Shown here: in pieces, positions 1-64,000 of the stretch
Position numbering within the stretch: the first letter of the stretch is position 1
Layout: every line of letters starts with the position of its first letter
NCBI GenBank assembly: GCA_045131435.1
Contig: JBGUQW010000110.1
Coordinates: forward strand, 177 to 64,176
Length of the DNA: 64,000 bases
Reading direction: 5' to 3'
DNA from: Prevotella sp.
GTDB taxonomy: Bacteria; Bacteroidota; Bacteroidia; Bacteroidales; Bacteroidaceae
Made by a program: the position numbers and the translations under genes
The notes under the pieces: generated by a model
Told to the model about the DNA's origin: nothing
The model's database searches: none
What the model saw: only the letters and a program-made list of their open reading frames with translations

Positions 1-1220
1 AGCAGTTCTGGAAGAAAGAAGCCTTCGGAGTCATCACCACCCACTACCAGAACCTGAAGCACTTTGCCGAAGACCATCCGGGCGTGGTGAACGGAGCGAT
101 GCTCTACGACCGACATCAGATGCAGGCGTTGTTCCAGTTGTCTATAGGTCAGCCAGGCTCGTCGTTTGCCATAGAGATAGCCCGTAAGACAGGAATTCCC
201 GATGAGGTCATCAATGACGCCTCTGAGATTGTGGGTTCTGAATATATCCAAAGTGACAAATACCTGCAGGACATTGTTCGCGACAAGCGCTACTGGGAGG
301 GCAAGCGTCAGACCATCCACCAGCACGAGAAGTCGCTGGAAGGTCACATCCAGCGCTACGAGACGAACCTGGAGGAGATTGAGCGTGAGCGCAAGCAGAT
401 TCTGCGCCGTGCCCAGGAACAAGCTGACGAACTGATTCGCCAGGCCAACCAGAAGATTGAGAACACCATCCGTGAAATCAAGGAGGCGCAGGCCGATAAG
501 GAGCGCACCCGTATTGTCCGCGAAGAGCTGCAGCAGTTCCGCGAACAGGTGGTCAACGACGACACACGCGGACTGATGAGCGAAGAGGACTTTGCCAAGC
601 GTCTGCAGAAAATGGAGGAGCGCAAGGCCCGTAAGGAAAAGCGCAAGGCTGAGAAAGGGCAGCAGCAGAAGGCCGTCAGCGAGAAGCTGGCTGCCAGGGC
701 GAAAGCGAGTCTGGACGATGCCAACCGTCCTTTGGAGAAGGGTGACACCGTGCGCATCAAGGGTACGAACAGCGTGGGCGAGATAGAAACCATACAGGGC
801 AAGCAGGCCACGGTTATCTTCGGCGGGTTGCGTTCGAAGGTGAAGCTGGAACAACTGGAAAGGACTGCCTCCCCCAGCTCCTCCAAAGGAGGGGAGAATG
901 CTGCAGATAAGCATGCCCATCTGGCTGTGCAGACCAGCAAGATGACACGCTCGACGATGGAAGACCGCAAGCAGAATTTCCATCAGGACTTGGACGTGCG
1001 CGGCATGCGTGGTGACGAGGCCGTCGACACCGTCATGCACTTCATCGACGATGCCATTCTAATAGGCATGAGCCGAGTGCGCATCCTTCATGGCACGGGG
1101 TCAGGTATTCTGCGCCAGCTGATTCGCCAGTATCTGAATACCGTCCCCAATGTCACTAAGGCACGCGATGAACACGTTCAGTTTGGTGGCGCCGGTATTA
1201 CTGTTGTCGATTTGGACTAA
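1..1220 (+). CDS. mutS2: endonuclease MutS2, C-terminal part (5' end lies outside the window)
   Basis: The frame is open from nt 3 (QFWKKEAFGVITTHYQNLKHF...). It has a long KE-rich coiled-coil linker and a C-terminal Smr-like block, LDVRGMRGDEA...RILHGTGSGILR. Confidence 0.9.
   Translation, partial: QFWKKEAFGVITTHYQNLKHFAEDHPGVVNGAMLYDRHQMQALFQLSIGQPGSSFAIEIARKTGIPDEVINDASEIVGSEYIQSDKYLQDIVRDKRYWEGKRQTIHQHEKSLEGHIQRYETNLEEIERERKQILRRAQEQADELIRQANQKIENTIREIKEAQADKERTRIVREELQQFREQVVNDDTRGLMSEEDFAKRLQKMEERKARKEKRKAEKGQQQKAVSEKLAARAKASLDDANRPLEKGDTVRIKGTNSVGEIETIQGKQATVIFGGLRSKVKLEQLERTASPSSSKGGENAADKHAHLAVQTSKMTRSTMEDRKQNFHQDLDVRGMRGDEAVDTVMHFIDDAILIGMSRVRILHGTGSGILRQLIRQYLNTVPNVTKARDEHVQFGGAGITVVDLD
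868..896 (+). repeat. C-rich/G-rich palindromic mini-element, in frame in mutS2
   Basis: cctcccccagctcctccaaaggaggggag, which encodes SPSSSKGGE. Confidence 0.7.
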
Positions 1221-2233
1221 AACGCCAAACCATCATTATCACAAAGGGATGTTGCCAGTTGCTGCGCTTCGTGACGAGCGGGTTTACCTGTAGCCGTCAT
1301 TGGAATATGCGGAACGGTGAGGATATGGCGCGGAAGCCAGTATTTAGGAAGAACGTTACGGCAAATGGCCTGTAAGGTTGCAGTATCAGACGACTCGGTG
1401 AGCATGACAACCTGTTCGCCGAGTCTGACGTCTGGCACTTTGGTAATTATAAAAGGAACACGCACGCAAGACCTCAGCAGGCGTTCCACCTCTTCAATCT
1501 GAATCTTGATACCACCTGAACAGATGACGTTGTCCTTGCGCCCAAGGATGCGGAAGGCCACCTTCCCCGCCCTCTCCGACTGGAGAGGGGGCCGCAGTTC
1601 AGCGATGTCGTTGGTGACGAGAGTTCCGTCGTGAACAGTAGGGGCATCAATGACCAAGCAGCCATCATCATTCAGCGATAAACGGACGCCATCGAAGGGC
1701 GTATACCAGTCGGAGCGCTCAGGGCCGTTGAGTCGGCGCAGGGCAATATGTGAGAGCGTTTCCGTCATGCCGTAGGTGCTATAAACAGGATTTGGGAAAT
1801 CAGCCAGGGCACGCTCCAGCTCAGCATCGATGGCACCCCCTCCGATGATGAGATGACGAATAGCTTTCAGGCATTCGCGTTCCTCAGGAACCTGAAGCGA
1901 GTTGTAAACCTGAAGAGGAACCATCGCCGCAAAATCAATATGCCCAGCCACTGTTCCCAGCGGGTTTCCGCTGGGTGGAACAGTGATAAGCTCCAGGCCA
2001 CAGGTGAGGGCACGGACGACCATCATTTTGCCTGCGATATAGTCGAGCGACATGCAAAGCAGAGCCGTATCGCCTGGCTGCAGTCCCAAGAAGCGGCATG
2101 TCATGCGTGCCGAGGCCTTCATGCGCCGTTTCTCTACGAGCATGGGCTTCGGCTGTCCCGTGGAGCCGCTGGTATGTACCAACAGCGTGGGACTATCGTT
2201 GTGCCATTCGGCAAGAAACTCTTCTAAACTCAC
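1217..2233 (-). CDS. menE: O-succinylbenzoate-CoA ligase (AMP-binding enzyme)
   Basis: AMP-binding motif TSGSTGQPKP, GMTE, and C-terminal TATGKPAR. It sits next to menC and menB. The start appears to be GTG. Its stop overlaps the mutS2 stop by 4 nt (convergent). Confidence 0.8.
   Translation of the reverse strand: MSLEEFLAEWHNDSPTLLVHTSGSTGQPKPMLVEKRRMKASARMTCRFLGLQPGDTALLCMSLDYIAGKMMVVRALTCGLELITVPPSGNPLGTVAGHIDFAAMVPLQVYNSLQVPEERECLKAIRHLIIGGGAIDAELERALADFPNPVYSTYGMTETLSHIALRRLNGPERSDWYTPFDGVRLSLNDDGCLVIDAPTVHDGTLVTNDIAELRPPLQSERAGKVAFRILGRKDNVICSGGIKIQIEEVERLLRSCVRVPFIITKVPDVRLGEQVVMLTESSDTATLQAICRNVLPKYWLPRHILTVPHIPMTATGKPARHEAQQLATSLCDNDGLAF
1565..1592 (-). repeat. related palindromic mini-element, in frame in menE
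   Basis: The sense strand reads ccccctctcc-agtc-ggagagggcgggg, which encodes PPLQSERAG. Confidence 0.5.
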
Positions 2234-2264
2234 CTTGAACCTTTAACCATGAACCCTTAACCAT
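2233..2264 (+). repeat. heptamer array CTTGAAC/CTTTAAC/CATGAAC/CCTTAAC at the menC-menE junction
   Basis: TGA/TAA recur at about 7-nt spacing and hit all three + frames (checked by hand). The array overlaps the menC C-terminus LWLRVHG. Confidence 0.7.
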
Positions 2265-3316
2265 AATTTGTCGCCCCTTATCTCTAAAGGCATATCGATA
2301 TTATCTGTAAAAAGCTGACCTGTGCCAAGACCCTGTGGCATCATCTCCCCTCCTTGGGAGGGGTTGGGGGAGCTTTCATACACGCTGGCACAAAACTGTG
2401 CGATGGCATTCAGTCCGATGTTGCTCTCAAGAGCCGATGTAATCCACGTGCCGATACGCATGTCGCGAGCTGTTTCTATCCACTCGCGACAGCCCATCAT
2501 GCCACCATGCAGCGAAGGTTTCAGCACGAGGTAGCGCGGACGGATGATGTTGAGCATCTGGCGCTTCTGGTCAGGATCGTTGACACCGATGAGTTCCTCG
2601 TCGAGGGCGATGGGCAATGGTGACTCGCGACATAGCTCGGACATAAACGACCACTGGCCAGCACGGATGGGTTGCTCGATGCTGTGCAGGGCATACTGCG
2701 ACAGCAGTTCGAGTTTGTACAAAGCTTCGTCAAAGGAGAACGCACCATTGGCATCGACGCGCAGTTCAACGTCGTGATGACTGAAACGGCTGCGAATCTT
2801 TTTAATCAGTTCCAGCTCGGCATCGAAGTCGATAGCCCCTATTTTCAGTTTGACGCAATGGAAGCCCTGCTTGAGTTTCTCTTCGATGCGCTGTTGCATC
2901 TCTTCAAAGGTTCCCATCCATACGAGACCGTTGATGGGAATACCCTGTTTGCCACGAGAGAAGGGGGTGTAGAAGAGAATGGGTGATGGGTGGTGGGTGT
3001 TGGGTGATGGATGATTCCTCAAATCAAGTAATGCTGTTTCCAAGCCGAAAAGCATGGAGGGGTAGTCGCGGAGGGCTTCGTAGGGTATTTCACCAGTACG
3101 CTCCACATCGTCGCAGAAGTGGCGCAGCACGTCGGCATAGTTTGGCAGGTCGTCGCAACTGAGCTGGGGCAGCGGGGCACATTCGCCTGTTCCGACTGCA
3201 GAACCGTCGGACACGCGAAGGAGCCAGATGCGGCGCTCAGTATAGACGCCACGACTGGTACCTGCTGGCTGTTTGAAATGGAGTACGCGCTCCTCAATGT
3301 CGATTTTATAACTCAT
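2243..3316 (-). CDS. menC: o-succinylbenzoate synthase (enolase superfamily, MR/MLE)
   Basis: Enolase-superfamily pattern: KLKIG, ELRVDANGAF, IEQP, LDEEL. It lies between menB and menE. It carries two short repeat insertions (see findings). Confidence 0.85.
   Translation of the reverse strand: MSYKIDIEERVLHFKQPAGTSRGVYTERRIWLLRVSDGSAVGTGECAPLPQLSCDDLPNYADVLRHFCDDVERTGEIPYEALRDYPSMLFGLETALLDLRNHPSPNTHHPSPILFYTPFSRGKQGIPINGLVWMGTFEEMQQRIEEKLKQGFHCVKLKIGAIDFDAELELIKKIRSRFSHHDVELRVDANGAFSFDEALYKLELLSQYALHSIEQPIRAGQWSFMSELCRESPLPIALDEELIGVNDPDQKRQMLNIIRPRYLVLKPSLHGGMMGCREWIETARDMRIGTWITSALESNIGLNAIAQFCASVYESSPNPSQGGEMMPQGLGTGQLFTDNIDMPLEIRGDKLWLRVHG
2345..2372 (-). repeat. C-rich/G-rich palindromic mini-element, in frame in menC
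   Basis: The sense strand reads ctcccccaacccctcc-caa-ggaggggag, which encodes SPNPSQGGE. Confidence 0.7.
2981..3014 (+). repeat. GT-rich heptamer array (GGGTGAT/GGGTGGT/GGGTGTT), a G4 motif, inside menC
   Basis: gggtgatgggtggtgggtgttgggtgatgg. The antisense reading gives NHPSPNTHHPSP. Confidence 0.8.
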
Positions 3317-3351
3317 CCGAAAAATCCGTCTAATCTGTGGTCAATCATAAT

Positions 3352-4209
3352 TTATGGAATCTGTGGATATTTATCGAAGTCGGGCTTACGCTTTTCGAGG
3401 AAAGCCTTTCCACCTTCCTGTGCTTCGTCGAGGAAGTAGTAGAGCATGGTGGCATCTCCCGCCAGCTGCTGGATGCCAGCCTGTCCGTCGAGTTCAGCAT
3501 TCAGACCAGCCTTGATCATCCTTAATGCCAACGGCGAACGCTCCATCATCGTCTCAGCCCACTCCACACACTCGTCCTCAAGCTGTTCGATAGGCACCAC
3601 CTTGTTCACCATTCCCATCTGTTCAGCCTCTGCTGCCGTATATTGACGACACAAGAACCATATCTCGCGAGCCTTCTTCTGACCCACGATACGAGCCAGA
3701 TAGCTGGAGCCGAAGCCAGCATCGAAGGAACCGACCTTAGGACCTGTTTGCCCGAAAATGGCATTTTCGGACGCGATGGTCAGGTCACACACCAAATGCA
3801 GCACATGGCCCCCACCGATGGCATAGCCGTTCACCATCGCAATGACGGGTTTAGGCAGCCGGCGAATCTGCATCTGCACATCGAGCACAGAGAGGCGGGG
3901 CACGCCATCCTCGTCGATATAGCCGCCACGACCTTTGACATGCATGTCGCCACCAGAGCAGAAGGCGTGTTTCACGTCCTCCGGGCGCTGTCCCTCCGGC
4001 ACTTCCGACATAGCCCCCGTCAGCAGCACCACACGGATCTGCTGCATCTCGCGGCAAAGCGCAAAGGCCTGACTCAGCTCATACGTCGTCTTCGGCGTGA
4101 AGGCATTGCGATAGTGCGGTCTGTTGATGGTAATCTTAGCGATGCCATGATACTCTTCGAAGAGAATCTCCTCGAACTTCCTAATCTCTTTCCATTGTCT
4201 TTTTTCCAT
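3352..4209 (-). CDS. menB: 1,4-dihydroxy-2-naphthoyl-CoA synthase
   Basis: A 285-aa crotonase-fold protein with typical MenB blocks ([37 protein letters not shown]). Confidence 0.95.
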
Positions 4210-4228
4210 ATGTTCCTAAAATTTTGTG

Positions 4229-4266
4229 CAAAGATAGGAAAAAATCCCAAATATTTTGTATCTTTG
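4229..4266. promoter_or_regulatory. divergent Bacteroidetes-type -7 boxes (TATCTTTG on both strands) for menB and the kinase-like gene
   Basis: CAAAGATA at 4229-4236 (minus strand) and TATCTTTG at 4259-4266 (plus strand) form a perfect inverted pair. Confidence 0.6.
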
Positions 4267-4285
4267 CAGACAAAATTCCATTGCT

Positions 4286-5965
4286 ATGCTACAAATCCGC
4301 TGCAAGAACAATGGCGTCACCAAGAGTTTCCCTGAAGGATGCTCCCTATTAGACGTTTATCAGGAGTTTGCCGACGACATCAAACTCCCCTACCCTGTGG
4401 TCTCGGCCAAAGTGAATAATGCCTCGCAAGGACTAAAGTTCCGTCTCTATCAGAATCGCGATGTAGAATTCCTCGACGCCCGTGAGGGAAGTGGTCATCG
4501 TGTCTATGTCCGTTCCCTGTGCTTCCTGCTCTACAAAGCTACGCAGGACGTCTTTCCCGGGTCAAAGCTTTTCATTGAGCATACCATCTCGCGTGGCTAC
4601 TACTGTAACTTCAAGAAGAAGGGCAACGAGGTGCTGTCCGATGGCGACGTAGAACAGATTTACAATCGCATGAATGAGATAGTGAATCTGGACATGCCGT
4701 TCCGACGCACTGAGGCGACGAACGAAGAAGCCATCCGCGTCTTTGCCGAACGGGGCTTTGCAGACAAGGTGAAGCTGCTGGAGACCAGCGGACAGATATA
4801 CAGCGACTACTACATGCTGGGCGATACTGCCGACTACTACTATGGTCCGTTGGTGCCCAGTGCGGGTTATTTGAAAGTATTCGGACTGGAGCCCTACCAC
4901 GACGGTATGCTGCTCCGCGTACCCGACTGGAATAACCCCACCATATTGGCCGAGAAGGTCGACATGCCTAAGACCTACGAGATGTTTGCTGAAAAGACCC
5001 GTTGGGACATCATCATGCGTCTGTCCAATGCCGGCGATGTCAACAGAGCCATCCTGAAAGGGCACGCCTCAGAGCTGATTCAGGTCAGTGAGGCCCTGCA
5101 GGAAAAGAAAATCGTACAGATAGCAGAGGATATAGACCGTCGTTTCCACGCCGAAGAGAATCCCATCCGCATCGTGCTCATCACAGGACCGTCATCATCG
5201 GGAAAAACCACGTTCTGCAAACGTCTAAGCATTCAGCTGCTGGCATGTGGACTGCGTCCGCTATCGTTCTCGACAGATGATTATTTCGTCAACCGCGTCG
5301 ATACGCCAAAATTACCCAACGGCGACTACGACTTCGACAACATCGAAGCTGTCGACTACCATCTGCTGGAGGATCACCTGACAGCTTTGATGAATGGCGA
5401 ACGCGTGGAGATTCCTGAATACAACTTCTCGACAGGCAAGCGCGAGTGGAACGGTAAGAAAATCAAACTGGGAGGCGACACGGTGCTGATCATCGAGGGC
5501 ATCCATGCACTGAATCCCTTGTTGACCAAGAAGATAGAAGACTCGCTGAAGTACAAGATCTATATCTCAGCACTGACCAGCATCTCACTCGATGACCACA
5601 ACTGGATTCCGACACGCGACAACCGTCTGCTGCGCCGCATCATCCGCGACTATAACAAGGGAGCCTTTACGGCTCAGGAAACCATTGCCCAATGGAAGAA
5701 CGTCTGCGAGGCCGAAGACAAATGGATTTTCCCCTATCAGGAGACTGCCGATGCGATGTTCAACTCGGCGCTGAACATCGAGTTTGCCGTACTCCGTACC
5801 CATGCAGAAATCATTCTGGCCTCCGTACCCCGCAACTGCGCTGAGTACGCCGAGGCCCACCGGCTGCTGAAGTTCATCCACTACTTCCTCCCTGTCTCTG
5901 ACAAGGAGATTCCACCCACCAGCATCATGCGTGAGTTCGTGGGTGGCAGCAGCTTTAAATATTAA
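4286..5965 (+). CDS. nucleoside/uridine-kinase-like P-loop protein with a TGS-like N-terminal domain
   Basis: P-loop ITGPSSSGKTTF and a PRK/uridine-kinase-like C-terminal half. I moved the start to ATG 4286 because the track start overlaps the TATCTTTG -7 box at 4259-4266. Confidence 0.7.
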   Translation: MLQIRCKNNGVTKSFPEGCSLLDVYQEFADDIKLPYPVVSAKVNNASQGLKFRLYQNRDVEFLDAREGSGHRVYVRSLCFLLYKATQDVFPGSKLFIEHTISRGYYCNFKKKGNEVLSDGDVEQIYNRMNEIVNLDMPFRRTEATNEEAIRVFAERGFADKVKLLETSGQIYSDYYMLGDTADYYYGPLVPSAGYLKVFGLEPYHDGMLLRVPDWNNPTILAEKVDMPKTYEMFAEKTRWDIIMRLSNAGDVNRAILKGHASELIQVSEALQEKKIVQIAEDIDRRFHAEENPIRIVLITGPSSSGKTTFCKRLSIQLLACGLRPLSFSTDDYFVNRVDTPKLPNGDYDFDNIEAVDYHLLEDHLTALMNGERVEIPEYNFSTGKREWNGKKIKLGGDTVLIIEGIHALNPLLTKKIEDSLKYKIYISALTSISLDDHNWIPTRDNRLLRRIIRDYNKGAFTAQETIAQWKNVCEAEDKWIFPYQETADAMFNSALNIEFAVLRTHAEIILASVPRNCAEYAEAHRLLKFIHYFLPVSDKEIPPTSIMREFVGGSSFKY

Positions 5966-6007
5966 AGATGAAAGATGAAAAATTAAAAATTAAAAATTAT
6001 AAATTAA
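5964..6007 (+). repeat. heptamer array 2x AAGATGA plus 4x AAAATTA between the kinase-like gene and menD
   Basis: 7-nt periodicity. Stops fall in two of the three + frames. Confidence 0.7.
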
Positions 6008-6020
6008 GGGCGGAGAGGTT

Positions 6021-7574
6021 ATGTATAGCAACAAAGAGAATGTCAATATCCTGACAGCACTGTTGGTGGCACATGGAATACGACATGCTGTGGTGTGTCC
6101 AGGTAGCCGCAACTCACCCCTTGTACATAATCTGAATGAATGCCCTGACATTGCTTGTTATCCTGTAACCGACGAACGCAGCGCAGGCTTCTATGCTTTG
6201 GGGATGGCATTGTGTGAGGCTGAGCCCGTGGTCGTTTGTGTCACCAGTGGTACGGCACTACTGAATCTTGCTCCTGCTGTGGCGGAAGCTTATTACCAGC
6301 ACGTTCCTTTAGTGGTGATTTCTGCTGATCGTCCCCCACAATGGATTGACCAGTTGGACGGACAGACACTCCCCCAGACGGATGCCTTAGGGCACTTTGT
6401 GTGCAGGGCCGTTTCGCTGCCAGAAGTGCGGAACGAAGAAGAGCACTGGTATTGCAACCGGCTTGTCAACGAAGCCCTTATCGTACGTCATACACCAGTT
6501 CATATCAACGTACCTATTACAGAACCACTCTTTGAATACACGCAGTCGTCACTGCCCCAAGAACGGAAGATAGAGCTGTTGCCTGCCGATATCCTGCCCC
6601 ACACGCTGAGCCATGCCCTGCATATGTTCATGCAGGCAGAGCGTCCGATGCTCATCAGTGGCCAGCCCATGAATCCACTACTCGACGAAGCCGTGATGGT
6701 GGTAGATGATGACGAAAAATACGTGCCTGACTTTGTACTATACACAGGTGGCAGTATCGTCAGTAAACGCGTGAAACACTATTTGCGCAAAGCCAAGGAG
6801 ACGTGGGTAGTGAACGAGACAGGCGAGGTGACTGATACATTTATGAACGTGACACACGTCATACAAGGCGACGGAAATGTCGTGGCCGATCAGGTGCGCT
6901 TCATGCTGGAACAGCAGCCACATCCCTTTGTGCAGCTATGGGAAGCTCTGCTGGAACACGTTCGCCGACAGGTGTCGGCCTATGAGCCTGCCTATTCCCA
7001 GATGGCTGCAGTGAAGTATCTCGAAGCACACAATGGGGCTGACTCTTTGTGTGGCTCTTTCCATTACGCCAACAGCACTGCCATCCGTCTTGCAAATATC
7101 TATGCACAACATCCCGTCTGGTGCAATCGGGGTGTAAATGGCATTGAGGGCTCACTCAGCACTGCTGCCGGCTATTCTGTTGTTTCGGAGCAGAGAATAG
7201 TCTGTGTGCTTGGCGACCTGAGTTTCTTCTACGATCAGAATGCCCTTTGGAATCAGAACCTAAAAGGCAACCTGCGCATCCTGTTGCTAAACAATGGCAA
7301 GGGTGGTATCTTTAATATGCTGAAAGGTCTGGAACAAAGTCCTGCCCGTGATAAGTTTGTCTCAGCAGCGCACCACACTACTGCCAAAGGTATCTGCCTG
7401 CAGAATGACGTCGTCTATTTGAAGGCAGAGAATATGGATGAGATGCAACAGGGTATTGATACCTTATTAAATATAGAGAGTCAGCGTCCCGTTCTCCTCG
7501 AAGTCATCACCGATGCAGCCGAGGACGAGCGTGTACTCAAAGCGTATTATACAAATATGTTACGCAGTCTTTAA
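6021..7574 (+). CDS. menD: 2-succinyl-5-enolpyruvyl-6-hydroxy-3-cyclohexene-1-carboxylate synthase
   Basis: ThDP enzyme pattern: N-terminal CPGSRNSPL and the C-terminal ThDP-binding block GDLSFFYDQNALWN...NNGKGGIF. Confidence 0.9.
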   Translation: MYSNKENVNILTALLVAHGIRHAVVCPGSRNSPLVHNLNECPDIACYPVTDERSAGFYALGMALCEAEPVVVCVTSGTALLNLAPAVAEAYYQHVPLVVISADRPPQWIDQLDGQTLPQTDALGHFVCRAVSLPEVRNEEEHWYCNRLVNEALIVRHTPVHINVPITEPLFEYTQSSLPQERKIELLPADILPHTLSHALHMFMQAERPMLISGQPMNPLLDEAVMVVDDDEKYVPDFVLYTGGSIVSKRVKHYLRKAKETWVVNETGEVTDTFMNVTHVIQGDGNVVADQVRFMLEQQPHPFVQLWEALLEHVRRQVSAYEPAYSQMAAVKYLEAHNGADSLCGSFHYANSTAIRLANIYAQHPVWCNRGVNGIEGSLSTAAGYSVVSEQRIVCVLGDLSFFYDQNALWNQNLKGNLRILLLNNGKGGIFNMLKGLEQSPARDKFVSAAHHTTAKGICLQNDVVYLKAENMDEMQQGIDTLLNIESQRPVLLEVITDAAEDERVLKAYYTNMLRSL

Positions 7575-7594
7575 AGAACTACGCAGTCTTTAAA
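7560..7594. repeat. 15-bp direct repeat TACGCAGTCTTTAAA x2 (5-bp spacer) at the menD/menF convergent junction
   Basis: Copy 1 (7560-7574) encodes the menD C-terminus and stop. Copy 2 (7580-7594) is antisense to the menF C-terminus. Confidence 0.85.
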
Positions 7595-8619
7595 AACAAG
7601 TTCCGCATCGTATCGAGCTTCGTCTCCGTCTCCTGCCACTCCAATTCTTCGACACTATCCTTCAGCAATCCGCCGCCTGCATAGAGCCGATAGCCGTTCT
7701 CGAAAATCTGCATACAACGCAAAGTCACAAACAAGTTGGTTTGTCCGTTAACGAACAACGGACCAAGGAAGCCACTATAGTAGTTCCGCTGGTCGTGCTC
7801 ATATTCCAATATAAACTGGAAAGCCTCCTGTTTGGGCAGTCCGCAGACAGCAGGTGTAGGATGCAGGGCCTGGAGCAAATCGCCTATCTGTGTGGCATCA
7901 GACAGGGAAAAGTGAAAATCACTGCGCAGGTGAGCCAGATGGCCAGCACGAGTGGTATAGGGTCCTTCTTCACGAAAATCATCCGTGAACTGCTCCAACT
8001 GACGGGTAATATAGGTAGCCACATAACGCTGTTCCTGAATATTCTTATCACCCCAGCTCACCCTTTCTGCAAAAGGCATCGTACCAGCCAGTGCCATCGT
8101 ATGCCACTCATGGTTGGTGCCTGACAACAGGATCTCAGGCGTTGCCGTGAGCCACAATCCGCTTTGAGGGGTATAGACCAGCGAAGCCATGACACGAGGA
8201 TAACGTTCACAAGCCCGTAAAAAAAGTGTGATGGGTGAGACATCCTCAGTTCTTCCGATATCGATACTACGCGAAAGAACGAGTTTCTGGAAGTCGCCAT
8301 TCGTCAGATGGGCGTGGAAATTACAGAAATCGATATGATACTCCTGTCGGGGATTTCGGACAGACAGACTGGATATCCTTGTCAGAAGAGGGAAACATGA
8401 TAATCTCGAGAGACCATCGGTTTCCTTTTCCAACGAGAGCTCCTCCACCTCGTCTGGACGGATCATCAGGACAGGGTTCATGGCAGAAGGTGCAAACGGA
8501 GCCACAACGAATCCCTGACAACTGCTGAGTGCCCCACACGAAGGCAGTTCGAGCACCTCGCCCGATACCATCGTACATTGTCTGCTGTATGGCAAACGGA
8601 AAAGGGCGACACCCGTCAT
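7579..8619 (-). CDS. menF: isochorismate synthase
   Basis: C-terminal motifs of chorismate-utilising enzymes: HPTPAVCGLP, YYSGFLGP, RLYAGGGLL. It lies in men-cluster context. Confidence 0.85.
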   Translation of the reverse strand: MTGVALFRLPYSRQCTMVSGEVLELPSCGALSSCQGFVVAPFAPSAMNPVLMIRPDEVEELSLEKETDGLSRLSCFPLLTRISSLSVRNPRQEYHIDFCNFHAHLTNGDFQKLVLSRSIDIGRTEDVSPITLFLRACERYPRVMASLVYTPQSGLWLTATPEILLSGTNHEWHTMALAGTMPFAERVSWGDKNIQEQRYVATYITRQLEQFTDDFREEGPYTTRAGHLAHLRSDFHFSLSDATQIGDLLQALHPTPAVCGLPKQEAFQFILEYEHDQRNYYSGFLGPLFVNGQTNLFVTLRCMQIFENGYRLYAGGGLLKDSVEELEWQETETKLDTMRNLFLKTA

Positions 8620-8621
8620 GA

Positions 8622-9035
8622 CTACTTCTTCTGCTTAATGATATAATTGGTAACGCGGACGGTGCTGATCAGTTCGTCTGCTGAATTCCTGATTTCGACA
8701 TGCCATACATGCAGCGTCTTGCCACTATGCTGCAAACGTGCATAGGCAGAAACGATGTCACCCTCGCTGACAGCCTGAACGTGGCTCCCACTGACCTCGA
8801 TACCCACACAGGCACAACCCGGACAGAGAGCTGACGAACCTACTCCCGCCACATTCTCTGCCAATGCCAGTGAGGCACCGCCACTGAGAAAACCGAATGG
8901 TTGACGATTTCGTTCGTCCACCTTCATACGTGCCATACAAGTATCGTCCTCAGGCGTGGAGATAAATTCCATACCGAGGGCGGTACTCAAATTGGGTTTT
9001 GCATTAATAATCTCTGTTATGCGCTCTACATTCAT
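8622..9035 (-). CDS. PaaI/YbdB-type hotdog thioesterase (probable DHNA-CoA thioesterase)
   Basis: 137 aa with the hotdog-fold motif GFLSGGASLALAE. It is directly upstream of menF on the same strand. Confidence 0.7.
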   Translation of the reverse strand: MNVERITEIINAKPNLSTALGMEFISTPEDDTCMARMKVDERNRQPFGFLSGGASLALAENVAGVGSSALCPGCACVGIEVSGSHVQAVSEGDIVSAYARLQHSGKTLHVWHVEIRNSADELISTVRVTNYIIKQKK

Positions 9036-9048
9036 GCTTCACCTGTCA

Positions 9049-10029
9049 CTACTTAAACAGTGAATACTCAGGAATGGTCCATGCCAAGGCAGCAGCACCC
9101 AGCACCTCACGCTCACGATTGTTCATCTGGGACAGCACAATCTTGATGCTGTCACGCATATTACCAAAAACGTGGTCGTTGAAAGACTGGCGCGTAGGCT
9201 CTAACAGCCACTTGCCTGCCTTGGAGATACCACCCGCCAAAATGATCATCTGGGGGTCGATGATACTGGCGTAATTAGCCAGACCAAGACCCAGCATATA
9301 TCCAGTACGACGATATACCTCAATGGCCAGTTCATCGCCTCTCTCACAGCACTCGGTAATATCTCGCGGCGTCAAATTCTCAATGTCACGCATCAGAGAA
9401 GGCGCATTGCTTTCAGCCATCAACTCCTGGGCTGTTTGAATAATACCATGAGCAGCACAATAGGCCTCCATACAACCTTCCTTGCCACAGCCACACTTAC
9501 GACCATGATCAACAATACAGGCATGTCCTACCTCTCCTGCAAACCCTCGGAAGCCACGATGTCCGCGACCACGGGAAAAGAAACAACTGCCAAAGCCGAT
9601 TCCCAGTGACACCACAATGAAGTCCTTCATACCATGGGCTGTACCATAACTGAATTCACCCAAGGCAGCTACGTGTGCATCGTTAGCCACTGCCACTGCC
9701 ATACCCAAACGGTCGCGCATCATGGCAGCCAAGGGGATGGTCCCCTTCCATGGAAGATTGGGAGCATTGACAATGCATCCGTTCAGAAAATTAGCACTTG
9801 GACAACTGATACCCACCGAACGCACAGACATAAAGCCGCCATTGGCCTCCATCAATTCTATCATACTATCCACCAGTTTTGATACAAACTGATTGACGTT
9901 GGGGAAAACAGATGTCTCAAAGCTGTTTTCAGCAATAATGTTTCCACGGATATCAACAATGGCATAAGCCGTCTGCTCGTTGCCAATATCAATACCCATG
10001 ACCCGTGATTTAACAATCTCTTCTTCCAT
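9049..10029 (-). CDS. ROK-family sugar kinase (paralog 1)
   Basis: GIDIGNEQT phosphate-1 motif, NDAHVAALGE catalytic-Asp motif, and the zinc motif GHACIVDHGRKCGCGKEGCME. Confidence 0.85.
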   Translation of the reverse strand: MEEEIVKSRVMGIDIGNEQTAYAIVDIRGNIIAENSFETSVFPNVNQFVSKLVDSMIELMEANGGFMSVRSVGISCPSANFLNGCIVNAPNLPWKGTIPLAAMMRDRLGMAVAVANDAHVAALGEFSYGTAHGMKDFIVVSLGIGFGSCFFSRGRGHRGFRGFAGEVGHACIVDHGRKCGCGKEGCMEAYCAAHGIIQTAQELMAESNAPSLMRDIENLTPRDITECCERGDELAIEVYRRTGYMLGLGLANYASIIDPQMIILAGGISKAGKWLLEPTRQSFNDHVFGNMRDSIKIVLSQMNNREREVLGAAALAWTIPEYSLFK

Positions 10030-10066
10030 AATAATAGTTGTTATAGTCAGTTATAATTATCCTTGT

Positions 10067-11047
10067 CTATTTAAATAATGAATATTCTTCAACCTCCCAG
10101 GCCAAGGCACTGGCACCTACCACATCGCGTTCACTGTCGTTGATGATAGACACCATCAATGGAGACTTGCCACGGATATTGTGGAACACATGCTCGTCGA
10201 ACGACTGTTGGGTCGATTCCTCCAGCCACTTCCAGGCCTTCGTCAGTTCGCCTGTCAGGATCACAGCCTCAGGATTAATGACGGAGGCATAGATGGACAG
10301 GCCAATGCCCAGCATCTCGCCAGTACGGCGATAGACCTCCTTCGCCAAGACGTCGCCCTGGTCACAACAAAGACCTATGGCTTCTGGCGTCAGATCCTGC
10401 AAAGCACGCATCAGGCTGGGTTCCGAACGCTCTGCCATCACCTCACGAGCCGTCTGTGCAATGCCACGTTTGGAAGCATACTCCTCCAAACAACCTTTCC
10501 GGCCACAGCCACACTGTCGGCCACCATCCTTAATACAGATATGTCCCACCTCACCGGCAGAACCAGATGTACCCAGATGCGGATTGCCATGTGAGTAGAA
10601 ACAGCTGCCCACACCGCCATGTCCCAATGAAATGACAATGAAGTTCTTCATACCATGAGCAGAGCCATAGACGCGTTCTCCAATAGCTGTCACATGGGCA
10701 TCATTGGCAAGGGCCACTGCCAGACCTAAGCGGTCACGCATCATAGCAGCCATCGGAATGACACCCTTCCACGGCATATTGCCTGCATTCTCAATACACC
10801 CTGTCAGGAAGTTACCACTCGGGGCACTGATACCCACCGAACGCACTGTCTCATAACCACCATTGGCCTCAACTAACATGATGATCTTTTCGCTGAGCAT
10901 ATTCACGAAATCATTCACGTTAGGGTAGTCAGGCGTATGAATGCGGTCTTCAGCAATGATAAAACCACGAATATCCACAACAGCATAAGTGGTAAACTCT
11001 ACGCCGATGTCGACACCGACTACTCTGGTTTTTATCGTCTGACTCAT
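10067..11047 (-). CDS. ROK-family sugar kinase (paralog 2)
   Basis: GVDIGVEFT, NDAHVTAIGE and GHICIKDGGRQCGCGRKGCLE. It has the same 326-aa length as its two neighbours. Confidence 0.85.
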   Translation of the reverse strand: MSQTIKTRVVGVDIGVEFTTYAVVDIRGFIIAEDRIHTPDYPNVNDFVNMLSEKIIMLVEANGGYETVRSVGISAPSGNFLTGCIENAGNMPWKGVIPMAAMMRDRLGLAVALANDAHVTAIGERVYGSAHGMKNFIVISLGHGGVGSCFYSHGNPHLGTSGSAGEVGHICIKDGGRQCGCGRKGCLEEYASKRGIAQTAREVMAERSEPSLMRALQDLTPEAIGLCCDQGDVLAKEVYRRTGEMLGIGLSIYASVINPEAVILTGELTKAWKWLEESTQQSFDEHVFHNIRGKSPLMVSIINDSERDVVGASALAWEVEEYSLFK

Positions 11048-11067
11048 ATTGGTTCTCTTTCGTCTGA

Positions 11068-12048
11068 TTACTTAAACAACGAATATTCTTTCACATTCCA
11101 AGCCAGCACACTGGCTCCCAAGAGGTTGGCCTCACTTTCATCAAAATGCGAGAGGAGGAACTTCACCTTGCCTTCAACATTATGAAATACATGCGAGTTA
11201 AACGCATCTATTGCAGGATTCAACAAACAATCACCATAACGTGCAACCTTACCTGTGAAAATAATAGCCTCAGGATTGACCATCGAAGCATAGTTGGCCA
11301 GTCCGACACCCAGCATGTAGCCTGTACGCCGCATGACCTCGAGGGCTAAGACATCACCTTCATTGCACAAAGCAGAAACGATATCGGCAGACAACGCTTC
11401 CACGTCTCTCATCTTGGAGGGCTCACTACTTTCAGCCATCAGTTCCTTGGCAGTCTGGACAATACCCCTTCGCGAGGTATACATCTCCAGACATCCTCTA
11501 TTGCCACACCCACAGAGACGTCCGCCTTGTTTGGCACAAGTATGGCCTATCTCGCCTGCAAACCCGCTACGTCCTAAATGTGGCTGTCCATTGGAGAAGA
11601 TGCAACTGCCCATTCCACTGCCTAATGTTATCAGAATGAAGTCCTTCATACCATGAGCCAAGCCATAAGCTTGTTCACCTAACGCACGGACATGGGCATT
11701 GTTGCCCAATGCCACAGCTAATCCCATACGGTCTCTCATCATGGCAGCCAAAGGCACTACCCCTTTCCATGGCAGATTAGGGGCATTCTCAATACAACCT
11801 GTCAGGAAATTTGCACTGGGACAACAGATGCCTACCGAGCGAATACTCTCATATCCGCCATTAGCCTCCACCAGATTCACAATATTTTCACTGAGTCTGG
11901 ATGCAAAGTCACCCACATTGGGATTGTCGCCAGTGGGGAAGTCATCTTTGGCTATCACGTTGCCTCGTACATCCACAACAGCAGTTGTCGTACTTTCCAA
12001 ACTGATATTGACACCTACAACTCGCGTCTTAGTCATCTCGTATATCAT
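11068..12048 (-). CDS. ROK-family protein (paralog 3), with both conserved Asp residues replaced by Asn
   Basis: It has GVNISLEST in place of DxGxT and NNAHVRALGE in place of NDAxxAAxGE. The zinc motif CGCGNRGCLE is intact. It is the first gene of the three-gene run. Confidence 0.8.
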   Translation of the reverse strand: MIYEMTKTRVVGVNISLESTTTAVVDVRGNVIAKDDFPTGDNPNVGDFASRLSENIVNLVEANGGYESIRSVGICCPSANFLTGCIENAPNLPWKGVVPLAAMMRDRMGLAVALGNNAHVRALGEQAYGLAHGMKDFILITLGSGMGSCIFSNGQPHLGRSGFAGEIGHTCAKQGGRLCGCGNRGCLEMYTSRRGIVQTAKELMAESSEPSKMRDVEALSADIVSALCNEGDVLALEVMRRTGYMLGVGLANYASMVNPEAIIFTGKVARYGDCLLNPAIDAFNSHVFHNVEGKVKFLLSHFDESEANLLGASVLAWNVKEYSLFK

Positions 12049-12187
12049 GGCATGCCTGATTGTTTTACGTGTCGCAAATTTAGTAAGAATTCTTTAATCC
12101 GCCAAATGTTTGTCAAGTTTTTAGCAATTATTTAACGTCAATCCCAAAATAATTATGATTATAAACAGTGAATTAAGAAAAATTTCG

Positions 12188-12195
12188 TACCTTTG
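12188..12195 (+). promoter_or_regulatory. -7 box TACCTTTG (lysS)
   Basis: It matches the Bacteroidetes TAnnTTTG consensus, 31 nt upstream of the ATG. Confidence 0.6.
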
Positions 12196-12225
12196 CACCG
12201 TATTGTGAAAACAGAACTCAATATT

Positions 12226-13956
12226 ATGAACGTATTAGAACTTAGTGAACAAGAGATTGGCAGACGCGAAAGTCTGCAACAATTACGGCAAATGGGTATC
12301 GACCCGTATCCAGCCGCAGAATATCCCACCAATGCATTTTCAACAGAAATCATAGATAGCTTCAAGGACGATGATGAGCCCCGTGAGGTAAGCATTGCAG
12401 GCCGTATGATGAGCCGTCGTGTGATGGGCAAGGCTTCGTTTGTAGAATTACAGGACTCTAAGGGCCGCATTCAGGTGTATATAACGCGTGATGACCTGTG
12501 CCCTGGTGAGGACAAGGAGTTATATAATACGGTGTTCAAAAAGTTGCTGGATATTGGTGACTTTATTGGCATCAAGGGTTTTGTGTTCCGTACGCAGACA
12601 GGAGAAATTAGCGTACACTGTAAAGAGCTGACACTGTTGTCAAAGGCCTTGAAGCCCCTGCCTATCGTCAAATATAAGGACGGTGTGGCCTACGATAAGT
12701 TTGATGATCCTGAACTGCGTTATCGCCAGCGTTATGTCGACCTGGTGGTGAACGAGGGCGTAAAAGATACTTTCCTAAAGCGTGCCACCATCATCCGTAC
12801 CCTGCGCAGCATCCTTGATGGTGCTGGTTACACGGAGGTTGACACGCCCATCCTGCAGAATATTGCAGGTGGTGCATCGGCCCGTCCATTCATCACCCAC
12901 TTCAACGCGCTCAACCAAGATATGTATATGCGTATCGCTACTGAGCTCTACCTGAAGCGACTCATCGTTGGTGGTTTCGAGGGCGTCTACGAGATGGGCA
13001 AGAACTTCCGCAACGAGGGTATGGACAAGACCCACAATCCGGAGTTTACCTGTATGGAGCTCTACGTCAGCTATAAGGACCTGCTGTGGGGTATGACCTT
13101 CACCGAGAATATGCTCGAGCAGATTTGTACGGCTGTCAACGGCAAGCCCGAGGTGGAGATCGATGGCAACATCATTTCATTCAAGGCGCCTTTCCGTCGT
13201 CTGCCTATCCTCGACGCCATCAAAGAGAAGACCGGTTTCGACTGCGATGGAAAGTCTGAGGACGAGATTCGCCAGTTCTGCCTCTCTAAGGGCATGGAAG
13301 TCGACGAGACCATGGGTAAGGGTAAGCTTATCGACGAGCTCTTTGGTGAGTTCTGCGAGGGTTCATTTATCCAGCCTACCTTCATTACCGACTATCCCGT
13401 TGAGATGTCTCCTCTCACCAAGATGCACCGTTCTAAGCCCGGTCTCACTGAGCGTTTCGAACTGATGGTGAATGGTAAGGAGCTGGCCAACGCCTACTCT
13501 GAGCTCAACGATCCTATCGACCAGGAGGAGCGCTTCATTGAACAGATGAAGTTGGCTGACAAGGGCGACGACGAGGCGATGATCATCGACCAGGACTTCC
13601 TGCGTGCCCTGCAATATGGTATGCCTCCAACGTTTGGTATCGGTATCGGTATTGACCGTCTTGTGATGCTGCTCACAGGCAAGTTCACTATTGGCGAGGT
13701 GATGCTGTTCCCGCAGATGAAGCCAGAGAAGAAGATTCCGCAGTCTACACCTGCTGAATGGGCTGCTGTAGGCGTTGCCGAAGAGTGGGTACCCGTACTG
13801 CGCAAAGCTGGTTTCAACCTCGTGCAGAACATCGCCACAGAGAAGGCTCAGGGATTGCAGCAGAAGATTGGTGACATCGTCAAGAAGTACAAGCTCGACA
13901 TGCAGAAGCCTTCTGTCGACGCAATCGCTGCATGGATAGAGAAAGCTAACAGCTAA
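12226..13956 (+). CDS. lysS: lysine--tRNA ligase
   Basis: Class IIb aaRS blocks FRNEGMDKTHNPEF and GIGIGIDRLVMLL. The start is set at ATG 12226, downstream of the TACCTTTG box at 12188-12195. Confidence 0.95.
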   Translation: MNVLELSEQEIGRRESLQQLRQMGIDPYPAAEYPTNAFSTEIIDSFKDDDEPREVSIAGRMMSRRVMGKASFVELQDSKGRIQVYITRDDLCPGEDKELYNTVFKKLLDIGDFIGIKGFVFRTQTGEISVHCKELTLLSKALKPLPIVKYKDGVAYDKFDDPELRYRQRYVDLVVNEGVKDTFLKRATIIRTLRSILDGAGYTEVDTPILQNIAGGASARPFITHFNALNQDMYMRIATELYLKRLIVGGFEGVYEMGKNFRNEGMDKTHNPEFTCMELYVSYKDLLWGMTFTENMLEQICTAVNGKPEVEIDGNIISFKAPFRRLPILDAIKEKTGFDCDGKSEDEIRQFCLSKGMEVDETMGKGKLIDELFGEFCEGSFIQPTFITDYPVEMSPLTKMHRSKPGLTERFELMVNGKELANAYSELNDPIDQEERFIEQMKLADKGDDEAMIIDQDFLRALQYGMPPTFGIGIGIDRLVMLLTGKFTIGEVMLFPQMKPEKKIPQSTPAEWAAVGVAEEWVPVLRKAGFNLVQNIATEKAQGLQQKIGDIVKKYKLDMQKPSVDAIAAWIEKANS

Positions 13957-13970
13957 TAGCTAACAGCAAG
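13944..13970 (+). repeat. heptamer array AGCTAAC/AGCTAAT/AGCTAAC at the lysS stop
   Basis: TAA at 7-nt spacing falls in all three + frames. The lysS stop is the second unit. Confidence 0.75.
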
Positions 13971-13973
13971 AGT

Positions 13974-14969
13974 ATGTACGACTGCGGTAGAATAGCCATC
14001 ATTGGCGGAGGTTCGTGGGCTACGGCCATTGCCAAGATAGTGGTGGGGAAAACCCATCATATCGGATGGTATATGCGTCGCGATGACCGTATCGAGGACT
14101 TTCGCCGCATGGGGCATAACCCTGCCTATCTGACGAGTGTCCACTTCAATATCGATGAGATTTACTTCGACAGCGACCTGAACCGTATTATCCAGCAGTA
14201 CGACACTTTGGTATTCGTCACGCCCTCTCCTTATCTGAAGAGCCATCTCAAGAAGTTGAAGGTGCGGCTGCGTGACAAATATATCGTCACGGCTATCAAG
14301 GGTATTGTACCCGACGAGAACCTTGTCGTCTCGGAGTTTTTCCATCAAGTCTACGATGTCCCCTACGAGAACCTTGCCTGCATCGGCGGTCCGTCGCATG
14401 CTGAGGAAGTAGCACTGGAACGTCTTTCCTACCTGACCGTAGGCTGCGCCGATGTTGAGAAGGCACAGTCGTTCGCTGACATCCTGAGCAGCCCATACAT
14501 CAAGACGAAGACATCTACCGACGTCATTGGCATCGAGTATTCATCGGTACTGAAGAACGTCTATGCCATTGCAGCAGGTATCTGCAACGGCCTCAAATTC
14601 GGTGATAACTTCCAGGCTGTACTCATGGCGAATGCCGTACAGGAGATGGCCCGTTTCCTGAAGGTAGTACATCCCATTGAACGCAATATCGTGGACTCCT
14701 GTTACTTAGGCGACCTGCTCGTTACGGGCTATTCCAATTTCTCGCGTAACCGTACCTTCGGCACGATGATTGGCAAGGGCTATAGCGTAAAATCGGCACA
14801 GATAGAGATGGAGATGATTGCCGAGGGCTATTTCGGTACCAAGTGCATGAAAGAAATCAACCGCCACTGCCACGTCAACATGCCCATCCTCGATGCCGTC
14901 TACAATATCCTGTACGAGCGTATCAGTCCGCAGATTGAGATAAAGCTGCTGACCGATAGTTTCCGCTAA
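13974..14969 (+). CDS. gpsA: NAD(P)H-dependent glycerol-3-phosphate dehydrogenase
   Basis: Rossmann N-terminus IAIIGGGSWATAIA, 331 aa, with GpsA-type blocks throughout. Confidence 0.93.
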   Translation: MYDCGRIAIIGGGSWATAIAKIVVGKTHHIGWYMRRDDRIEDFRRMGHNPAYLTSVHFNIDEIYFDSDLNRIIQQYDTLVFVTPSPYLKSHLKKLKVRLRDKYIVTAIKGIVPDENLVVSEFFHQVYDVPYENLACIGGPSHAEEVALERLSYLTVGCADVEKAQSFADILSSPYIKTKTSTDVIGIEYSSVLKNVYAIAAGICNGLKFGDNFQAVLMANAVQEMARFLKVVHPIERNIVDSCYLGDLLVTGYSNFSRNRTFGTMIGKGYSVKSAQIEMEMIAEGYFGTKCMKEINRHCHVNMPILDAVYNILYERISPQIEIKLLTDSFR

Positions 14970-14993
14970 AGCAAGAACACAGAGATACCATGA

Positions 14994-15040
14994 AGAGGGC
15001 GCATCCCAATCATATCGGAATGCGCCCTCTTTGTTTTTTT
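14994..15040 (+). terminator. intrinsic terminator after gpsA (the hairpin is shared with convergent metY)
   Basis: AGAGGGCGCAT-N15-ATGCGCCCTCT followed by TTGTTTTTTT. Confidence 0.8.
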
Positions 15041-16367
15041 ACTTGATCTGGTCTAAGGCCTGACGGATGTCGGCCAGAATGTCGTCGATATCCTCGATAC
15101 CCACAGACAGGCGGATCAGGTCGGGGGCTACACCGGCTTCACGCAGCTGCTCGTCGCTCAACTGACGATGGGTATGGCTGGCGGGGTGCAGCACGCAGGT
15201 CCTGGCATCAGCTACGTGGGTAACAATGGCTATCAGCTTCAGCGAGTCCATGAACTTGACAGCCGTCTCACGGGTGCCCTTCAGTCCGAATGCCAGTACA
15301 CCACACGAGCCGTTAGGCAGATACTTCTGCGCCAATTCATGACTCTCGTCCGTGGGCAGTCCACTATAGTGAACCCATGCCACGCGGTCGTCCTGACTCA
15401 GGAACTCAGCCACCTTCTGAGCGTTAGCACAGTGCTGCTTCATACGCAGGTGCAGCGTCTCCAGTCCAAGGTTCAGCAGGAAGGCGTTATGGGGTGAGGG
15501 AATGCTGCCGAGGTCGCGCATCAGCTGGGCCACAAGCTTCGTCATATAGGCCATCTTGCCAAACTTCTTCGTATAGGTCAGTCCGTGATACGACTCATCA
15601 GGGGTGCAGAGTCCAGGGAACTTGTCTTTACCCGATGGAGAACCGTCGGGCACAGGGGCTCCTGCATGGGTGCAGGTTTCCCAGTCGAAGTTACCACTGT
15701 CAACGACACAGCCGCCTACCTGAGTGGCGTGTCCGTCCATATACTTCGTCGTGGAGTGGGTCACAATGTCAGCACCCCATTCGAAGGGACGGCAGTTGAC
15801 GGGTGTGGGGAAGGTATTGTCAACAATCAGGGGTACACCGTGCTTGTGGGCAATACGTGCAAACTTCTCAATATCCAGAATCTTACAGCCGGGATTGCTG
15901 ATGGTCTCGCCGAACAGCGCCTTCGTATTGGGACGGAAAGCCTTTTCAATCTCTTCCTCCGAGGCCTCCTGCGACACATAAGTACACTCGATGCCCAGCT
16001 TCTTCAGCGTCACACCAAACAGGTTGTACGTGCCGCCATAGATCTCGTTGGAGGTGACGAAGTGGTCGCCAGCCTCGCAGATATTGAAGATAGCGTAGAA
16101 GTTGGCAGCCTGTCCGCTGGAGGTCAGCATAGCCCCTACTCCACCCTCTAAGGCTGCAATCTTGCTGGCCACGGCATCGTTGGTGGGGTTTGCCAGACGG
16201 GTGTAGAAGTAGCCCTCCTTCTTCAAGTCGAAGAGGTCAGCCATCTCTTCCGTGTTGTCATACTTGAACGTCGTGCTCTGATAGATAGGGAGCACACGCG
16301 ACTCTCCATTCTTCGGCTTCCAGCCTGCCTGTACACAAAGGGTAGCAGGCTTCAGTTTCTTTTCCAT
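15039..16367 (-). CDS. metY: O-acetylhomoserine aminocarboxypropyltransferase / sulfhydrylase (PLP-dependent)
   Basis: Cys/Met-metabolism PLP family with the lysine motif HSTTKYMDGH. The length (442 aa) is typical. Confidence 0.88.
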   Translation of the reverse strand: MEKKLKPATLCVQAGWKPKNGESRVLPIYQSTTFKYDNTEEMADLFDLKKEGYFYTRLANPTNDAVASKIAALEGGVGAMLTSSGQAANFYAIFNICEAGDHFVTSNEIYGGTYNLFGVTLKKLGIECTYVSQEASEEEIEKAFRPNTKALFGETISNPGCKILDIEKFARIAHKHGVPLIVDNTFPTPVNCRPFEWGADIVTHSTTKYMDGHATQVGGCVVDSGNFDWETCTHAGAPVPDGSPSGKDKFPGLCTPDESYHGLTYTKKFGKMAYMTKLVAQLMRDLGSIPSPHNAFLLNLGLETLHLRMKQHCANAQKVAEFLSQDDRVAWVHYSGLPTDESHELAQKYLPNGSCGVLAFGLKGTRETAVKFMDSLKLIAIVTHVADARTCVLHPASHTHRQLSDEQLREAGVAPDLIRLSVGIEDIDDILADIRQALDQIK

Positions 16368-16379
16368 AATGTATTGTTC

Positions 16380-17135
16380 TTATTTAATATAATAATAGAT
16401 TCCAATAGTCCCATAGATGGGATAGAGCGTCTGCTCAACGGTCTTGTAGTCACCGGGGAAGATACCGGTGAGTCCCCAGCTGACATCAGCCGAAAGACCC
16501 AGACGCGACGTCAGCGACACATCGGCTCCCACAGCAATACCGAACTGCATCGTCCGCATATCATCGCTGAGGTCATAGGTAGCCCATTCGCCTTCCTTGT
16601 CTCCCATGACGACTTTTGGTCCGGTAGGATCACCCTGACGCAGATAGCCGTCGTAGGCAATGCCGCTGAACTCCCTGGACACCAACAGCGACAGATAGGG
16701 TCCGCCCTTCAGCTCCACCCTCTTGCCTGCTTTGAACACGGCCTGCACAGGCACCGTCAGCATCCATTCCGTCACCTTCTGTTGCACCTTACCCGTAAAA
16801 AGGCCACTCAACCGGCTGTCTCCCTTGACCACCTCCATGTGGTAGCCCTTAGTGGTGACACTGCCATCCATAGCCTTGTTCTCGAAGTGCAGACCCGTCA
16901 GCACACCCCAGCGGCTGTTGAGCATCAGCGAGGCATCGACACCCACCATGAACGACGGTGTCAGCTTATAGGCGTCTACACTCCTGATGGTTGCCGGCAG
17001 TCCCAGTGGCGTCGTACCACCAATGCTATAGCCCAGTCGTGCTTTCAGTTGCAGACTGTCAAGTGTATGCCCTGCTCTGGCAGTCGCCGTCAGGCCTACG
17101 AGTGTTATCATCAGAATTACTATTCTCTTCATCAT
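16380..17135 (-). CDS. outer-membrane beta-barrel (porin-family) protein
   Basis: Signal peptide MMKRIVILMITLVGLTATARA and alternating hydrophobic beta-strand periodicity. I trimmed the start from the track ORF to remove the overlap with the upstream gene. Confidence 0.55.
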   Translation of the reverse strand: MMKRIVILMITLVGLTATARAGHTLDSLQLKARLGYSIGGTTPLGLPATIRSVDAYKLTPSFMVGVDASLMLNSRWGVLTGLHFENKAMDGSVTTKGYHMEVVKGDSRLSGLFTGKVQQKVTEWMLTVPVQAVFKAGKRVELKGGPYLSLLVSREFSGIAYDGYLRQGDPTGPKVVMGDKEGEWATYDLSDDMRTMQFGIAVGADVSLTSRLGLSADVSWGLTGIFPGDYKTVEQTLYPIYGTIGIYYYIK

Positions 17136-17154
17136 CAGCACTTGCCAATCACTG

Positions 17155-18312
17155 TTACTCTTCATACGTTATTTCCACCTCGTCAACATACAGCACGCTG
17201 CCGATAGCACCCTCAAAGAGATCACCACCCTTACTCGACGAGAACACCACTGTCAGGTTATAGCCCTTGTCGGCCAAGATGTCGGCATCGATAGTGCCCC
17301 CCTGAAAGAAAGCCTCAAAGCGGGTATACTCACTGGTAGGCGGCAGACTGGTCACAATGGCCTTCGAAACGATGTACGGATTCGTCTGGACATCGTTGCC
17401 ATAGAGGAACACGTCACGTCCGTGCTCGTCCTTGTTACGATAGAACACGGCATAGATTGTAGCCTCGTCAGTCCGCCCTTCCACAATCTTCATATTCTTG
17501 TCGGTAAACTCCTTTCCCGGCTGATACTTATAGTAACCGGTTATTCGTACGGGAACTTTATCGGCTACGATACCGAACTGCGTAGCCTTCAAGGGTTTGA
17601 CGAGTACGCTGTCCACATTGAACTTACCCAGATACAGGTTGCCGGCAGCAATGGGCTTTTTGATAAAAGAGCCCAAGGAACCCGTAGAGATGGTCTTCAG
17701 ACAGACACCCCGACCTTCATAGCCATTGGTCGTAGAACTTGTCGGGAAGGCCGACGGCCGGGAGTTCTTGGCGATGGTCATGCCGGCTCCTGCATTACCC
17801 GATGCCCATACGTTCTGACGGCTGCCGTCGGCGCCAATCTCATAAAACACATGGTATTGGGAGCCGCTTGTCATCGTCACCGAGTCGATATGCTCAAAAC
17901 TGAACTTGCTGCTGGGCAGTGAGGGTTCCTTGAACACCACGGTATAATGCCGTTGCCACTGTCCGTCCTCTGAGGTCACGGTATAGGTGACGGGGCCGGC
18001 CGTAAAGTCCTGCATCGAACCATTGGCCGGTTCGATGGTGGCGCCTTCGGTGAGTGTAAACGATACTGGTATCTGCCGGGACAGTGATGTCATAGACCGC
18101 ACATTGAAGACGATCTCGTCCTCGTTCGACATGATAGCATCATGCCGCATCTGACTGACATCGTAGAAGTATGCTTCATACTGTTCACCCTCCACCCAGG
18201 CAGCCGTGATGTCACACTCGTTGTTGCGAGGTTCATCCTTGATGCAGGACACGAGGGTCAGCAATACCACTGACGCCAATGTCAGAAGACATACATGCAG
18301 TCGATTCGTCAT
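17155..18312 (-). CDS. lipoprotein with a PCMD-like (putative carbohydrate metabolism) C-terminal domain
   Basis: Lipobox LTLVSC. The C-terminal pattern VVFSSSKGGDLFEGAIGSVLYVDEVEI recalls PCMD-domain proteins. It is co-oriented with GH31. Confidence 0.55.
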   Translation of the reverse strand: MTNRLHVCLLTLASVVLLTLVSCIKDEPRNNECDITAAWVEGEQYEAYFYDVSQMRHDAIMSNEDEIVFNVRSMTSLSRQIPVSFTLTEGATIEPANGSMQDFTAGPVTYTVTSEDGQWQRHYTVVFKEPSLPSSKFSFEHIDSVTMTSGSQYHVFYEIGADGSRQNVWASGNAGAGMTIAKNSRPSAFPTSSTTNGYEGRGVCLKTISTGSLGSFIKKPIAAGNLYLGKFNVDSVLVKPLKATQFGIVADKVPVRITGYYKYQPGKEFTDKNMKIVEGRTDEATIYAVFYRNKDEHGRDVFLYGNDVQTNPYIVSKAIVTSLPPTSEYTRFEAFFQGGTIDADILADKGYNLTVVFSSSKGGDLFEGAIGSVLYVDEVEITYEE

Positions 18313-18324
18313 ATTCCTTGGTTG

Positions 18325-20664
18325 TTACTGTTCTATACTCTGAAGGGCAGCGTCGCCCGGCTTATACAACAGACCCGTACACTTCCGGGCATTAGCCTTA
18401 TAGGCCTTCAGCTCCACCTGGTCCCACTGAATCTGGTCGGTACGCTGGGCCAACGGTGCATGGGGAATGAGTGAGCCGTCACGCACCAGGATAACGCACG
18501 GTATCTTGCCGGCCTTGATAGTCTGCCAACCGCTGTCGTGCACCTCACCCGTCTGGTAGTCAATCCATTTCGAGTGTCCTTCAGTTCCCCTGAAGGACGG
18601 GAGATAGACGTCACGCTCAGTGCCGCTCTCCATCAGCGGGGCCACCAGAATCTGTGAACCGAACATATACTCGTCCTCTACCAGCCAGGCTCCCTTATCT
18701 TCGGGGAACTCCACCAGCAGGGCACGCACCATGGGCAGACCGCGCTCCGAGCAGTCCTTAGCCTGGGCATAGACATACGGCATCAGCTTGTATTTCATCT
18801 CGGCACACTCGCGGAAGGCCTCGGTGAATGACTCCGAGATCAGCCACGGCTCCGTGGGCGGTGCACCGTGGGCACGGGTATGACTCGACAGGAAGCCGAA
18901 GGGCAGCCAGCGACGGTAGATATCCTCGGGCGATGCCGTCACAAAGCCACCCATATCGTGGCTCCAGAAGGAGAATCCGCTGAGTCCGAACGACAAACCG
19001 CCACGCAGGTCACCCAGCATACCGATATTCGTCGTGGCAGCATCACCGCCCCAGTGCAGGGCATAGCGCTGACTGCCGGCCCATGCCGAGCGCGCCCAGA
19101 TGATGCCCTCGCCGGGATACTGCTGTTCCACAGCTTCCCAGAGGGTCTTGTTATAGCGCAGCGGATAGAGGTTATGCTCATAGAGTCCGCCCCGTCCGTT
19201 ATGGTAGAAGCCATCGTAGGGCGCAGCTTCTCCGAAGTCGCACTTGATGGTCGACACGCCCTGCTTCAGCAATCCCAGTATCTTCTGCTGATACCAGCTG
19301 ACGGTCTCGGGATTGGTAAAGTCCAGCACGGCATCCTCGTAGGGCATACCGCCATCGGCATTCCGCACGTGGAGATTGTTTCTGACGATCTCCCCAAAGA
19401 AGCGGTTCTTCGGTGTGAAGTACGGCAACTGCCACAAGCAAGTATGGAAGCCGTCCTTCTTCAACTGCTTCAGCATACCCACAGGATCCTTGAAACGGTC
19501 TTTGGCAAACTCGTAGTCACACTGCCAGTCGACGCCAAACCAACCCGTATCGAAGTGGATGACGTCGGAAGGAATCCTGTGCTGGCGCAGCTGCTTGGCA
19601 ATATCCAGTCCCTCTTCTTGCGAGAAGTAGGTGATACGACTCATCCAGGTACCGAACGACCACAACGGCAGCATGGGCGAACGGCCCGTGATGGCGGTGT
19701 ACTCGTACAGGATTTCTTTGGGGGAACCAAGGAACACGAAGAGGTCCAGCTGCTCGTCGGCCATATACAGGCGCTGGGCACCGATATAGCTGGCGCCGAA
19801 GTCGGCAGTGACAGGTGCGGAGGTATGCATAAAAATGCCGTAGCCGCGGTTCGAGAAATAGAACGGCACGGGCTTATACTGCCCGTCGGTCTCCGGTCCC
19901 TGGGGATCGGTGACGCTGAGCTGTACCTTCTGCCCCACCTTGTTCAGGGCACCGAACGACTCGCCGCAACCATAGATACGCTCACCGGGAGCCAGCGAGA
20001 AGACGGGGTTCACCGAACGGCTGTTGTCGTTGCCGCGCTTGATAAACGAGAAGGGCAGCAGCTTCACCTGGCTGGAGTCGTTGTCGATGATATGGCGCGT
20101 CTGCGTCAGCACCCTACCCTGCTTGTCCTTCAGCACCAGGCGGAAGGGGAAGCGCTGGATTTCCAGCCGTCCAAAATCCGTTTCGTATGTGACGACTGAG
20201 TCGTCACACACTGTACGCCAGGCGGACGTTTGGGGTACGGGGCCCGCCAGCATGGGGCTGTCGCTATCCTTCCGCTGCGACGCCACGGGAGTGGTCAGCA
20301 TACGGATGCGCAGGCAGCGGGGACTGATGAAGTCTACCTTCAGCTGCAGGTTGGGGTCGTTGTCGTACTGCGTATCGGGGAAGTCCAGCATCTGCATCCG
20401 CACCGGCCAGTAGCCATTCAGGTTGAAAGCCTGGCGCGGCGTCAGGCGGTAACGCTTCCAGTTTACCAGACCCTCACCCTTGGCAGCGTCGAAGGCGGCC
20501 AGCGAGTCGGCCAGGAAATACGTATGACGCAAATCGTTGAAATCGCCCGTCATATCCTTGGGCATGCACTGCAGATACTGCTGTGCACAGGCTGCCGTCG
20601 TGCTTAGGCACGCCACGAGCAGCATGGTCATCAGTCGTTTCTTCATCTTTCTATTGTATTTCAT
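18325..20664 (-). CDS. glycoside hydrolase family 31 (YicI-like alpha-xylosidase/alpha-glucosidase)
   Basis: GH31 blocks IHFDTGWFGVDW and STIKCDFGEAAP, a signal peptide, and 779 aa. The start could instead be the MKKRLMTM methionine at 20646. Confidence 0.88.
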   Translation of the reverse strand: MKYNRKMKKRLMTMLLVACLSTTAACAQQYLQCMPKDMTGDFNDLRHTYFLADSLAAFDAAKGEGLVNWKRYRLTPRQAFNLNGYWPVRMQMLDFPDTQYDNDPNLQLKVDFISPRCLRIRMLTTPVASQRKDSDSPMLAGPVPQTSAWRTVCDDSVVTYETDFGRLEIQRFPFRLVLKDKQGRVLTQTRHIIDNDSSQVKLLPFSFIKRGNDNSRSVNPVFSLAPGERIYGCGESFGALNKVGQKVQLSVTDPQGPETDGQYKPVPFYFSNRGYGIFMHTSAPVTADFGASYIGAQRLYMADEQLDLFVFLGSPKEILYEYTAITGRSPMLPLWSFGTWMSRITYFSQEEGLDIAKQLRQHRIPSDVIHFDTGWFGVDWQCDYEFAKDRFKDPVGMLKQLKKDGFHTCLWQLPYFTPKNRFFGEIVRNNLHVRNADGGMPYEDAVLDFTNPETVSWYQQKILGLLKQGVSTIKCDFGEAAPYDGFYHNGRGGLYEHNLYPLRYNKTLWEAVEQQYPGEGIIWARSAWAGSQRYALHWGGDAATTNIGMLGDLRGGLSFGLSGFSFWSHDMGGFVTASPEDIYRRWLPFGFLSSHTRAHGAPPTEPWLISESFTEAFRECAEMKYKLMPYVYAQAKDCSERGLPMVRALLVEFPEDKGAWLVEDEYMFGSQILVAPLMESGTERDVYLPSFRGTEGHSKWIDYQTGEVHDSGWQTIKAGKIPCVILVRDGSLIPHAPLAQRTDQIQWDQVELKAYKANARKCTGLLYKPGDAALQSIEQ

Positions 20665-20672
20665 GCCGCGAA

Positions 20673-20718
20673 GGTACGAAAAAAAAATGAGCTGACCAAA
20701 CGGTCAGCCCACTTTTTG
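20673..20718 (-). terminator. intrinsic terminator after the small ORF (hairpin GCTGACC-AAAC-GGTCAGC)
   Basis: A perfect 7-bp stem followed by a U-run on the minus strand. A T5 run also follows on the plus strand. Confidence 0.7.
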
Positions 20719-20723
20719 TTTAC

Positions 20724-20900
20724 TTAGTTACCAAGCAGGGCATCCCACTCGTCGCCCTCAAAGAGGGCGGGGGCCATGGAGCTGCCGGGATTCTGCGGGT
20801 TGTCCATGTGGTAGCCGTCGCCGCCGCTACCTGCCAGCAGCTGTTGGTTCATGTTGATGTCTATCGCCTCCATCCGAGGCGCGGAATATTGTTTTTTCAT
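20724..20900 (-). CDS. small hypothetical protein (58 aa), possibly an exported or leader-type peptide
   Basis: An ORF starting MKKQYSAPRMEAIDINMNQQLLAGSGGDG, followed by a hairpin plus U-tract terminator. There is no homology evidence. The start was chosen at the MKK methionine. Confidence 0.3.
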   Translation of the reverse strand: MKKQYSAPRMEAIDINMNQQLLAGSGGDGYHMDNPQNPGSSMAPALFEGDEWDALLGN

Positions 20901-20919
20901 TGTTCTTCTTTTATAATTT

Positions 20920-20947
20920 TGAGTGTTGAATGTTGAGTGTTGAATGG
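20920..20947 (+). repeat. heptamer array TGTTGAG/TGTTGAA
   Basis: Four TGA at 7-nt spacing cover all three + frames. Confidence 0.75.
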
Positions 20948-20975
20948 TCTCGCTTTGCGAGATGTCTGAATGACG

Positions 20976-21048
20976 AATTTTCAATTATTCATTGATCAAT
21001 CGCCGAAGGCGACCATTCCTCATTCCTCATTCCACATTCCTCATTTTA
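20976..21048. repeat. composite element: AT-rich heptamers, a GC hairpin TCGCC-GAA-GGCGA (21000-21012), then CATTCCT heptamers
   Basis: The architecture and hairpin core (AATCGSCGAAGSCGAC) match the element at 51885-51957. The LRR stop codon lies in the right-hand array. Confidence 0.7.
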
Positions 21049-22966
21049 TCACTACTTTTCGTCCGTTATTGATGTAGATTCCCTTCTTCGTTGGCTTCTG
21101 CGAGAGCTTGCGGCCACTCAGGTCATACCACTCCCCTCCATATAGGGAGGGGCTGGGGGTGGGTCTGAGGTTCGTCGTCTCGCCCTCATAAATCCACTGG
21201 AATCCCGCTGCATTGTTGCTGAGGTTCAGTTGATTGGTGGGCAGTGAGAGGTACGCCTTGTTGGCGCCGATGGCTCCGGCCTCAGAGAGCGTGTACCAGT
21301 CGATGCCGTAGTTGCCGTTGGCCAGGATGAAGTTCGTGTTCGTGCTGGTGGTCACGGGTACCTCAGTCGTAGCGTCCGTCACACCGACCAGGTAGTTCTG
21401 GGCAGGCGCACTGGCGCTGGTGGCGACTGGTACGGTGAATGTTGTGCTGGGTGTACCCTTCAGCAGCAGGCCTGTACCGGCGGGTACTGCGCCGACACTG
21501 CTCAGCGTCAGTGTGCCTGCTGTGCCGTCGAATGCGCTGACGATGTATGCCGACAGTCCAGCGATGCCCGTGAAGTCGAGCGCCTGGGTGCTGGCATAGG
21601 TCATGATGCCTGCGCTGTTCATGGTCACGGTGCAGGCGAGGGGGAGGAATTCTTCGGTGCCGCTGTATGTCAGGTAAGCCGTCTGGGCGACGATGTCATC
21701 GGTGTCGCTGAGACGGTAGAAGCCTATGCCGTCGCTGCCATTTTTCAGCATGTAGGCATTGCCCGGGTTGGTGATTCTGGTCATTTTTCCTTCAAGTCTG
21801 TTGCTATTGTAGCTGTGAGTGCTGCCCGAAGCTGCATATTCAGGCTGAATGCTACTTGATGCAGACTTCAGCACCACGCCCTTGCCCTTGTTGATGATGC
21901 GGTCAGGAATCTCCACCAGCTTCAGAGAAGTGCCGCTGAGCGTCACTTTGAATACCTGCGTTCCTGAGGGCGCCTGAGCGTTGGAGAGATTGTTGAAGTA
22001 TGTTGCCCAGTACTCGCCCGTCTCTGCTTCTTCGGCAGGGATGGTGATGGCCTCTATCCTGCTTGCATAGTCGCTCCAGCCACTCTTATAGGTATCGACA
22101 CATCCGTTGAATACGTGAATCTTAAGTTTTGCATTTGTGCCTGCGAAAGCAGTGCTACTATACGTAGTCAGACTTGGCGCATAGATGGTTGCTGACGTCA
22201 GGTTTTCATTATTGCACCCATAGAAGGCATAGTTGCCAATGTGCGTTACGCCTTCATCGATAACGATGCTTGTGATAGAGGCACGGTCAGAGTACCATGG
22301 GGCATTACCTGCTGAATAATCCGCCATTGCTCCCATACCGCTGATCATCAGTACGCCATACTGTGCCAGCACCCACGTCACTTCACTTTCGTGCCCAGTT
22401 GTGCCGCAGTTTCCCATGCCATCATAGCCCATTATGATGCTGGATTTGTCAGACCAATTGGCGGCAGCTTTGTAATCATCAACACTAGCTGTAGGCACAT
22501 ATATTGTTGTAAGGGCAGAGCATCCATCAAATGCCTTGGTGCCCAGCGTTGTTAACGGAAACAAGCGTTTTACGGCAACTGTAGTAAGCTTGCTACATAT
22601 ATTGAAAGCATAATTACCGATACTCTTCATGCTGGAGGGAATCTCAATAGATGTCAGATTGCTACAACGATTGAAAGCATAGTCACTAATGTGGGTAATG
22701 TTATTATCGATAACCACCGTTGTGATGTTGTCCCTAAAAGAGAACCATGGGGTTTGATCCTTAGTGTAGTCCCACATCTCTCCTGTACCGCTGATGGTGA
22801 GGGTCTCGTCGGTGCCGTCGCTATTGGTGTCGGTCATGGTCCATGTGACGTTATCACCACAGTAGCCATCACTGACTACTGCGGCGGTGCCGGTGACGTC
22901 GGTGCTGGTGCCGCTACCCGTCCATGCCCATGCCGTCTGTGCGGTCATCGTGAGCAAAAAGTACAC
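21041..22966 (-). CDS. BspA-type leucine-rich-repeat surface protein with a T9SS C-terminal sorting domain
   Basis: Repeated units of the type IxxYAFxxCxxLTSIxIPSS, and a C-terminus WYDLSGRKLSQKPTKKGIYINNGRKVVIK. The 5' end is unclear: either a GTG start at 22966, or ATG 23036 plus a 1-nt frameshift (see finding). Confidence 0.8.
   Translation of the reverse strand: MYFLLTMTAQTAWAWTGSGTSTDVTGTAAVVSDGYCGDNVTWTMTDTNSDGTDETLTISGTGEMWDYTKDQTPWFSFRDNITTVVIDNNITHISDYAFNRCSNLTSIEIPSSMKSIGNYAFNICSKLTTVAVKRLFPLTTLGTKAFDGCSALTTIYVPTASVDDYKAAANWSDKSSIIMGYDGMGNCGTTGHESEVTWVLAQYGVLMISGMGAMADYSAGNAPWYSDRASITSIVIDEGVTHIGNYAFYGCNNENLTSATIYAPSLTTYSSTAFAGTNAKLKIHVFNGCVDTYKSGWSDYASRIEAITIPAEEAETGEYWATYFNNLSNAQAPSGTQVFKVTLSGTSLKLVEIPDRIINKGKGVVLKSASSSIQPEYAASGSTHSYNSNRLEGKMTRITNPGNAYMLKNGSDGIGFYRLSDTDDIVAQTAYLTYSGTEEFLPLACTVTMNSAGIMTYASTQALDFTGIAGLSAYIVSAFDGTAGTLTLSSVGAVPAGTGLLLKGTPSTTFTVPVATSASAPAQNYLVGVTDATTEVPVTTSTNTNFILANGNYGIDWYTLSEAGAIGANKAYLSLPTNQLNLSNNAAGFQWIYEGETTNLRPTPSPSLYGGEWYDLSGRKLSQKPTKKGIYINNGRKVVIK
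21131..21161 (-). repeat. C-rich/G-rich palindromic mini-element, in frame in the LRR gene (inside the T9SS CTD)
   Basis: The sense strand reads cacccccagcccctcc-ctatat-ggaggggag, which encodes TPSPSLYGGE. Confidence 0.7.
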
Positions 22967-23088
22967 AAAGGGGACTTTTTGTGTACTTCGGCAGCATCAC
23001 TGCCGCCCGGAAAAAAATCTGACTTGTCTTTGTCATATCGTTATTTCTTTTGAATGCCAAAACGTTTTAATGATTTAGTTTACGTCTG

Positions 23089-23096
23089 CAAAGGTA
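23089..23096 (-). promoter_or_regulatory. -7 box TACCTTTG (LRR gene)
   Basis: Consensus match, about 50 nt upstream of ATG 23036. Confidence 0.55.
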
Positions 23097-23181
23097 CGAA
23101 TAAATGGGGATAACACAAAATAATTATGTATTTTTATCCCTACAGTATCGCTGCCCGTTATCAAACAAAACCTCCATAGAG

Positions 23182-23244
23182 TGCAACTGATACCTTTCTG
23201 CTGTGCAGCTGATACCTCTCTGGTGTGCAGCCGATGCTCTCCTG
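23182..23244 (+). repeat. 3 x 22-bp repeat TGCARCYGATRCYYTYCTG (array A', inverted relative to array A)
   Basis: Copies start at 23182, 23204 and 23226. Confidence 0.85.
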
Positions 23245-23271
23245 GAGTCCAACAAAGGCCTCCATTATTAG

Positions 23272-23353
23272 CAAATTCAGTTAATTTTTTCTGCAAATTC
23301 AGTTAATTTACTCAACAAATTCAGTTAATTTACTTAGCAAATTCAGTTAATTT
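23272..23353 (+). repeat. 4 x 22-bp-spaced repeat CAAATTCAGTTAATTT (array B)
   Basis: Perfect 16-mers start at 23272, 23294, 23316 and 23338. Confidence 0.9.
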
Positions 23354-23403
23354 GCAAAGGCTATTATGCGAATTTGTAAAGCAAAGGATTAGCTTGTGCA
23401 CAG

Positions 23404-23466
23404 CAGAAAGGCATCGGCTGCACACCAGAAAGGCATCGGCTGCAAAGCAGAAAGGCATCGGTTGCA
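23404..23466 (+). repeat. 3 x 22-bp repeat CAGAAAGGCATCGGYTGCA (array A)
   Basis: Copies start at 23404, 23426 and 23448, on the same 22-bp lattice as array B. A degenerate fourth copy follows. Confidence 0.85.
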
Positions 23467-23503
23467 GAACTGGGAGGTATCGGAAGGATGCCAAGCGACG
23501 GAT

Positions 23504-23540
23504 AAAAAAAGTGGGCTGACCAAACGGCCAACCCACTATT
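23504..23540 (-). terminator. intrinsic terminator after GH31 (23559-26501)
   Basis: GTGGGTTGGCC-GTTT-GGTCAGCCCAC followed by T7 on the minus strand. The sequence is related to the 20681-20718 terminator. Confidence 0.7.
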
Positions 23541-23558
23541 ATCTGTTATAATGACAGC

Positions 23559-26501
23559 TTACAGCTTGACGCTGACGGCCTTGCCGTTGTATTGTACGGT
23601 CTTGCCCTCGGGATTGTCGAGGTTGAGAGCCTTGGCATCGTCCTTTGTGACGAGGACAACCTTGAAGGTGCGGTTCTTCAGCATGCCCGTGAACTGTCCC
23701 TTGCGCTGTCCGAAGGAGAGGGTGCGCGAGGCATCGTCGTACTTCATCTCGATGGTGGCGTACTTGCCCTTCTCGTAGTTGTAGTTGGTACCCTCGTCCT
23801 CATAGAGCAGGAACTGGGCGTTCCGTCCGGCATAGACATAAACGGTCAGCAGGTCGGCAGGACGCTCGTCGGCATACTGGATGACGGGACCATAGGGGAT
23901 GATGCTGCCCTCGCGGACATAGACCGGCATGCGCTCGTAGGGGGCATCGACCACCATACGCTGCCCGCCCTGGATATACTCGCCGCTGTAGAGGTCGTAC
24001 CAGCCAGAGGCCTTGGGGAAGTAGACGCTACGGTTGCGGGCCTTATAGTAGCCTACAGGACAAGCCATGAAGGCGGGACCGAACATCCACTGGTCCTTGA
24101 TGTCGAAGACCTCGCGCTCGTTGCTGAAGTCCATCACCAAGGCACGCATCATGGTGTAGTCGTTGAAGTGTACCCAGCCGGCCATAGAATAGAGGTAAGG
24201 CATGAGGCGGTAGCGCAGCTTGTCGTAGTAGACGAACGAGCGGTAGGCAGGATGGTTGTCGGGTGCGATGTTCCAGATTTCACGTGTAGGCCACTGGCCA
24301 TGTACGCGGAACAGGGGGATGAAGGCACCGAACTGGCTCCAGCGTGCCTGCAGCTCGCGCCACTCCTTGAGGTCTTCGTTCTCCACGCCGCTCTTGTCGA
24401 ACTGCTGCTGGGCAGCCACATAGCGCTTCTCAACACAGAAGCCGCCCTGGTCCATGCCCCAGAAGGGCAGACCCGACATAGAGTAGTTCAGGCCGGCCGT
24501 CATCTGGGCACGCATGTCCTCCCAGCGGGTACCGATGTCGCCCGACCATGTGGCGGTGCTGTAACGCTGCTCGCCGGCAAAGCCGCTGCGGGTGAGCAGG
24601 AAGACGCGCTGGTTGGGGGCGACTGAGCGCTGGCCGTTGTAGATGGCGTCGGCATTGACGATGCTGTAGGCATTGAAATACTCGGTGGCAGTACCCAAAG
24701 CGGTCGGGCCGCTGAGTGCCTTGCGGTACCACATGGGGGTGCAGTCGCGGACATTGGGCTCGGAGGCATCCATCCACCAGGCATCGATGCCATACTTATA
24801 CTTCGTGAAGAGGTTGTCGTTCATCTGTTTCCAGAACAGCTTGCGGGCACCGGCATCGTAGGCATCGTAGAACGAACCGACATAGCCCGGGCCTACCCAG
24901 TCGTGGATGTCGTCCTTGACGGCCTGGTGGTACATCCAGCCCTTGGCATCGATCTCCTTGTAGTTGTCGGTATTGCAGTAGAACTTGGGCCAGACGGAAA
25001 TCATGAAGCGGCCACCCATCTGGTGTACCTTGTCGAGCATGGCCTGCGGATTGGGATAGCGCGAGGCCTCGAACTGGTGGGAGCCCCACTGGTCCTCCTT
25101 CCAGTAGTTCCAGTCCTGCACGATGTTGTCGCACGGAATCTGGCGCTTGCGGAACTCAGCGAGGTTGTCCTCTATCTCCTGCTGTGTCTGGTAACGCTCA
25201 CGACTCTGCCAGAAACCCAGCACCCACTTGGGATAGACGGGAGCCTTGCCAGTCAGTGTACGGTAGCCGCTGATGACCTCGTCGGCATTGCGACCGGCAA
25301 TGAAGTAGTAGTCCATGTCCTTGGCCATCTCGCTCCAGATGCTGAGCTTGTACTGATCCTCGCCAATCTGCTTGGCGACACGCAGACCGCAATAGCTGAC
25401 GCTGCCGTCAGGCTGCCACTCGATGCGCAGCTGGGCACGACGTCCCTTCTCGAGCAGGGTCATGAACTTATAGGTGTTGGGGTTCCAGGCCGTACGCCAA
25501 CGCTCGGGCACTACCTCCTGACCGTCGATGTACACCTTGATATAGCCGGCATAGTAGAGGATGAAGTGGTAGACACTGCTGGACGGAGCCTCGATGAAGC
25601 CCTCGTAGGTGACCGTGGCGCCATCGAGCTGGAAGTCCTTCGGCAGGTTCTTGATGCCGCCGGGCTCGGTGCGGTTGGCCAGTTCAGAGGCTGCGGGGCA
25701 GTCGAACTCGTAGTAGATGGAGTCCTCGTCGCGCACCAGTTTCTTGCCGTTCTTGTCGACATAGGTACCGGTCAGGTGTCCTTCCTTGCCATGCTTGTCG
25801 AAGAGCTTGAAGGCACGGCCCAACTGCAGGTAGTCGTTGGGATTGCCGAAACGGCAGTAGCTGTAGGAGTCCCACAGGATACCGTAGTTGCGGTTGGAGA
25901 GCACAAAGGGTACGCTGACCTTGGTGTTATACTGGAAGAGGTCTTCGTTGCGGCCCTTCATGTTCAGCTCCTCAGACTGGTGCTGGCCGAGACCATAGAG
26001 CGCCTCGTTGTTGTTCTGGTTAAACAGCAGGCGCCATGTCAGACCGTTTTTCTGGGACTCGGGCACCTTGGCGATGTCGACACCAATCTCACGGTCGGGC
26101 ACACGGTAGGGCTGGAACGTCTTACCGTTCTCGGCCTCGCTGGCAAGCTGGTTTCCCTGGGCGTCGTAGAACGTCACACGACCAGTCTGTCTCTCAACAC
26201 GGGCTTCCACGTTCTTGGCCTTGACGCTAACCACGCTGCCGTCCTTGACGGTAAACTTCGGCTTGGCAGTCTGGTTGACCACTGTCAGACTCTGCTTCTC
26301 GGGCAGCTGTGACTCGGACGTGGCCTGCACACGGATAATGTTGTCGTTAACTACTTGCAGACGTACCACACGTGGTCCGCCGGCCTTGACTTGTCTGACG
26401 GGAATGGTCACCTGCTGGCCGTTGACCATGTCGTCGGCAGCCATCAACAGGACGGCTGCCATGGACAGCGCACCCGTCAAGATTGTTCTCATTGTTTTCA
26501 T
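23559..26501 (-). CDS. glycoside hydrolase family 31 alpha-xylosidase-like enzyme with a PA14-like insert
   Basis: Nucleophile region GIDAWWMDASEPN and a PA14-like segment (VYHFILYYAGYIKVYIDGQEV...), plus a signal peptide. 980 aa. Confidence 0.88.
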   Translation of the reverse strand: MKTMRTILTGALSMAAVLLMAADDMVNGQQVTIPVRQVKAGGPRVVRLQVVNDNIIRVQATSESQLPEKQSLTVVNQTAKPKFTVKDGSVVSVKAKNVEARVERQTGRVTFYDAQGNQLASEAENGKTFQPYRVPDREIGVDIAKVPESQKNGLTWRLLFNQNNNEALYGLGQHQSEELNMKGRNEDLFQYNTKVSVPFVLSNRNYGILWDSYSYCRFGNPNDYLQLGRAFKLFDKHGKEGHLTGTYVDKNGKKLVRDEDSIYYEFDCPAASELANRTEPGGIKNLPKDFQLDGATVTYEGFIEAPSSSVYHFILYYAGYIKVYIDGQEVVPERWRTAWNPNTYKFMTLLEKGRRAQLRIEWQPDGSVSYCGLRVAKQIGEDQYKLSIWSEMAKDMDYYFIAGRNADEVISGYRTLTGKAPVYPKWVLGFWQSRERYQTQQEIEDNLAEFRKRQIPCDNIVQDWNYWKEDQWGSHQFEASRYPNPQAMLDKVHQMGGRFMISVWPKFYCNTDNYKEIDAKGWMYHQAVKDDIHDWVGPGYVGSFYDAYDAGARKLFWKQMNDNLFTKYKYGIDAWWMDASEPNVRDCTPMWYRKALSGPTALGTATEYFNAYSIVNADAIYNGQRSVAPNQRVFLLTRSGFAGEQRYSTATWSGDIGTRWEDMRAQMTAGLNYSMSGLPFWGMDQGGFCVEKRYVAAQQQFDKSGVENEDLKEWRELQARWSQFGAFIPLFRVHGQWPTREIWNIAPDNHPAYRSFVYYDKLRYRLMPYLYSMAGWVHFNDYTMMRALVMDFSNEREVFDIKDQWMFGPAFMACPVGYYKARNRSVYFPKASGWYDLYSGEYIQGGQRMVVDAPYERMPVYVREGSIIPYGPVIQYADERPADLLTVYVYAGRNAQFLLYEDEGTNYNYEKGKYATIEMKYDDASRTLSFGQRKGQFTGMLKNRTFKVVLVTKDDAKALNLDNPEGKTVQYNGKAVSVKL

Positions 26502-26510
26502 TAATAGTGC

Positions 26511-26546
26511 GTTATTGTTGTTATTGTTGTTATTGATTTTATTGAT
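26511..26546 (+). repeat. 4 x 9-bp tandem repeat GTTATTGTT / GTTATTGAT
   Basis: It lies in the 73-nt spacer between the sensor stop and the GH31 start. Confidence 0.8.
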
Positions 26547-26574
26547 GCTATAGTGAATATAGAAACTATCGGTG

Positions 26575-29500
26575 TTAGTCTATCACTTCGGGTACGACAT
26601 ATTCCACCTCAGGATGGACGGGCAGAGAGATGAAGAAGATGGTGCCGCCACCGGGATTGTCCTCCAGACGGATGCTGCCGCCATGGGCCACCACGATATT
26701 CTTCACGATATCGAGACCGATACCCTCGCTACCCACCATGGGTTCGAAGGCAGTAGCCTTGAATTCGTCCTTAATGCCAATGCTGTTATCAGCCACCTGA
26801 ATGCTGGCAAGGTCACCCTCGCCACGTCCGACATTGACGAATATCTGGCAGTCGCCGGGCGAGAAGCGGACGCTGTTTTTGAACAGGATGTTCATGGCCT
26901 CGACGATCTTCTTGCGGTCAATGCTTGCCAACAACTCATCGGCCATCGAGCGACAGGTGACCTTGGCCTTCCGTCCTGTAGGTGAGTCGGCAAAGACCTT
27001 AGTGACATCCTTCACGACATCCACCAGATTGCAGTCGGCGAGGTTCAGGGTGATGGCTGTTGGCTGTTGGGTGTTGGGTGATGGCTGTTGGCTGTCAGCT
27101 GAGGGGTGTTGACCATCGGCCTCTACCTTGAGCTTCTTGTACATCTCACTCATCCAATGCTGCTTATCGGTCTCGCGCTGTAGTTCCTGGGCACGGACAC
27201 GCTCAGCATGGCGCTTCAGGAACCAGCGGCGCCACCACCATGCTGCAGCGGCTATGAGCACCATGTAGAGCAGGATCATCCAGCGTGTGCGCCATAGTGG
27301 CGGACGGATGGTGATGTCGAGTTCGGCCTCGTCCTCACCCAGTGTGCCGTCGTCGTTCAGCATGCGGACATGCAAGGTGTAAGAGCCGGCACGCAGGGAG
27401 TTATAGGTGATGTTGGGGTTCTGCTCGGAGGTCTTCACCCAGTTTTCGTTGAAGCCCTCAAGCTGATAGACAAAGCGTGAGCGGTTGTGGATCTCGCCGC
27501 TCGAGCTGGCCAGCTGGATGGTGAACTGCTCGTCGTAGCGCAGCGTGATGTCACGGCAGTCGTCAAGGGCTTCGTCGAGAATGACACGACCCTCAATCTC
27601 CTGACCTACGGGGACGTCCTGGTCGAAGATTTGCAGACCACTAAAGAGGGGCACCTCACGGACACGGCCCTTGCCCATGTTCTTGGGGTTGATGACGTCG
27701 AGACCACCCTGACCGCCTACAAGGATGAGACCGTCAGGGGTATAGCACATGGAACGCTGGTTGTAGGGGCCGTCCTGCAAGCCGTCGCGGTTGTTGTAGC
27801 TGTGTACCACGAAACTCCACGTGCCATCGTCCTGCTTTGTCGGAACGATGTTCGAGATACCATGGTCGGTAGCCAGCCAGATGGTATGCCTGGCGTCTTC
27901 GATGATACTATTGACAGTAGAACCGAAGAATCCCGACTTCATATCGAGCAGATAGACGTGGTTGCCCTTACGGTCCCAGATGGTTGCACCCTGCGTGGAA
28001 CCCTGCCAGATGAGTTCGCGGCTGTCCTCAAGGGACGTAATGCCGCTCTCTGTAATGGGAACGTCATCCTGATTATTCGTGATATTGAAGTTCAGAATCT
28101 GGAAGGTCTTGGGATTGATGTACGAAATGTATTGCGAGTGGGAGATTTGCAGCCACCCCTTCTTGGTCTTGCCAACCACATTGATGTAGTCGCTGGGCAG
28201 ACGAGAATTGCTGATACGGAAGGTGCGCATCTTGCCGGTATTTTTGTCGATGCGCTGCACACCGGCTCCCAGCGTACCTATCCAGATATTGCCCCACATG
28301 TCTTCACACAGCGTCCAGACATTATTGGTCTGAAGACCGGTGGTATCGTTCGATGCCAGGATGTTCGTCACCTGACCGTTCTTGATGCGGATGATACCGC
28401 CTTCGAAGGTACCGAACCACACGGAGCCGTCACGGGCAACCAGTGATCCCACCATGGTGTTAGAGCGGAAACCGCTGTTCTCACGGTTGTAGACGACCTG
28501 CTCCTGGGTACGTGGATTATAGCGGATGATACCCTTGTCATTAGTGCCCAGCCACCAGTAGCCCTGACGGTCGGCACAGACGGTGTTGATGTTGCCCAGC
28601 TCCAGGTTGACGAAATTGGAGAGGCTGCCCGAATAGAGGTTGACACCACTGGTATAGGTACCTATCCACATGCGTCCCAGCTGGTCGCACATCAACATGC
28701 GCACGGTGTTGTCGGAGATGGTGGACTGGTCGAGCTTGTTGTTCAGGAACTGGCGCATCTCCTTCGTCTTGGGGTCAGCAATGAAGAGACCGCCATGATC
28801 GGTAGCTATCCAATAGCGACCTTCCTTGTCGACACGCATGTCCCAGATGGCCATCTCGCTGGGAACATCCTGATAGCCCCAGCTGCGCAGGGCCTCAGGA
28901 GCAGAGCGGATCCACTCCTTGGTGTGCAGGTTCAGAATGTAGGCATTGCCCGTAGAAATCAGCCACAGGAAACCGTCAGGGGTGAGGCATGGTCTGCAGC
29001 CCTGATTGTTCACCAACTGCTGTTCGCGCAGGTATTTGTTCTTCCATACAATGCGATCGGTCTTCTTGTCGAAACACAGCACCTCGCCATTGTTTGAGGT
29101 GACATACAGGTATTTGTCGTCATCGGTAAAGGATGACACACCGATGTCGTTATTGAACTCCTGGTCGCCATAGCCAAAGGGGTATTGCTTCAGCTTGGAC
29201 TCCTTGAGGTCAACATGCCAGAAACCATCTTCGAAGGTCTTTACCCAGTAGTTTTTCTCGCTGTCGATATAGATGCGCTCGACACCGCCCTTGACGCCAG
29301 CCTTGGTCAGTATGCGCTCAGGATGGCGGTCGGCCTGTTCCGTCCGCGGATCGAAGGTGGTATAGTTCATGCCCTGACGAAGCCACAGACAGCCATCGGC
29401 AGCCTCATAGATTTCGTCAATGTAGTTGTTACGCAGCGTCATGGTATCCTTCAGGACCGAGTAATAGGTCTTGAAGCGATAGCCGTCGTAGCGGTTCAGA

Positions 29501-29676
29501 CCATAGGGCGTGCCTATCCATACGAATCCTTTGGAGTCGCGCATAATAGATAGGATCTGTGAATTGGAGAGACCGTCGCGGGTGTCCAATCGACGAAACT
29601 TCATATCAGGAATACTGGCCTGAAGTGCCACTGGCAGCAGCATGGCCACCAAAAGCAGGGATAGTGTTCTTCGCAT
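26575..29676 (-). CDS. HTCS-like periplasmic sensor (beta-propeller repeats + Y_Y_Y + one TM). It keeps only a degenerate HATPase-like C-terminus, with no H-box, receiver or HTH.
   Basis: N-terminus FRRLDTRDGLSNSQI...GLNRYDGY and repeated propeller units. TM segment WMILLYMVLIAAAAWWW. The tail has KNSVRF, DNSIGI and GSEGIGLDIV but no HExxTPL box. Confidence 0.85.
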   Translation of the reverse strand: MRRTLSLLLVAMLLPVALQASIPDMKFRRLDTRDGLSNSQILSIMRDSKGFVWIGTPYGLNRYDGYRFKTYYSVLKDTMTLRNNYIDEIYEAADGCLWLRQGMNYTTFDPRTEQADRHPERILTKAGVKGGVERIYIDSEKNYWVKTFEDGFWHVDLKESKLKQYPFGYGDQEFNNDIGVSSFTDDDKYLYVTSNNGEVLCFDKKTDRIVWKNKYLREQQLVNNQGCRPCLTPDGFLWLISTGNAYILNLHTKEWIRSAPEALRSWGYQDVPSEMAIWDMRVDKEGRYWIATDHGGLFIADPKTKEMRQFLNNKLDQSTISDNTVRMLMCDQLGRMWIGTYTSGVNLYSGSLSNFVNLELGNINTVCADRQGYWWLGTNDKGIIRYNPRTQEQVVYNRENSGFRSNTMVGSLVARDGSVWFGTFEGGIIRIKNGQVTNILASNDTTGLQTNNVWTLCEDMWGNIWIGTLGAGVQRIDKNTGKMRTFRISNSRLPSDYINVVGKTKKGWLQISHSQYISYINPKTFQILNFNITNNQDDVPITESGITSLEDSRELIWQGSTQGATIWDRKGNHVYLLDMKSGFFGSTVNSIIEDARHTIWLATDHGISNIVPTKQDDGTWSFVVHSYNNRDGLQDGPYNQRSMCYTPDGLILVGGQGGLDVINPKNMGKGRVREVPLFSGLQIFDQDVPVGQEIEGRVILDEALDDCRDITLRYDEQFTIQLASSSGEIHNRSRFVYQLEGFNENWVKTSEQNPNITYNSLRAGSYTLHVRMLNDDGTLGEDEAELDITIRPPLWRTRWMILLYMVLIAAAAWWWRRWFLKRHAERVRAQELQRETDKQHWMSEMYKKLKVEADGQHPSADSQQPSPNTQQPTAITLNLADCNLVDVVKDVTKVFADSPTGRKAKVTCRSMADELLASIDRKKIVEAMNILFKNSVRFSPGDCQIFVNVGRGEGDLASIQVADNSIGIKDEFKATAFEPMVGSEGIGLDIVKNIVVAHGGSIRLEDNPGGGTIFFISLPVHPEVEYVVPEVID
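27048..27096 (+). repeat. GT-rich heptamer array inside the sensor gene
   Basis: gggtgat ggctgtt ggctgtt gggtgtt gggtgat ggctgtt ggctgt. The antisense reading gives QQPSPNTQQPTAIT. Confidence 0.8.
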
Positions 29677-29710
29677 CTCGTACAGTTGCTAAGTAGTTTT
29701 ATGTTTTCTG

Positions 29711-29718
29711 CAAAAGTA
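29711..29718 (-). promoter_or_regulatory. -7 box TACTTTTG (sensor 26575-29676)
   Basis: Consensus match in the 81-nt spacer between the two sensor genes. Confidence 0.5.
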
Positions 29719-29757
29719 CGACTTTTCTATTAGATGACCAAATAAAATGGAGAATAT

Positions 29758-32259
29758 TTATTTCTTGCTGCTATTTTTTTCTACATACCTGTGACGCAGT
29801 TGCCAAATGATTGCTGCCGCCAGCAGCAGCCAAAGCAGCCAAGCCCACCAGGAACGATACCAGGGCACGCCGATGGTAATGTCAAGGCGGCTCTCGTATT
29901 CGCCCATCGTACCGTCGTCCTTGAACATGCGCACACACAGTGTGTAGGAACCCGAAGGAAGACCCATGTAACTGATGTTGGGATTGATGGCTTCCGTCTT
30001 GACCCATGTGTCGTTATAGCCCTTCAGGCAGTAGATGAAGCGGGTGCCGTTCTTGATGCTGCCGTCATCAGATGCCATCTGAATGGTGAAGTGGTTCTCA
30101 GAGTGTTTCAGGGTGATCGCATCGCTGTCGAACAAGGCCTTCTTCAAGACGACATGTCCGTCATACTCATGACCCGACTCGATGAGCTTGTCGTAAATCA
30201 CCAGACCGCTGAATATGGGCTTTTCTTCCTTACTGTCACCTGCCAGCTTACGGGTATTGATGATGTCAAGACCGTCCTGACCGCCTATCAGCAGCATGCC
30301 CGCTTTGGAATAGTAGACGGCACGCTGGTTGAAGGGACCAGGCTGCAGACCGTCGCGGTCGTTGTAGCTGCGGACGGCAAAGGTCCATACACCGTCCTCT
30401 TCCTGTTGGGGAGTGATGTTCGACACGCCATGGTCGGTGACTGCCCAGATGGTGCCACGGGCATCTTCCGTCAGTGCCACGACGCTGTTGCCGTGGAATC
30501 CTGACTTCATGTCGAGCAGCGTGCTTTGTCCTGTCTTGCGATCGAACACATTGACACCCGATGCCGACCCCTGCCAGATGAGTCCCCTCTCGTCCATCAG
30601 TGCTTGCGTGGTGGACGCTGAGATGGTGTAGGAGTTGGGGTCGTGGGGCAATGGCATGTTGAGGACCTTCATGGTCTTGGGATTCACCAGCGAACAGTAT
30701 TCGGAGTTGCCTAACAGAATCCAGCCGTTGGCAGCACGGGAGATGCTGTTGGTCCAGTCGGTCTTGATCCTGGAGTTCTTCGTCGTCCAGGAGCGTTGCT
30801 TGTCAGTATTCTTGTCGATGCGTACCACACCGCCACCCAGCACACCGGCCCAGATGTTGCCCCAGTAGTCTTCTGTCACGCCCCACACGTTGTTGGTCTG
30901 GAAGGCACTGCCCGGCATGGCGGCCGTGTAGTTCTTCCATTGTCCGTTGCGATAGCGGATGAGGCCGCCTTCCCATGTGCCGAACCACAAGGAGCCGTCC
31001 TTGGCGGCATAGCTGCCGACGATGACGTCGTTCTGCGCTCCTATGTCTTGTTTGTAATAGCGTTCCTCCACCTCATAGGTCTCCGGGTTGACCTTCAATA
31101 TACCGCCGCTGTTCAGGCCCAGCCAGTAGTGGCCGTCGCGGTCTTCGGTGATGGCATTGATGTCTCCCAGCATCAGACTGCTGAAGTTCGACATGGCATC
31201 GGCACTCATGGCTACACCGTTCTTGTACGTTGCCACCCACATGCGTCCTAACTGGTCCTCATAGAGATGTTTGGCTGTGATGTCGGGAAGGGTAGTCTCG
31301 TCGCCTTTCACGTTGGTGAACTGGCGCCACTCCTTGTTCTTGAAGTCGAGCAACAGCACGCCCAAATGGTCGGTAGCCACCCACAAATAGCCTTTCTGGT
31401 CGTAGCGCACCTCCCAGACGATGATGTCGTCGGGCACGTTCTCGAAGCCCTTGGCACGCATCAGTTCTGTCAGCGACGTATACCAGCGCTTGTCCTGTGG
31501 TACATATATATAGGTACCCGTAGAATGGGTGATGACCCACGTGATACCGTCCTTGTCGTAATAGAGCCAATAGTCGTTATAGGTGTCGTTCAGACTGCGC
31601 CGAACGTAGTCTTCCCTCCACAGCACCTTGCCCTTTACGTCGTCGATGCACATCAGCTCGCCCAGGTTTGATACCAGCAGTATGCCCTCCTTCGTCCTGG
31701 CATAGCACATGATACCGAACTCCTTCGGGAACTCGTTGTCCTTGTAGCCGAAGCCCATATTGACCAGCTTCTTGGTATTAGGGTCGTAAATGTAATAGCC
31801 GTTATCCCACGACTTCACATAGAAACGCTTGGTGACAGGGTCGATGAAGAGGTGTTCGGCACCTCCCGTCATACCGTATTCAGCCAGCGACTTGGTAGGC
31901 CAACGCTCCACAGTCTCCGTGATGGGGTCGTAGACAGCATAGTTGAAGCCATGGTCCAGCCACAGACGGCCGTCGAAAGCCTCCATCACCGCGTTTACAC
32001 GGTTGGAGCGGATGGTTGTCGTATCTTGCTCGTAAGAGTAGAATGTACGGAAGCGGTAGCCGTCGTAGCGGCACAGTCCGAATGGGGTGGGGAGCCAAAC
32101 GAAACCACGGGAGTCACGCAGGATGCAGTTTACCTGGGAGTTTGATAATCCGTCACGTGTATCCAGTCGGCGGAACTTGATATCGGGAATCACTGCCATT
32201 GAAATGAGTGGCAGTAGGGCTAGTAGTAATAGTGCTTGTCGTAGTTTACTTGTCATCAT
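29758..32259 (-). CDS. HTCS-like periplasmic sensor (beta-propeller repeats + Y_Y_Y + one TM) that ends about 20 aa after the TM
   Basis: A paralog of the neighbouring sensor (FRRLDTRDGLSNSQV...GLCRYDGYRF). It ends WWAWLLWLLLAAAIIWQLRHRYVEKNSSKK. Confidence 0.85.
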   Translation of the reverse strand: MMTSKLRQALLLLALLPLISMAVIPDIKFRRLDTRDGLSNSQVNCILRDSRGFVWLPTPFGLCRYDGYRFRTFYSYEQDTTTIRSNRVNAVMEAFDGRLWLDHGFNYAVYDPITETVERWPTKSLAEYGMTGGAEHLFIDPVTKRFYVKSWDNGYYIYDPNTKKLVNMGFGYKDNEFPKEFGIMCYARTKEGILLVSNLGELMCIDDVKGKVLWREDYVRRSLNDTYNDYWLYYDKDGITWVITHSTGTYIYVPQDKRWYTSLTELMRAKGFENVPDDIIVWEVRYDQKGYLWVATDHLGVLLLDFKNKEWRQFTNVKGDETTLPDITAKHLYEDQLGRMWVATYKNGVAMSADAMSNFSSLMLGDINAITEDRDGHYWLGLNSGGILKVNPETYEVEERYYKQDIGAQNDVIVGSYAAKDGSLWFGTWEGGLIRYRNGQWKNYTAAMPGSAFQTNNVWGVTEDYWGNIWAGVLGGGVVRIDKNTDKQRSWTTKNSRIKTDWTNSISRAANGWILLGNSEYCSLVNPKTMKVLNMPLPHDPNSYTISASTTQALMDERGLIWQGSASGVNVFDRKTGQSTLLDMKSGFHGNSVVALTEDARGTIWAVTDHGVSNITPQQEEDGVWTFAVRSYNDRDGLQPGPFNQRAVYYSKAGMLLIGGQDGLDIINTRKLAGDSKEEKPIFSGLVIYDKLIESGHEYDGHVVLKKALFDSDAITLKHSENHFTIQMASDDGSIKNGTRFIYCLKGYNDTWVKTEAINPNISYMGLPSGSYTLCVRMFKDDGTMGEYESRLDITIGVPWYRSWWAWLLWLLLAAAIIWQLRHRYVEKNSSKK

Positions 32260-32279
32260 AAGAGAATATTGGTAATCAC

Positions 32280-33311
32280 CTATTTCTTTTTGTTTTTGGC
32301 CGATGTCTCGCGGATGACTAACTGCTGGGGAACGATTTCCTTATAGACCTTCGTATCGCCGGCAATGTTCTTTAACAGCAGCTGACAGGCGGTGACACCC
32401 ATCAGGTGCGACTGGTCTTCAATGGCCGACATGCGTGGTGTGACATAGGCTGCATGGGCATCGTCAGTAAAGCCGATAAGTGCCACATCCTCAGGGATGC
32501 GCAAACCACGTTCCTTGATAGCCGTAAAGGCAGCAAAGGTAATGATGTCGTTGAAGGCGAGGATGGCATCTGGCGGCGAAGGCAAGTCAAGCAGTCTCAG
32601 GGTAGCATCGAGAGCCACCTGATAGTCAATCTTGTCGCAGGCCACGATGTCCCTGTCAATGGAAATGCGGTTTTCCCGCAATGCTTCCAGATAGCCGTGT
32701 TTGCGGCGTCGCACCATGTCAAGGTGGTTGGGACCGCCGATGAATGCGATGCGTTTGCTACCGGTATCTATCAGGTGCTGTGTAGCCATCTGTGCTGCCT
32801 CGTCACCATTGGCTGTCACGGTCGAGAAGCGGTCAGTCAGGCAGGTACGTCCAAAGAATACCAATGGCACCCCCATCGTAGCTATCTCTTCATAGTGCTG
32901 GTAGTCGGTGGTATTCTGAGCCAGACAGGCGATGATGCCTTCTACGTGCAGACCGAGGAAGTTATCGATGGCACGGGCTTCGTCTTCAAAGCTCTCATGG
33001 CTGTTGGCACTGATGACGCTATAGCCGGAACGGCGTGCCTCGTCCTCAATGCCATCGAGTACGGCGGCATAATAGTGTGTTACCAGATTAGGTACGACGA
33101 CGCCAATCACCTTCGGAGCCTCCTTACGCAGACTCTGTGCAAAAGGGTTGGGACGGTAGTTCAGCTTTTTGGCCAGTTCCTTCACCCGCTCCTGCATCTC
33201 TTTTCCTATTTCCGGAGAGCTGCGTAATGCCCTGCTGACGGTTGCTATGCTAACCCCCAATTCCCGAGCTAAATCCTTCAACGAGGTTCGATGCTGCTTC
33301 TTGTTTGTCAT
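32280..33311 (-). CDS. LacI-family transcriptional regulator
   Basis: HTH SLKDLARELGVSIATVSRAL and a periplasmic-binding-fold core. The start is set at ATG 33311 because the track start overlaps the -7 box at 33333-33340. Confidence 0.9.
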   Translation of the reverse strand: MTNKKQHRTSLKDLARELGVSIATVSRALRSSPEIGKEMQERVKELAKKLNYRPNPFAQSLRKEAPKVIGVVVPNLVTHYYAAVLDGIEDEARRSGYSVISANSHESFEDEARAIDNFLGLHVEGIIACLAQNTTDYQHYEEIATMGVPLVFFGRTCLTDRFSTVTANGDEAAQMATQHLIDTGSKRIAFIGGPNHLDMVRRRKHGYLEALRENRISIDRDIVACDKIDYQVALDATLRLLDLPSPPDAILAFNDIITFAAFTAIKERGLRIPEDVALIGFTDDAHAAYVTPRMSAIEDQSHLMGVTACQLLLKNIAGDTKVYKEIVPQQLVIRETSAKNKKK

Positions 33312-33332
33312 AGTTGATAACCTTTTCGACCA

Positions 33333-33340
33333 CAAAGATA
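33333..33340 (-). promoter_or_regulatory. -7 box TATCTTTG (LacI gene)
   Basis: Consensus match, about 20 nt upstream of ATG 33311. Confidence 0.55.
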
Positions 33341-33429
33341 CGAATTTTTATCTAACTCGCAAACGTTTACGTGTTTTTTTTTAGCTTTTTTACTTGAAAA
33401 TCACGAAATAGTATGTACCTTTGCAACGT

Positions 33430-33515
33430 AAAAAACAAGAATGAGTAATGAATAGTTGATAATAAGTTAGTTAGAAAGGGGTTAGGAGTGTCGTGAGATA
33501 CTCCTAATTTTTTTT
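33430..33515 (+). ncRNA. candidate small RNA (orphan promoter plus intrinsic terminator, no credible ORF)
   Basis: TACCTTTG -7 box at 33416-33423. Hairpin TTAGGAGT-N10-ACTCCTAA at 33482-33507, followed by T8. The only ORF inside is MSNE. Confidence 0.4.
33482..33515 (+). terminator. intrinsic terminator, plus-strand orientation
   Basis: An 8-bp stem TTAGGAGT/ACTCCTAA followed by T8. Confidence 0.7.
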
Positions 33516-33567
33516 GCTTATCTTTCAGCATCGCGATGTACTGCTTCGGCTCAGCGCACACAACTTC

Positions 33568-36150
33568 TTAGAACATCATCGTGAAGCCGAAACGTACGCT
33601 GTTCTTGGTAACTCCCGGGTAGTCGTTATAGTTCATTCGGCGGACATATTCCACTTGGAAGAAACGCCAGATGCCACGGATGCCGAGTGAGATTTCCCAA
33701 TAAGGCACTCTCGGATTCATGATCCGTGAGCCTTCTGGGAAAGCCATGACGATAGGGCTGTTGGCATTTTCTGGCAGATAGGGGTTGTTCTTGTCGGAAA
33801 GTCCTCCCCACAGCATCTTGGCACCGATATACTCACGCAGTCGTGCCTTGCGGATGAGTGGTATACGGTTGAATATCTTTCCCTGCATATCCCAATTGAT
33901 GTCGACACTCCAGAAGCGGTCGTTCATGAACTCAAGGTTCTTGATGAGGTTGAAGGACTGCTTCTGACTGATGTACGACAGGTTGACGGCTGGCTGACAA
34001 AGCAGGATGAAGGGTACCTGGTTCCATTGCAGGCCGGCACGGGTGTATAGGTCGATACGTCCCCAGCTGGACAGCCAGAAACGTTTGAAGATGCTAGCCT
34101 CCGAGTAGTTGTAGTTGTAGCGTCCTCCAAGGAAGCCGTCGATACCGATGGCATGGCTGAGTTTGAAGATGGGTGCCTCGCGGTTTATCTTGACGCGTCG
34201 CAACTTCAGATTGGAGTAGAGGGCATTGGGACTGTATTCCAGTTCCGCTTTCAGCTCTGTCGTCCGCACTTGTATGGTAGGTGGCAGGTCTGTCCATTTG
34301 GGGTAGAGCGTTGAAGTGAAACTGCCTTGTTTCGTTTCCGACATTGGCGTGAAGCGCAGACTGGCAGCAGCATCGTTCCGTTCTGTCTTGATGCTGAAGA
34401 CGCTGCGCAGTCCCCACGGCTCTTCCCTTTCGTAGGCCAGGCTCTGACGGTTGTAGTACATCATCATGTCGACGGTCGTCCACTTGGCAGAGGTGAACAC
34501 GTTGTCTTTATCGTGTTCAAGGAACATGTCGGCTGGTGAACAGACGTCGTAGGTGGAAGTAAACGACAGCTGATGGCGGGGGAATTCGTCGGGCAGATAC
34601 CGTTTTCGGTTAAACGACCATGTGACATTGCCTTTATAGTAGGTATTATGGCTCTTGGCACCGCGAGCCACATAACCTTTTAGGAACAGGTGGTGTGACA
34701 GGTTACCGGTGGTCTGGGCACCGATGCGCAGCCTCAGTCCGTCGATGAAGTTCGTGCTGATCATTGAGGTTACAGGACCGATGTCAACCTTACTGCTGTC
34801 GCTGGTCTCAATGAAGTTCTCGGTGAGTATCTTCAGTCCAAAGAGGGCATACTTGTAGAAGCCCAAGCTGCGGATGCCGTCCATGAAGCCTTCCATCTTT
34901 TCTTCACTCTGTGTCATGGTGGCCGTACGGTGCTGTTGCCAGAAGCTGTTGTCCTGACTCTCGGCATATGGGTCGACGACGGTCTTGGTGTAGCCCTTGA
35001 AGAGTTTGTTCTGAATAGGGTCAAAGGAATAGTCCGACAACCTCGTCGTTCTGATGGCAACTCCCTTGTGTGCAAACTCGAACATAACCAATTCTACCAC
35101 GAGGTCATCGGTGGTCAGCACCCATTCGCCTGTGGGCAGCGGCTTGAACTCTTGGGTGAGTCGCAGTGACTCCACAAAGTTGACGCCGGTCTGGTTGGGA
35201 AGAATCATCTCACAGCGTTTCACCTGGTAGCTGGAGTCCTTCAGAATGTACAGGTCGCCGCGGAATCCGAAGTCCTGCTGGTTGTTAGGCAGGAAATGCA
35301 GGTGTATGCACGAGTCGCGGTCAATCTTGAGCGTATCCTCTATATAATATCTGTAGAAAGAGATAGCCCCCTTGCCGATAGGCGACGTGAAGGGATGCTG
35401 GAGGATGCGTATCTGGTCGTCATAGATATTGACATCGGTAAAGATATCCTTGGAACCGACATTAACGATGTCTCCCGTCTCAATCAGCTGGTTGATACCC
35501 GTTGCCTTTTTGCCAAGCACGATTTCTTTCTCGTCATGGGGATCTTTGCGGTATATCTTCTTGGTGACGGTCTCGTCGAGGGTGAGCGGCAGGATGAGTT
35601 TTCCTGTCAGGTCACATTTCTCCACCTGCCCTGTCAGCCATGGATACTTGGCAAACTGCGGGTCGGTCATCATGTCCGGTGTAATGTTGTTCAGGGCCAG
35701 CTTCAGCTTCTGATACTTGGTGTACTGATAGTAGTCACGCTGCGCCAGATCAGTTTTCCTCTTGTGTTCTATCACCTTTCGCATGAGTTCCACGGCAGGG
35801 TTGTTCTTGCGGCGATAACGGCTGCGCTTGGTTCTGACGGTGACCTCCCCCAGCATCTTGTTGTCGGGCTTCAGGGCCAGAAGCAGACGGTGCGTCCCCT
35901 TCTCAATGGTGATGGTGCGGGTCTTGTAGCCTACGGCACTGAACGACAGCTTCCATCCCACATGTTTGGGAATGGAGAAGTAGCCGCGATGGTCGCAGAC
36001 CGTATTCACTTTCTGACCTTTATATTGTACCGTGACGAATCCCAGGCTGTCTCCTGTGACGTCGTCAATAGCATATCCGGTAATCATCTCCTGTGCTGCC
36101 ACACGGAGCGGAAAGAGTGTTAATAGAAAGAATACTATATAATGTTTCAT
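33568..36150 (-). CDS. CarboxypepD_reg-like plus DUF5686-type outer-membrane protein
   Basis: Signal peptide, an N-terminal ITGYAIDDVTGDSLGFVTVQYKG carboxypeptidase-regulatory-like domain, and a large beta-rich remainder ending in F. Confidence 0.7.
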   Translation of the reverse strand: MKHYIVFFLLTLFPLRVAAQEMITGYAIDDVTGDSLGFVTVQYKGQKVNTVCDHRGYFSIPKHVGWKLSFSAVGYKTRTITIEKGTHRLLLALKPDNKMLGEVTVRTKRSRYRRKNNPAVELMRKVIEHKRKTDLAQRDYYQYTKYQKLKLALNNITPDMMTDPQFAKYPWLTGQVEKCDLTGKLILPLTLDETVTKKIYRKDPHDEKEIVLGKKATGINQLIETGDIVNVGSKDIFTDVNIYDDQIRILQHPFTSPIGKGAISFYRYYIEDTLKIDRDSCIHLHFLPNNQQDFGFRGDLYILKDSSYQVKRCEMILPNQTGVNFVESLRLTQEFKPLPTGEWVLTTDDLVVELVMFEFAHKGVAIRTTRLSDYSFDPIQNKLFKGYTKTVVDPYAESQDNSFWQQHRTATMTQSEEKMEGFMDGIRSLGFYKYALFGLKILTENFIETSDSSKVDIGPVTSMISTNFIDGLRLRIGAQTTGNLSHHLFLKGYVARGAKSHNTYYKGNVTWSFNRKRYLPDEFPRHQLSFTSTYDVCSPADMFLEHDKDNVFTSAKWTTVDMMMYYNRQSLAYEREEPWGLRSVFSIKTERNDAAASLRFTPMSETKQGSFTSTLYPKWTDLPPTIQVRTTELKAELEYSPNALYSNLKLRRVKINREAPIFKLSHAIGIDGFLGGRYNYNYSEASIFKRFWLSSWGRIDLYTRAGLQWNQVPFILLCQPAVNLSYISQKQSFNLIKNLEFMNDRFWSVDINWDMQGKIFNRIPLIRKARLREYIGAKMLWGGLSDKNNPYLPENANSPIVMAFPEGSRIMNPRVPYWEISLGIRGIWRFFQVEYVRRMNYNDYPGVTKNSVRFGFTMMF

Positions 36151-36155
36151 TGTCC

Positions 36156-37418
36156 TCAGCTTTTTGATAATTCCACCCAGAACACGGAGCCTTTCCCCAG
36201 TTCTGAAGCGACGCCGACGTTACCCCCCAGCGTCAGTGCCATGCTACGGCAGATGCTCAATCCTAGTCCCATGCCAGGTACGAACTCATTGACCTTGACA
36301 AAGCGTTCAAACAAAGCATCGTTGCACTTATCGGCAGGGATACCCTGTCCTGTATCACGCACCCAGATACGCCAGTGACTGCCTGTATCATCACATCCCA
36401 GGGTTATTTTCCCTTCAAGCGTAAACTTGATGGCATTGTCGATATATTGGTTCAGTATTTCTCGCAAACGGTCACGGTCGGTATGGAGTACCGGCATGGT
36501 CTCTTCGTCCTCAATCTCCAGGGCTAGTCCCTTTATTTCCGCCCTGACTACATATTTTTCCTTCAATGAAGTCATGAGCGACTGCAGTTGGAATTCCGAG
36601 CGTTTTATCTCTCCGCCGCCACGTGCCTCCAACTTCGACATATTGACAATGTCGTCAAACAGGCGCAGCAGCTGGTTATTGCTCTGACTGATCATCGACA
36701 CCAGATGTTGGCGTTCCTCATCGTCTTCCACCATCGGCAGTACTTCGCTGAATCCTACAATGGCATTCAGCGGCGTACGTATCTCGTGACTGATATTGGC
36801 CAGGAAGGCAGATTTCAGGCGGTCGCTCTCTTCGGCATGGAACAGCGCATCCATCAATGCCTGCTCTATCTCTTTCTGCTGGTCGATGCGTCTGGTTGTG
36901 CCCACCAAGGTCAGCGGCTTGCCCTTGGCATCTCTTTTCTCTATCGTCACAAAAGTCTCGCTCCAATAACTTTCCTCGCTGTGGGGTTTCCGCATCTTGT
37001 ATTGAATGTGGAAGTTGTCAGTCATACCTGTTGCCACATCGTGCAGTCCTTTCCTGATGACGTCCTGGTATTCAGGGGACAGCTGCTCGATAATAGTTTC
37101 AGTAGTGGCATTCGACGGAGGGTCGATGTTATCGGTAAATTCCCGGTAGTCACTGTTGATGCTGACTGCACGTGTTGGTACATCAACACGCCAGATACAC
37201 AGTTTCATGGCTTTGATGACCATCTCATATTCAATGGAGTAGCGCTGCATCTTCTTCATCTGGGCCAGTTCGCTGTCCAGCATCTTCTTCTGGCGATACT
37301 GATACCATAACAACCATATTGCCCCCACCATCAGCGGGAGACCTACGACCCATGCCAGGATGTCCAGCCTCAGCATGGATTCAAGGGCAAAAAGCAGTGT
37401 CATTGCAGTTGCTACCAT
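36156..37418 (-). CDS. sensor histidine kinase (two TM segments, PAS-like, HisKA, HATPase_c)
   Basis: H-box FLANISHEIRTPLNAI, N-box YIDNAIKFT, G-boxes DTGQGI and GMGLGLSI. There is no adjacent response regulator. Confidence 0.9.
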   Translation of the reverse strand: MVATAMTLLFALESMLRLDILAWVVGLPLMVGAIWLLWYQYRQKKMLDSELAQMKKMQRYSIEYEMVIKAMKLCIWRVDVPTRAVSINSDYREFTDNIDPPSNATTETIIEQLSPEYQDVIRKGLHDVATGMTDNFHIQYKMRKPHSEESYWSETFVTIEKRDAKGKPLTLVGTTRRIDQQKEIEQALMDALFHAEESDRLKSAFLANISHEIRTPLNAIVGFSEVLPMVEDDEERQHLVSMISQSNNQLLRLFDDIVNMSKLEARGGGEIKRSEFQLQSLMTSLKEKYVVRAEIKGLALEIEDEETMPVLHTDRDRLREILNQYIDNAIKFTLEGKITLGCDDTGSHWRIWVRDTGQGIPADKCNDALFERFVKVNEFVPGMGLGLSICRSMALTLGGNVGVASELGKGSVFWVELSKS

Positions 37419-37551
37419 TGACCTATTTGCATAATTGCGGGCAAAATTACAAAATAATTATGAATTATGCTTAGAAATTATATTTTATTTGTAACTTTCA
37501 CCCCTGGTAAAGTTACTTTCGCTCGGAAATGAAAAGAAAAAACAGTTTTTC

Positions 37552-37587
37552 TTTTGTATTTTGCTCGCTTATTCGTAACTTTGCAGC
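37552..37587 (+). promoter_or_regulatory. promoter block with TTTG (-33) and TAACTTTG (-7), for the methyltransferase gene
   Basis: 32 of 36 nt are identical to the block at 42657-42692. Confidence 0.6.
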
Positions 37588-37606
37588 ATATTTATTGAAA
37601 TACATC

Positions 37607-39118
37607 ATGACACAGGAATTTGAAATGATCGCCAAGACCTTCATGGGACTGGAACCTGTCTTGGCGAAAGAACTGACGCAGCTGGGCGCCAACAATGTGC
37701 AAGAAGGACGAAGAATGGTGTCCTTCACCGGTGACAAGGAACTGATGTACCGGGCTAATTTCCAACTGCATACTGCCATCCGCATACTGAAACCCATCAA
37801 ACACTTCAAGGCACTGTCGGCTGACGATGTCTACGAAGGTGTCAAGACCGTCGACTGGTCGGATTATATTGCCCTCGACAAGACCTTTGCCGTCGACTCA
37901 GTGGTATTCTCCGAGGAGTTCCGCCACTCGAAGTTCGTGGCATACAAGGTCAAGGACGCCATTGTCGACCAGTTCCGCGAGAAAACGGGAAAGCGTCCGA
38001 ACATCAGCGTCACCAACCCTGACCTCAGGCTGCATATCCATATTGCCGACGTGGCACCGGGCAAGAGTGAATGTACGCTGTGCCTCGACTCCAGCGGCGA
38101 GTCGCTGCACCGCCGAGGCTACCGGCAAGAATCGGTGGAAGCTCCCCTCAACGAGGTGTTGGCCGCCGGCATGATTCTCATGACGGGCTGGCACGGCGAG
38201 TGCGACTTCATCGACCCCATGTGCGGCTCCGGAACGCTGCTCATCGAGGCTGCCCTCATTGCACGTAACATGGCACCGGGCCTATTCCGCAAGGAGTTTG
38301 CCTTCGAAAAGTGGCCCGACTTCGATGCCGACCTCTTCGACGAAATCTACAACGACGACTCCCGGGAACGTGAGTTCACCCATCATATCTATGGCTACGA
38401 TGTCGATATCAAGGCCGTCAATACAGCCCGTCTCAATGTCAAGGCAGCCGGTCTGACCAGCAATATCACCATCCAGGAACAAGACTTCAAGGACTTCACG
38501 CAGCCCAGGGATAAGAGTATCATGGTGACCAATCCACCCTACGGTGAACGTATCTCTACGAACGACCTGCTAGGTACGTATAAGATGATTGGCGAGCGTC
38601 TGAAACACCAGTTTACCGGCAACGATGCTTGGGTGCTATCCTATCGTGAGGAGTGTTTCGACCAGATTGGCCTGAAGCCCAGCATCAAGATTCCCCTGTT
38701 CAACGGCAGCCTGGAATGCGAGTTCCGCAAATACCAGATGTTCGACGGCAAGATGAAGGTTTTCCGTGAAGAGGGTGGCGTTGTAAAGACCGAGGAGGAG
38801 AAGCAGAAGATGGCTGAGAAGCACCGTTTCCGCAAGGAGCGTGAGTTCAAAAAGCGCCTCGACGAACAGGAAGAGAACGAGGGTAGCGACATCCGCAGCT
38901 TCAAATTCCACTCGCTGGAGCATAAAGAGCCCCGGAAGCCCCGTGAGCCCCGTGAAGCGAGAGACTCCCGAAAGCCGAGAGATGCCAGGGATTCCCGAAG
39001 TTCCAGAGATTTCCGTGATTCCCGAAAGCCCCGTGGTCCCCGTGACTCCCGTGACTTCAGGAAGGGCAAGTATCCCAAAAAGAACCAAAGCAGATTCAAC
39101 GACGATGACGAAGATTAA
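37607..39118 (+). CDS. THUMP-domain class I SAM-dependent RNA methyltransferase (RlmL/K-like) with an Arg/Asp/Ser-rich repeat tail
   Basis: DPMCGSGTLLIEA SAM motif and NPPYGERI motif. The start is at ATG 37607, downstream of the TAACTTTG box at 37576-37583. Confidence 0.85.
   Translation: MTQEFEMIAKTFMGLEPVLAKELTQLGANNVQEGRRMVSFTGDKELMYRANFQLHTAIRILKPIKHFKALSADDVYEGVKTVDWSDYIALDKTFAVDSVVFSEEFRHSKFVAYKVKDAIVDQFREKTGKRPNISVTNPDLRLHIHIADVAPGKSECTLCLDSSGESLHRRGYRQESVEAPLNEVLAAGMILMTGWHGECDFIDPMCGSGTLLIEAALIARNMAPGLFRKEFAFEKWPDFDADLFDEIYNDDSREREFTHHIYGYDVDIKAVNTARLNVKAAGLTSNITIQEQDFKDFTQPRDKSIMVTNPPYGERISTNDLLGTYKMIGERLKHQFTGNDAWVLSYREECFDQIGLKPSIKIPLFNGSLECEFRKYQMFDGKMKVFREEGGVVKTEEEKQKMAEKHRFRKEREFKKRLDEQEENEGSDIRSFKFHSLEHKEPRKPREPREARDSRKPRDARDSRSSRDFRDSRKPRGPRDSRDFRKGKYPKKNQSRFNDDDED
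38963..39070 (+). repeat. 4 x 27-bp tandem repeat encoding DSRxxRxxR nonapeptides (methyltransferase tail)
   Basis: Units start at 38963, 38990, 39017 and 39044 (gaYtcccgaaag...). Confidence 0.8.
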
Positions 39119-41366
39119 GCATGGTATTCTCCCACCTAAAGGTAGGAGTGTGGCGTTGCGAAGGGTAATAGTTGTTTGGTGTTGGGTGATAGGTGTTGGA
39201 TGTTGGCTGTTACCTTGTGACATGAAAGCTCAGGACAAACTCTTTACGCTGGAAGACCTCAACTTCGGTGGCACCAACTACCGCAACATGCAGCCCGAGA
39301 ACATGTGGCTTACATGGTGGGGCGACCAGCTGGTACAGACCGATGTGGAAGAATGTAACCTCATCGATGTCAAGACCGGTAGGAAGCAGCAGCTCTTTAC
39401 CCTCGACGACATCAACAAATGGGCAGACAGCGACGAAGAAGCCAACCGCTATGTACGACACCTGATGAATGTCACCTTCCCCTACCCTGACCAGCCACTG
39501 GTGGCTGTAGGCAACAAGAAGGCATTCCTGCTCGTCGACTTCAAAGCCCACCAGGTGGTGTGGCAAGACAGCATCTCTGGTCAAGAGGCCAACGACTGGA
39601 GCACGCCGTCGCGAGCCACTGCCTATGTGGACGGCCACCAGCTCTTCATCGTCGACGGACAGGGCCGGAAACACCAGCTGACCACCGACGGCAGCCGTAG
39701 CGTGGTGTACGGATCCCCCGTACACCGAAACGAGTTCGGTATCAACAAGGGAACCTTCTGGAGTCCCGATGGCCAGCGCCTGGCCTTCTATCGCATGGAC
39801 CAGTCCATGGTTGCCGACTATCCGCAGGTCGACATCTTCCCCCGTGAGGCCACCTACGAGCCCGACAAGTATCCCATGGCCGGCATGACGAGCCACGTGG
39901 TGACCGTCGGTGTCTACGACCTCAAGACCGGCAAGACCGTCTATTTGAAAACCCCTAACGGCAGTGTGGTCGGTGATTCCGTCACCGACCCAAGCCCCGT
40001 TTACTTCACAAACATCGCCTGGAGTCCCGACGGCAGCACCATCTACATGTTTGAGCTGAACCGCGACCAGAATGACTGCCGCCTTGTCAGCTATGATGCT
40101 GTGACGGGAGAGCGAATGGCCGAGCTCTACCGCGAGACCAGCGACAAATACGTCGAACCAATGCACCCCATCCAATTCCTGCCCTGGGATTCCGACAAGT
40201 TCGTCATGCAGAGCCAGCGCGACGGCTTCAACCACCTATATATATATAATAAGGAGGGGAAGCTCCTGAAGCAGCTCACTAGTGGCCCGTGGGTGGTACA
40301 GAAGGTGCTGGGCTTCAACAGCAGGCAAAAGAGCATCATCTTCGAAGCCAACAAGTACCATCACCTGCACCGCCAAATATACAGTGTCAGCGTCAATAGT
40401 GGAAAAATCACGCAGCTTACGGTAGAAGACGGCGTTCATCGTGGAGAGCTGTCGGCAACGGGCGCTTTCCTCATCGACCGCCACTCAGCACCCAATGTGC
40501 CCCGCAACATCAACGTGGTCAACGTATCCAGCGGGAAAACCGCTGGACACTCGCTCCGCCTCCTGACCGCCGCAGACCCGTGGGCCGGCTACCAGCAGCC
40601 CCTCTTCGAGTGCGGCTCCATCAAGGCCGCCGACGGACGTACCGACCTATACTACCGCATGGTGAAGCCTGCCGACTTCGACCCGGCAAAGAATTACCCC
40701 ACCGTGGTCTACGTCTATGGCGGTCCTCACGCCCACAACGTCGAGGCCAGCTGGCACTGGTACAGTCGTACATGGGAAACGTATATGGCACAGAAGGGCT
40801 ACATCATCTTCATTCTCGATAACAGAGGCTCTGAATACCGGGGGCGCGACTTCGAGCAGGCAACCTTCCGACAGCTGGGACAAGTCGAGATGCAGGATCA
40901 GATGCAGGGCGTAGCATTCCTAAAGACCCTGCCGTATGTTGACGCCGACAGAATCGGTGTCCACGGCTGGTCGTTCGGCGGCTTCATGACCATCTCGCTC
41001 ATGCTTAACTACCCCGACGTGTTCAAGGTCGGCGTTGCCGGAGGACCCGTCATTGACTGGAAGTGGTACGAGGTGATGTATGGCGAGCGCTATATGGACA
41101 CACCCCTGCAAAACCCCGAGGGCTACGAGAAAACCAGCCTTATCAACAAGGCCGCCAACCTGAAGGGACGCCTGCAGATTATTACGGGCTACAACGACAA
41201 CACCGTCGTACCCCAGCACTGCCTGTCGTTCCTCGACGCCTGCATCAAGGCCGGCACCCAGCCCGACTTCTTCGCCTACCCCGGCGAGGGTCACAACATG
41301 CGGGGACATGCCAGCGTCCATCTGCATGAGCGTATCACCCGGTATTTTGAAGACTACCTGAAATAG
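39105..41366 (+). CDS. S9-family serine peptidase, dipeptidyl-peptidase IV-like
   Basis: DPP-IV-type propeller block WSPDGQRLAFYRMDQS and nucleophile motif HGWSFGGFM. The start choice (ATG 39105, overlapping the upstream stop) is tentative. ATG at about 39222 is the alternative. Confidence 0.82.
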   Translation: MTKIKHGILPPKGRSVALRRVIVVWCWVIGVGCWLLPCDMKAQDKLFTLEDLNFGGTNYRNMQPENMWLTWWGDQLVQTDVEECNLIDVKTGRKQQLFTLDDINKWADSDEEANRYVRHLMNVTFPYPDQPLVAVGNKKAFLLVDFKAHQVVWQDSISGQEANDWSTPSRATAYVDGHQLFIVDGQGRKHQLTTDGSRSVVYGSPVHRNEFGINKGTFWSPDGQRLAFYRMDQSMVADYPQVDIFPREATYEPDKYPMAGMTSHVVTVGVYDLKTGKTVYLKTPNGSVVGDSVTDPSPVYFTNIAWSPDGSTIYMFELNRDQNDCRLVSYDAVTGERMAELYRETSDKYVEPMHPIQFLPWDSDKFVMQSQRDGFNHLYIYNKEGKLLKQLTSGPWVVQKVLGFNSRQKSIIFEANKYHHLHRQIYSVSVNSGKITQLTVEDGVHRGELSATGAFLIDRHSAPNVPRNINVVNVSSGKTAGHSLRLLTAADPWAGYQQPLFECGSIKAADGRTDLYYRMVKPADFDPAKNYPTVVYVYGGPHAHNVEASWHWYSRTWETYMAQKGYIIFILDNRGSEYRGRDFEQATFRQLGQVEMQDQMQGVAFLKTLPYVDADRIGVHGWSFGGFMTISLMLNYPDVFKVGVAGGPVIDWKWYEVMYGERYMDTPLQNPEGYEKTSLINKAANLKGRLQIITGYNDNTVVPQHCLSFLDACIKAGTQPDFFAYPGEGHNMRGHASVHLHERITRYFEDYLK
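39171..39211 (+). repeat. degenerate GT-rich heptamer array inside the 5' end of the S9 peptidase gene
   Basis: gttgtttggtgttgggtgataggtgttggatgttggctgtt, read in sense as VVWCWVIGVGCWLL. Confidence 0.65.
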
Positions 41367-41390
41367 CTGAGAATTGAGAGTTGAGAATTA
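41367..41390 (+). repeat. heptamer array CTGAGAA/TTGAGAG/TTGAGAA between the S9 peptidase gene and serB
   Basis: TGA at 7-nt spacing falls in all three + frames. Confidence 0.75.
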
Positions 41391-42619
41391 TGAAAGAAGA
41401 GCAGATATTAGTCCGCATTACAGGTCAGGACCGGCCGGGGCTGACAGCAGCCGTCATGAGCATCCTGGCCAAGTACGACGCACAGATACTCGACATCGGT
41501 CAGGCCGACATCCACAGCACACTGTCATTAGGCATCCTCATCCGCATGGATGACACAAAGTCGGGCTTTGCCATGAAGGAATTGTTGTTCAAGGCCACCG
41601 AGCTGGGTGTCAACATCATGTTCTCACCCATCACCGACGATGAGTACGAAGACTGGGTGGGCCATCAGGGCAAGAACCGCTACATCCTCATGGTGATGGG
41701 GCGACAGCTGGAGGCCAGCCAGATAGCTGCCGCCACCAGCATCATTGCCGACCAGGGACTGAACATCGACAGCATCCTGCGCCTGACAGGCCGCAAGAGC
41801 ATCAAGCAACTGGACAAGCACACGCGTGCCTGCATACAGTTCTCGCTGCGTGGAGAACCCATCAACCGCCAGGAGATGCAGGGCAAGCTGATGCGCATGT
41901 CGTCGGAGATGGGCATTGACTTCTCGTTCCAGCGCGACGACATGTTCCGGCGCATGCGTCGCCTCATCTGCTTCGATATGGACTCAACACTCATCCAGAC
42001 GGAGTGCATCGACGAGCTAGCTGAGCGCAACGGCGTCGGTGCCCAGGTCAGGGCCATCACCGAGAGTGCCATGCGCGGCGAGATAGACTTCAAGGAGAGT
42101 TTTACCCGCCGTGTCAGCCTACTCAAGGGTCTCGACGTCAGCGTCATGCAGGACATTGCCGAGCATCTGCCAATAACTGAAGGTGTCGACCGCCTCATGT
42201 CCATCCTCAAGACCTGCGGCTACAAGATTGCCATCCTCAGCGGCGGCTTCACTTATTTCGGTGAGTACCTGCAGCGCAAGTACGGCATCGACTATGTCTA
42301 TGCCAACGAGCTGGAGATTGGCGACGATGGCAAGCTGACGGGCCGCTATGTCGGCGAGATTGTCGACGGCCACCGAAAGGCCGAGCTACTGAAACTCATC
42401 GCACAGGTCGAGAAGGTGAACCTCGCACAGACTATTGCCGTGGGTGACGGTGCCAACGACCTCCCCATGATCAGTCAGGCCGGACTGGGCATCGCCTTCC
42501 ACGCCAAGCCACGCGTGGTGGCCAATGCCAAACAGAGCATAAACACCATCGGACTCGACGGCGTCCTCTATTTCCTCGGTTTCAAAGACTCTTACCTCGG
42601 TGAACAAGGTAAGCTATAG
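41390..42619 (+). CDS. serB: phosphoserine phosphatase with N-terminal ACT-like domains
   Basis: HAD motif I FDMDSTLI and motif GDGANDLPM. Two ACT-like repeats sit in the N-terminal part. Confidence 0.9.
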   Translation: MKEEQILVRITGQDRPGLTAAVMSILAKYDAQILDIGQADIHSTLSLGILIRMDDTKSGFAMKELLFKATELGVNIMFSPITDDEYEDWVGHQGKNRYILMVMGRQLEASQIAAATSIIADQGLNIDSILRLTGRKSIKQLDKHTRACIQFSLRGEPINRQEMQGKLMRMSSEMGIDFSFQRDDMFRRMRRLICFDMDSTLIQTECIDELAERNGVGAQVRAITESAMRGEIDFKESFTRRVSLLKGLDVSVMQDIAEHLPITEGVDRLMSILKTCGYKIAILSGGFTYFGEYLQRKYGIDYVYANELEIGDDGKLTGRYVGEIVDGHRKAELLKLIAQVEKVNLAQTIAVGDGANDLPMISQAGLGIAFHAKPRVVANAKQSINTIGLDGVLYFLGFKDSYLGEQGKL

Positions 42620-42656
42620 TCTCTTACACTCGACAATGAAAATAAATCGTTATTTA

Positions 42657-42692
42657 TTTTGTATTGTCCTCGCTTATTCGTACCTTTGTAGC
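42657..42692 (+). promoter_or_regulatory. promoter block with TTTG (-33) and TACCTTTG (-7), for the GH2 gene
   Basis: 32 of 36 nt are identical to the block at 37552-37587. Confidence 0.6.
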
Positions 42693-42693
42693 C

Positions 42694-45102
42694 ATGAAAT
42701 ACAATAGAACGATGATGAATATGAGACGACTTTTGGCTGTAGGCTTATGCCTGACGGCTTTTGGCCTTTCGACGCAGGCCCGTGAACATAAGAATTTCGA
42801 TAATGACTGGTTGTTCCAGCTTGGTGACTCTGCCAATCTGGCCAGTCCGGATTATAAAGACGGCCACTGGCGCAGGCTGAACCTGCCGCACGACTGGGCC
42901 ATCGAGGGTGACTTCCAGGCATCGAACCCCAGCGGTGCCGGCGGCGGTGCGCTGCCTGGCGGCGTAGGGTGGTACCGTAAGCACTTCAGCGTAGGCGATC
43001 CTGCCAAGTACTTCATTGAGTTCGACGGTGTGTACATGAACGCTACGGTGTACATCAACGGTGAGTGGCTGGGCACCCGTCCCTACGGCTACAGTTCGTT
43101 TGAGTATGACATCACCAATTACCTGCGTGCCGGCGACAATGTCATAGCCGTGCGTGTGGACAACAGCGACCAGCCTAACTCCCGTTGGTATTCGGGCTGC
43201 GGCATCTACCGCCATGTGTGGTTTACCAAGGCTAACCCCGTGCACGTCAAGCACTGGGGCGTGCATGTGCAGACGAACGTCAAAAAGAGTCAGGTGAGCA
43301 TCAGTGCTGACGTGGCAGGACGGAACTACAGCGTGCTGAACACTGTCTTTGATGCCCGGGGCCAAGAGGTTGGCCGCGGCTCAGGAAAGAGCACGAAGGT
43401 GAAGGTCAAGAATCCCAGGATGTGGTCGCCGGAGAGTCCAAATATCTATAAGGTACGCACGCAGGTGCTGGTAGGCAGCCAGGTGGTCGACGAGGTCTGG
43501 ACCACCACGGCCTTCCGTGACTTCCGCTTCGATGCGAAGACGGGCTTCTGGCTGAACGGCAAGAACATGAAGCTGAACGGTGTCTGCGAACACCATGACT
43601 TCGGCTGTCTGGGTGCTGCCGTGTATGAGGACGCCCTGCACCGCAAGCTCACGAAGCTGAAGGCGATGGGTGTCAACGCCATCCGCTCCAGCCATAACCC
43701 GCCGGCTCCAGAGCTGCTGAACATGTGCGACACGATGGGATTCATCGTCATGGACGAAAGCTTCGACATGTGGCGTCGCCGCAAGACACAGAACGACTAT
43801 GCTCGCTTCTTCGACAAGTGGCACGAGCGCGACCTGACGGATCTGGTGCTGCGCGACCGCAACCATCCCTGCATTCTGATGTGGTCTATCGGCAACGAGG
43901 TGCTGGAGCAGTGGTCGAGTGCCGAGGCTGACACGCTGACGCTGGAGCAGGCCAACCTCATCTTGAATGCCGGTCACGACAAGTCGACGCTGGCCAAGGA
44001 GGGCGAGATGAGCGTCAACACGCTGCTTGCCGACCACCTGAGCGACATTGTGCGCCGCTACGACACCACACGTCCAATCACCGCAGGCTGTAACGAACCG
44101 GCACCGGGCAACCACCTGTTCCGTGGCAAGGCCATCGACATCATCGGCTTCAATTACCACCATGAGTGGATTAAGGATGTGCCGAAGAACTTCCCCAACC
44201 GTCCGTTCATCATGACTGAGAGTGTGTCGGCCCTGCAGACCAACGGCTACTACATGATGCCCAGCGACGTGATACGCAAGGCTCCGAAGGAGTGGTGGCT
44301 GCCGTATACCGACCCCACCTTCATGTGTTCGGCATACGATAACATGCATGCTTCGTGGTCGAGTACCCATGAGCAGACATGGGACGTGGTGAAGCATACG
44401 CCGTATGTGGGCGGACAGTTCATCTGGACGGGCTTCGACTACATCGGCGAGCCTACCCCCTACTCGTTCCCAGCACGCAGCAGCTATTTCGGTATTATCG
44501 ACCTGGCCGGCCAGCCCAAGGACATCTACTATATGTACCAGAGCGAGTGGACTGCGAAGCCTGTGCTGCACCTCTTCCCCCACTGGAACTGGCTCGAAGG
44601 GCAGGAGATTGACATGTGGTGCTACTACAACAATGCCGACGAGGTCGAATTGTTTGTTAACGGTCAGTCCAAGGGTGTGCGTGCCAAGAAGGACGGGCAC
44701 CAGTATCATGTCATGTGGCGTGTAACCTTCGAACCGGGTGAGGTAAAGGTGGTGGCCCGCAAGAACGGACAGGTAGTGCGCGAGCAGGCCATCCGTACGG
44801 CCGGACAACCCGACCACGTCCAGCTGACTATAGACTATAAGGGCAAGGATCTGACCTTCGTTCAGGCCGTGGTCGTCGACAAGGACGGCAACCGCTGTCC
44901 GTGGGCCGAGAACCAGCTATTCTTCTCTGCCACCAACGGTGCCAAGGTCATTGCCACCGACAATGGCCGCCAGACGTCGATGGAGCGTTTCACGGCTCCT
45001 GAGCGCAAGGCTTTCTTCGGCCGCTGCATCGCCGTCGTAAAAGGTCGTGGCATTGTTACTGCCCGCGCCATCGGTCTGAAGACTCAGACCATTCGTCTTT
45101 AA
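42694..45102 (+). CDS. glycoside hydrolase family 2 (beta-galactosidase-like)
   Basis: HWRRLNLPHDWAIEG, the acid/base block MWSIGNE, and a signal peptide MRRLLAVGLCLTAFGLSTQA. The start is ambiguous between 42694 and 42721. Confidence 0.88.
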   Translation: MKYNRTMMNMRRLLAVGLCLTAFGLSTQAREHKNFDNDWLFQLGDSANLASPDYKDGHWRRLNLPHDWAIEGDFQASNPSGAGGGALPGGVGWYRKHFSVGDPAKYFIEFDGVYMNATVYINGEWLGTRPYGYSSFEYDITNYLRAGDNVIAVRVDNSDQPNSRWYSGCGIYRHVWFTKANPVHVKHWGVHVQTNVKKSQVSISADVAGRNYSVLNTVFDARGQEVGRGSGKSTKVKVKNPRMWSPESPNIYKVRTQVLVGSQVVDEVWTTTAFRDFRFDAKTGFWLNGKNMKLNGVCEHHDFGCLGAAVYEDALHRKLTKLKAMGVNAIRSSHNPPAPELLNMCDTMGFIVMDESFDMWRRRKTQNDYARFFDKWHERDLTDLVLRDRNHPCILMWSIGNEVLEQWSSAEADTLTLEQANLILNAGHDKSTLAKEGEMSVNTLLADHLSDIVRRYDTTRPITAGCNEPAPGNHLFRGKAIDIIGFNYHHEWIKDVPKNFPNRPFIMTESVSALQTNGYYMMPSDVIRKAPKEWWLPYTDPTFMCSAYDNMHASWSSTHEQTWDVVKHTPYVGGQFIWTGFDYIGEPTPYSFPARSSYFGIIDLAGQPKDIYYMYQSEWTAKPVLHLFPHWNWLEGQEIDMWCYYNNADEVELFVNGQSKGVRAKKDGHQYHVMWRVTFEPGEVKVVARKNGQVVREQAIRTAGQPDHVQLTIDYKGKDLTFVQAVVVDKDGNRCPWAENQLFFSATNGAKVIATDNGRQTSMERFTAPERKAFFGRCIAVVKGRGIVTARAIGLKTQTIRL

Positions 45103-45144
45103 GATTTCCTACAGCTACTGCCATGAGCTCTTGACTGATCTGTT

Positions 45145-45965
45145 ATGGAATTCAGGACAAAGGTTGAGACGGGGAAAGCAGACTTTGAAATAAAAGCCTG
45201 CGAAGATGTACTTCTGGTGGGCTCGTGCTTTGCAAACGGGATAGGACAACGGTTTAAGGACAATGGTTTTCCGGCAACGGTGAATCCATTCGGCACCATG
45301 TATAACCCTGCCAGCGTGCTGCATACGCTGGAACGATTCATGGTTCATGGTTCACGGTTCACGGTTAACACCGTTTTCCTGACGCTGGGCACGAACCATG
45401 TATATCGTCTGAAAGAGACTGGCGAGATTGTGGACAACTGTGAGAAGCGCCCTGCCGCACTGTTTCAGGAGGAAGAACTGACAGTAGATGCATGTGCTGA
45501 CTATCTGCAGAAAGCCATCGAATTGCTCAGAGGTCATCATCCGGACGTCCGCGTGGTGCTGACTGTCAGCCCCATCCGCTATCGCAAATACGGCTATCAT
45601 GAGAGCCAGCTGTCAAAAGCCACCCTATTGTTAGCCATTGAGAAGGTGATGTCATCTCAAATCTCAAACCTCTCCATCTGTCCTACTTCCCTGCCTACGA
45701 AATCGTGATGGATGAATTGCGCGACTACCGTTTCTATGCGTCTGACATGCTGCACCCTTCGGAGCAGGCTGTCGACTACATCTGGGAACGGCTGGTGGAG
45801 TGGTGCTTCAGCGACGAGGCCAAAGCATTTATGGACGAATGGCGCCCCATCAGGGAAGCCTTACACCATCGTCCCTTCAATCCGGAGTCGGAGGAATACC
45901 TTTTGTTCAAGGAAAAAACGCAGGCTCGCCTAAAAGCCTTCAAAGAGAAATGGAAAATGCGATAG
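45145..45965 (+). pseudogene. GSCFA-family protein split by a frameshift around 45650-45675
   Basis: The N-terminal frame has the LVGSCFANGIG motif. The C-terminal part (HLSYFPAYEIVMDELRDYRFYASDMLHPSE...) continues in the -1 frame (equivalently +2). The switch coincides with a 7-nt repeat. Confidence 0.75.
45652..45672 (+). repeat. heptamer array TCATCTC/AAATCTC/AAACCTC inside the GSCFA gene, at the frameshift
   Basis: It shares a 19-nt identical stretch (ATCTCAAATCTCAAACCTC) with the mtnN array. Confidence 0.75.
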
Positions 45966-46000
45966 TCATTCCTCATTTCTCATTCCTCATTTCTCATTTA
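45966..46000 (-). repeat. heptamer array (TGAGGAA/TGAGAAA on the minus strand) just downstream of the fkp stop
   Basis: Five minus-strand TGA at 7-nt spacing cover all three frames. Confidence 0.75.
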
Positions 46001-46004
46001 GATT

Positions 46005-48608
46005 TTAGCTCCTGCTAACCTGTAGGCCCTTCTTGGAGAGCGTCATATCGACGAAGCGGGCATTGGGATTGGGTTGTGCCTCGTTGATGACCTGTTTGAT
46101 GCGAGCCGCAGCCTCAGGATCCTTAGCCACCATGTAGAGATAGCCTCCCCCACCCGCTCCAGGCAGCTTATAGCCCAGACAGAGGTCATCGACAAGGTCA
46201 GTGATGCATCGCACACTGTCAGGATTGGTACCGCTGTCGATGAGCTGGTTCTGCTGCCACGTCCTGCGGATGAGTCGTCCCATCTCCTGGAAGTCCTGAC
46301 GCTGGATGGCCTCGTACATATCGATGGCATGTGCCTTCATGGCCCGCAACTGACGCAGTTCACCACCGTGGTTGAGGAACATGCGGCGTACAATCTCTGC
46401 CAGAATGGTCTTGGCCGTACGTGTGATGCCAGTGTAATAGAGCAGATGACACTGCCTGTATTCCGGTTGGATGAAGACATCGTCGGGCAACCAGCGCACC
46501 AAGGGGTCTTGGTTGAAGCCGCGTTGCGTCTGCAACAATTTCACGCCACCCAATATGCCGCCAAACTGATCCTGCCAGCCACCGCCAGTGGTCAGCAGCT
46601 GTTCGAGCATCAGGGTACGACGGCCTATCTCGTTCTTGTCCCATGCCAGCGAACAGAAATCGCTCAAGGCACCCAGTACGGTCGATGCCAGGATGCTCGA
46701 CGTACCCAGTCCACTGCCTGCAGGAACGGCCGACAGCAACGTCAGTTCGATGCCTGTTCCAAAGGCCTCCAACTGCTGACGCAGCGAGGAAAAGTTCTCC
46801 TGTGAAAAGGCCGGCAGGAAGCCCGCTAAGGCCAGTGCCGCCTTGGGAATGGAGAACGGCGAGCCTACCTTGTTATATTCCGCCAACTGCTCGTAGGTCT
46901 CAATGACTTCCCTCGCTCCGAGGTCGATGCTACGAAGTACGATATGCGGTTCACGGCAGGGCTTGACAAAGGTCTGCAGTGGTGGCTGTCCATTCAGCTC
47001 TATGGCGATGTTCACCACGTTGCCACCCTCCATCAGACAGTAAGGCGGTGTGTCTGTCCAACCGCCAGCCAGGTCGATGCGGACGGGTGAACGTCCCCAC
47101 ACAATTTGGTCTGGATAGACGGAGAGATGTGGGGTGGCAGGTGCTGGATGATGAGTGATACCCTGACGCAGCAGCGAGAAGGCCTGCTGGCTATTGCCAC
47201 GGAACATGGCATCATGGATGCGCGTCATCAGGGGTGCCGTATCGCTAAGGGGTTCTGGCATGGGTAGTTGCGCCTCGCTGAATTCATGGAAGGCATCGTC
47301 GAGGTCAAGCTGATAGAACACCGAGTGCTGCCAGTTCTTGGCCAATGCCGGCCAGTTCTGCTTGCGGAAGGTGCGACGCTGTTCAAAGAGTCTGCGCAGA
47401 TTGACACGCTCAGCGAGTTCGTTGCTGTTTAGAGCCTCATCGATACGATAGCGGCGTACCTCATAGTCGCTATCGCCCACAGGTGCCACATCAATGCACT
47501 CGCCAGGCTCCAGATGCACCTCCCAGTCGTTCTCGGGAACCCCCGTCACGATATTGTCGTGGGTCAGTGTCCATCGCGGTCCGATGTAGCTGTTCTCCAC
47601 CCAGATATTGTAGTTGTCAGCCGTAAAAGGATAGTGGCAGATACTGTTCTGCGTAAAAATGCTGGGGTGTGGCTTACGGTCGTTGTGCATGATGTCACGC
47701 TGGTCGTTGACGACGTTCTGGATGGCCACCGTCGAGGAAATCATTTCCTTTGACGTCCCAAAGTGGTAGAACTCGCCACCTGGCAGGGGCACAATGGCCA
47801 CGCTAAGCTCATGCAGTTCAGGGTCAGCGATGGTGGGATCGGTGCCAAGGGCACAACCGAATTCCGAGTAGAGGTCGTATTCTTTGAGGTGATGGGTGTT
47901 GGGTGATGGGTGATGGGTGTTGGCATCATCCTCCGCTTGACACCTATTACATAACAACTTGACGGCACGGTCGCTGAGCATCCAGATACCAATATCAGTC
48001 AGGTAGAAGTGGTCTTTCAGTAGTTCTGAAAGGCGTTCTACGCTGGGCTTCTGCAGCATCTGCTTCAATACAGTAGGTGTACGGCGGTCGCTGACAAACA
48101 CACCGTGATTCTTGGCGATACTGGCATCGAGCCACAGACCGTAGCATACCACGTCGGCATCGGGAATCTGGCCGATACGCTCAGCAGCTCGGATGTAGAC
48201 GTCGCCACTGACAATCATCGTGGTCAGGCGTTTCGGTGCCTGTTCCATCATGCGCTCATAAAGCGGCAGCTGCAGGTCGAGCAGCGTCTGACTGAGGCGC
48301 TGTCCGCGTTCCCAGCGGAATACGGGGATAGGTGTCAGAATCTTGCCACTGACAGCATAGGCAGGCAGTCGCTTGCTTTGTCCACCGGCATGCAGGATGA
48401 TGCGCTTTTCCTTTGACAGCCAGTCGGAGAACGACTGACCACCATCTTCTGCCTGCCACGCTTGCTGAAGCAGCCATGTAGTGCCACCACCGGATCCTAA
48501 CCGATGACCGATAGGGTCACAGGTGCAGAAATACTCGTCACGCGACAGTCCCGTCACGTCGTGGAAACAGTCCACCAGATTCGGTGGCAACGACAGCAGC
48601 TTTTTCAT
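46005..48608 (-). CDS. fkp: bifunctional L-fucokinase / fucose-1-phosphate guanylyltransferase-like protein
   Basis: C-terminal GHMP-kinase motif VPAGSGLGTSSILAS and an N-terminal nucleotidyltransferase-like half. The size and layout resemble Bacteroides Fkp. Confidence 0.8.
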   Translation of the reverse strand: MKKLLSLPPNLVDCFHDVTGLSRDEYFCTCDPIGHRLGSGGGTTWLLQQAWQAEDGGQSFSDWLSKEKRIILHAGGQSKRLPAYAVSGKILTPIPVFRWERGQRLSQTLLDLQLPLYERMMEQAPKRLTTMIVSGDVYIRAAERIGQIPDADVVCYGLWLDASIAKNHGVFVSDRRTPTVLKQMLQKPSVERLSELLKDHFYLTDIGIWMLSDRAVKLLCNRCQAEDDANTHHPSPNTHHLKEYDLYSEFGCALGTDPTIADPELHELSVAIVPLPGGEFYHFGTSKEMISSTVAIQNVVNDQRDIMHNDRKPHPSIFTQNSICHYPFTADNYNIWVENSYIGPRWTLTHDNIVTGVPENDWEVHLEPGECIDVAPVGDSDYEVRRYRIDEALNSNELAERVNLRRLFEQRRTFRKQNWPALAKNWQHSVFYQLDLDDAFHEFSEAQLPMPEPLSDTAPLMTRIHDAMFRGNSQQAFSLLRQGITHHPAPATPHLSVYPDQIVWGRSPVRIDLAGGWTDTPPYCLMEGGNVVNIAIELNGQPPLQTFVKPCREPHIVLRSIDLGAREVIETYEQLAEYNKVGSPFSIPKAALALAGFLPAFSQENFSSLRQQLEAFGTGIELTLLSAVPAGSGLGTSSILASTVLGALSDFCSLAWDKNEIGRRTLMLEQLLTTGGGWQDQFGGILGGVKLLQTQRGFNQDPLVRWLPDDVFIQPEYRQCHLLYYTGITRTAKTILAEIVRRMFLNHGGELRQLRAMKAHAIDMYEAIQRQDFQEMGRLIRRTWQQNQLIDSGTNPDSVRCITDLVDDLCLGYKLPGAGGGGYLYMVAKDPEAAARIKQVINEAQPNPNARFVDMTLSKKGLQVSRS
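47888..47923 (+). repeat. GT-rich heptamer array, a G4 motif, inside fkp
   Basis: ggtgatgggtgttgggtgatgggtgatgggtgttgg. The antisense reading gives NTHHPSPNTHH. Confidence 0.8.
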
Positions 48609-48638
48609 TGACCATTGAACGTTGAACGTTGAACATTA
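48606..48638 (+). repeat. heptamer array CATTGAC/CATTGAA/CGTTGAA/CGTTGAA/CATTATT between the YfhO-like gene and fkp
   Basis: Four + strand TGA at 7-nt spacing cover all three frames. Confidence 0.75.
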
Positions 48639-51122
48639 TTTTTTCCGACGACGGTATTCCAGGAAGGCACCTCCCACGATGAGGAGGATTAGGATGCCAT
48701 AGGCACAATAGGCCACCGTTTCCGTACGCTTGATGCTCTTGGGGAAGAAGCTGAGCACCACCTCATGCTTGCCGGGTTTCACCCGCAGGGCACGCAGCAC
48801 GTAGTCGACACGGCCCAGTTCCTGTTCCACACCATCGACTGTTGCTATCCAGCCTGGGAAATAAATCTCAGAGAATACCACGACACCACCCTTGCCCGTG
48901 TTTACCTCGTACACCAGCTGGTTGGGTTCGTAGCTCTTGATGCTCACACGGCTCAGCGTATCCTGTTCGATGCCGTCACCCAGCACGTCGCGGAACTTCT
49001 TGTCTGCCACAGCCTCATGGCGCAGGGCTATCTTGCCAGTTGTCTCCAGTTCCTGATTGGCATTGTCCACATAGCTCACCTTGTCGACGAGCCATGCATT
49101 GCCATAGGTGTACGGATTCTCGAGAGGTACCGTCTGACCACCCTGCAAGGGCAGGATGAAGTACTTCGTATTCAGCATGTTCAGCACGGGACAGATGCTG
49201 TCACCATTCACCTGCGTCATATCACCACCAGCCTCAGCAACGGTACTGTACAACTGTTCCATCTCAGGCTGTATATGGGCGTCGATGAGTTCCTGATAGC
49301 GGCGCAGCTTGGCGGGATGGTAGCCACCGATGCTCTTCAGGTAGAACGACGTCTCGTTTTCGTTGAATGTCGACGACGCCAGATTCAGCACACGGAAGTC
49401 CAGCGACTTGTCCTGCAGGATACGGTCGATGGCTGCCGACTTCTGCATGGGCTCCTCGCGGACGCTGGCAGGCACGAACATCTCATCGTTCAGATAGCGC
49501 TTGTTGACTGTCCACATATCTACCAGACAGAGTACCAGTATGATACCCACGCCATACTCCTTTTTCAACTTGCCCAATACTACGCACAACAGCACACCGG
49601 TACCTACCAGGATAATGTAGAACGAGCGCAGGCTGTCGGCTGTAAACACGGCCTGACGCATTTCAGTCAGGTTCTGTACCAACGGGGCCAGCTGGTCGGC
49701 AGGAATCTGCCCCAGTGCATGCATCTCGGTGGAACTGATAAAGCTGTCGAAGAACACAGAGGGCATCATCGAGAACAACAAGGCTACACCTCCAGTTAAC
49801 AGGAACGAGATGCCGATATACTTCAGCCTCGGCTTCATCTGCTCCGGCTCTTCCAACAGTTTCTTCAGTGCCAGCATCGCCAGCAGAGGGATAGTGAACT
49901 CAGCGATGACCAGGATGGATGCCACCGTTCGGAATTTAGCATACATGGGGATGTAGTCGATAAAGAAGTCGGTGAATGGCATGAAGTTACGACCCCACGA
50001 CAACAGGATGGAGAGGATAGTCACAGCCAGCAATGCCCATTTCATAGGCCCTTTGACAATGAACAAGCCCAGCACAAACAGCATCAGCACGAAGGCACCC
50101 ACATAGACGGGTCCCAAGGTCATCGGCTGTTCACCCCAATACTGGCCAATCTGCTGATAGATGCTCAGATAATCAGTGTTGGCGACCTTCATGGCCTTCT
50201 CATTCTGTACCATCGGCACGGAGGCGCCACCCTTTGCATTGGGCACCAGCAGCGTCCAGGTCTCGTCTATGCCATAGCTCCACTGGGTGATGTAGTCGCG
50301 ATCCAGTCCGCTGGAAGTCTGGTTGGCACTATTCTCCTTCACCAGTTCACTCTTGCTACGCATCGACTCCTGTCCATAGAGCCACGTATGATAGAGATTC
50401 GAGATATTGATACTGATACCGATGGCAGCACCTGCCAGACAGACACCAGTAGCCTTCAGCAGATGTTGATAGTCCTTATGCTTGATACCCTCAATCAAGA
50501 AGGCAATAACCATCGCTACGATGACAAACAGATAATAATATGTCATCTGCACGTGGTTGGCCAACACCTCCAGAGCTGCGAAGAGGGCCGTCACCACCAG
50601 TCCCCACAGGTATTTCCCCCTATAGGCCAGCACCACACCGGCAATCATCGGTGGCAGGTAGGCCAGCGCCATCACCTTCCAGATGTGACCAGCAGCGATG
50701 ATGATGAAGAAATAGCTGGAGAAGGCCCATACGATAGCTCCCAGCATGGCCAGATACTGGCGGAAGTCAAAGGCACGCAGCAGGATATAGAATCCCAACA
50801 GATAGGCAAAGACATACCATACATTCTCAGGCAGCCACAGGTGGTAGGCACTCTCAGCCTTTGTCAGCACATCGGTGCTGTCATACGACGGCGACATCTG
50901 ATAGGTCGGCATGCCACCAAACAGTGCATTGGTCCAGCGTGTCCGTTCTCCCGTACGGTCATGGTACTCCGAAGACTCTTGTCCTAACCCTTTGCTGGCC
51001 GATGAGTCATGCCGAAAAAGGATGCGTCCCTCGATGTCGGCAGGGAAGAAATAGGCAAACGAAATCACTGCAAACAATACCACTGCCAGCACATCAGGCA
51101 GCCATGCTTTCAAACTTTTCAT
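48636..51122 (-). CDS. YfhO-like polytopic membrane protein (putative glycosyltransferase)
   Basis: Many TM segments, a large C-terminal extracytoplasmic domain and a final TM. The start is at MKSLKAW, downstream of the -7 box at 51146-51153. Confidence 0.65.
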   Translation of the reverse strand: MKSLKAWLPDVLAVVLFAVISFAYFFPADIEGRILFRHDSSASKGLGQESSEYHDRTGERTRWTNALFGGMPTYQMSPSYDSTDVLTKAESAYHLWLPENVWYVFAYLLGFYILLRAFDFRQYLAMLGAIVWAFSSYFFIIIAAGHIWKVMALAYLPPMIAGVVLAYRGKYLWGLVVTALFAALEVLANHVQMTYYYLFVIVAMVIAFLIEGIKHKDYQHLLKATGVCLAGAAIGISINISNLYHTWLYGQESMRSKSELVKENSANQTSSGLDRDYITQWSYGIDETWTLLVPNAKGGASVPMVQNEKAMKVANTDYLSIYQQIGQYWGEQPMTLGPVYVGAFVLMLFVLGLFIVKGPMKWALLAVTILSILLSWGRNFMPFTDFFIDYIPMYAKFRTVASILVIAEFTIPLLAMLALKKLLEEPEQMKPRLKYIGISFLLTGGVALLFSMMPSVFFDSFISSTEMHALGQIPADQLAPLVQNLTEMRQAVFTADSLRSFYIILVGTGVLLCVVLGKLKKEYGVGIILVLCLVDMWTVNKRYLNDEMFVPASVREEPMQKSAAIDRILQDKSLDFRVLNLASSTFNENETSFYLKSIGGYHPAKLRRYQELIDAHIQPEMEQLYSTVAEAGGDMTQVNGDSICPVLNMLNTKYFILPLQGGQTVPLENPYTYGNAWLVDKVSYVDNANQELETTGKIALRHEAVADKKFRDVLGDGIEQDTLSRVSIKSYEPNQLVYEVNTGKGGVVVFSEIYFPGWIATVDGVEQELGRVDYVLRALRVKPGKHEVVLSFFPKSIKRTETVAYCAYGILILLIVGGAFLEYRRRKK

Positions 51123-51145
51123 AACAATATTTTGGTTTTTGCCTG

Positions 51146-51173
51146 CAAAATTACGAAAAAATCCGTAACTTTG
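51146..51173. promoter_or_regulatory. divergent -7 boxes: TAATTTTG (minus strand, YfhO-like gene) and TAACTTTG (plus strand, mtnN)
   Basis: CAAAATTA at 51146-51153 and TAACTTTG at 51166-51173. Confidence 0.55.
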
Positions 51174-51228
51174 CACGCAGAACCCTCAATTTTTACATGA
51201 TACATTATTAAAAATACATCATTACTAT

Positions 51229-51885
51229 ATGAAGATAGGTATTATTGTAGCAATGGACAAGGAGCTGCGACAGCTTCAGCAGCTCTTCGACAGCAGTCAC
51301 GTCCGTGTAGAAAAATGTGGCATCGGCAAGGTGAATGCCGCCCTTGGTGCCCAGCGCATGATCAATGAGTTCCACCCTGACTGCATCATCTCCAGCGGAT
51401 GTGCCGGTGGCAACGGCGATGATGTCAACATACAGGATGTCGTTGTCAGCAGCGAACTGTGTTATCACGACGTCTACTGTGGCACAGCCATCGACAACAC
51501 GACCATTTATGGACAGGTGCAGGGCCTTCCAGCCCGCTACCAGGCAGACCCACACTTGCTGCAGAAGGCGCAAAGCCTAAATCTCAAATCTCAAACCTCA
51601 AATCTCAAAACACATTCTGGTCTGATTGTTACTGGCGACTGGTTTGTGGACTCGAAGGAAAAGATGCGCGAGATTATCGGACACTTCCCTGAGGCTAAGG
51701 CTGTCGACATGGAGTCGTGTGCCATCGCCCAGACGTGCTACATCAACAAGGTGCCGTTCATTTCCTTCCGTGTCATCAGCGACATTCCTCTTCGCGACAC
51801 CGATGCCTCGCAGTATCACAACTTCTGGGACACCATCGCCGACCACTCCTTCCAGGTCACCAAGACCTTCGTCGAGTCCCTATAA
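51229..51885 (+). CDS. mtnN: 5'-methylthioadenosine/S-adenosylhomocysteine nucleosidase
   Basis: MKIGIIVAMDKE..., GIGKVNAA, VDMESCAIAQ. It lies upstream of luxS. It contains an in-frame 7-nt repeat array. Confidence 0.9.
   Translation: MKIGIIVAMDKELRQLQQLFDSSHVRVEKCGIGKVNAALGAQRMINEFHPDCIISSGCAGGNGDDVNIQDVVVSSELCYHDVYCGTAIDNTTIYGQVQGLPARYQADPHLLQKAQSLNLKSQTSNLKTHSGLIVTGDWFVDSKEKMREIIGHFPEAKAVDMESCAIAQTCYINKVPFISFRVISDIPLRDTDASQYHNFWDTIADHSFQVTKTFVESL
51579..51613 (+). repeat. heptamer array AAATCTC x2, AAACCTC, AAATCTC, AAAACAC, in frame inside mtnN
   Basis: It encodes LNLKSQTSNLK. The antisense strand carries TGA every 7 nt. Confidence 0.8.
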
Positions 51886-51957
51886 TTCTCAATTCTTAAT
51901 TGTTAATCGGCGAAGCCGACAACTCTTAATTCTTAACTCTTAATTCTTAATTCATAA
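51885..51957 (+). repeat. composite element: AATTCTY heptamers, a GC hairpin CGGC-GAA-GCCG (51908-51918), then CTTAAYT heptamers
   Basis: It fills the mtnN-luxS spacer. The right-hand array has TAA in all three + frames. Confidence 0.75.
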
Positions 51958-52452
51958 ATGGAAGTCATACAAAGTTTTACGATTGACCACACCCACCTGA
52001 AGCCGGGTATCTATGTTTCACGCATAGATAAAGGGTTTACAACGTTCGACCTGCGCATCACCGAGCCCAACAAAGAACCTGCTGTAGCCCCATCGGCTAT
52101 GCATAGCATAGAACACCTGATGGCCACCTGGTTCCGCAATTCCCGTGTCAAGGACGATGTCGTCTATGTCGGCCCAATGGGTTGTCTCACAGGCATGTAC
52201 ATCATTATGACGGGCTCATATACCGTTGAGGACATGCGCCAACTGACCATCGAGTGTCTGGAGTGGATTCTCACGCAGGACATGGTGCCTGCCACCGAGC
52301 CCCAGACCTGTGGCAACTACCTGTTGCACGACCTGCCCATGTGCAAGTGGGAGTGTGCACGCTATCTGGACCGTCTGCAAAACGATTTCCACTCGGAGTA
52401 TACCAAACTGCAGATTACCCTCGATGACGGTCTGCTGTTTGCCGATGCGTAA
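51958..52452 (+). CDS. luxS: S-ribosylhomocysteine lyase
   Basis: Metal-binding motif HSIEHLMA and a conserved Cys block (PQTCGNY). 164 aa. Confidence 0.93.
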   Translation: MEVIQSFTIDHTHLKPGIYVSRIDKGFTTFDLRITEPNKEPAVAPSAMHSIEHLMATWFRNSRVKDDVVYVGPMGCLTGMYIIMTGSYTVEDMRQLTIECLEWILTQDMVPATEPQTCGNYLLHDLPMCKWECARYLDRLQNDFHSEYTKLQITLDDGLLFADA

Positions 52453-52467
52453 ACAAAGAGAACAGGA

Positions 52468-53397
52468 TTATCCGAGGTAGAGCAAACGGCTCAGGCCCGT
52501 CTTACGGAGTACCCAGTCCACTGCCAGGCTGCCCGATACACAAATGAGTAGCGAGACGGCCAGGAATATCAGGCATGTGGGGTCGAAGTCGAGATAGGGC
52601 ACTAGGGGTTTGCAGAGAATGGTAAACAGCGGTGAGAAGAGGAACAGCGGCATCGTCCGCTTGCCAAGATACAGCACAAGCTGCTGCAAACGTCCTTTGA
52701 CATACGTGCCCATCCACAACAGACTGCTGATGGCCAGATACACCATCAGCACACCACCAGCCACATCCATTCGGCAGTTTTGGGGGAAGTATGCCAAGAG
52801 GGCAAAGGCCACGATGGCCAGCACCGATGGCTTAAAGACGTCAGTAAACTTCAGTCCACTGTGTCTCACCACTGCTCCTGCCAGGAAATACAAGGCACAG
52901 GCCAGTGTTACCATTCCTACGCCCCAGGCGATGGCAAAGAAGAGGATTCCCAACAGGATGAAACGTGACAGAGTGCTGATTCTCAACCATTTGAATACCG
53001 CATAATACAACACACCGCATACCAGCAGCGTCAGCAGATACCAGTAGGGACCCAGCGGATGAATCAGCAGATGGTTGAAAAACGTGCCTATCGTCAGTTC
53101 GTCGATATGTTCCCTGATGGGCAACACCGATGCCATCACGATATATCCTGACTCCATCACCAGATAGGGTACGGCATAGCTCAGCAACGTCTTCAGAAAC
53201 TGTCGCCAGGGTTTCTCAACATTCATCAGATAGCCTGAGATGATGAGAAACCCTGGCATATGGAAGGTGTAAACCACCTGTTTCGCATAGGGATGGGAAT
53301 CGCCAAACCAGACGAGATGGAAACTGATCATCAGCAGAATCAGGACTCCCTTCAGGAAGTCCAGTTCTACGATTCGTCCCCGTCCGTCAGTCTGCAT
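52468..53397 (-). CDS. membrane acyltransferase-family protein
   Basis: About 9-10 TM segments with an N-terminus (LDFLKGVLILLMISFHL) typical of the acyltransferase_3 / DUF1624-like families. It starts 3 nt after the typA stop. Confidence 0.6.
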   Translation of the reverse strand: MQTDGRGRIVELDFLKGVLILLMISFHLVWFGDSHPYAKQVVYTFHMPGFLIISGYLMNVEKPWRQFLKTLLSYAVPYLVMESGYIVMASVLPIREHIDELTIGTFFNHLLIHPLGPYWYLLTLLVCGVLYYAVFKWLRISTLSRFILLGILFFAIAWGVGMVTLACALYFLAGAVVRHSGLKFTDVFKPSVLAIVAFALLAYFPQNCRMDVAGGVLMVYLAISSLLWMGTYVKGRLQQLVLYLGKRTMPLFLFSPLFTILCKPLVPYLDFDPTCLIFLAVSLLICVSGSLAVDWVLRKTGLSRLLYLG

Positions 53398-53400
53398 AGT

Positions 53401-55209
53401 CTATCCGCGCTGAATAGAGGCCTTCTTGCGCTGGTCGTGGTCGAGAATGATTTTGCGCATACGCATCGACTTCGGTGTCACCTCAACCAGCTCGTCTTCC
53501 TTGATATACTCCAGACACTCCTCCAGCGACATCACTACCTTGGGGATGATGCGCGCCTTGTCGTCAGTACCCGATGCACGGACGTTGGTCAGCTGTTTGG
53601 CCTTGCAAACGTTAATGACGAGGTCATTGTCGTGAACGTGCTCACCAACCACCTGACCCATATAGACGTCCTCACCTGGGTCGATGAAGAACTTGCCGCG
53701 ATCCTGGAGCTTGTCGATAGCATAGGCGAAGGCATTACCTGTCTCGAGGGCTATCATCGAACCATTCACACGACGCTCAATCTCGCCCTTATACGGCTGA
53801 TACTCCTTGAAGCGGTGCGCCATGATGGCCTCGCCCTGCGAGGCTGTCAGCACATTGGTGCGCAATCCGATAATACCACGTGAAGGGATGTTGAACTCGA
53901 TATTGGTGCGTTCACCCTGTGACTCCATACTTGTCATCTCGCCCTTACGACGGGTGACCATATCAATCATCTTTGAGGCAAATTCCTCAGGGACATTAAT
54001 AGTCAGTTCCTCGATAGGCTCGCAGCGCACACCATCTATTTCCTTGTAAATTACCTGCGGCTGACCTACCTGCAACTCGTAGCCCTCACGACGCATGGTC
54101 TCGATGAGCACACTGAGGTGCAGCACACCACGACCAGAGACTATCCACCGATCGGTAGCATCCTCGAAAGGTTCTACGCGCAGGGCAAGGTTCTTCTCCA
54201 GTTCCTTCTCCAGACGATCGTTGATGTGGCGCGAAGTAACAAACTTACCTTCCTTGCCAAAGAAGGGCGAGTCGTTGATGGTAAAGAGCATCGACATGGT
54301 GGGCTCGTCGATGGCGATAGGAGGCAGGGGCTCCGGATTCTCGATGTCGCAGATGGTATCGCCAATCTCGAATTTCTCCAGACCAATCACAGCACAGATG
54401 TCGCCACAATCGACGCTGTCGGTGCGCACATGGCTCATACCGTCGAAGATGTGCAACTCCTTGATCTTCGTCTTCTCCAGCGAACCGTCACGATGGGCGA
54501 TGGTCACCTGCTGGCCGTCCTTCAAGGTTCCGCGATGTACACGGCCCACGGCAATGCGGCCAGTGTACGAGCTATAGTCGAGCGAGGTGATGAGCATCTG
54601 CGGCGTACCCTCCAACTGCTTGGGAGCAGGTATCACCTCGACAATCTTATCTAATAAATAGGTAATGTCCGTTGTGGGCTTGTTGTAGTCCTCGCCCATC
54701 CAGCCGTTCTTGGCCGAACCATACACCACGGGGAAGTCCAGCTGGTCCTCAGTGGCATTCAGCGAGAACATCAGGTCGAACACCATCTCGTACACCTCCT
54801 CAGGGCGACAGTTGGGCTTGTCGACCTTGTTGACCACCACGATGGGCTTCAGACCTATCTGCAGGGCCTTCTGCAACACGAAGCGCGTCTGGGGCATAGG
54901 GCCCTCAAAGGCGTCCACCAACAACAGACAGCCGTCGGCCATGTTCAGCACACGCTCCACCTCACCACCGAAATCCGAGTGTCCTGGGGTGTCGATGATA
55001 TTGATTTTCGTTCCTTTCCAATTGATACTCACATTCTTCGACAGAATGGTTATTCCTCGTTCACGCTCCAGGTCGTTAGCGTCCAACACCTGGCTCGACA
55101 GGTTCTGGCCCTCACGGAACAGATTGCCTGCCAGCATCATCTTGTCCACGAGCGTCGTCTTGCCGTGGTCTACATGCGCAATAATTGCAATGTTTCTGAT
55201 ATCCTGCAT
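53401..55209 (-). CDS. typA: translational GTPase TypA/BipA
   Basis: G1 AHVDHGKTT, G3 DTPGHSDF, G4 NKVD. The start is at MQDIRNIAII because the track start overlaps the -7 box at 55244-55251. Confidence 0.95.
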   Translation of the reverse strand: MQDIRNIAIIAHVDHGKTTLVDKMMLAGNLFREGQNLSSQVLDANDLERERGITILSKNVSINWKGTKINIIDTPGHSDFGGEVERVLNMADGCLLLVDAFEGPMPQTRFVLQKALQIGLKPIVVVNKVDKPNCRPEEVYEMVFDLMFSLNATEDQLDFPVVYGSAKNGWMGEDYNKPTTDITYLLDKIVEVIPAPKQLEGTPQMLITSLDYSSYTGRIAVGRVHRGTLKDGQQVTIAHRDGSLEKTKIKELHIFDGMSHVRTDSVDCGDICAVIGLEKFEIGDTICDIENPEPLPPIAIDEPTMSMLFTINDSPFFGKEGKFVTSRHINDRLEKELEKNLALRVEPFEDATDRWIVSGRGVLHLSVLIETMRREGYELQVGQPQVIYKEIDGVRCEPIEELTINVPEEFASKMIDMVTRRKGEMTSMESQGERTNIEFNIPSRGIIGLRTNVLTASQGEAIMAHRFKEYQPYKGEIERRVNGSMIALETGNAFAYAIDKLQDRGKFFIDPGEDVYMGQVVGEHVHDNDLVINVCKAKQLTNVRASGTDDKARIIPKVVMSLEECLEYIKEDELVEVTPKSMRMRKIILDHDQRKKASIQRG

Positions 55210-55243
55210 AACTAAATTACGTAATTCTTCTATTTTTCGGGTG

Positions 55244-55301
55244 CAAAGGTACAACTTTTTGGCGAAATATTTGCGAGTTTTACAAAAAATGTGTACCTTT
55301 G
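55244..55301. promoter_or_regulatory. divergent -7 boxes TACCTTTG for typA (minus strand) and rpsO (plus strand)
   Basis: CAAAGGTA at 55244-55251 and TACCTTTG at 55294-55301. Confidence 0.6.
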
Positions 55302-55389
55302 CAGCCGCATTTGACGATGTGCCCCATGGATGATGACTGTGGTAAGCATCCGAAAGATGTAATTATTAACAATTAAATCATCAAAAATT

Positions 55390-55659
55390 ATGTATTTAGA
55401 TTCAGCTAAGAAGACTGAGATCTTCGGCCAGTACGGCCAGAACGCACAGGACACCGGTTCTGTTGAGAGCCAGGTAGCCCTGTTCACCTATCGTATCCAG
55501 CACCTCACCGAGCACCTGAAGAAGAACCACAAGGACTTCGGCACCGCTCGTGCACTGACCAAGATGGTAGGTCGCCGTCGTAAGCTCCTGAAGTATCTCT
55601 ACAACAAGGACATCAATCGCTATCGTGCACTTATCAAGGCTCTCGGCCTCCGTAAGTAA
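55390..55659 (+). CDS. rpsO: 30S ribosomal protein S15
   Basis: 89 aa with the canonical S15 sequence (GSVESQVALFTYRIQHLTEHLKKNHKD...). Confidence 0.97.
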   Translation: MYLDSAKKTEIFGQYGQNAQDTGSVESQVALFTYRIQHLTEHLKKNHKDFGTARALTKMVGRRRKLLKYLYNKDINRYRALIKALGLRK

Positions 55660-55684
55660 TCCGGTACGAACGACAGAATCTACA

Positions 55685-55713
55685 AGCCTCCCTCACATCG
55701 GGAGGCTTTTTTT
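55685..55713 (+). terminator. intrinsic terminator after rpsO
   Basis: AGCCTCCC-N6-GGGAGGCT followed by T7. Confidence 0.85.
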
Positions 55714-55786
55714 GTGCCAAAGACATGGCTTTTTCGAAAGTTTTTCGTATCTTTGCATCCGATTATGTAGCAATAACCAAGGAAAT

Positions 55787-56602
55787 ATGAAGAAACCGCA
55801 ATGGCTTGAGAAAGAAAGACTCTACAGCATCATGTTCGAGTCGGAGCGCCCGGCAGGACGCATCTTCGACCTCACCCTGATAGTAGCTATCTCGCTGAGC
55901 ATCATCATCTCGTTCATCGAGACCATCCCCTCGCTGGCCCATACCTTCAAGCTGGTGCTGGAGATTCTGGAGTATCTGCTAACCTTCTTCTTCACCGTCG
56001 AATACATTGCCCGCGTCTATTGTTCACCCCGTCCACGCGACTACGTGCTCAGCTTCTTCGGCGTCATCGACCTCCTGTCGACACTGCCACCCTACCTCTC
56101 ATTCTTCCTGCCCAATGCACGCTACATGATTCTGCTGCGTTCCTTCCGCTTCATCCGTATCTTCCGCATTTTCAAGCTGTTCAGCTTCATCAACGAGGGC
56201 TACATGCTGATGCGCTCGCTCCAGAAGAGTCTCACCAAGATATCCGTCTATTTCCTGTTTGTGCTCATACTCGACGTCTGTCTGGGCACGCTGATGTTCA
56301 TGGTGGAGAGTGGCGAGCCCGATACACAGTTCACCGATTTGGCCACGTCAGTCTATTGGGCCATCGTCACCATGACCACCGTAGGCTATGGCGACATCAC
56401 CCCCGTCACTGCCATAGGACGCCTGCTCTCGGCTTTCGTCATGCTGCTGGGTTACACCATCATCGCCGTACCCACAGGCATCGTGACAGCCAACATCATC
56501 GACGAAGTCAAGGAAAAGCCCAAGGACGGCCACTGTCCCCGTTGCGATGCGATGGTGCGCGACGAAGACCGCTATTGCTCACAATGCGGTGAAAAACTGT
56601 AG
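55787..56602 (+). CDS. voltage-gated-type K+ channel with a C-terminal zinc-ribbon
   Basis: S4-like segment LRSFRFIRIFRIFK, selectivity filter TVGYGD, and C-terminal CPRCDAMV...YCSQCG. The start is at ATG 55787, downstream of the TATCTTTG box at 55748-55755. Confidence 0.85.
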   Translation: MKKPQWLEKERLYSIMFESERPAGRIFDLTLIVAISLSIIISFIETIPSLAHTFKLVLEILEYLLTFFFTVEYIARVYCSPRPRDYVLSFFGVIDLLSTLPPYLSFFLPNARYMILLRSFRFIRIFRIFKLFSFINEGYMLMRSLQKSLTKISVYFLFVLILDVCLGTLMFMVESGEPDTQFTDLATSVYWAIVTMTTVGYGDITPVTAIGRLLSAFVMLLGYTIIAVPTGIVTANIIDEVKEKPKDGHCPRCDAMVRDEDRYCSQCGEKL

Positions 56603-56661
56603 GGTTTTGAGCACAATTAAAAATATTGTCGTAATTATGCAACCAGAATCGACAAAACAAC

Positions 56662-58305
56662 ATGAAACGGATTGTATACATATTATATATAGTTGTTGTG
56701 GCGATGATAGAGAGCTGCGCAGGCTGTGGTAACACGAAGGACGGGGCGGCGGGTAATGCCTGCAATGCAGACTTCGAGCGGACCATGCGTGTGGCCGACT
56801 CGCTTTATAGTAGCATGCAGTTCCGCGATGCCTACGACATGTACCTGCAACTATTAGACAGCAAGGAGGCCGAGGCCGACGACGAGAAACGGCTGCGCGT
56901 GCTCAGCTCGCTCAGCAACGTCAGCGAGCTCTCCGGACACAAGGACATGGAGAACAAGTGACTTCAGCAGCAGATGGACCTGGCCGAGGCGACGGGCAAC
57001 GACTACTACCACGCCATGGCTCAGGTGTCGATGGGCCAGAACATCTTCTTCGAGGGCAACCGCGAGCGGGGCATCCAGTACGTCAACGAGGCCATCAGCC
57101 TTATGGCGAAGAGCGACCGCGACGATGCCGACCACCTGACCCACGGCTTCCTGAACCTGTTGGCCAGCCTGTACAGCGAGATGAAGGACTACGACAGCGC
57201 GCTGCGCACCAACGAGCGCAACCTGCAGCTCACCACTGAGGGTACGCGCTGGGGAGCGTCACAGAACCAGCAGCTCATCGACCGCCGCATGGCACTGGCC
57301 AAGACAGCCGGCCTGCTGGCCAGGATGGGGATTCACAGTTCCGGCAGTCAGCAGAGCGCCTATTTCCAGCGCGCCGACTCGGCCTACGCTGCATGGAAGG
57401 TCGTGCAGTACGAGGGCAACCACACCCGCGACTATTTCATCGTAGATTACATGAAGCGGCGCGGACTCCATCGCGAGGCCGTCACCATCTACAACGGCCT
57501 TATCGAGCGCATACGCCAGCAGGGCGACACGCTGGGCGAGATGATGAACACCGCCAAGTGGGGCTTGGCCGACGTCTATCACCAGATGGGCCGCTGCGAG
57601 CAGGCCGCCACCCTCTACGAGCAGGTGCTCGAGATTCAGGACACGCTGAAGTGCCGCAAGGCCCGTAACACGGCCCAGGAGCTGGCCGCCGTCTATCACG
57701 ACAAGGAGCAGCAGACCATCATGCAGCAGAAGGCCGAGAACACCCGCCAGCGCTACCTGCTGTTTAGCGTTCTGGCCGTTATGCTCGCCGTGACAGTCCT
57801 TGCCGCCATCGTCATCGTAAAGAACCGTGTCATCAGCCGTAAAAACCGCTTCCTAGCCCAACAGATTTCCGAAGCGGTGAACTACAAGAAGATGTACTGG
57901 GAGGAGAAGCGGGCCCAGAAGCCGGCCGTTGTCCCCGACGCAAACATCGAGACCAACGAACAGCTCTTCCAGCACATCAACGAGGTTGTTATTCGCGAAA
58001 AACTCTTCCTCGACCCCAAGTTTGGGCGTCATACCATTATGGACCGCTTCCAGTTGTCGAAGGAGCGTGTCGGTGCCATTTTCTCCAAAGGCAGTGAACA
58101 TGCCAAGCTGAACAGCTATGTTCAGCAACTGCGTCTGGACCATGCTGCCAACCTGCTCATCGAACAGCCCGACAGGAGTGTTATTGAGATAGCCTCCGAG
58201 TGCGGTTTCAGCAGCAATACCTATTTCAGCGACTGTTTCCGTCAGCACTTCGGTATGTCTCCCACCAACTTCCGAAAGGAATCTTTGGAACCAAGTGAAG
58301 TATAA
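56662..58305 (+). pseudogene. lipoprotein-anchored TPR sensor + TM + AraC-type HTH regulator, interrupted by one in-frame TGA (56959-56961)
   Basis: ORFs 56662-56961 and 56974-58305 are in the same frame, separated only by TGA CTT CAG CAG CAG. The C-terminus has the AraC HTH IEIASECGFSSNTYFSDCFRQHFGMSP. Confidence 0.7.
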
Positions 58306-58394
58306 ATATCCTCAAAATGGGCTTTTAATTTCGCCTACAGATTTCAGATTTCGTCTAAAAACCTTTAAATCTTGTCTGAAAACGAAAAAAAATA

Positions 58395-58425
58395 GTCTGT
58401 ACTATTGCGGTACAGACATTTTTTG
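58395..58425 (+). terminator. intrinsic terminator after the TPR/AraC gene
   Basis: GTCTGTAC-N7-GTACAGAC followed by ATTTTTT. Confidence 0.8.
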
Positions 58426-58433
58426 TATCTTTG
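58426..58433 (+). promoter_or_regulatory. -7 box TATCTTTG (BMP-like / C13 lipoprotein cluster)
   Basis: Consensus match directly after the upstream terminator, 56 nt before ATG 58489. Confidence 0.55.
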
Positions 58434-58488
58434 CCATCAAAGATGGCGAAAATACGACTAAAAACTAAGAACAAAATACTGACTCAAT

Positions 58489-59577
58489 ATGAAGAGAAAA
58501 AAGATATTGGCATCATTCGCCCTATTGACTTCCATCATCATATCAGCAACTTTCACCGCTTGCAGCAAGGAGGGTGACACCATTTACCAGTCGCCTCCTG
58601 AGGACCTGCCGGCACAGACGCCACTGGTCACCGTGGTCTATGATCCGGATGCCCTGGGTGATCGTTCGTACAACGACCTTGTCTATCAAGGAGTAGAACA
58701 GGCAGCCAAGGAACATGGACTGCGCACCTTGCAGCTGTCGCCATCGTCAAGACAGGAGGGCTTGGCCTATCTGGAGAACCTGTTCACGGACCTCAGCACC
58801 CGTCAGGACACGGTACGCAGGCTGGTCATTGTCACCAGTCCGGCGTATGACGAGTTCCTGCGCAAGAACAACCGCCGGCTGGAGAACAATCCCCGTGCCG
58901 ATTTGCTCTATCTGGAAACCCGTACCCCGCTTGAGGGCAAGGGTTCAACGCTGTATATTCCCTATTACGGAGCCATGTTTGAAGCGGGTGCCATTGCCGC
59001 CCACTTCTCTTCGGAGATGCTCCTTGTGGGCGCCAATCCCCAGAATGAGTCGGTGAAGGATGCCCTGCAGGGTTTCCGCGACGGTTTTGCCACCGATATC
59101 TTCCCTTACGACAGGAAGAAGACCCTCAATGTAGAATACCTGGGCAGTGCTGCCGATGAAGGCTTCAGCATTGCCGACACCACGGCCATGAAGTTTCTGA
59201 TTGATAAGGAAGACCAATACGTGCTCCCTCTGTTGGTACCCGTCTGCGGAGGAGCGGCAGGCGTGTTCCACCGCATGAACGAGATACTCCAATTTTGTTT
59301 CATCATGGGCGTGGATGTTCCCGTGGTCTCCACCTCCTGTCCCTTCTCTGCCGTCAAGCGCATGGACCGTGCCGTGGCGCAGTGCATAACGCAGTGGCTG
59401 TCGGCTGACGGCATGCCCAAGCATCAGTCGCTGGGGTTGGCTGGTGACTTTACGGGAGTAGAGATACACACAGTAAACAGTCTGATGTCCATCGCTTTCT
59501 ATGGTGAGCTGACAGACGAAATACTCAAGGCGGCACACGACGAAGCTGTCAGAAAGGAGGCGGAGTATGAGAAGTAA
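58489..59577 (+). CDS. BMP/PnrA-like (periplasmic-binding-fold) lipoprotein
   Basis: Lipobox TFTAC, and a GDRSYNDLVYQGVEQAAKEHG block resembling BMP-family binding proteins. No ABC permease or ATPase is nearby. Confidence 0.5.
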   Translation: MKRKKILASFALLTSIIISATFTACSKEGDTIYQSPPEDLPAQTPLVTVVYDPDALGDRSYNDLVYQGVEQAAKEHGLRTLQLSPSSRQEGLAYLENLFTDLSTRQDTVRRLVIVTSPAYDEFLRKNNRRLENNPRADLLYLETRTPLEGKGSTLYIPYYGAMFEAGAIAAHFSSEMLLVGANPQNESVKDALQGFRDGFATDIFPYDRKKTLNVEYLGSAADEGFSIADTTAMKFLIDKEDQYVLPLLVPVCGGAAGVFHRMNEILQFCFIMGVDVPVVSTSCPFSAVKRMDRAVAQCITQWLSADGMPKHQSLGLAGDFTGVEIHTVNSLMSIAFYGELTDEILKAAHDEAVRKEAEYEK

Positions 59578-61930
59578 GATGATTGATGTCAGATGGATGA
59601 TGTGGCTGTGCGCAGCATGCATCATGCTTTTCACGGGATGCAAGCAGGAGGACGACACTATCGTCATACAGTCACAACGCCATTGGGTGGAGAAGACCAT
59701 GGCGGTGGTTGCCCCGCTGAGCGACATGCAGCAGAAGATGCGCCTGGAGCGGACGGCACAGTGGTTCCTGGACAATTTCCACGAAGCACAGCTCTACGAC
59801 ACACTGGCCGTCAGTCTGAAACTGGAGTGGTACGACGAGCAGACCGAAGACCTGTCGGCACTCAGCCAGCGACTGGCTGGACGCGACGACATCACGGCTA
59901 TTATCGGTCCGTTTGACAATGATGCACTGGCCGCCTTTGCCCCTGGCTGCCAGCAGACGCTCAAGCCGCTCATCACCCCAACGGCCACCGCCGAGGAGAT
60001 TATCCGCCGCTTTGCCGTTACGGCCGGCAACAACGACAAGCCCTTCCTCTGGGCACTCACCGGGACCGACGTTAAGATGACCGAGGCGCTCATGAGCAGC
60101 TATGCCGCTCTGTGCCAAACGGACCCAGAGCGTCCTTCGGTCAGTGCTAATCTACTGGCCCCGGCCAACAGCTACGGACAGACTTTCAGCTATTGGGCAC
60201 CCTTCTTTGCGGAGAACTACGACATTGACCTGATTAACAACCTGCAATACAACAACGAGGCTGAGCTCTATGAATACATCCGCTCCTACATCATCAATGC
60301 CGGTTCCGATGCCGGAAACGCCGTTATTTCGGGTACCTTCACGGTGATTGAGAGCGTCAAGCAGCTTTATGACATCGCCCGGCTGCGGCGTCAGCTGATA
60401 TTCGAGCGCATGGGGTTGGCAAGGTTTTACGATACCACTTATGACGACCCTGCAATGGATCAATTCTGGCAGCTCTTCAAGAATTTCTATGGCTCGTATT
60501 TCGCCTTGAACAACCTCTGCGAAGAGAAGATAGAAGCCCTCGGAGGGCGGGCATACCCCATACTGCAGGGCTATCAGGGATTCTCACCCTACGCTGACCC
60601 CACGACGGGCTTTGAGCTGAGCTACCAGAACCGCTTCGGTGTCAGACCGCTTTTCGCTGAGTGCAAGTTCTACGATGCGCTGATGCTCAGCGCCTTTGCC
60701 GCCTGCTACATGGAGCACCGTAGTGTGGTCGGCGGTTCTCCCGCTAACATCAACGACGCCATCGTGACCATTACCAGCGTTGCCGACAACGACAGTAAAC
60801 TCAGCGGTGCTGCCTGGAACGCCACATCCATGGAGATATACCTTTCAGCCATGGAGCGCGGCAACCTGCTGCACTTCAAGGGGGCTTCCGGCGACATTGC
60901 CTTTGACCCCGAAACCTATACGGCCGCCACACACACTACCTACGTGCAGTGGGAGATTCTTGACGGTCAGATTCACCATCGCGCCTATATCGGCGATACG
61001 GGAAGCCGCCGCATAGGAGACAGTTATGCAGCCTGGCAGTATCTCTACGACCTGAACACGGCCGAGAAGGACTTTGACGAACAGACTGCCAGCGGTACTG
61101 CCATTCAGTATCCGGCGCTAACGGATCAGTATGCCGTGCTGGTCCAGGGCAGTATAGGCTTTGAAAACTATCGCCATCAGGCCGATGTGCTTTCCGTCTA
61201 TCAGCTGCTGCGTCGTGGCGGGTTTGACGATGACCACATCATCCTGATTATTGATGCTTCGACGGCCAATGACGCTAACAACCGCGAACGGGGCATTGTC
61301 CGTGCCGCACCAGGAGGTCCCGACCTGCTGGGAGGCTCTGACGGTCTCCCCGCTGCCGTCATTGACTACGACGCTGCCTTGCTCTCGGCTGCCGACATCA
61401 GCAGCATACTTCTGGGAGAGCAGAGCAACAGGCTGCCCATTGTGCTGCCCAAGGATGCCGGACAGAACGTGCTGTTCTACTGGAGCGGACACGGGCGTAC
61501 GGGAGAGTTTTCCTGGCGTGATGCTGGCAACGGTAATGGGTTTACCTCCGACATGATGCGCCAGACGGCACAGCAGATGGCTGGTGGAGGCCACTTCCGC
61601 AAGCTGTTCGTCGTAGCAGAGCCGTGCTACTCAGAGTCAGTGGTACGTCCGTTGGAGGGTATTCAGGGCGTGCTGGCTATGACGGGAGCCAGCGGTTCCG
61701 AGCAGTCGTGGGCCGACAATTGGAGCCCCACGCTGTTGGTATGGATGAGCGACCGCTTTTCGCAGAATTTCGTGAAGATACTCTCCGAGAATCCCGCCAC
61801 GAGCTACCGCGACCTCTTCCTCTACTGTGCCGAGCACACCCTCGGCTCTCATGCCAAGATAGTGAATGCCGGCAACTTTGGCAATCTCTACTCTCTCAAT
61901 CCAAGTGAATTTATAGTTACAACAAAATAA
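59567..61930 (+). CDS. lipoprotein fusing a type-I periplasmic-binding-protein-like domain to a C13 (legumain-like) cysteine peptidase domain
   Basis: Lipobox LFTGC and a LivJ/ANF-receptor-like N-terminal half (VAPLSD...AIIGPFDNDA). The C-terminal half has YAVLVQGSIGFENYRHQADV, the His block YWSGHG and the Cys block VAEPCYSES, which align with the legumain motifs. Confidence 0.75.
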   Translation: MRSKMIDVRWMMWLCAACIMLFTGCKQEDDTIVIQSQRHWVEKTMAVVAPLSDMQQKMRLERTAQWFLDNFHEAQLYDTLAVSLKLEWYDEQTEDLSALSQRLAGRDDITAIIGPFDNDALAAFAPGCQQTLKPLITPTATAEEIIRRFAVTAGNNDKPFLWALTGTDVKMTEALMSSYAALCQTDPERPSVSANLLAPANSYGQTFSYWAPFFAENYDIDLINNLQYNNEAELYEYIRSYIINAGSDAGNAVISGTFTVIESVKQLYDIARLRRQLIFERMGLARFYDTTYDDPAMDQFWQLFKNFYGSYFALNNLCEEKIEALGGRAYPILQGYQGFSPYADPTTGFELSYQNRFGVRPLFAECKFYDALMLSAFAACYMEHRSVVGGSPANINDAIVTITSVADNDSKLSGAAWNATSMEIYLSAMERGNLLHFKGASGDIAFDPETYTAATHTTYVQWEILDGQIHHRAYIGDTGSRRIGDSYAAWQYLYDLNTAEKDFDEQTASGTAIQYPALTDQYAVLVQGSIGFENYRHQADVLSVYQLLRRGGFDDDHIILIIDASTANDANNRERGIVRAAPGGPDLLGGSDGLPAAVIDYDAALLSAADISSILLGEQSNRLPIVLPKDAGQNVLFYWSGHGRTGEFSWRDAGNGNGFTSDMMRQTAQQMAGGGHFRKLFVVAEPCYSESVVRPLEGIQGVLAMTGASGSEQSWADNWSPTLLVWMSDRFSQNFVKILSENPATSYRDLFLYCAEHTLGSHAKIVNAGNFGNLYSLNPSEFIVTTK

Positions 61931-61952
61931 ATAACAAAATACCACACGAATA

Positions 61953-64000
61953 TGAATACAAAACAAATTACCAGCTGCATGACACAGGCTATTAGGACCT
62001 GCATGTTTGCGTATATGCTGTCAGCAGGCGTCATTGGCTGTTCAGACAAGGATGTTGATTCTCCTAACGGAGGAACTGGAGGCGAAGGAATACCCGGCCA
62101 ACTGATAGGAACGTGGTATGGCGACTACTCTTCGCAAGGAAAAATAGACACGGCAGCACCCGGCAGCCGCAAGGGCTATTACGTACGTACCGTACAGGGT
62201 CTGAAGTTCAATGCCGACGGCACGGGTACCAGCTACCAGTATCTGTGCAACGTGGCCGGCGACCCCATCAGCGTCTACGGAGGTACAATGGATGCACAGA
62301 ACGGACAGTTCCACTTTACCGTCAAGGACGACAGCATCATCACTATTGTGCGCGACGGTGAGGGCGATGCCTTGCACCCCAAAACGTGGCAGGTCATCAA
62401 CGGTTGGAACGGTATACGCGGCACCGACGGCACAACAGCGTACAACATGCAGACGGCCACTGCCGAGGAGCAGGGTTATCTGACCAACTGGGCAAAGCTT
62501 CTGCGTGCTGGCAACAATGATGACCCGGAAGAGATGGCTGACTTCCTCAATAACTGGGAGAAAGCCCAGACCGTCAATCTGAGCAGCTACGGCACGCGTA
62601 ACCTGCCTTGGTATGGTTCAGCCGACAACGACATACCCGAGGCCATTCGTTTCGACATGAAGAAGGCCGACGGTTGGCAAATGGCATTCTGCATGCTCAA
62701 CGACCCGTATGCCCCCAATGTCCACATGTTCGGACTCTATAACAAGCTGACGGGCATGTTGCGTGTATGGCAGTACGTAGAAAATGCTTCCGGCTATGGC
62801 AAGGAGCTGTTCTTCAACTTGGTCAACGACAGCTATTCCCCAAACCGCTACCCGTTCTACAACTCGATGGCTTACTGCATTCCGCTCAACCGTACATGGG
62901 GTGAATCACAGACTGACAACAACTTACAGCTGAAAATGAATGCCGAGCTCATTACCAACGGCAATCGCTACAAGCCGTTTGAATACCTCATGTCGGCCTA
63001 TACCCGTTCGGGCGAAGCCAAGGGCGTGTCGCCCAACTGGCACTGTGTCGATCTTGACCTCTCTGGCTACATGCCCATGGATTTGCCTAATAGCGACGGC
63101 AAGAAATGGCGCGAGAGTGTCGATGCACAGCGTTCGCTGTTCAACATCAGCCTGGCCAGCCAGAATGTCAGCGAGATAACGCTGTCGGGCAAACTATTGG
63201 GTGGTATTGCCGGTTCTTTCACTTCTGAAACGACTGTTAAGAGCAGTTGTGCCAATCCTCATCTGGCAAATGCAACAAACGCAATAGGTAATATAGCAGG
63301 ATTCTTTAATACCAGCATCACCAATATAAGTTGTCTCTGTGGCATAGCAAAGAGCGGCGGTAACATATTCTGGGATCCATCTAAACCAGATCCAAAAGTC
63401 AATCTCATAGAAGATGACGTCAATAACATAGAAGATGACTTGTCCGATGACTCTGAAGCCCCGGCTTATGCACCCAGGAGATTTCCCCTTACTTTTATGG
63501 GATTTATAGCAGGTATATCAGGCGTGCTGAATCTTACAACGGCGGTACTGAAAAGCATTCCCAATCCTACCTCTACGAGCGAGTGTGCCAAGGGTAACAT
63601 CAATCTGTCACTGAACGCGAACCTGGACCTGAGCGGACTCATCACTCAGTGGACAGGACTGCCCGACGGCGGTGTTACCGTGACGCCCTACCTGCTCAAT
63701 GCTTCTAACGAAGACTGCTCCATAGGCACGGGCTGCTTCGGACTGAAGGAAGACCCCGTCATCTATGTTTGCAAGGAAGACCTTCTGAGTTCCTCCGACC
63801 GCATCAACATCACGAAAAACAATGATGGCACCATGTATTGCGACGACATTGAGAAAAAAGAACTGCGAATGGTGTCCTTCTTAGACCCGAGTAGCGTCAA
63901 GTTCTATCTGAATACTGACACCTACCATGACATTACAGACTTGAACCTTACTGCCATTCCCGTCGTAGATGTCTATAGGCCATTGGGAAATACCGACAGC
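61953..64000 (+). CDS. large lipoprotein of unknown function (3' end outside the window; absent from the supplied ORF track)
   Basis: My hand translation from ATG 61953 stays open to nt 64000 (more than 680 codons). Lipobox SAGVIGCSD. The sequence is Asn/Asp/Gly-rich with three GxAG hydrophobic patches. Confidence 0.6.

Follow-up and report, generated by a model that had tools for sequence, protein, structure and literature searches.

The window analysed here is a stretch of 64,000 nt from a rumen Prevotella sp. [GenBank assembly GCA_045131435.1, contig JBGUQW010000110.1, positions 177-64,176], and coordinates are those of the window unless another contig is named. Four of its genes carry a copy of a short, C- and G-rich palindromic repeat. 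These are the 3′ part of mutS2 (3..1220, plus strand; orthologs are 851-907 aa), menE (1217..2233, minus strand), menC for o-succinylbenzoate synthase (2243..3316, minus strand), and a gene for an LRR surface protein with a short Prevotella-type C-terminal sorting domain (21041..22966, minus strand).

The mutS2 unit (867..896, plus strand; GCCTCCCCCAGCTCCTCCAAAGGAGGGGAG; nhmmer E 4.5e-5) and the menC unit (2345..2374, minus strand; AGCTCCCCCAACCCCTCCCAAGGAGGGGAG) are 30-nt solo copies of subfamily A. The unit in the LRR gene (21131..21166, minus strand; AGACCCACCCCCAGCCCCTCCCTATATGGAGGGGAG) is a 36-nt solo copy of subfamily B with a 6-nt loop, CTATAT. All three lie in sense orientation and are read as ASPSSSKGGE, SSPNPSQGGE and RPTPSPSLYGGE, respectively. 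A first-pass annotation, made from the letters of the window, had quoted these three elements and their peptides, and both were recovered as given; all three sites were placed correctly, but each conserved unit extends a little beyond the coordinates it assigned. The looser relative it had seen in menE is real and occupies 1561..1592. This is a decayed copy of a separate subfamily, with the stem CCCTCTCC/GGAGAGGG, and its position on the plus strand makes it antisense to menE. Its peptide, PPLQSERAGK, lengthens a permissive loop by 8 aa in the MenE alignment, and it matches antisense copies elsewhere in the genome (LPLPSERAGGEA). The pattern CCCCTCC-N2-8-GGAGGGG occurs twice in the window against an expectation of 0.01, far more than chance would give.

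The core unit of the family is GCCTCCCCCRACCCCTCC-GAA-GGAGGGGAG. It consists of a C-rich 5′ extension (GCCTCCCCC-RA), a 7-bp stem closed by a loop of 3-6 nt (CCCCTCC-GAA-GGAGGGG), and a final AG. Stop codons are absent from all six frames of the main 30-nt unit, and the repeat consensus, GCCTCCCCCRACCCCTCCGAAGGAGGGGAG, includes neither a GTAG nor a CGTC tag on either strand. For solo hairpins the predicted fold is no better than that of shuffled controls (z -0.35 to -1.8); a 98-nt composite found in pyrG reaches -39.8 kcal/mol (z -12). The lengths of the solo core (30 nt) and of the tandem period (39 nt) are multiples of three, that of the 98-nt composite is not, and it is therefore selection on the net change in length, and not the design of the element, that keeps the reading frame. 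There is also a mild purine-rich bias 12-20 nt upstream of the units, too weak for a target motif.

A scan of the whole genome, which had been proposed as a check on the first-pass annotation, recovered about 142 copies, among them members of subfamilies A, B, C and D. By our own gene caller 129 of the 142 (91%) are within ORFs, in a genome with a coding density of 89.8%, and 12 of the copies, located in the first tenth of an ORF, may precede the true start codon. Sense (67) and antisense (62) copies are both found within genes, each orientation with a preferred frame, so the common sense orientation and frame that had been reported for the mutS2, menC and LRR copies holds for those three but is no rule of the family. 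The peptides most often encoded are ASPxPSEGGE in sense and SPPSEGxGEA in antisense orientation. In 102 of the 103 copies that could be tested, each flank scores best when read in the frame of the host. Copies that survive have a net length change that preserves this frame, and are themselves read in a frame the protein tolerates.

Copies are distributed over 83 host ORFs, and their positions are spread evenly along them. About 3% of the genes in the genome carry at least one copy, and many of the hosts are essential. Pfam domains were detected in 28 of the 30 hosts scanned, which include PyrG, TsaD, Era, ValRS, MetRS, TopA, PyrB, PurD, MutS, IspG, TatC and RsgA. An extended hairpin pattern was matched 66 times in this genome, and its reversed control was not matched in any of the 61 genomes searched. 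Adjacent copies are arranged as 36 convergent and 5 tandem pairs, with no divergent pair; the convergent pairs span 59-174 bp, and half of the copies are single 30-nt ends. Across the genus the family is patchy, with 66, 62, 54, 41 and 37 copies in five species and none in most of the others, and the loop variants are species-specific, a pattern of lineage-specific bursts. The element sequence is identical in four independent metagenomes. Since the same sequence recurs in independent samples, and related elements are present in many species, an assembly artefact was ruled out. Contigs assembled from short reads end at the repeats.

Comparison with orthologs and paralogs indicates insertion and not ancestral sequence, most clearly for the copies in MenC and PyrG. 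The MenC segment is absent from all 17 orthologs in genomes and from 79 of 80 in metagenomes, the sole exception being the closest relative, which has a decayed copy at the same site; 30 nt are found here where orthologs have 9 nt. In mutS2, where the unit lies in a variable linker ahead of the Smr domain, 27 nt stand in place of 18 unrelated nt in the closest ortholog (86% identity). The unit in the LRR gene is in a variable linker of the C-terminal sorting domain. Among 18 paralogous domains of this type, 14 have no element in the linker, one other has a copy of the same subfamily, one has a copy of another subfamily and one has a decayed copy. The MutS2, MenE and LRR copies are thus all in variable linkers or loops where the element is missing in relatives or paralogs. 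PyrG contains two composites of approximately 98 nt that are absent from 10 relatives and from the solved CTP synthases. Copies sit in variable loops and linkers, where they usually replace a few host codons and are not clean additions. At the sites in MenC and MutS2 and at both in PyrG, no target-site duplication could be seen; the nearest empty sites are 14-30% diverged, too far for exact boundaries to be drawn, and host codons have been replaced. Together with the genome scan, these alignments, which had also been proposed as a check, support the earlier suggestion of a mobile or templated mini-insertion that proteins tolerate, akin to the Rickettsia palindromic elements.

The units stay in the mRNA and are translated as floppy loops rich in Ser, Pro, Gly and Glu. 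Metatranscriptome contigs cross the MenC element with neither gap nor joint, although carry-over of DNA into the library is possible, and removal of the element at the RNA level was rejected on this basis. The MenC insert (residues 315-327) is modelled as a disordered coil with pLDDT below 50. Whole-element presence/absence polymorphism was not seen among contigs of eight metagenome runs, in which positions 1-3500 of the window, the cassette locus described below and contig C43 were compared; neither a vacant nor a freshly occupied site was met with, nor any transposition event, but Logan contigs drop rare variants and this absence counts for little. The variation among strains was decay alone, in a single run, X1: a 254-nt deletion within the DUF559 ORF of that cassette, and the in-frame loss of one hairpin arm (21 nt).

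The same repeats bound a gene. An ORF for a DUF559 protein (contig C233, 53586-53972) is flanked by 40-nt inverted repeats identical to the consensus of the solo copies. Its 129-aa product matches PF04480 at 115 bits over positions 4-108 of 109, PDB 3HRL at E 1.8e-24, and NF007294 at E 3e-24, the last falling under the equivalog cut-off; it also gives weak matches to Vsr and to I-Bth0305I (PDB 3R3P, E 0.19). This genome has a single intact cassette, whose ends are of subfamily A, and a second, frameshifted one; copies of subfamilies B, C and D are nevertheless present, for which it has no cognate intact cassette. A flanking inverted repeat was detected at 64 of 67 DUF559 loci in Bacteroidales, compared with 5 of 67 for a direct-orientation control and 1 of 11 outgroup loci, and at least 15 cassettes in relatives have hairpin ends in which the two arms co-vary. 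A DUF559 gene was found in 7 of the 9 genomes rich in the element and in 5 of the 25 poor in it (p = 0.0037); the two element-rich genomes that have no homolog are G008 (82% complete) and G046 (90% complete).

In some genomes the cassette is itself part of a host gene. It forms in-frame fusions with Gmk, RNase H and ArgB, and in DegT and LeuRS it lies internally. The 5′ site of Gmk is filled in four species and empty in nine, which is compatible with inheritance or with site preference. A Pfam scan of the DUF559-host fusions identified only DUF559/MTES_1575 and the host domains, with no Hint splicing domain, intein or intron, and therefore the insert stays in the protein.

These relationships provide strong support for the units being the terminal inverted repeats of a ~540-bp cassette that encodes a Vsr-like PD-(D/E)xK nuclease (DUF559). 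It is likewise strongly supported that the convergent pairs are internally deleted cassettes, comparable to MITEs, and that the solo units are single ends. The elements in the window are probably, in our assessment, solo copies of a dispersed hairpin repeat that invades coding sequences and represents the ends of the DUF559 cassette, its spread being driven by the nuclease. We infer that the DUF559 protein mobilises the repeat; the candidate nuclease would nick or cut extruded hairpins or target DNA, and the element would be copied in during repair of the break. Copying of this kind would explain why host codons are replaced and why target-site duplications are missing. We know of no PD-(D/E)xK nuclease of the DUF559 family that acts as a transposase, and the association could run in reverse, with the repeats favouring the flanks of DUF559 genes.

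In an alternative that we consider unlikely, no dedicated enzyme takes part: recombination in the host, template switching, or gene conversion where forks stall would both spread the hairpins and keep them uniform, and DUF559 would be no more than a frequent neighbour or passenger. Replacement of host codons with no visible target-site duplication would fit this reading, as would the MenC copy that is near consensus while the copy in the ortholog of the closest relative has decayed, the different subfamilies found in the same linker of paralogous C-terminal domains, and the hairpin-associated deletions of natural strains. It leaves unexplained why matched inverted ends are found at nearly all Bacteroidales DUF559 genes and not in the outgroup, why neighbouring copies are convergent and never divergent, and why copy number ranges from 0 to >60 between sister species.

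Mobilisation as for REP/REPIN-type repeats, by a RAYT (HUH, IS200-like Y1) tyrosine transposase acting on single-stranded hairpins, is considerably less probable. The units are short GC-rich palindromes, often in inverted doublets, and the absent target-site duplications would suit Y1 transposition. RAYT-like HUH proteins are also encoded in this genome (on contigs C55 and C205), with matches to PF01797 of 26.7 and 22.2 bits and to NF047646 of 46 bits against a cut-off of 80. However, the profile matches are weak, hairpins flank neither gene, and the units are missing the GTAG/CGTC tag of such repeats (PMC3733652). Copy number does not track the HUH family, which is present in 6 of 9 element-rich and 8 of 25 element-poor genomes (p = 0.08); in genome G009, 62 copies occur without a homolog, and in G041, 7 matches without a copy. 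The predominance of intragenic copies is the opposite of what is seen for REPs, and a RAYT/IS200-like enzyme was rejected as the mobiliser. A selected functional signal that is convergent or conserved and not inserted, such as a peptide linker, a regulatory RNA or DNA hairpin, or an uptake or recombination signal, would fit the frame bias towards Ser/Pro/Gly/Glu peptides and the conserved, stable 7-bp stem, but as the origin of the motif it is essentially refuted and very improbable, given that the same nucleotides occur in both orientations and several frames, in disordered or variable loops, that the segment is missing from orthologs and from most of the genus, and that solo hairpins fold no better than shuffled sequence. 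The element may have a secondary role, for example in translational pausing or mRNA stability.

The repeats are closely paralleled by the Rickettsia palindromic elements (RPE-1 to RPE-10; Ogata et al. 2000/2002), which are in-frame palindromes in functional, often essential genes (PMC3733652, PMC3184786). Both families consist of dispersed palindromes, in frame in functional genes and translated as extra surface loops, both have a patchy, lineage-specific distribution, and to neither has a target-site duplication or a transposase been assigned. The present organism, however, belongs to the Bacteroidota and is a free-living gut anaerobe with 90% coding density. Its unit is much shorter (30 nt), extremely asymmetric in C and G and 91% intragenic, and the family has a candidate autonomous form with a nuclease gene. 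As the organism is a Prevotella and the likeness drawn here is one of layout, the repeats are better said to work like RPEs than to be members of that group.

Intragenic repeats of the GTAG and CGTC REP types are also known from Opitutus terrae, Thauera and others (Di Nocera et al. [quoted passage not shown] The Prevotella repeats resemble REPs, BIMEs and REPINs as GC-rich stem-loops of 20-40 nt with inverted doublets, variable spacers and several subfamilies per genome, and as in REPs some copies are in frame within DNA-repair and tRNA-synthetase genes. They differ in having no GTAG/CGTC tag and no flanked RAYT gene, in being mostly intragenic, and in a copy number that RAYT-like genes do not track; their doublets surround a DUF559 ORF or are derived from one. 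MITEs such as Correia/NEMIS of Neisseria and the enterobacterial RU/ERIC elements can be intragenic (PMC2759123, PMC10969869, PMC11602168), but in prokaryotes ~90% of MITEs lie between genes (PMC11602168). Classical MITEs have a non-coding core of 50-800 bp within terminal inverted repeats, a layout shared by the convergent pairs (59-174 bp), whose core is variable and which resemble a longer, gene-bearing element with its interior deleted; the 30-nt solos do not share it. Unlike MITEs, ~90% of the Prevotella copies are intragenic, and half are single 30-nt ends; no target-site duplication is visible at the four sites compared with diverged empty ones. Nor do the repeats share their ends with a parent IS that carries a DDE transposase or another one already known: the one element with such ends that bears a gene encodes DUF559.

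The cassette shares with inteins and homing endonucleases, the Vsr-like I-Bth0305I in particular, a small nuclease ORF positioned in frame within, or at the start of, genes such as those for LeuRS, DegT, Gmk and RNase H, and a Vsr-like PD-(D/E)xK fold; spread through break repair is plausible. It differs from them in its hairpin inverted repeats and in having gene-less derivatives at many unrelated sites and not at one allele. The GC clusters of yeast mitochondria are also short, GC-rich, palindromic and mobile, and some are in coding sequence (var1), where they add residues. They are unlike the Prevotella repeats in their organelle genome, AT-rich background, unrelated sequence and presumed mechanism.

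We tentatively propose that the repeats and cassette may constitute an undescribed class of mobile element, one that is stop-free, bounded by hairpins and equipped with a candidate Vsr-like nuclease, that enters coding sequences in frame, even in an essential gene like that for LeuRS, is expressed within the host protein, and sheds gene-less pairs and solo ends that are kept as loops. The first-pass annotation had been aware of no description from Prevotellaceae, and our literature searches, most subscription journals lying outside them, returned nothing on the motif strings, on DUF559 with repeats or on intragenic repeats of Prevotella, and so no published account of the family.

In-frame palindromic repeats within genes have stood as an oddity ever since those of Rickettsia were described in 2000, and to our knowledge no enzyme that mobilises them has been identified. 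If the proposal is true, the new class would be the first to offer a candidate enzyme for the mobilisation of intragenic palindromes of the RPE kind. DUF559 is a concrete and testable candidate, its matched hairpin ends being conserved across Bacteroidales. A whole nuclease domain can be carried unspliced by essential proteins. The phenomenon is a large-scale one in an abundant genus of the gut and rumen, extending to ~3% of genes, among them those for PyrG, several tRNA synthetases, TopA and TatC. The repeats break short-read assemblies, inflate protein lengths and can create fused ORFs such as DUF559-Gmk, and they can mislead the annotation of start codons and domains in thousands of Prevotella MAGs. 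They also chart, as a natural experiment, which loops of conserved enzymes tolerate an insertion.

The three palindromes that the first-pass annotation had quoted from mutS2, menC and the LRR gene were all located in the window and their conserved units delimited. The mutS2 unit (867-896, plus strand) encodes ASPSSSKGGE, and those of menC (2345-2374, minus strand; SSPNPSQGGE) and the LRR gene (21131-21166, minus strand; RPTPSPSLYGGE) are likewise in the sense orientation of their hosts. The looser relative described in menE is real (1561-1592), but is antisense to the gene and has another stem, CCCTCTCC/GGAGAGGG. The window contains two matches to CCCCTCC-N2-8-GGAGGGG, where shuffled sequence would be expected to give 0.01.

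Across the draft genome (3.79 Mb, 243 contigs), of which the window is C110:177-64176, a strict hairpin search returned 90 sites, nearly always with identical flanks, a looser pattern returned 142 oriented copies, and an nhmmer profile found 124 copies (E ≤ 0.1), rising to 141 when the threshold was relaxed to E ≤ 1. The main subfamily has a conserved core of exactly 30 nt, GCCTCCCCC-RA-CCCCTCC-GAA-GGAGGGG-AG, beyond which conservation ends sharply on either side. Subfamilies B (GACCCACCCCCWGCCCCTCC-CTRTAT-GGAGGGGAG), C (AGCCTCACCCCCRRCCCCTCTCC-AAAGGG-CGAGGGGAG) and D (AGCCCCTCCWAACCTCCCC-GAAG-GGGAGGA) differ from the main subfamily in both stem and loop.

The family does not avoid coding DNA. 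When genes were called with a dicodon model trained on long ORFs (2923 genes covering 89.8% of the genome), 129 of the 142 copies (91%) fell wholly within called ORFs. The sense orientation shared by the mutS2, menC and LRR copies does not extend genome-wide, where 67 copies are sense and 62 antisense. Frame was assessed for the 103 copies bordered on both sides by ≥150 nt of host ORF, by scoring 240-nt flanks in six frames; both flanks scored best in the host frame in 102, and the reading frame therefore runs on through the element, as had been proposed from the window copies. The copies are evenly distributed along the length of 83 host ORFs. Pfam domains were found in 28 of the 30 hosts scanned, identifying CTP synthase (four copies), TsaD (three copies), Era, ValRS, MetRS, topoisomerase I, PyrB, PurD, an aconitase-family protein, MutS, a GlmM-like mutase, IspG, TatC, RsgA, agmatine deiminase, GH3 and GH31. 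The 30-nt core is stop-free in every frame. Frame use is nevertheless biased, with sense copies mostly encoding xASPxPSEGGE, antisense copies mostly SPPSEG(L/S)GEA, and the Arg-rich PLLRRGRGR rare, which we interpret as selection for peptides that the hosts can tolerate.

Four independent gut metagenomes, from cattle and goats, yielded contigs that show 0-2 differences from window positions 1-3500 and contain the elements unchanged, and metagenome contigs frequently stop at elements, as a repeat would predict. Metatranscriptome contigs from three runs cross the MenC element without gap or joint. The elements form a dispersed family located in frame within genes and retained in RNA.

None of the 17 MenC orthologs in related genomes has the seven extra residues, and neither do 79 of 80 metagenomic ones; the remaining sequence, from the closest relative (84% identity), carries a decayed copy in this position. 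In nucleotides, the 30 nt of the element occupy a site where the empty orthologs have 9 nt. The only long segment with pLDDT <50 in an AlphaFold model of MenC (mean pLDDT 79) is the element-encoded peptide, residues 315-327, modelled as coil. The MutS2 unit sits in a variable linker ahead of the Smr domain, where 27 nt here correspond to 18 unrelated nt in the closest ortholog (86% identity). MutS2 of another species (G016) carries an independent inverted pair of related elements, and in its alignment a KOW-like segment upstream of the linker is not recognisable. The LRR protein unit lies in the C-terminal sorting domain, where it fills a variable linker flanked by two conserved blocks; among the 18 such domains in the genome, 14 have no element there, one has a copy of the same subfamily, one of another subfamily, and one a decayed copy. 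Compared with solved CTP synthases, PyrG is longer by 26 and 32 residues at two inverted pairs of ~98 nt. Both are absent from all 10 relatives examined, they take the place of 12-24 nt of variable loop, and no target-site duplication is visible at either site. The ortholog comparison suggested in the first-pass annotation, with the element missing from nearly all MenC orthologs, the closest MutS2 ortholog and most paralogous C-terminal sorting domains, thus indicates lineage-specific insertion rather than ancestral sequence.

In MenE, a permissive hairpin loop is 8 residues longer through the copy. This loop (NDIAEL...RFRILGR) holds unrelated inserts in orthologs from other rumen Prevotella, such as SAPAPADS repeats reaching ~35 aa, and is a general insertion hot spot.

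As single-stranded DNA, a solo stem (~ -7.4 kcal/mol) is unexceptional against shuffles, whereas a 98-nt inverted pair reaches -39.8 kcal/mol (z -12). Pairs at most 120 nt apart comprise 36 convergent, no divergent and 5 tandem arrangements. Tandem arrays with a 39-nt (13-codon) period lie in genes for TatC (C20:8956-9018), an acyl-ACP thioesterase (C20:37016-37078), agmatine deiminase (C237:46218-46280) and a GH3 enzyme (C169:34900-34962), and arrays in another species (G043) have periods of 44 and 66 nt. At C43:5229-5249, a natural strain in one goat-gut metagenome run (X1) has a 21-nt in-frame deletion that takes out the right arm of one hairpin copy, which suggests hairpin-linked instability filtered by reading frame.

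The convergent layout is that of a cassette of ~540 bp, in which a DUF559 (Vsr-like PD-(D/E)xK) nuclease ORF lies between hairpin inverted repeats. The PF04480 match at C233:53598-53915 (115 bits) belongs to an ORF of 129 aa between 40-nt inverted repeats, with ends GGCCTCCCCCGCCCCTCCGAAGGAGGGGAGTTGGCTGGCGC and, reverse-complemented, GCCTCCCCCGACCCCTCCGAAGGAGGGGCGTGGCTGGCGC, the outer 30 nt matching the solo consensus. Against the solved DUF559 structure 3HRL the protein scores E 1.8e-24; its matches to Vsr and to the Vsr-like homing endonuclease I-Bth0305I are weak. The second match is frameshifted; this gene spans two frames at C32:45835-46187 between hairpins with unlike stems (CCTCCC and CCCTCC) and is probably a defunct cassette from a different subfamily.

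In relatives, at least 15 DUF559 genes are bracketed likewise, with stems that vary between cassettes and two arms that match within each. A scan of species-representative genomes (score ≥16) found a flanking inverted repeat at 64 of 67 Bacteroidales DUF559 loci (median 29), compared with 5 of 67 in the direct-orientation control and 1 of 11 homologs from other phyla. The loci came from Prevotella, Prevotellaceae, Hoylesella, Alloprevotella and Bacteroidaceae, and the left arms are the A- and C-type units known as solos in this genome. Among genomes of the genus, 7 of the 9 rich in elements encode DUF559, as do 5 of the 25 poor in them (Fisher p = 0.0037). The structural association of elements with the cassette is strong. 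Counting against a link to the nuclease, two element-rich genomes, both incomplete, have no DUF559, and this genome lacks an intact cognate cassette for subfamilies B to D.

The cassette ORF is stop-free through the right-hand repeat and on into the host gene. Nine relatives without a cassette at gmk have its own start (M-x-GKLIIFSAPSG), whereas here the spacer and first few codons are replaced by the cassette. The start codon is thereby removed, and the only ATG-initiated frame is a 363-aa DUF559-Gmk fusion (C233:52848-54066, outside the window). With a further copy at the gmk C-terminus and one at the N-terminus of the next gene (nadD-like), four units and the cassette lie within 1.2 kb. The DUF559-Gmk fusion recurs in three other species with an identical junction; fusions of DUF559 with RNase H (two species) and with an ArgB-like kinase (one species) also occur, and cassettes lie within a DegT aminotransferase and LeuRS, with host domains on both sides. 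The main strain in run X1 has a 254-nt deletion inside the DUF559 ORF (L182:1554-1807 of the extracted gmk locus, C233:53639-53892). As 254 is not a multiple of three, the fusion would be frameshifted, and either Gmk has another start codon in this strain or the new frame restores one.

An extended pattern has 66 matches in this genome. Four congeneric species have 62, 54, 41 and 37, five more have 7-14 and the other 27 have 0-4; beyond the genus, the pattern turned up in 1 of 24 other families of the order. Its reversed control gave no match in any genome searched. Each element-rich genome has its own loop variant, and this, with the patchy distribution, argues for lineage-specific bursts. 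In 27 IMG/VR viral or prophage stretches (GC 36-57%), the exact 28-nt pattern occurs 41 times, and one of these stretches (L217) also encodes a homolog of DUF559, with 51% identity, ~800 nt away from a copy. The elements may travel between hosts on phages.

Mobilisation by a RAYT-type HUH transposase, the initial hypothesis, was not supported: Y1_Tnp/REP_Tyr_transpos matches in the genome are weak, no hairpins flank its HUH genes, the GTAG/CGTC tag of REPs (PMC3733652) is missing from the units, and HUH family and copy number do not track across genomes. Beside a RAYT-like HUH gene, 676 nt (C205:24571-25246) contain 22-nt repeats (CGCACGGAGCAGGCGGG) and heptamer arrays (CACCCTAA) that are found again at other places in the genome and are unrelated to the hairpin family.

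The family differs from REP/RAYT systems in three defining features, namely tag, extragenic location and REPtron, and from classical MITEs in the transposase. Prokaryotic MITEs are usually ~90% intergenic (PMC11602168), a location reversed here. In placement the cassette is like a homing endonuclease gene or an intein, but it has no splicing domain. Intragenic REPs (Di Nocera et al., PMC3733652) and Rickettsia palindromic elements are similar in behaviour, and the mobile mini-insertion of the latter kind first proposed for the window gains support from the in-frame copies, absence from orthologs and patchy distribution. In the literature, incompletely covered, no published description of the motif, of DUF559 with repeats or of Prevotella intragenic repeats was found.

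Pairs and solos would be deletion derivatives of the cassette, the strain with the 254-nt internal ORF deletion being a natural parallel. The putative nuclease would drive spread via break repair, a route compatible with the replacement of host codons and the lack of target duplications; eight metagenome runs yielded neither an empty site nor a new insertion. There is a real chance that the family represents a new class of mobile element, one that is nuclease-borne and invades coding sequence.

Follow-up and report, generated by a model that had tools for sequence, protein, structure and literature searches.

A lattice of phased 22-bp repeats in the window, by which we mean the whole 64-kb stretch of Prevotella DNA analyzed here, is probably a gene-less copy, or orphan paralog, of a control region that elsewhere stands upstream of genes for HU-HIG proteins; this reading comes from the comparison of sequences. 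A control region built of repeats in front of HU-HIG genes in rumen Prevotella is previously undescribed, and our search of the literature on PF18291, TIGR01201 and HU-like paralogs returned nothing on upstream repeats. Few DNA-binding families of gut and rumen Bacteroidota are as expanded as HU-HIG, a large and fast-evolving branch of the HU family, and few are so poorly understood. A conserved, ordered cis-element before every sampled HU-HIG gene provides concrete DNA probes for tests of protein recognition, and the lattice is thereby a first testable handle on what these enigmatic proteins bind.

Results

Architecture of the Repeat Lattice

The features of the locus are collected in Table 1. 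Three arrays of period 22 were recovered with TRF, and mismatch and repeat searches agree with the first-pass annotation as to their coordinates and sequences. The B sequence CAAATTCAGTTAATTT, allowing up to three mismatches, matches the window five times (0.29 expected), a count that none of 100 shuffles reached. For the A sequence CAGAAAGGCATCGGCTGCA there are six matches in the window, compared to 0.02 expected: on the plus strand at 23404 and 23426 without mismatches and at 23448 with one, and on the minus strand at 23182, 23204 and 23226 with three mismatches each. The A' array is an inverted copy of the A array, as had been claimed, and the palindrome they form is an imperfect one: the inverted arms found by repeat search (23182-23251 and 23397-23466) are 70 nt long and 83% complementary, and they flank a segment of 145 bp. 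B and A do lie on one continuous lattice (23272 + 6 x 22 = 23404). A single 24-bp linker unit (23248-23271) puts A' and B out of phase by 2 bp.

Degenerate units stretch the lattice to about 23160-23488, beyond the limits first described (23182-23466). Its units abut, their cores lying 3-6 bp apart, and its outer ends read TGCA...TGCA. According to a half-site pattern search, each B unit is a 17-bp quasi-palindrome, CAAATT-N5-AATTTG. The AAATT and AATTT tracts of the B array follow one another at 10 and 12 bp, with a mean of 11 bp. The window contains one copy of the lattice.

Table 1. Positions of lattice units and neighboring features in the window, ordered by coordinate.
Feature	Position	Strand	Details
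Terminator hairpin T2	20680..20716	-	Right copy of the direct repeat bounding the cassette
BspA-type leucine-rich-repeat (LRR) protein gene	21041..22948	-	635 aa; ATG at 22948; Pfam LRR_5, E = 4e-30
Putative LRR-gene promoter	23089..23119	-	TTTG (23119-23116), 19-nt spacer, TACCTTTG (23096-23089)
Outermost degenerate A' unit	23160..23181	+	ATCAAACAAAACCTCCATAGAG; ACCTCC shared with the mirror unit 23470-23488; inverted arms reach into this unit
A' array, three 22-bp units	23182..23247	+	Units at 23182, 23204 and 23226; core TGCARCYGATRCYYTYCTG
Degenerate linker unit, 24 bp	23248..23271	+	TCCAACAAAGGCCTCCATTATTAG
B array, four perfect units, 22-bp period	23272..23353	+	CAAATTCAGTTAATTT; starts at 23272, 23294, 23316 and 23338
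Fifth, variant (degenerate) B unit	23360..23376	+	GCTATTATGCGAATTTG
Degenerate unit between the B and A arrays	23382-23400		
Decayed remnant of the HU-HIG promoter -7 box	23389..23396	+	TTAGCTTG
A array, three 22-bp units	23404..23466	+	Core CAGAAAGGCATCGGYTGCA
Outermost degenerate A unit	23470..23488	+	CTGGGAGGTATCGGAAGGA; fourth copy of repeat family D1, 81% over 43 nt
Terminator hairpin T1 of the GH31 gene (980 aa)	23504..23540	-	Terminator scan (23537-23510)

Homologous Lattices Upstream of HU-HIG Genes

A scan of metagenome contigs for two adjacent B units yielded contig L022, in which an A' array of five units, a B array of four units plus one, and an A array of four units lie between xseB and a HU-HIG gene. 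Window positions 23150-23500 are collinear, unit by unit, with L022 and with a second HU-HIG locus, L145, at a mean column identity of 81%. The A' array of the window aligns unit by unit with the left arm upstream of the HU-HIG gene in both loci, the A array is homologous to their right arm, and the linker aligns with the innermost left-arm unit of L022 (TGCAGTTGCGGCCTCCCTCTTCAG). The variant B unit is also conserved (ACTATTCATTGAATTTG in L022, GCTATTGATTGAATTTA in L145), and in these two loci it overlaps the -33 region of the HU-HIG promoter. TAnnTTTG is the promoter consensus of Bacteroidetes; the -7 box reads TACCTTTG in both L022 and L145, vs. TTAGCTTG in the window (alignment columns about 245-256). 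The native A arm sits between the -7 box and the start codon of the HU-HIG gene, and thus belongs to the transcribed leader. The B motif on its 22-bp lattice is found upstream of HU-HIG genes in L022, L145 and a third locus, L154, and B arrays also occur where there is no HU-HIG gene, namely between an ECF sigma gene and a CE2 esterase gene (L021) and between a VWA-like gene and an oxidoreductase gene (L020). The first-pass annotation had held that its reading would suffer if the repeats were part of a longer known element; this is partly the case, as the array belongs to a larger recurring HU-HIG upstream region.

Homologs of the L022 protein with 50-90% identity were collected from eight lineages. 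A period-22 array of three to five dyad-symmetric units precedes the gene in every sampled lineage with upstream sequence (8/8), all of them belonging to one clade from rumen and bioreactor metagenomes. The units are 17-bp AT-rich quasi-palindromes of the frame YAAAWT...AWTTTR, repeated every 22 bp, and the arrays end about 35-70 bp before a TAnnTTTG box. A HU-HIG relative with 30% identity is preceded by a 22-bp repeat of 2.1 copies. The 207 kb of Prevotella DNA that were fetched contain such arrays at three kinds of site and nowhere else: in front of HU-HIG genes, at the window locus together with its four strain orthologs, and at the two loci found by motif.

Dyad symmetry persists despite changes in sequence (TAAATTC.AGT.GAATTTA; TAAAATCG.C.CGATTTTA; TAAAATGA.T.TCATTTTA), and in most HU-HIG lineages the inverted arms are missing or are not inverted. 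Array sequences diverge gradually between lineages while their position relative to the promoter is fixed, which fits vertical descent together with the HU-HIG gene. A strict co-evolution of palindromes with HU-HIG paralogs was also considered, and was weakened by the pair P0135 and P0137, whose sequences are 77% identical and yet whose palindrome centers differ (AAAATCGCCGATTTT vs. CAAATTAACTGAATTTG); the L022 protein, which is more distant, has the palindrome type of P0137. Since palindrome type and HU-HIG protein tree disagree, strict paralog-specific co-evolution is unsupported, and it is possible that the shape of the shared A/T frame is read, that arrays have been swapped, or that a different protein binds them.

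The HU-HIG protein matches PF18291 (E = 9e-24), a family of the HU/IHF superfamily, as well as TIGR01201 HU_rel. A PDB sequence search gave no match. AlphaFold modeled P0121 with low confidence (pLDDT 68.5), and the Foldseek matches of that model to 4FMR, IHF and HU are weak (E > 0.01); these structural results bear on the family assignment only. In 4FMR, the one solved HU-HIG member, an Ig domain occludes the DNA cleft, and HU-HIG proteins have been argued to be poor candidates for sequence-specific transcription factors (Burroughs et al., 2017; PMC5499826). The same study, the only published analysis of HU-HIG, reported no conserved gene linkage (PMC5499826).

The Window Copy Is an Orphan Carried by a Cassette

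No HU-HIG gene or remnant was detected by tblastn in the window (searched with 22 HU-HIG proteins), in L020 or in L021, and the window lattice is therefore an orphan. The position directly after its palindrome array, where a TAnnTTTG promoter box would be expected from the HU-HIG loci, is occupied by TTAGCTTG instead, and the GH31 terminator directly follows the A arm with no HU-HIG gene in between. Both genes adjoining the lattice, GH31 and the BspA-type LRR gene, are on the minus strand; read in that sense, the lattice follows the GH31 terminator and precedes the putative LRR promoter by 62 bp. The first-pass annotation had placed it in the same way, and its extent comes to about 60-380 bp upstream of that promoter. 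The putative promoter, which is overlapped by a palindrome GGGATAA...TTATCCC (23107-23140), is identical across the other strains. Close homologs of the LRR protein form two clusters only (97 and 86% identity), both from this same locus.

Comparison loci were gathered via homologs of the window GH31 protein, which itself has no exact database record. In a relative, L018, the site is empty: two GH31 genes lie 12 bp apart and the cassette is absent. The terminators T1 (left copy) and T2 of the window are a 37-nt direct repeat (86%) with a spacing of 2824 bp, and these duplicated hairpins bound a 2.8-kb cassette that contains the lattice, the LRR gene and a 58-aa ORF. The lattice came in with the LRR cassette, at the edge of which it lies. 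Only housekeeping and glycan-utilization genes were found in a Pfam scan of the 45 window ORFs, in agreement with the earlier statement that no replication, partition or recombinase gene is nearby, and the window is ordinary chromosome. The first-pass annotation had overlooked that the array is an orphan (no HU-HIG gene, decayed -7 box) and that it is borne by a cassette.

Strain Variation at the Locus

Five assemblies were compared at the locus (the window, L017, L165, L166 and L167). Whole-unit copy number is the sole difference between their lattices, and the flanks are 98-100% identical. The A' array has three units in all five, while A has two in L017, three in the window and four in both L165 and L166, and B has three in L017 and L165 and four in the window and L166. 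Gain and loss of whole 22-bp units far outpace the accumulation of point mutations. The first-pass annotation had named both unit-number variation and inversion between the arms as outcomes to look for; the former was found, whereas all five assemblies have the same orientation, these being consensus assemblies in which a minor orientation could escape notice. The lattice is kept in each of the five LRR-bearing assemblies. Its conservation among strains is explained by the recent shared ancestry of the whole cassette and demonstrates no selection. As the alleles differ by whole units, the locus is a natural allele series that is well suited to tests of binding-site dosage.

Discussion

Proposed Mechanism

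On balance we favor the view that the window lattice is an orphan platform for cooperative protein binding, possibly bound by HU-HIG itself. The earlier suggestion of cooperative binding by a regulator is consistent with the 22-bp dyad lattices at HU-HIG promoters in eight lineages. In the native layout, three to five 17-bp palindromes on a 22-bp lattice form an array ending at the -33/-7 promoter of the HU-HIG gene, and because 22 bp corresponds to two helical turns, all sites are presented on one face of the DNA. In the lineage nearest to the window, B array and promoter are bracketed by mutually inverted 22-bp arrays, with A' upstream and A in the leader. The B palindromes may serve as cooperative sites for a dimeric protein that both binds and bends DNA. 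HU-HIG is the only gene always linked to them, which makes its product the simplest candidate binder and autoregulation of its own promoter the simplest outcome. A bent B apex could bring the inverted arms side by side, so that the promoter would be enclosed in a loop.

In the window, the platform would stand without its gene upstream of the putative LRR promoter, either as an inert relic or as a decoy or upstream site that ties the LRR gene to the protein of the HU-HIG lattices. Gene-less copies beside other genes, such as the LRR gene here, suggest a route by which HU-HIG could reach other targets. A more far-reaching proposal, which we put forward tentatively and regard as rather unlikely in its entirety, is that HU-HIG proteins are site- or shape-specific binders that act cooperatively on the lattices of their own promoters, that orphan copies are functional, and that the lattices form the cis-code of a hitherto unseen regulatory or defense network tuned by unit slippage. 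Orphan lattices would then recruit HU-HIG to other promoters (here that of the LRR gene) or titrate it, and slippage in unit number would be a fast-mutating tuning knob.

Alternative Explanations

The alternative that survives best, although we consider it somewhat unlikely, is that the window lattice is a functionless relic, a decaying minisatellite left by a HU-HIG gene that was lost or never transferred, and affects neither the LRR gene nor anything else. In its favor are the decayed -7 box, the missing HU-HIG gene, the degenerate outer units, and a copy number that drifts freely between very close strains; conservation is accounted for by the recent common ancestry of the cassette. However, all four B units remain free of mismatches and the A units nearly so, the lattice has been retained in 5/5 LRR-bearing assemblies, and the sites would titrate their protein even with no gene behind them. 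Even if the lattice binds nothing, it represents a new repeat family of the BrickBuilt kind, at which metagenome assemblies break and by which a recently exchanged cassette can be recognized.

Another regulator, encoded elsewhere, could use the arrays as operators or upstream activating sites, with HU-HIG, LRR, the CE2 esterase of L021 and the oxidoreductase of L020 as its targets. Dimeric helix-turn-helix regulators typically use dyad-symmetric 17-mers spaced by two turns beside a promoter, some B arrays have no HU-HIG gene, and palindrome type is out of step with the HU-HIG protein tree. We nevertheless view this as doubtful: the centers vary strongly (CAGTT, CGCCG, GATTC), which a single conserved trans-acting factor would hardly explain, the arrays have no consistent link to any candidate regulator, and HU-HIG is the only constant partner (8/8 lineages).

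It is improbable that the lattice is a non-autonomous mobile element (a MITE or minisatellite resembling BrickBuilt) scattered between genes, with HU-HIG genes as frequent neighbors or passengers. Copies do lie in unrelated contexts (GH31/LRR, xseB/HU-HIG, ECF-sigma/CE2, VWA/oxidoreductase), with inverted arms and outer ends reading TGCA...TGCA, and whole units expand and contract between strains as they do in BrickBuilt, which is also promoter-active (PMC4596501). Many assemblies break within such regions, which suggests several copies per genome; the scans of species genomes and metagenomes yielded few lattice loci. Target-site duplications, on the other hand, are absent (flanks ...ATAGAG\|TGCAAC and GTTGCA\|GAACTG), the inverted arms are tandem arrays that taper off into degenerate units and look unlike sharp terminal inverted repeats, and most lineages either lack arms or have arms that are not inverted. 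Gradual divergence of the arrays in a fixed place relative to the promoter fits vertical descent, and in the only comparison of filled and empty sites, with L018 as the empty one, the difference is the entire 2.8-kb cassette, whose boundaries are terminator repeats rather than the lattice. The motif search proposed in the first-pass annotation bears on this as well: across 185,579 species-representative genomes, the 19-mer of A gave only 16 single hits, and as these are all in GC-rich organisms outside the Bacteroidota, they are due to chance.

A phase-variable switch, in which recombination between A' and A would flip the B segment and toggle the LRR surface protein, is very improbable. Invertible promoters are well known in Bacteroidales, and 70-nt inverted arms around a 145-bp segment beside a surface-protein gene would suit one. 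Against this, and against the recombinase that had been proposed earlier, internal orientation is the same in five independent assemblies and in the two HU-HIG-linked homologs, the 64 kb contain no recombinase gene, the arms are just 83% complementary, and the segment has no consensus promoter in either direction.

Least credible of all are readings of the units as iterons or as the centromere of a replicon (plasmid, ICE or phage), as a structured RNA, or as a CRISPR-like array: although a 22-bp period with three to four copies is typical of iterons, as the first-pass annotation had remarked, positions 23150-23500 have no plasmid or phage similarity (blastn in distant mode; PLSDB, INPHARED), the B 16-mer and the degenerate A unit have single chance matches only in IMG/VR, as does the A 19-mer in the species genomes, the surroundings are ordinary chromosome, and the window has no rep, par, integrase or cas genes; the single-stranded fold of -83 kcal/mol (z = -10.5) merely restates the inverted repeat, while Rfam gave 0 hits at gathering thresholds, the tRNA scan was empty and the native leader RNA shows no stability beyond that of shuffled sequences (z = +1.27); and 6-bp "spacers" are too short compared to the unique spacers of about 30 bp in a CRISPR array.

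Comparison With Known Systems

Several well-studied systems share parts of this layout. In the Gal repressosome, a promoter lies between two sets of operators with an HU-family bending protein at the apex of the loop; the A'-B-A geometry would allow a similar loop, an analogy that is purely geometric. Most HU-HIG lineages have no arms. The plasmid R6K has 22-bp iterons in several direct copies, and in such systems inverted copies sometimes serve as operators of rep. The lattice shares the 22-bp period and the several phased direct copies, but it is chromosomal, lacks a rep gene and shows neither the DnaA boxes nor the AT-rich unwinding element of a replicon.

In the parC/ParR systems of plasmids R1 and pSK41, phased short repeats surround or adjoin the promoter of a gene for a small DNA-binding protein, and are bound cooperatively by dimers of that protein, leading to bending, higher-order structure and autoregulation. 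The lattice repeats, which may be bound as well, likewise stand in phase by the promoter of a gene for a small DNA-binding protein; unlike parC, they have no partition ATPase or actin-like gene and no plasmid, and the protein has an HU/IHF fold rather than a ribbon-helix-helix.

By description, the lattice also resembles BrickBuilt, a minisatellite/MITE of Porphyromonas gingivalis (Klein et al., 2015; PMC4596501). Both are found in Bacteroidales and are strictly intergenic, both consist of tandem units, about 22-23 nt long, that have no real spacers between them, both combine gain and loss of whole units between strains with an association with promoter activity, and the lattice arms resemble the inverted-repeat ends of BrickBuilt (PMC4596501). 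BrickBuilt, however, has one 23-nt unit with a non-repetitive leader and tail, 12-bp terminal inverted repeats and 4-bp target-site duplications, whereas three types of 22-bp unit make up the whole lattice, its inverted "ends" are themselves arrays, its central units are palindromic, it has no target-site duplication and it holds a fixed place on the promoter of one gene family. BrickBuilt is present in 19 copies per genome, one of which adjoins a gene of the HU family (PF00216; PMC4596501).

Lattice architecture

The first-pass annotation placed three period-22 arrays (A', B and A) at 23182–23466, and the sequence is as it described; the array limits returned by TRF are listed in the feature table. 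The B 16-mer is present in four exact copies, as claimed, and with up to three mismatches gives five matches against 0.29 expected, while the A 19-mer and its reverse complement (the inverted A' copies) together occur six times against 0.02 expected. A repeat search likewise recovered the inverted-arm layout, as 70-nt arms that are 83% complementary and 145 nt apart. Neither motif has a further match anywhere in the 64-kb window, and no other period-22 array was found there. The lattice is real, and far from what chance would produce.

It is also larger than originally described, with about 15 units across ~330 bp, including degenerate units on either side of the B array and a variant fifth B unit. 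The lone phase slip (+2) corresponds to one 24-bp unit. The B units are quasi-palindromes of 17 bp (CAAATT-N5-AATTTG), and the inverted arms are symmetric about the five B units (arm midpoint 23324, B1–B5 midpoint ~23324). Read from the sequence, the AAATT/AATTT tracts inside B are spaced by 10 and 12 bp (mean 11 bp), so the B array is probably bent intrinsically, a prediction from tract spacing.

Features of the window, with positions and strands
Feature	Position	Strand	Remarks
Tandem ORFs	9049–10029, 10067–11047, 11068–12048	minus	three, 326 aa each; the first, when scanned, is ROK family
Short period-7/9 tandem arrays (among others)	5955–6007, 13944–13967, 20915–20946, 21014–21045, 26511–26551, 45966–45999, 48606–48637, 51924–51957		
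Terminator-hairpin direct repeats	20680–20716, 23504–23540		37 nt
58-aa ORF	20724–20900	minus	3' of LRR gene, inside cassette
BspA-type LRR_5 protein gene	21041–22948	minus	lattice neighbor
LRR leader hairpins	22957–23012	minus	
Putative LRR promoter	TTTG 23119–23116; TACCTTTG 23096–23089	minus	19 nt between elements; read from sequence
Palindrome GGGATAACACAAAATAATTATGTATTTTTATCCC	23107–23140		34 bp
Degenerate outer unit, left	23160–23181		
A' array (TRF)	23181–23235		
24-bp unit	23248–23271		phase slip
B array (TRF)	23270–23353		
Variant fifth B unit	23360–23376		
TTAGCTTG	23389–23396		
A array (TRF)	23397–23466		
Degenerate outer unit, right	23470–23488		
GH31 terminator	23537–23510	minus	
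GH31 gene	23559–26501	minus	980 aa; lattice neighbor

Homologous lattices upstream of HU-HIG genes

Metagenome contigs were scanned with two adjacent B units, which returned three loci. The rumen contig L022 (1.5 kb) has the entire arrangement, with five units of A' type, four B units, the same variant fifth B unit and four units of A type, between xseB and a 150-aa gene of the HU-HIG family (PF18291, E = 9e-24; TIGR01201 HU_rel). Contig L145 encodes a HU-HIG gene 90% identical to that of L022, which likewise adjoins xseB, and window positions 23150–23500 align collinearly with both contigs, unit by unit, with a mean column identity of 81%. By this alignment, the window lattice and a putative control region always found on HU-HIG promoters are homologous.

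Homologs of the L022 protein (50–90% identity) formed 21 clusters, and contigs were traced for seven further lineages; the sample represents one clade, from rumen and bioreactor metagenomes. Wherever upstream sequence was available, the lineage has 3–5 dyad-symmetric AT-rich units arrayed with a 22-bp period, ending ~35–70 bp ahead of a TAnnTTTG box. A relative with 30% identity, on an IMG/VR contig, has a 22-bp repeat (2.1 copies) ~80 bp before TACCTTTG. The central bases change, yet the units keep their dyad symmetry, 17-bp width, A/T frame (YAAAWT...AWTTTR), period, approximate copy number (~4) and position, with the palindromes two helical turns apart. Flanking arrays are optional and lineage-specific. 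Across 207 kb of fetched Prevotella DNA, such arrays are confined to the upstream regions of HU-HIG genes, the window locus with its strain orthologs, and loci L020 and L021.

Repeat units upstream of HU-HIG genes, by protein lineage
Lineage (locus)	Unit	Copies	Flanking arrays
P0121 (L145)	(T/C)AAATT(C/A)AGT(G/T)AATTTG	3 + 1 variant	inverted arms, as in L022 and the window; 85% complementary in L145
P0123 (L146)	TAAATTCAGTGAATTTA	about 4	unrelated 22/23-bp and 44-bp arrays
P0126 (L169)	TAAATACACTGAATTTA	3.8	none
P0137 (L154)	CAAATTAACTGAATTTG	3.8	left only
P0135 (L157)	YAAAATCGCCGATTTTR	4	none
P0131 (L161)	TAAATTCAGTGTATTTA	3	none
P0140 (L156)	TAAAATGATTCATTTTR	4	

In the P0123 lineage (L146–L153), the HU-HIG leader contains a 44-bp tandem unit with a small hairpin (GGCCTGcaaaCAGGCT), in roughly 1, 2 or 3.2 copies depending on the sample; the -7 box and the ATG are 105 nt apart with one copy, 149 nt with two, and otherwise farther. 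Many HU-HIG contigs (L150, L158, L160, L163, L164, L156) are broken in the lattice, 10–250 bp upstream of the gene, and those broken inside lattices are mostly very short. This suggests that lattices are multi-copy within genomes and that the shared repeats break assemblies.

No paper describing repeat-built HU-HIG upstream regions was found, and the window lattice is an orphan member of this undescribed family. In L022 and L145 a TACCTTTG box comes right after the variant fifth B unit, and the A arm separates that box from the start codon and is therefore transcribed leader. The window has TTAGCTTG in place of the box, and no HU-HIG gene or remnant was found in it; with neither gene nor consensus -7 box, this copy is unable to do its native job. 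It may be inert, titrate its binding protein, or influence the LRR promoter. B arrays lacking a HU-HIG gene comprise three cases, the window and two where the B-type array stands alone, also without A arms. The L021 array (957–1048) is flanked by genes for an ECF sigma factor and a CE2 esterase and precedes a TACCTTTG box by ~70 bp; that of L020 (4886–4948) is flanked by VWA-like and GFO/IDH/MocA oxidoreductase genes, ~360 bp upstream of the latter, and in one of its three units the central 5 bp are inverted with respect to the others.

The LRR cassette and strain comparison

The orphan lattice belongs to an LRR cassette that was exchanged recently. By its GH31 homologs, the window falls within rumen-type Prevotella. 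Four further assemblies (L017, L165, L166, L167) have the same GH31–lattice–LRR arrangement, whereas in the more distant L018 (GH31 84% identical) 12 bp separate the two GH31 genes, and both the LRR gene and the lattice are missing. In the window, a direct repeat of the terminator hairpin (86% identity, copies 2824 bp apart) bounds the block that comprises the lattice, the LRR gene and the 58-aa ORF; given L018, this block is an insertion of 2.8 kb with a terminator copy at either end.

Between the window and L017, L165 and L166, the last 1500 nt of GH31 are ~94% identical, in contrast to 98–100% past the GH31 stop, through the terminator, lattice, LRR gene and next GH31. The cassette and downstream sequence thus share more recent ancestry than the upstream GH31, and the sharp step at the terminator has the look of a boundary left by recombination or transfer. 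That the lattice is retained in all five LRR-bearing strains is accounted for by the cassette's recent shared origin.

Strain lattices have identical orientation and differ solely by whole 22-bp units. A copies number two in L017, three in the window and four in L165 and L166; B copies number three in L017 and L165 and four in the window, L166 and L167; A' is constant at three. Of the two kinds of variation raised in the first-pass annotation, unit number does vary, but inversion between the A'/A arms is seen in no assembly compared. Judged from the identities, unit numbers have changed within the short time since the cassette's shared ancestry.

The 58-aa cassette ORF begins MKKQYSAPRMEAIDINMNQQLLAGSGG, ends DEWDALLGN, and has no match in Pfam or NCBIfam. 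L146 has an ORF of 59 aa, whose start is similar and whose tail is acidic, behind a large 972-aa gene adjoining an HU-HIG gene.

The putative LRR promoter, whose elements we take to fit the Bacteroidetes -33/-7 consensus, is 62 bp away from the outer end of A'. A palindrome overlapping its -33 TTTG could itself be an operator, separate from the lattice. The LRR leader (~134 nt) contains a GC hairpin, CGGCAGTGATGCTGCCG, and an AT-rich hairpin, GTACACAAAAAGTCCCCTTTGTGTAC, followed by TTTTT merely ~8 nt ahead of the ATG; in sequence the latter resembles a terminator or attenuator. Neither hairpin matches Rfam.

Proposed binding mechanism

The earlier idea of cooperative binding survives as a predicted reading, in that homologous dyad-site arrays stand on HU-HIG promoters: phased dyad sites would be the outcome of cooperative binding by a dimeric protein to one DNA face. 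HU-HIG is the sole invariably linked gene, and proteins of its fold family act as dimers that bind and bend DNA, so HU-HIG autoregulation is the simplest model. The protein would bind its own promoter, and a bend at B could, from the geometry, align A' beside A and enclose the promoter as in HU-assisted repression loops. The nearest functional analogies are presumably parC/ParR-type centromere-operators, operator use of iterons, and HU-assisted loops. The HU-HIG leader RNA is not structured (z = +1.27).

The P0135 and P0137 proteins are 77% identical with different palindrome centers, and the more distant L022 protein has the P0137 palindrome type. Palindrome type and protein tree are not congruent, which argues against strict paralog-specific recognition, and the mismatch would favor shared A/T-frame recognition, array exchange or another binder. 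Burroughs et al. (PMC5499826) consider HU-HIG proteins unlikely to be sequence-specific factors and note an occluded cleft in 4FMR; an AlphaFold model of a HU-HIG protein was weak.

Comparison with known repeat elements

Among described elements, BrickBuilt of P. gingivalis (PMC4596501) comes closest. It is a 23-nt minisatellite inside a MITE, is intergenic, has promoter activity, and gains and loses units between strains. The lattice shares the intergenic tandem units of ~22–23 nt and their gain and loss, but none of the features specific to BrickBuilt was seen in it (a single unit type, a non-repeat leader and tail with 12-bp terminal inverted repeats, target-site duplications). Its fuzzy ends and lack of a target-site duplication also argue against a MITE. 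An inverton is disfavored by the single orientation in all five assemblies and the lack of a recombinase gene in the window; the first-pass annotation was right that replication, partition and recombinase genes are absent, and transposase and cas genes are as well. Its iteron reading finds no support, as there is no replicon context, and blastn of the lattice against 72,556 plasmids and 50,697 phage records gave no match. CRISPR and Rfam families are excluded by membership tests, Rfam and tRNA scans giving no match. A search of 185,579 species-representative genomes for the exact A unit gave only 16 single chance matches, in unrelated GC-rich taxa, and lattice motifs have only single chance matches in IMG/VR.

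Other features of the window

Gene content includes menaquinone biosynthesis, three ROK paralogs, LysS, GpsA, two GH31, hybrid two-component sensors, LacI, GH2, LuxS, BipA and similar. The region of the three tandem 326-aa ORFs (9049–12048) has marked negative GC skew. The window also has many short tandem arrays, all of period 7 but for one of period 9, with 3–8 copies and differing unit sequences. Many lie exactly in short intergenic gaps, and the homologous gaps in L017 also hold short tandem arrays.

Follow-up and report, generated by a model that had tools for sequence, protein, structure and literature searches.

How a glycan signal perceived in the periplasm could reach DNA is the question raised by a locus of Prevotella sp. 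in which two membrane sensors, resembling those of the hybrid two-component systems (HTCSs) of Bacteroidota, follow the gene of a LacI-family repressor. We analyzed the whole surrounding stretch of 64 kb, here called the window, whose minus strand carries, in this order, LacI, sensor A, sensor B and a BoGH31A-type alpha-xylosidase, GH31L (Table 1). A first-pass annotation made from the sequence alone had placed LacI first, before two GH31 genes and without SusC/SusD, and this description holds: LacI heads the operon before both sensors, GH31S is the second GH31 gene, and no SusC or SusD was found among the large ORFs of the window. HisKA, receiver and AraC HTH domains were likewise absent from the locus. 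The LacI start was assigned to ATG 33311, because a start at TTG 33335, which was ruled out, would overlap the -7 box, and because the homologues are 341-346 aa long.

Table 1. Features annotated at the locus and elsewhere in the window (positions are those of the window).
Feature	Position	Strand	Description
Putative LacI-type operator CGTAAACGTTTGCG	33358..33371		14-bp palindrome, central CG; overlaps -33 TTTG of operon promoter
-7 promoter element TATCTTTG	33333..33340	-	Bacteroidota-type; 19 nt downstream of the operator's internal TTTG
LacI-family repressor	32280..33311	-	343 aa; LacI HTH and Peripla_BP core; Pfam LacI E 4e-13, Peripla_BP_3 E 3e-30
Sensor A	29758..32259	-	833 aa; signal peptide, two-propeller Reg_prop, Y_Y_Y, one TM, 14-residue cytoplasmic stub
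-7-like box TACTTTTG	29711..29718	-	in 81-bp A-B gap; consensus match only
Sensor B, whole gene	26575..29676	-	1033 aa
Sensor B periplasmic domain, residues 21-795	27292..29616	-	HTCS-type double beta-propeller and Y_Y_Y; Pfam; phmmer to BT4663 periplasmic domain 4A2L E 3e-61
Sensor B TM and juxtamembrane helix, residues 797-854	27115..27288	-	~35-residue cytoplasmic helix with conserved RETEKxQWMxEMR
Sensor B linker, residues 855-878	27043..27114	-	low-complexity; stands in for H-box and remaining DHp; pLDDT <50
Sensor B CA (HATPase_c), residues 880-1020	26617..27039	-	N, G1, G2 boxes present; Pfam E 6e-16
Sensor B C-terminal acidic tail	26578..26616	-	ends ...PEVEYVVPEVID; variant of (I/V)EEA(V/E)(L/I/M)(M/I)(D/E)(D/E)
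GH31L	23559..26501	-	980 aa; xyloglucan-oligosaccharide alpha-xylosidase, BoGH31A orthologue (phmmer)
BspA-type leucine-rich-repeat protein	21041..22966	-	641 aa; Pfam LRR_5 E 4e-30; between both GH31 genes
GH31S	18325..20664	-	779 aa; YicI-like alpha-xylosidase candidate; NCBIfam alpha-xylosidase E 1.5e-145, below curated cut-off
GH2 orthologue	42664..45102	+	tblastn: 74% identical to GH2 after GH31L in relatives

The substrate had been guessed as xyloglucan or alpha-glucan, and the orthology of GH31L to BoGH31A narrows it to xyloglucan. In phmmer searches, GH31L matched BoGH31A (5JOU; E 0, 1288 bits) and CjXyl31A (2XVG; E 2e-252). GH31S usually lies downstream with a GH2 gene in related loci, its orthologues following GH31L and GH2 in many of them, and relatives carry the same sensors inside full xyloglucan PULs with SusC, SusD, SGBP_B_XBD and BACON-GH5. 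Judged by homology, the locus is a xyloglucan-oligosaccharide module. In the syntenic xyloglucan PUL of S. bryantii, published RNA-seq shows that xyloglucan induces the two genes flanked by GH5_4 and the gene resembling BoGH31A, annotated 'hypothetical' and 'sensor HK/HTCS' (PMC11107044 supplements). HTCSs of xyloglucan loci are represented by that of the B. ovatus XyGUL and by NQ544_01410 of S. copri (PMC11784079). The window resembles XyGUL (Larsbrink et al. 2014, cited in PMC10766802) in GH31L, a close orthologue of BoGH31A, and relatives, although not the window, add BACON-GH5, SusC/D, the SGBP-B xyloglucan-binding domain, GH2 and the second GH31; the window locus differs in lacking SusC, SusD and GH5 and in having LacI and truncated sensors in place of the canonical HTCS. 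The GH2 orthologue of the window belongs to the same pathway and is unlinked, outside the operon, with no operator close by. The leucine-rich-repeat protein is rare in related loci and is not a conserved member of the module.

Both sensors had been read as paralogs with a signal peptide, Reg_prop repeats, a Y_Y_Y region and one TM, but stripped of H-box/DHp, receiver and AraC HTH, and profile searches agree with this. Pfam detected Reg_prop (E 4e-24) and Y_Y_Y (E 1e-9) in A, and Reg_prop (E 4e-33), Y_Y_Y (E 2e-14) and HATPase_c (residues 920-1020, E 6e-16; bit score 59, cut-off 26) in B, and A shares 46.7% identity with B over 783 aa. Sensor A ends soon after its TM, as had been noted, with 14 residues counted beyond it. 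Neither protein gave a match to HisKA, Response_reg or HTH_AraC/HTH_18 at E<=0.01, nor did the cytoplasmic part of B even at E<=10. Profile-profile comparison with a HisKA kinase found no HisKA in B, hhalign aligning the CA alone.

The cytoplasmic part of B can be compared segment by segment with canonical HTCSs such as BT4663 (PDB 4A2L/4A2M), with which B shares a homologous double propeller and Y_Y_Y, one TM and a CA of the same fold. Many residues of the periplasmic domain are invariant among 23 homologues. The TM and the cytoplasmic helix form a single continuous helix in the AlphaFold model; its RETEKxQWMxEMR segment aligns with the segment just upstream of the canonical H-box, and family alignments show no conserved His in the juxtamembrane helix. 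The linker is variable in length and sequence among homologues, at a position where canonical HTCSs have ~60 additional residues, including FxTNxSHELRTPL. The CA has a pLDDT of ~90 and Foldseek matches to the catalytic domains of HK853, WalK and DivL (E ~1e-12), with the N box Asn and G1 box Asp/Gly invariant family-wide and G2 mostly retained; the first-pass annotation was right about an ATPase domain here, but overstated its degeneracy. On alignment and model evidence, B is a sensor that has lost the H-box and the remaining DHp with its predicted ATP-binding fold intact. The acidic terminal motif closes nearly all B proteins and ~70% of A proteins; it is absent from the A of the window, although most A relatives retain it. 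The window sensors thus differ from canonical HTCSs in lacking the H-box His, the DHp hairpin (B), the CA (A), the receiver and the AraC HTH, with a separate or, in relatives, N-terminally fused LacI instead.

In a tree, the A, B, C and LacI::B sensors formed one clade, sister to canonical HTCSs. The C type has a DHp in which His is replaced by D/E/K, and an AraC HTH, but no CA. One of these canonical HTCSs, P0385, sits at the same genomic position, in the order HTCS-GH31L (66% id)-GH2-GH31S; in L098, a locus of another lineage, a canonical 1371-aa HTCS occupies this position. Phylogeny and synteny indicate that the sensors descend from the canonical HTCS that another lineage has at this position, and that neither the receiver nor the AraC HTH was kept, nor the DHp hairpin with the phospho-acceptor His. 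Of the cytoplasmic part, B retains one helix next to the membrane, a disordered linker, the CA with its fold intact and the acidic tail; A retains at most the tail. Because the A clade includes a B-type member (P0099) and most A members retain B's acidic motif, A is a B-type sensor whose helix and CA were lost. Without an H-box His and a receiver, and with the DHp hairpin missing from B, the CA from the A and C types and the AraC HTH from A and B, phosphorelay is impossible.

The first-pass annotation had asked whether this is an HTCS graveyard, in which A and B would be what is left of hybrid two-component genes that broke and are now decaying. Domains were indeed lost relative to the canonical HTCS at the same position, and the A of the window has also lost the acidic tail. 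However, the two families each comprise >120 clusters (B at 51-91% id with identical domain sets, A at 63-89% id with Reg_prop and Y_Y_Y only), and the ORFs are intact and identical in architecture in 80 or more species and in clusters numbering hundreds, with signal peptides and promoters of their own (putative for B). A truncated-lineage sensor of B, C or A type was present in all 80 retrieved species-level Prevotellaceae loci, being of B type in all but four, and GH31L lies directly downstream of B in 74 of the 80. The loss of H-box and DHp is precise and family-wide. Selection on the sensors is purifying (dN/dS 0.05-0.12 for A, 0.12 for the periplasmic and 0.24 for the cytoplasmic/CA part of B), many residues are invariant and synteny is conserved. 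Of the signs of decay named beforehand, a full-length HTCS at the position was found, in L098, but relaxed selection or strain-specific truncation was not. The conserved intact ORFs, the dN/dS values and the synteny effectively refute the graveyard, which we consider highly improbable. The arrangement is conserved and maintained by selection in rumen/gut Prevotellaceae. Close relatives of A also occur elsewhere in the genome as stand-alone genes in unrelated contexts, near GH clusters or T9SS genes.

We then turn to the promoter. The -7 consensus of Bacteroides promoters is TAnnTTTG. The palindrome CGTAAACGTTTGCG has its sole exact site within the window above the operon; in 49 of 50 LacI-bearing loci it recurs unchanged before LacI or LacI::B, with fixed spacing to the -7 box, and it occurs in 2 of 37 loci without LacI (absent from 35). 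The operator/-7 arrangement is the same in all related loci. A single predicted promoter with an invariant LacI-type palindrome over its -33 element drives LacI, one or two sensors and the alpha-xylosidase. The -7 box that had been ascribed to the second gene was recovered before B as TACTTTTG, a possible internal promoter. LacI is 74-92% identical among related loci (dN/dS 0.02 against L001), and its closest solved relatives are CcpA and PurR. It shares with LacI/GalR repressors (CcpA, PurR, LacI) the N-terminal HTH and type-I periplasmic-binding-protein core, and the operator, which has a central CG and overlaps the promoter, resembles the PurR/CcpA type; LacI differs in standing first in an operon with transmembrane sensors and, in one clade, in being fused through a TM to a periplasmic sensor.

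The LacI linkage is conserved only in part. LacI is linked on the same strand in ~44 of 75 judgeable loci (~59%); in the other ~31, B, or A and B, precede GH31L with LacI absent within 9-10 kb and the operator absent, so LacI cannot be the universal output of B. In L051 and L054, a divergent MFS gene separates LacI and the operator from A-B-GH31L, leaving A-B without an operator. In L053, a single PUL holds both LacI and a C-type sensor that has an AraC HTH of its own.

In seven species-level genomes and six independent metagenome contigs, LacI is fused in frame to the N-terminus of B via the signal peptide. The fusion ORF is uninterrupted, several distinct DNA versions of the junction exist, and identity in the fused clade is down to 77-79% (dS ~1.3), with the operator retained and the LacI HTH under strong purifying selection (dN/dS ~0.01). 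No fused protein was found in a database of 5.8 billion proteins. The chain would run from LacI through TM1 (the former signal peptide), sensor and TM2 to CA, suggesting a membrane-integrated LacI-type one-component regulator; to our knowledge no such LacI-family member has been described, and a literature search found none. The fused relatives, although not the separate window proteins, resemble ToxR/CadC-type regulators: a single chain has its DNA-binding domain at the cytoplasmic N-terminus, followed by a TM and a periplasmic sensor, and presumably binds DNA at the membrane beside its own gene. They differ in DNA-binding family (LacI rather than an OmpR-like winged helix) and in sensor fold, both unrelated, and in their additional TM and their CA on the cytoplasmic side. 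It is conceivable that the fusion is tolerated without being functional, and signal peptidase might cut it after the AxA site, splitting both halves.

Our best reading is that the sensors signal to LacI without phosphotransfer, a proposal to which we assign an even chance. LacI would repress its own operon by blocking the -33 element. Sensor B, probably dimeric and possibly with A, would bind xyloglucan oligosaccharides in the periplasm; the resulting conformational change in its cytoplasmic module may let that module contact LacI directly and capture or inactivate it at the membrane, so that the operon is de-repressed. In one clade, LacI and B would have become a single polypeptide. The occurrence of this fusion in some species points to a previously undescribed route from a periplasmic glycan signal to DNA, which the proposal, if true, would represent; our literature search found no description of LacI with phosphorelay-less HTCS-derived sensors. 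The earlier idea of an undescribed coupling to a one-component regulator gains real, if indirect, support from the linkage, the fusion and the operator over the promoter, but it is not general, given the loci without LacI and L053. LacI distances also followed those of the cytoplasmic domain of B (r 0.70; partial r 0.47 when the periplasmic domain is accounted for) more closely than those of GH31L (r 0.32), a result that we regard as suggestive only. In E. coli, the Mlc repressor is sequestered at the membrane by EIICB-Glc, a functional analogy in which binding to a membrane protein controls a soluble repressor; the proteins here are not homologous to EIICB or Mlc. DivL, a pseudo-histidine kinase among the best CA matches, is analogous as a kinase-like module that signals without His phosphorylation, but in DivL the DHp is still there, with Tyr, and the bound partner is a response regulator, whereas B has no DHp hairpin.

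LacI retains its full, highly conserved effector-binding core, and so may merely sense a cytoplasmic sugar. It could then be an ordinary repressor that controls the GH31 operon locally, with a breakdown product in the cytoplasm as inducer, while the co-transcribed sensors signal through another partner. This might be a C-type or canonical HTCS encoded elsewhere, with which they would heterodimerize, HK590, a kinase with periplasmic TPRs, or some protein that recognizes the acidic tail. This is the main rival reading, which we find possible, if rather unlikely. The ~40% of loci that keep B-GH31L without LacI or operator fit it, as does L053; in B-C loci, which lack LacI, a CA-only sensor is paired with a DHp*-HTH sensor, the pair corresponding to two complementary parts of a single HTCS; HK590 is a conserved neighbor beside GH31L in at least 20 loci; and the tail is common to A and B whether LacI is present or absent. 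However, it leaves unexplained a long-lived in-frame fusion with operator retained and HTH constrained, the window contains no C-type sensor, HK590, further Reg_prop protein or AraC-type partner, and a kinase-based B-C relay is impossible because neither B nor C has the phospho-acceptor His.

A role outside transcription is a more doubtful explanation still, and in our judgment improbable: the sensors would be membrane-anchored periplasmic binders of xyloglucan oligosaccharides, which might form a scaffold for GH31L and transporters, hand their ligand on to them, or act as decoy/dominant-negative receptors, with the CA as a structural relic or ATP-dependent accessory. PorZ is a non-signaling T9SS protein that shares the propeller fold, and the propellers gave a weak NCBIfam match to it; moreover, the tightest linkage is that of B to GH31L rather than to a regulator, and A, almost without a cytoplasmic part, also stands alone in other contexts. 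Nevertheless, purifying selection acts on the helix, CA and tail of B, whose N and G1 residues are invariant; the ancestor of the lineage was a transcriptional sensor at this position; and sister forms carry an AraC or LacI DNA-binding domain in the same polypeptide.

All genes of the locus lie on the minus strand, in the order LacI, sensor A, sensor B, GH31L (the BoGH31A-type gene), a BspA-type LRR surface protein and GH31S (the YicI-like GH31). Pfam analysis of the two sensors showed Reg_prop repeats, forming a double propeller, and a Y_Y_Y domain followed by a TM segment in both, and the periplasmic sensor is of the hybrid two-component system (HTCS) type (match to 4A2L, E 3e-61). HATPase_c was found in B alone (59 bits against a cut-off of 26) and not in A, which ends 14 residues beyond the TM. 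HisKA, Response_reg and AraC HTH are absent from A and B in the same analysis, and the cytoplasmic part of B gave no HisKA match even at E ≤ 10. The tandem phosphorelay-less sensors described in the first-pass annotation are thereby confirmed, and its domain calls agree with Pfam. It had also called the two sensors paralogs, which they are (46.7% identity over 783 aa), and they are the only Reg_prop proteins in the 64 kb. Its further statement that the locus lacks SusC/SusD holds for the large window ORFs, none of which was assigned to either family by Pfam. B homologues appear in source annotations as ‘ligand-binding sensor domain-containing protein’ or ‘hypothetical protein’. Among the flanking genes, those for the LRR protein and for a PCMD (‘putative carbohydrate metabolism domain’) protein are not conserved module members in relatives. 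In relatives, the LacI operon has a highly conserved neighbour on its upstream side, the gene for a CarboxypepD_reg and DUF5686 protein (860 aa), with an N-terminus like the SusC N-terminal extension; a TonB-dependent barrel or plug was not detected in it.

Coordinates of features in the window and in related loci (handles beginning with L)
Feature	Position	Strand	Remark
Tandem 326-aa ORFs	window 9049-12048	-	three paralogs
PCMD protein	window 17155-18312		directly downstream of GH31S
GH31S	window 18325-20664	-
BspA-type LRR surface protein	window 21041-22966	-	between the two GH31 genes
GH31L	window 23559-26501	-	980 aa
Sensor B	window 26575-29676	-	1033 aa
Tail of sensor B	window 26578-26616	-
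Sensor A	window 29758-32259	-	833 aa
LacI	window 32280-33311	-	343 aa counted from ATG
Predicted operator	window 33358-33371		sixty bases before LacI start
DUF5686 protein	window 33568-36150
PAS-HisKA kinase	window 36156-37418		same kinase that GerE-type regulators follow in some loci
GH2 orthologue	window 42664-45102		unlinked to operon in window
C-type sensors, examples	L026:12972-16151; L029:13088-16141; L053:9938-13114; L085:10001-13120
A::B fusion	L050:7415-13114		1899 aa
Stand-alone A relatives	L088:1781-4264; L089:10001-12736; L005:10001-12583
GerE/LuxR-type regulators, examples	L055:9091-9732; L070:6506-7192; L003:7991-8632
HK590	L028:16077-17846; L003:17520-19292; at least 20 other loci		downstream of GH31L

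We then considered what the cytoplasmic part of B retains. An AlphaFold model of residues 797-1033, built from a 19-sequence alignment, showed a single unbroken helix extending from the TM to near residue 854, then a disordered linker, then a compact α/β domain (pLDDT ~90) that Foldseek matched to the catalytic domains of HK853, WalK, YycG and DivL (E ~1e-12). B homologues show no variation at the Asn of the N box or at the Asp/Gly of G1, and most of G2 is retained; therefore, the ‘degenerate ATPase-like domain’ of the first-pass annotation is an overstatement, and B has an intact ATP-binding fold but no phosphorylation target. When 1.84 billion cluster representatives (50% identity) were searched with a profile, only a handful of full-length clusters showed the B architecture. 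The next-best matches were canonical HTCSs of 1260-1400 aa, in which the same profile stretches over about 60 extra residues; direct alignment identified these as the H-box (FxTNxSHELRTPL) and the remaining DHp, in place of which B has a low-complexity linker of variable length. The B motif RETEKxQWMxEMR aligns to the segment immediately preceding the canonical H-box, the H-box itself being replaced by linker, which rules out that ‘WMSEM’ is an H-box minus its His. The homologue alignments contain no conserved His in this part of B, and the His of ‘KQHWM’ in window B falls in a variable column (Q/H/S/E). In a profile-profile comparison (hhalign) with the neighbouring PAS-HisKA kinase, the catalytic (CA, HATPase_c) domain alone aligns. 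A cryptic HisKA, LytS-type or HisKA_3 DHp in B was not found by Pfam (E ≤ 10), hhalign or the AlphaFold model, and this possibility was rejected.

Nearly all B sensors, and about 70% of the A sensors, end in a short acidic-hydrophobic motif, (I/V)EEA(V/E)(L/I/M)(M/I)(D/E)(D/E), seen in A/B C-termini of the related loci L005, L042 and L047-L080. In the A proteins that have it, the motif follows a short linker and is the sole conserved cytoplasmic element, which suggests that it is a docking peptide for some partner. Window A has lost this tail and window B has a variant (…VPEVID).

Conservation and selection bear directly on the possibility, raised in the first-pass annotation, that the locus is an HTCS graveyard. 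B homologues fall into more than 120 clusters (51-91% identity); length is 1012-1058 aa and the domain set is the same throughout, except for one 848-aa match without CA. A homologues likewise form more than 120 clusters (63-89% identity, 815-914 aa, Reg_prop and Y_Y_Y only), the exception being P0099, a 1033-aa B-type protein. Scanning a single genome of each species gave 80 loci, all from Prevotella or Prevotellaceae, mostly rumen MAGs, with 44-67% identity to B; isolates among them include Xylanibacter ruminicola D31d and Prevotella spp. tf2-5, P5-50, khp7 and Tc2-24. The dN/dS values (Nei-Gojobori), which are approximate because dS is about 1-2, were 0.05-0.12 for A, 0.12 for the periplasmic and 0.24 for the cytoplasmic part of B, 0.02 for LacI and 0.14 for GH31L. 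A full-length HTCS does occupy this position in one relative, as decay would predict, but the relaxed selection that should accompany decay is missing from the sensors (0.05-0.24). We therefore consider that the locus is very probably functional.

That full-length protein, P0385, is a canonical HTCS of 1371 aa (Reg_prop, Y_Y_Y, HisKA, HATPase_c, Response_reg, HTH_18) encoded directly upstream of GH31L (66% identical to that of the window), GH2 and GH31S; thus, the ancestral state at this position is a normal HTCS. We defined the locus types by ORF calling and BLASTP on the loci, with Pfam on representatives. The commonest type is LacI-B-GH31L, and the window has LacI-A-B-GH31L. In others, LacI is fused in frame to B (LacI::B-GH31L; 1373-1376 aa, seven genomes), the order is B-C-GH31L or C-GH31L, or B or A-B stands with no linked regulator. 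The C-type sensor, often paired with a CA-only B sensor, has a TM, a complete DHp with His replaced by D/E/K (HisKA E 0.11) and an AraC HTH, and lacks CA, the receiver and the acidic tail; it is in effect an HTCS-derived membrane one-component regulator. In neighbour-joining trees of periplasmic domains, the A, B, C and LacI::B sensors form one clade, sister to canonical full-length HTCSs. B and C are complementary deletion derivatives of this ancestral HTCS, and A is derived from a B-type sensor, because the A clade includes P0099 with its CA and most A proteins keep the terminal motif that ends nearly all B. One MAG (L050) contains a single ORF in which an A-type sensor is joined to a B-type sensor via the signal peptide of the latter. 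Its topology is coherent (periplasm, TM, cytoplasm, TM, periplasm, TM, CA); the A part has no acidic tail, and given this loss and the single MAG, a frameshift or assembly error is possible. A relatives (68-86% or 82-87% identity to window A) also occur as single genes in unrelated neighbourhoods, and A is thus independent of adjacency to B or LacI; it may be a co-receptor, modulator or binding protein. The contexts, one each, are PorP/GldK-N type IX secretion genes, a GH31/GH3/GH43/GH97 cluster and menaquinone genes.

The LacI protein has a LacI-type HTH and a Peripla_BP core (Pfam, NCBIfam), with CcpA and PurR as best PDB matches. Upstream of it lies the predicted operator CGTAAACGTTTGCG, 14 bp long and almost perfectly palindromic around a central CG. 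The TTTG at its 3' end stands 19 nt upstream of the -7 box TATCTTTG and is therefore assigned as the -33 element. This is the single exact site in the window, where a search for further copies, such as one ahead of GH31S or GH2, found none. Of 50 LacI-bearing loci, 49 have the 14-mer upstream of LacI or LacI::B, essentially unchanged and with constant spacing, and 35 of 37 LacI-less loci lack it, the two exceptions having it before B. Given this invariance, spacing and co-occurrence, it is almost certain that LacI controls its own operon by blocking the promoter. A search of LacI-less loci for LacI-type palindromes gave none, and plain -33/-7 promoters were seen there.

Is LacI then the output of the sensor? 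The linkage that the first-pass annotation had pointed out is conserved in part. It holds in about 44 of the 75 loci with enough upstream sequence (LacI immediately upstream in ~27, within 9 kb on the same strand in 10, fused in 7), but about 31 have neither LacI nor operator. At the fusion junction, the LacI end ‘…LVIRETSSK’ runs straight into ‘SLLKK-ALIVLAFLLMIPMAIQA-AIPDMKFRRLDTR’, the B signal peptide, and stop, intergenic region and start codon are all absent; Pfam reads the chain as LacI HTH, Peripla_BP, Reg_prop, Y_Y_Y and HATPase_c. A degenerate DNA junction pattern found six more metagenome contigs from other projects, the frame being open across the junction in each. Given that the fused proteins share 77-79% identity (dS ~1.3), that the operator is kept upstream and that the LacI HTH has a dN/dS of ~0.01, the fusion is old and its LacI part probably still binds DNA. 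In LacI/PurR structures the C-terminus of the core is opposite the DNA-binding face; therefore, in a LacI anchored to TM1 the HTHs would face the cytoplasm. Pairwise distances of LacI correlated with those of the B cytoplasmic part at r 0.70 (partial 0.47 given the periplasmic domain) and with those of GH31L at r 0.32, a co-variation that is suggestive of coupling; shared ancestry confounds such a mirror-tree analysis too strongly for it to serve as a test. Based on the gene fusion and linkage, we take LacI as the output of the sensor as the best single hypothesis, and about an even prospect. The more specific proposal, tentative and slightly less likely than not, is that an HTCS-type periplasmic sensor without phosphorelay would exert direct control over a LacI-family repressor, in most species through contact between the two proteins and in one clade within a single membrane-spanning polypeptide.

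Alternatively, LacI could sense a cytoplasmic product while the sensors signal via another partner, in a two-layer scheme. The LacI-less loci are consistent with this, since they keep B-GH31L or A-B-GH31L together. In L051 and L054, LacI and operator lie apart from A-B, and L053 has LacI plus a C-type sensor with its own HTH, which also breaks any strict mutual exclusion of LacI and C-type sensors. The LacI effector core is highly conserved (dN/dS 0.02). In addition, a junction query of a 5.8-billion-protein database returned no fusion, only separate 342-aa LacI proteins at up to 90% identity, and LacI::B is possibly cleaved by signal peptidase at an AxA site. The two-layer scheme is therefore a serious alternative, to which we give less weight than to LacI as the output.

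Other regulators also occur near the sensors. In LacI-less loci the upstream neighbour is often an MFS sugar transporter gene in divergent orientation or a GerE-type regulator. The latter (213-228 aa, receiver weak or undetectable) are frequent immediate upstream neighbours of LacI too; some loci without LacI have them immediately before the sensors, and in others they follow a PAS-HisKA kinase. They were rejected as an alternative output because they co-occur with LacI, pair with the nearby PAS kinase and do not occur in the window. HK590, a conserved ~590-aa histidine kinase, combines a signal peptide and TPR repeats on the periplasmic side with a TM, an intact HisKA (FIQNVSHEVRTPLN) and HATPase_c. 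Its gene lies after GH31L in many relatives, all LacI::B loci among them; no orthologue occurs in the window. Docking of the acidic tail to its TPR domain was ruled out by the signal peptide and periplasmic location of the repeats.

To address the substrate, we examined GH31L. It is a close orthologue of BoGH31A (5JOU; E 0, 1288 bits, residues 27-980), the Bacteroides ovatus xyloglucan-locus alpha-xylosidase, and likewise of CjXyl31A (2XVG; E 2e-252). The homology is full-length and includes the N-terminal and PA14-bearing region, PA14 itself being weak (E 0.0017, Pfam). GH31L is thus a predicted BoGH31A/CjXyl31A-type xyloglucan alpha-xylosidase. The same sensors occur in related loci within complete xyloglucan PULs. 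The order in L053 is LacI, SusC, SusD, SGBP-B (xyloglucan-binding domain), BACON-GH5, sensor, GH31L, …, GH2, GH31S; L007, L025 and L026 contain similar PULs, and SusC/SusD accompany the same sensors in L007, L025 and L053. In published RNA-seq of Segatella bryantii, the two genes that lie between GH5_4 and the BoGH31A-like gene of a syntenic PUL, annotated as ‘hypothetical’ and ‘sensor HK/HTCS’, were both induced on xyloglucan (PMC11107044 supplements). Growth of Xylanibacter on xyloglucan without identifiable PULs has also been described (PMC11107044).

Compared with known systems, A and B resemble HTCS input domains and are descended from them, but they lack three defining features (His/DHp, receiver and HTH), of which the receiver and AraC HTH are present in the positional homologue P0385. 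The window LacI is a regular LacI/GalR member by sequence and operator. The locus departs from a PUL in having no adjacent SusC/SusD pair. ToxR/CadC-type topology is seen only in the LacI::B fusions of relatives, without homology, the window having separate genes. Unlike a DivL-like pseudo-histidine kinase, B has no DHp hairpin; the C-type fits better with its complete, His-substituted DHp, but lacks CA. In Mlc/EIICB-Glc, a membrane protein controls a soluble repressor by binding, and this would be a functional analogue of the proposed step. Full-text literature searches gave no description of LacI-linked or phosphorelay-less (truncated) HTCS derivatives or of a membrane-integrated or membrane-bound LacI. 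The locus is a real, conserved and apparently undescribed HTCS variant, specific to the processing of xyloglucan side chains in Prevotellaceae of the rumen and gut.

In gut Bacteroidota, HTCSs are the textbook glycan sensors, and an internal His-Asp relay is assumed to be necessary for them to signal. In the present case, an entire lineage of Prevotellaceae has deleted the relay and retained the sensor under selection, and the DNA-binding output differs by species (AraC HTH on a His-less DHp, neighbouring LacI, or LacI at the sensor N-terminus). If our proposal is true, it would represent a new signalling logic, in which xyloglucan oligosaccharides are signalled across the membrane to DNA without phosphorylation, and would provide the first LacI-type regulator integrated in a membrane. 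The A, B, C and LacI::B forms would then record how output domains have been exchanged in nature on one sensor scaffold (AraC HTH, soluble LacI, fused LacI). A sensor that talks to LacI would also explain xyloglucan regulation in abundant rumen Prevotella without recognisable PUL regulators, and would offer a compact, modular and kinase-free chassis (periplasmic glycan sensor, LacI and 14-bp operator) on which switches that respond to glycans could be engineered. Should the two-layer scheme be correct instead, A/B proteins will still be mis-annotated by pipelines that predict PULs and count ‘HTCS’ by domain. Elsewhere in the window, the tandem 326-aa ORFs, an unusual triple array beside an Asp/Lys/Asn-type tRNA synthetase gene, are predicted by synteny with the related locus L005 to encode ROK-family proteins (sugar kinases or repressors).
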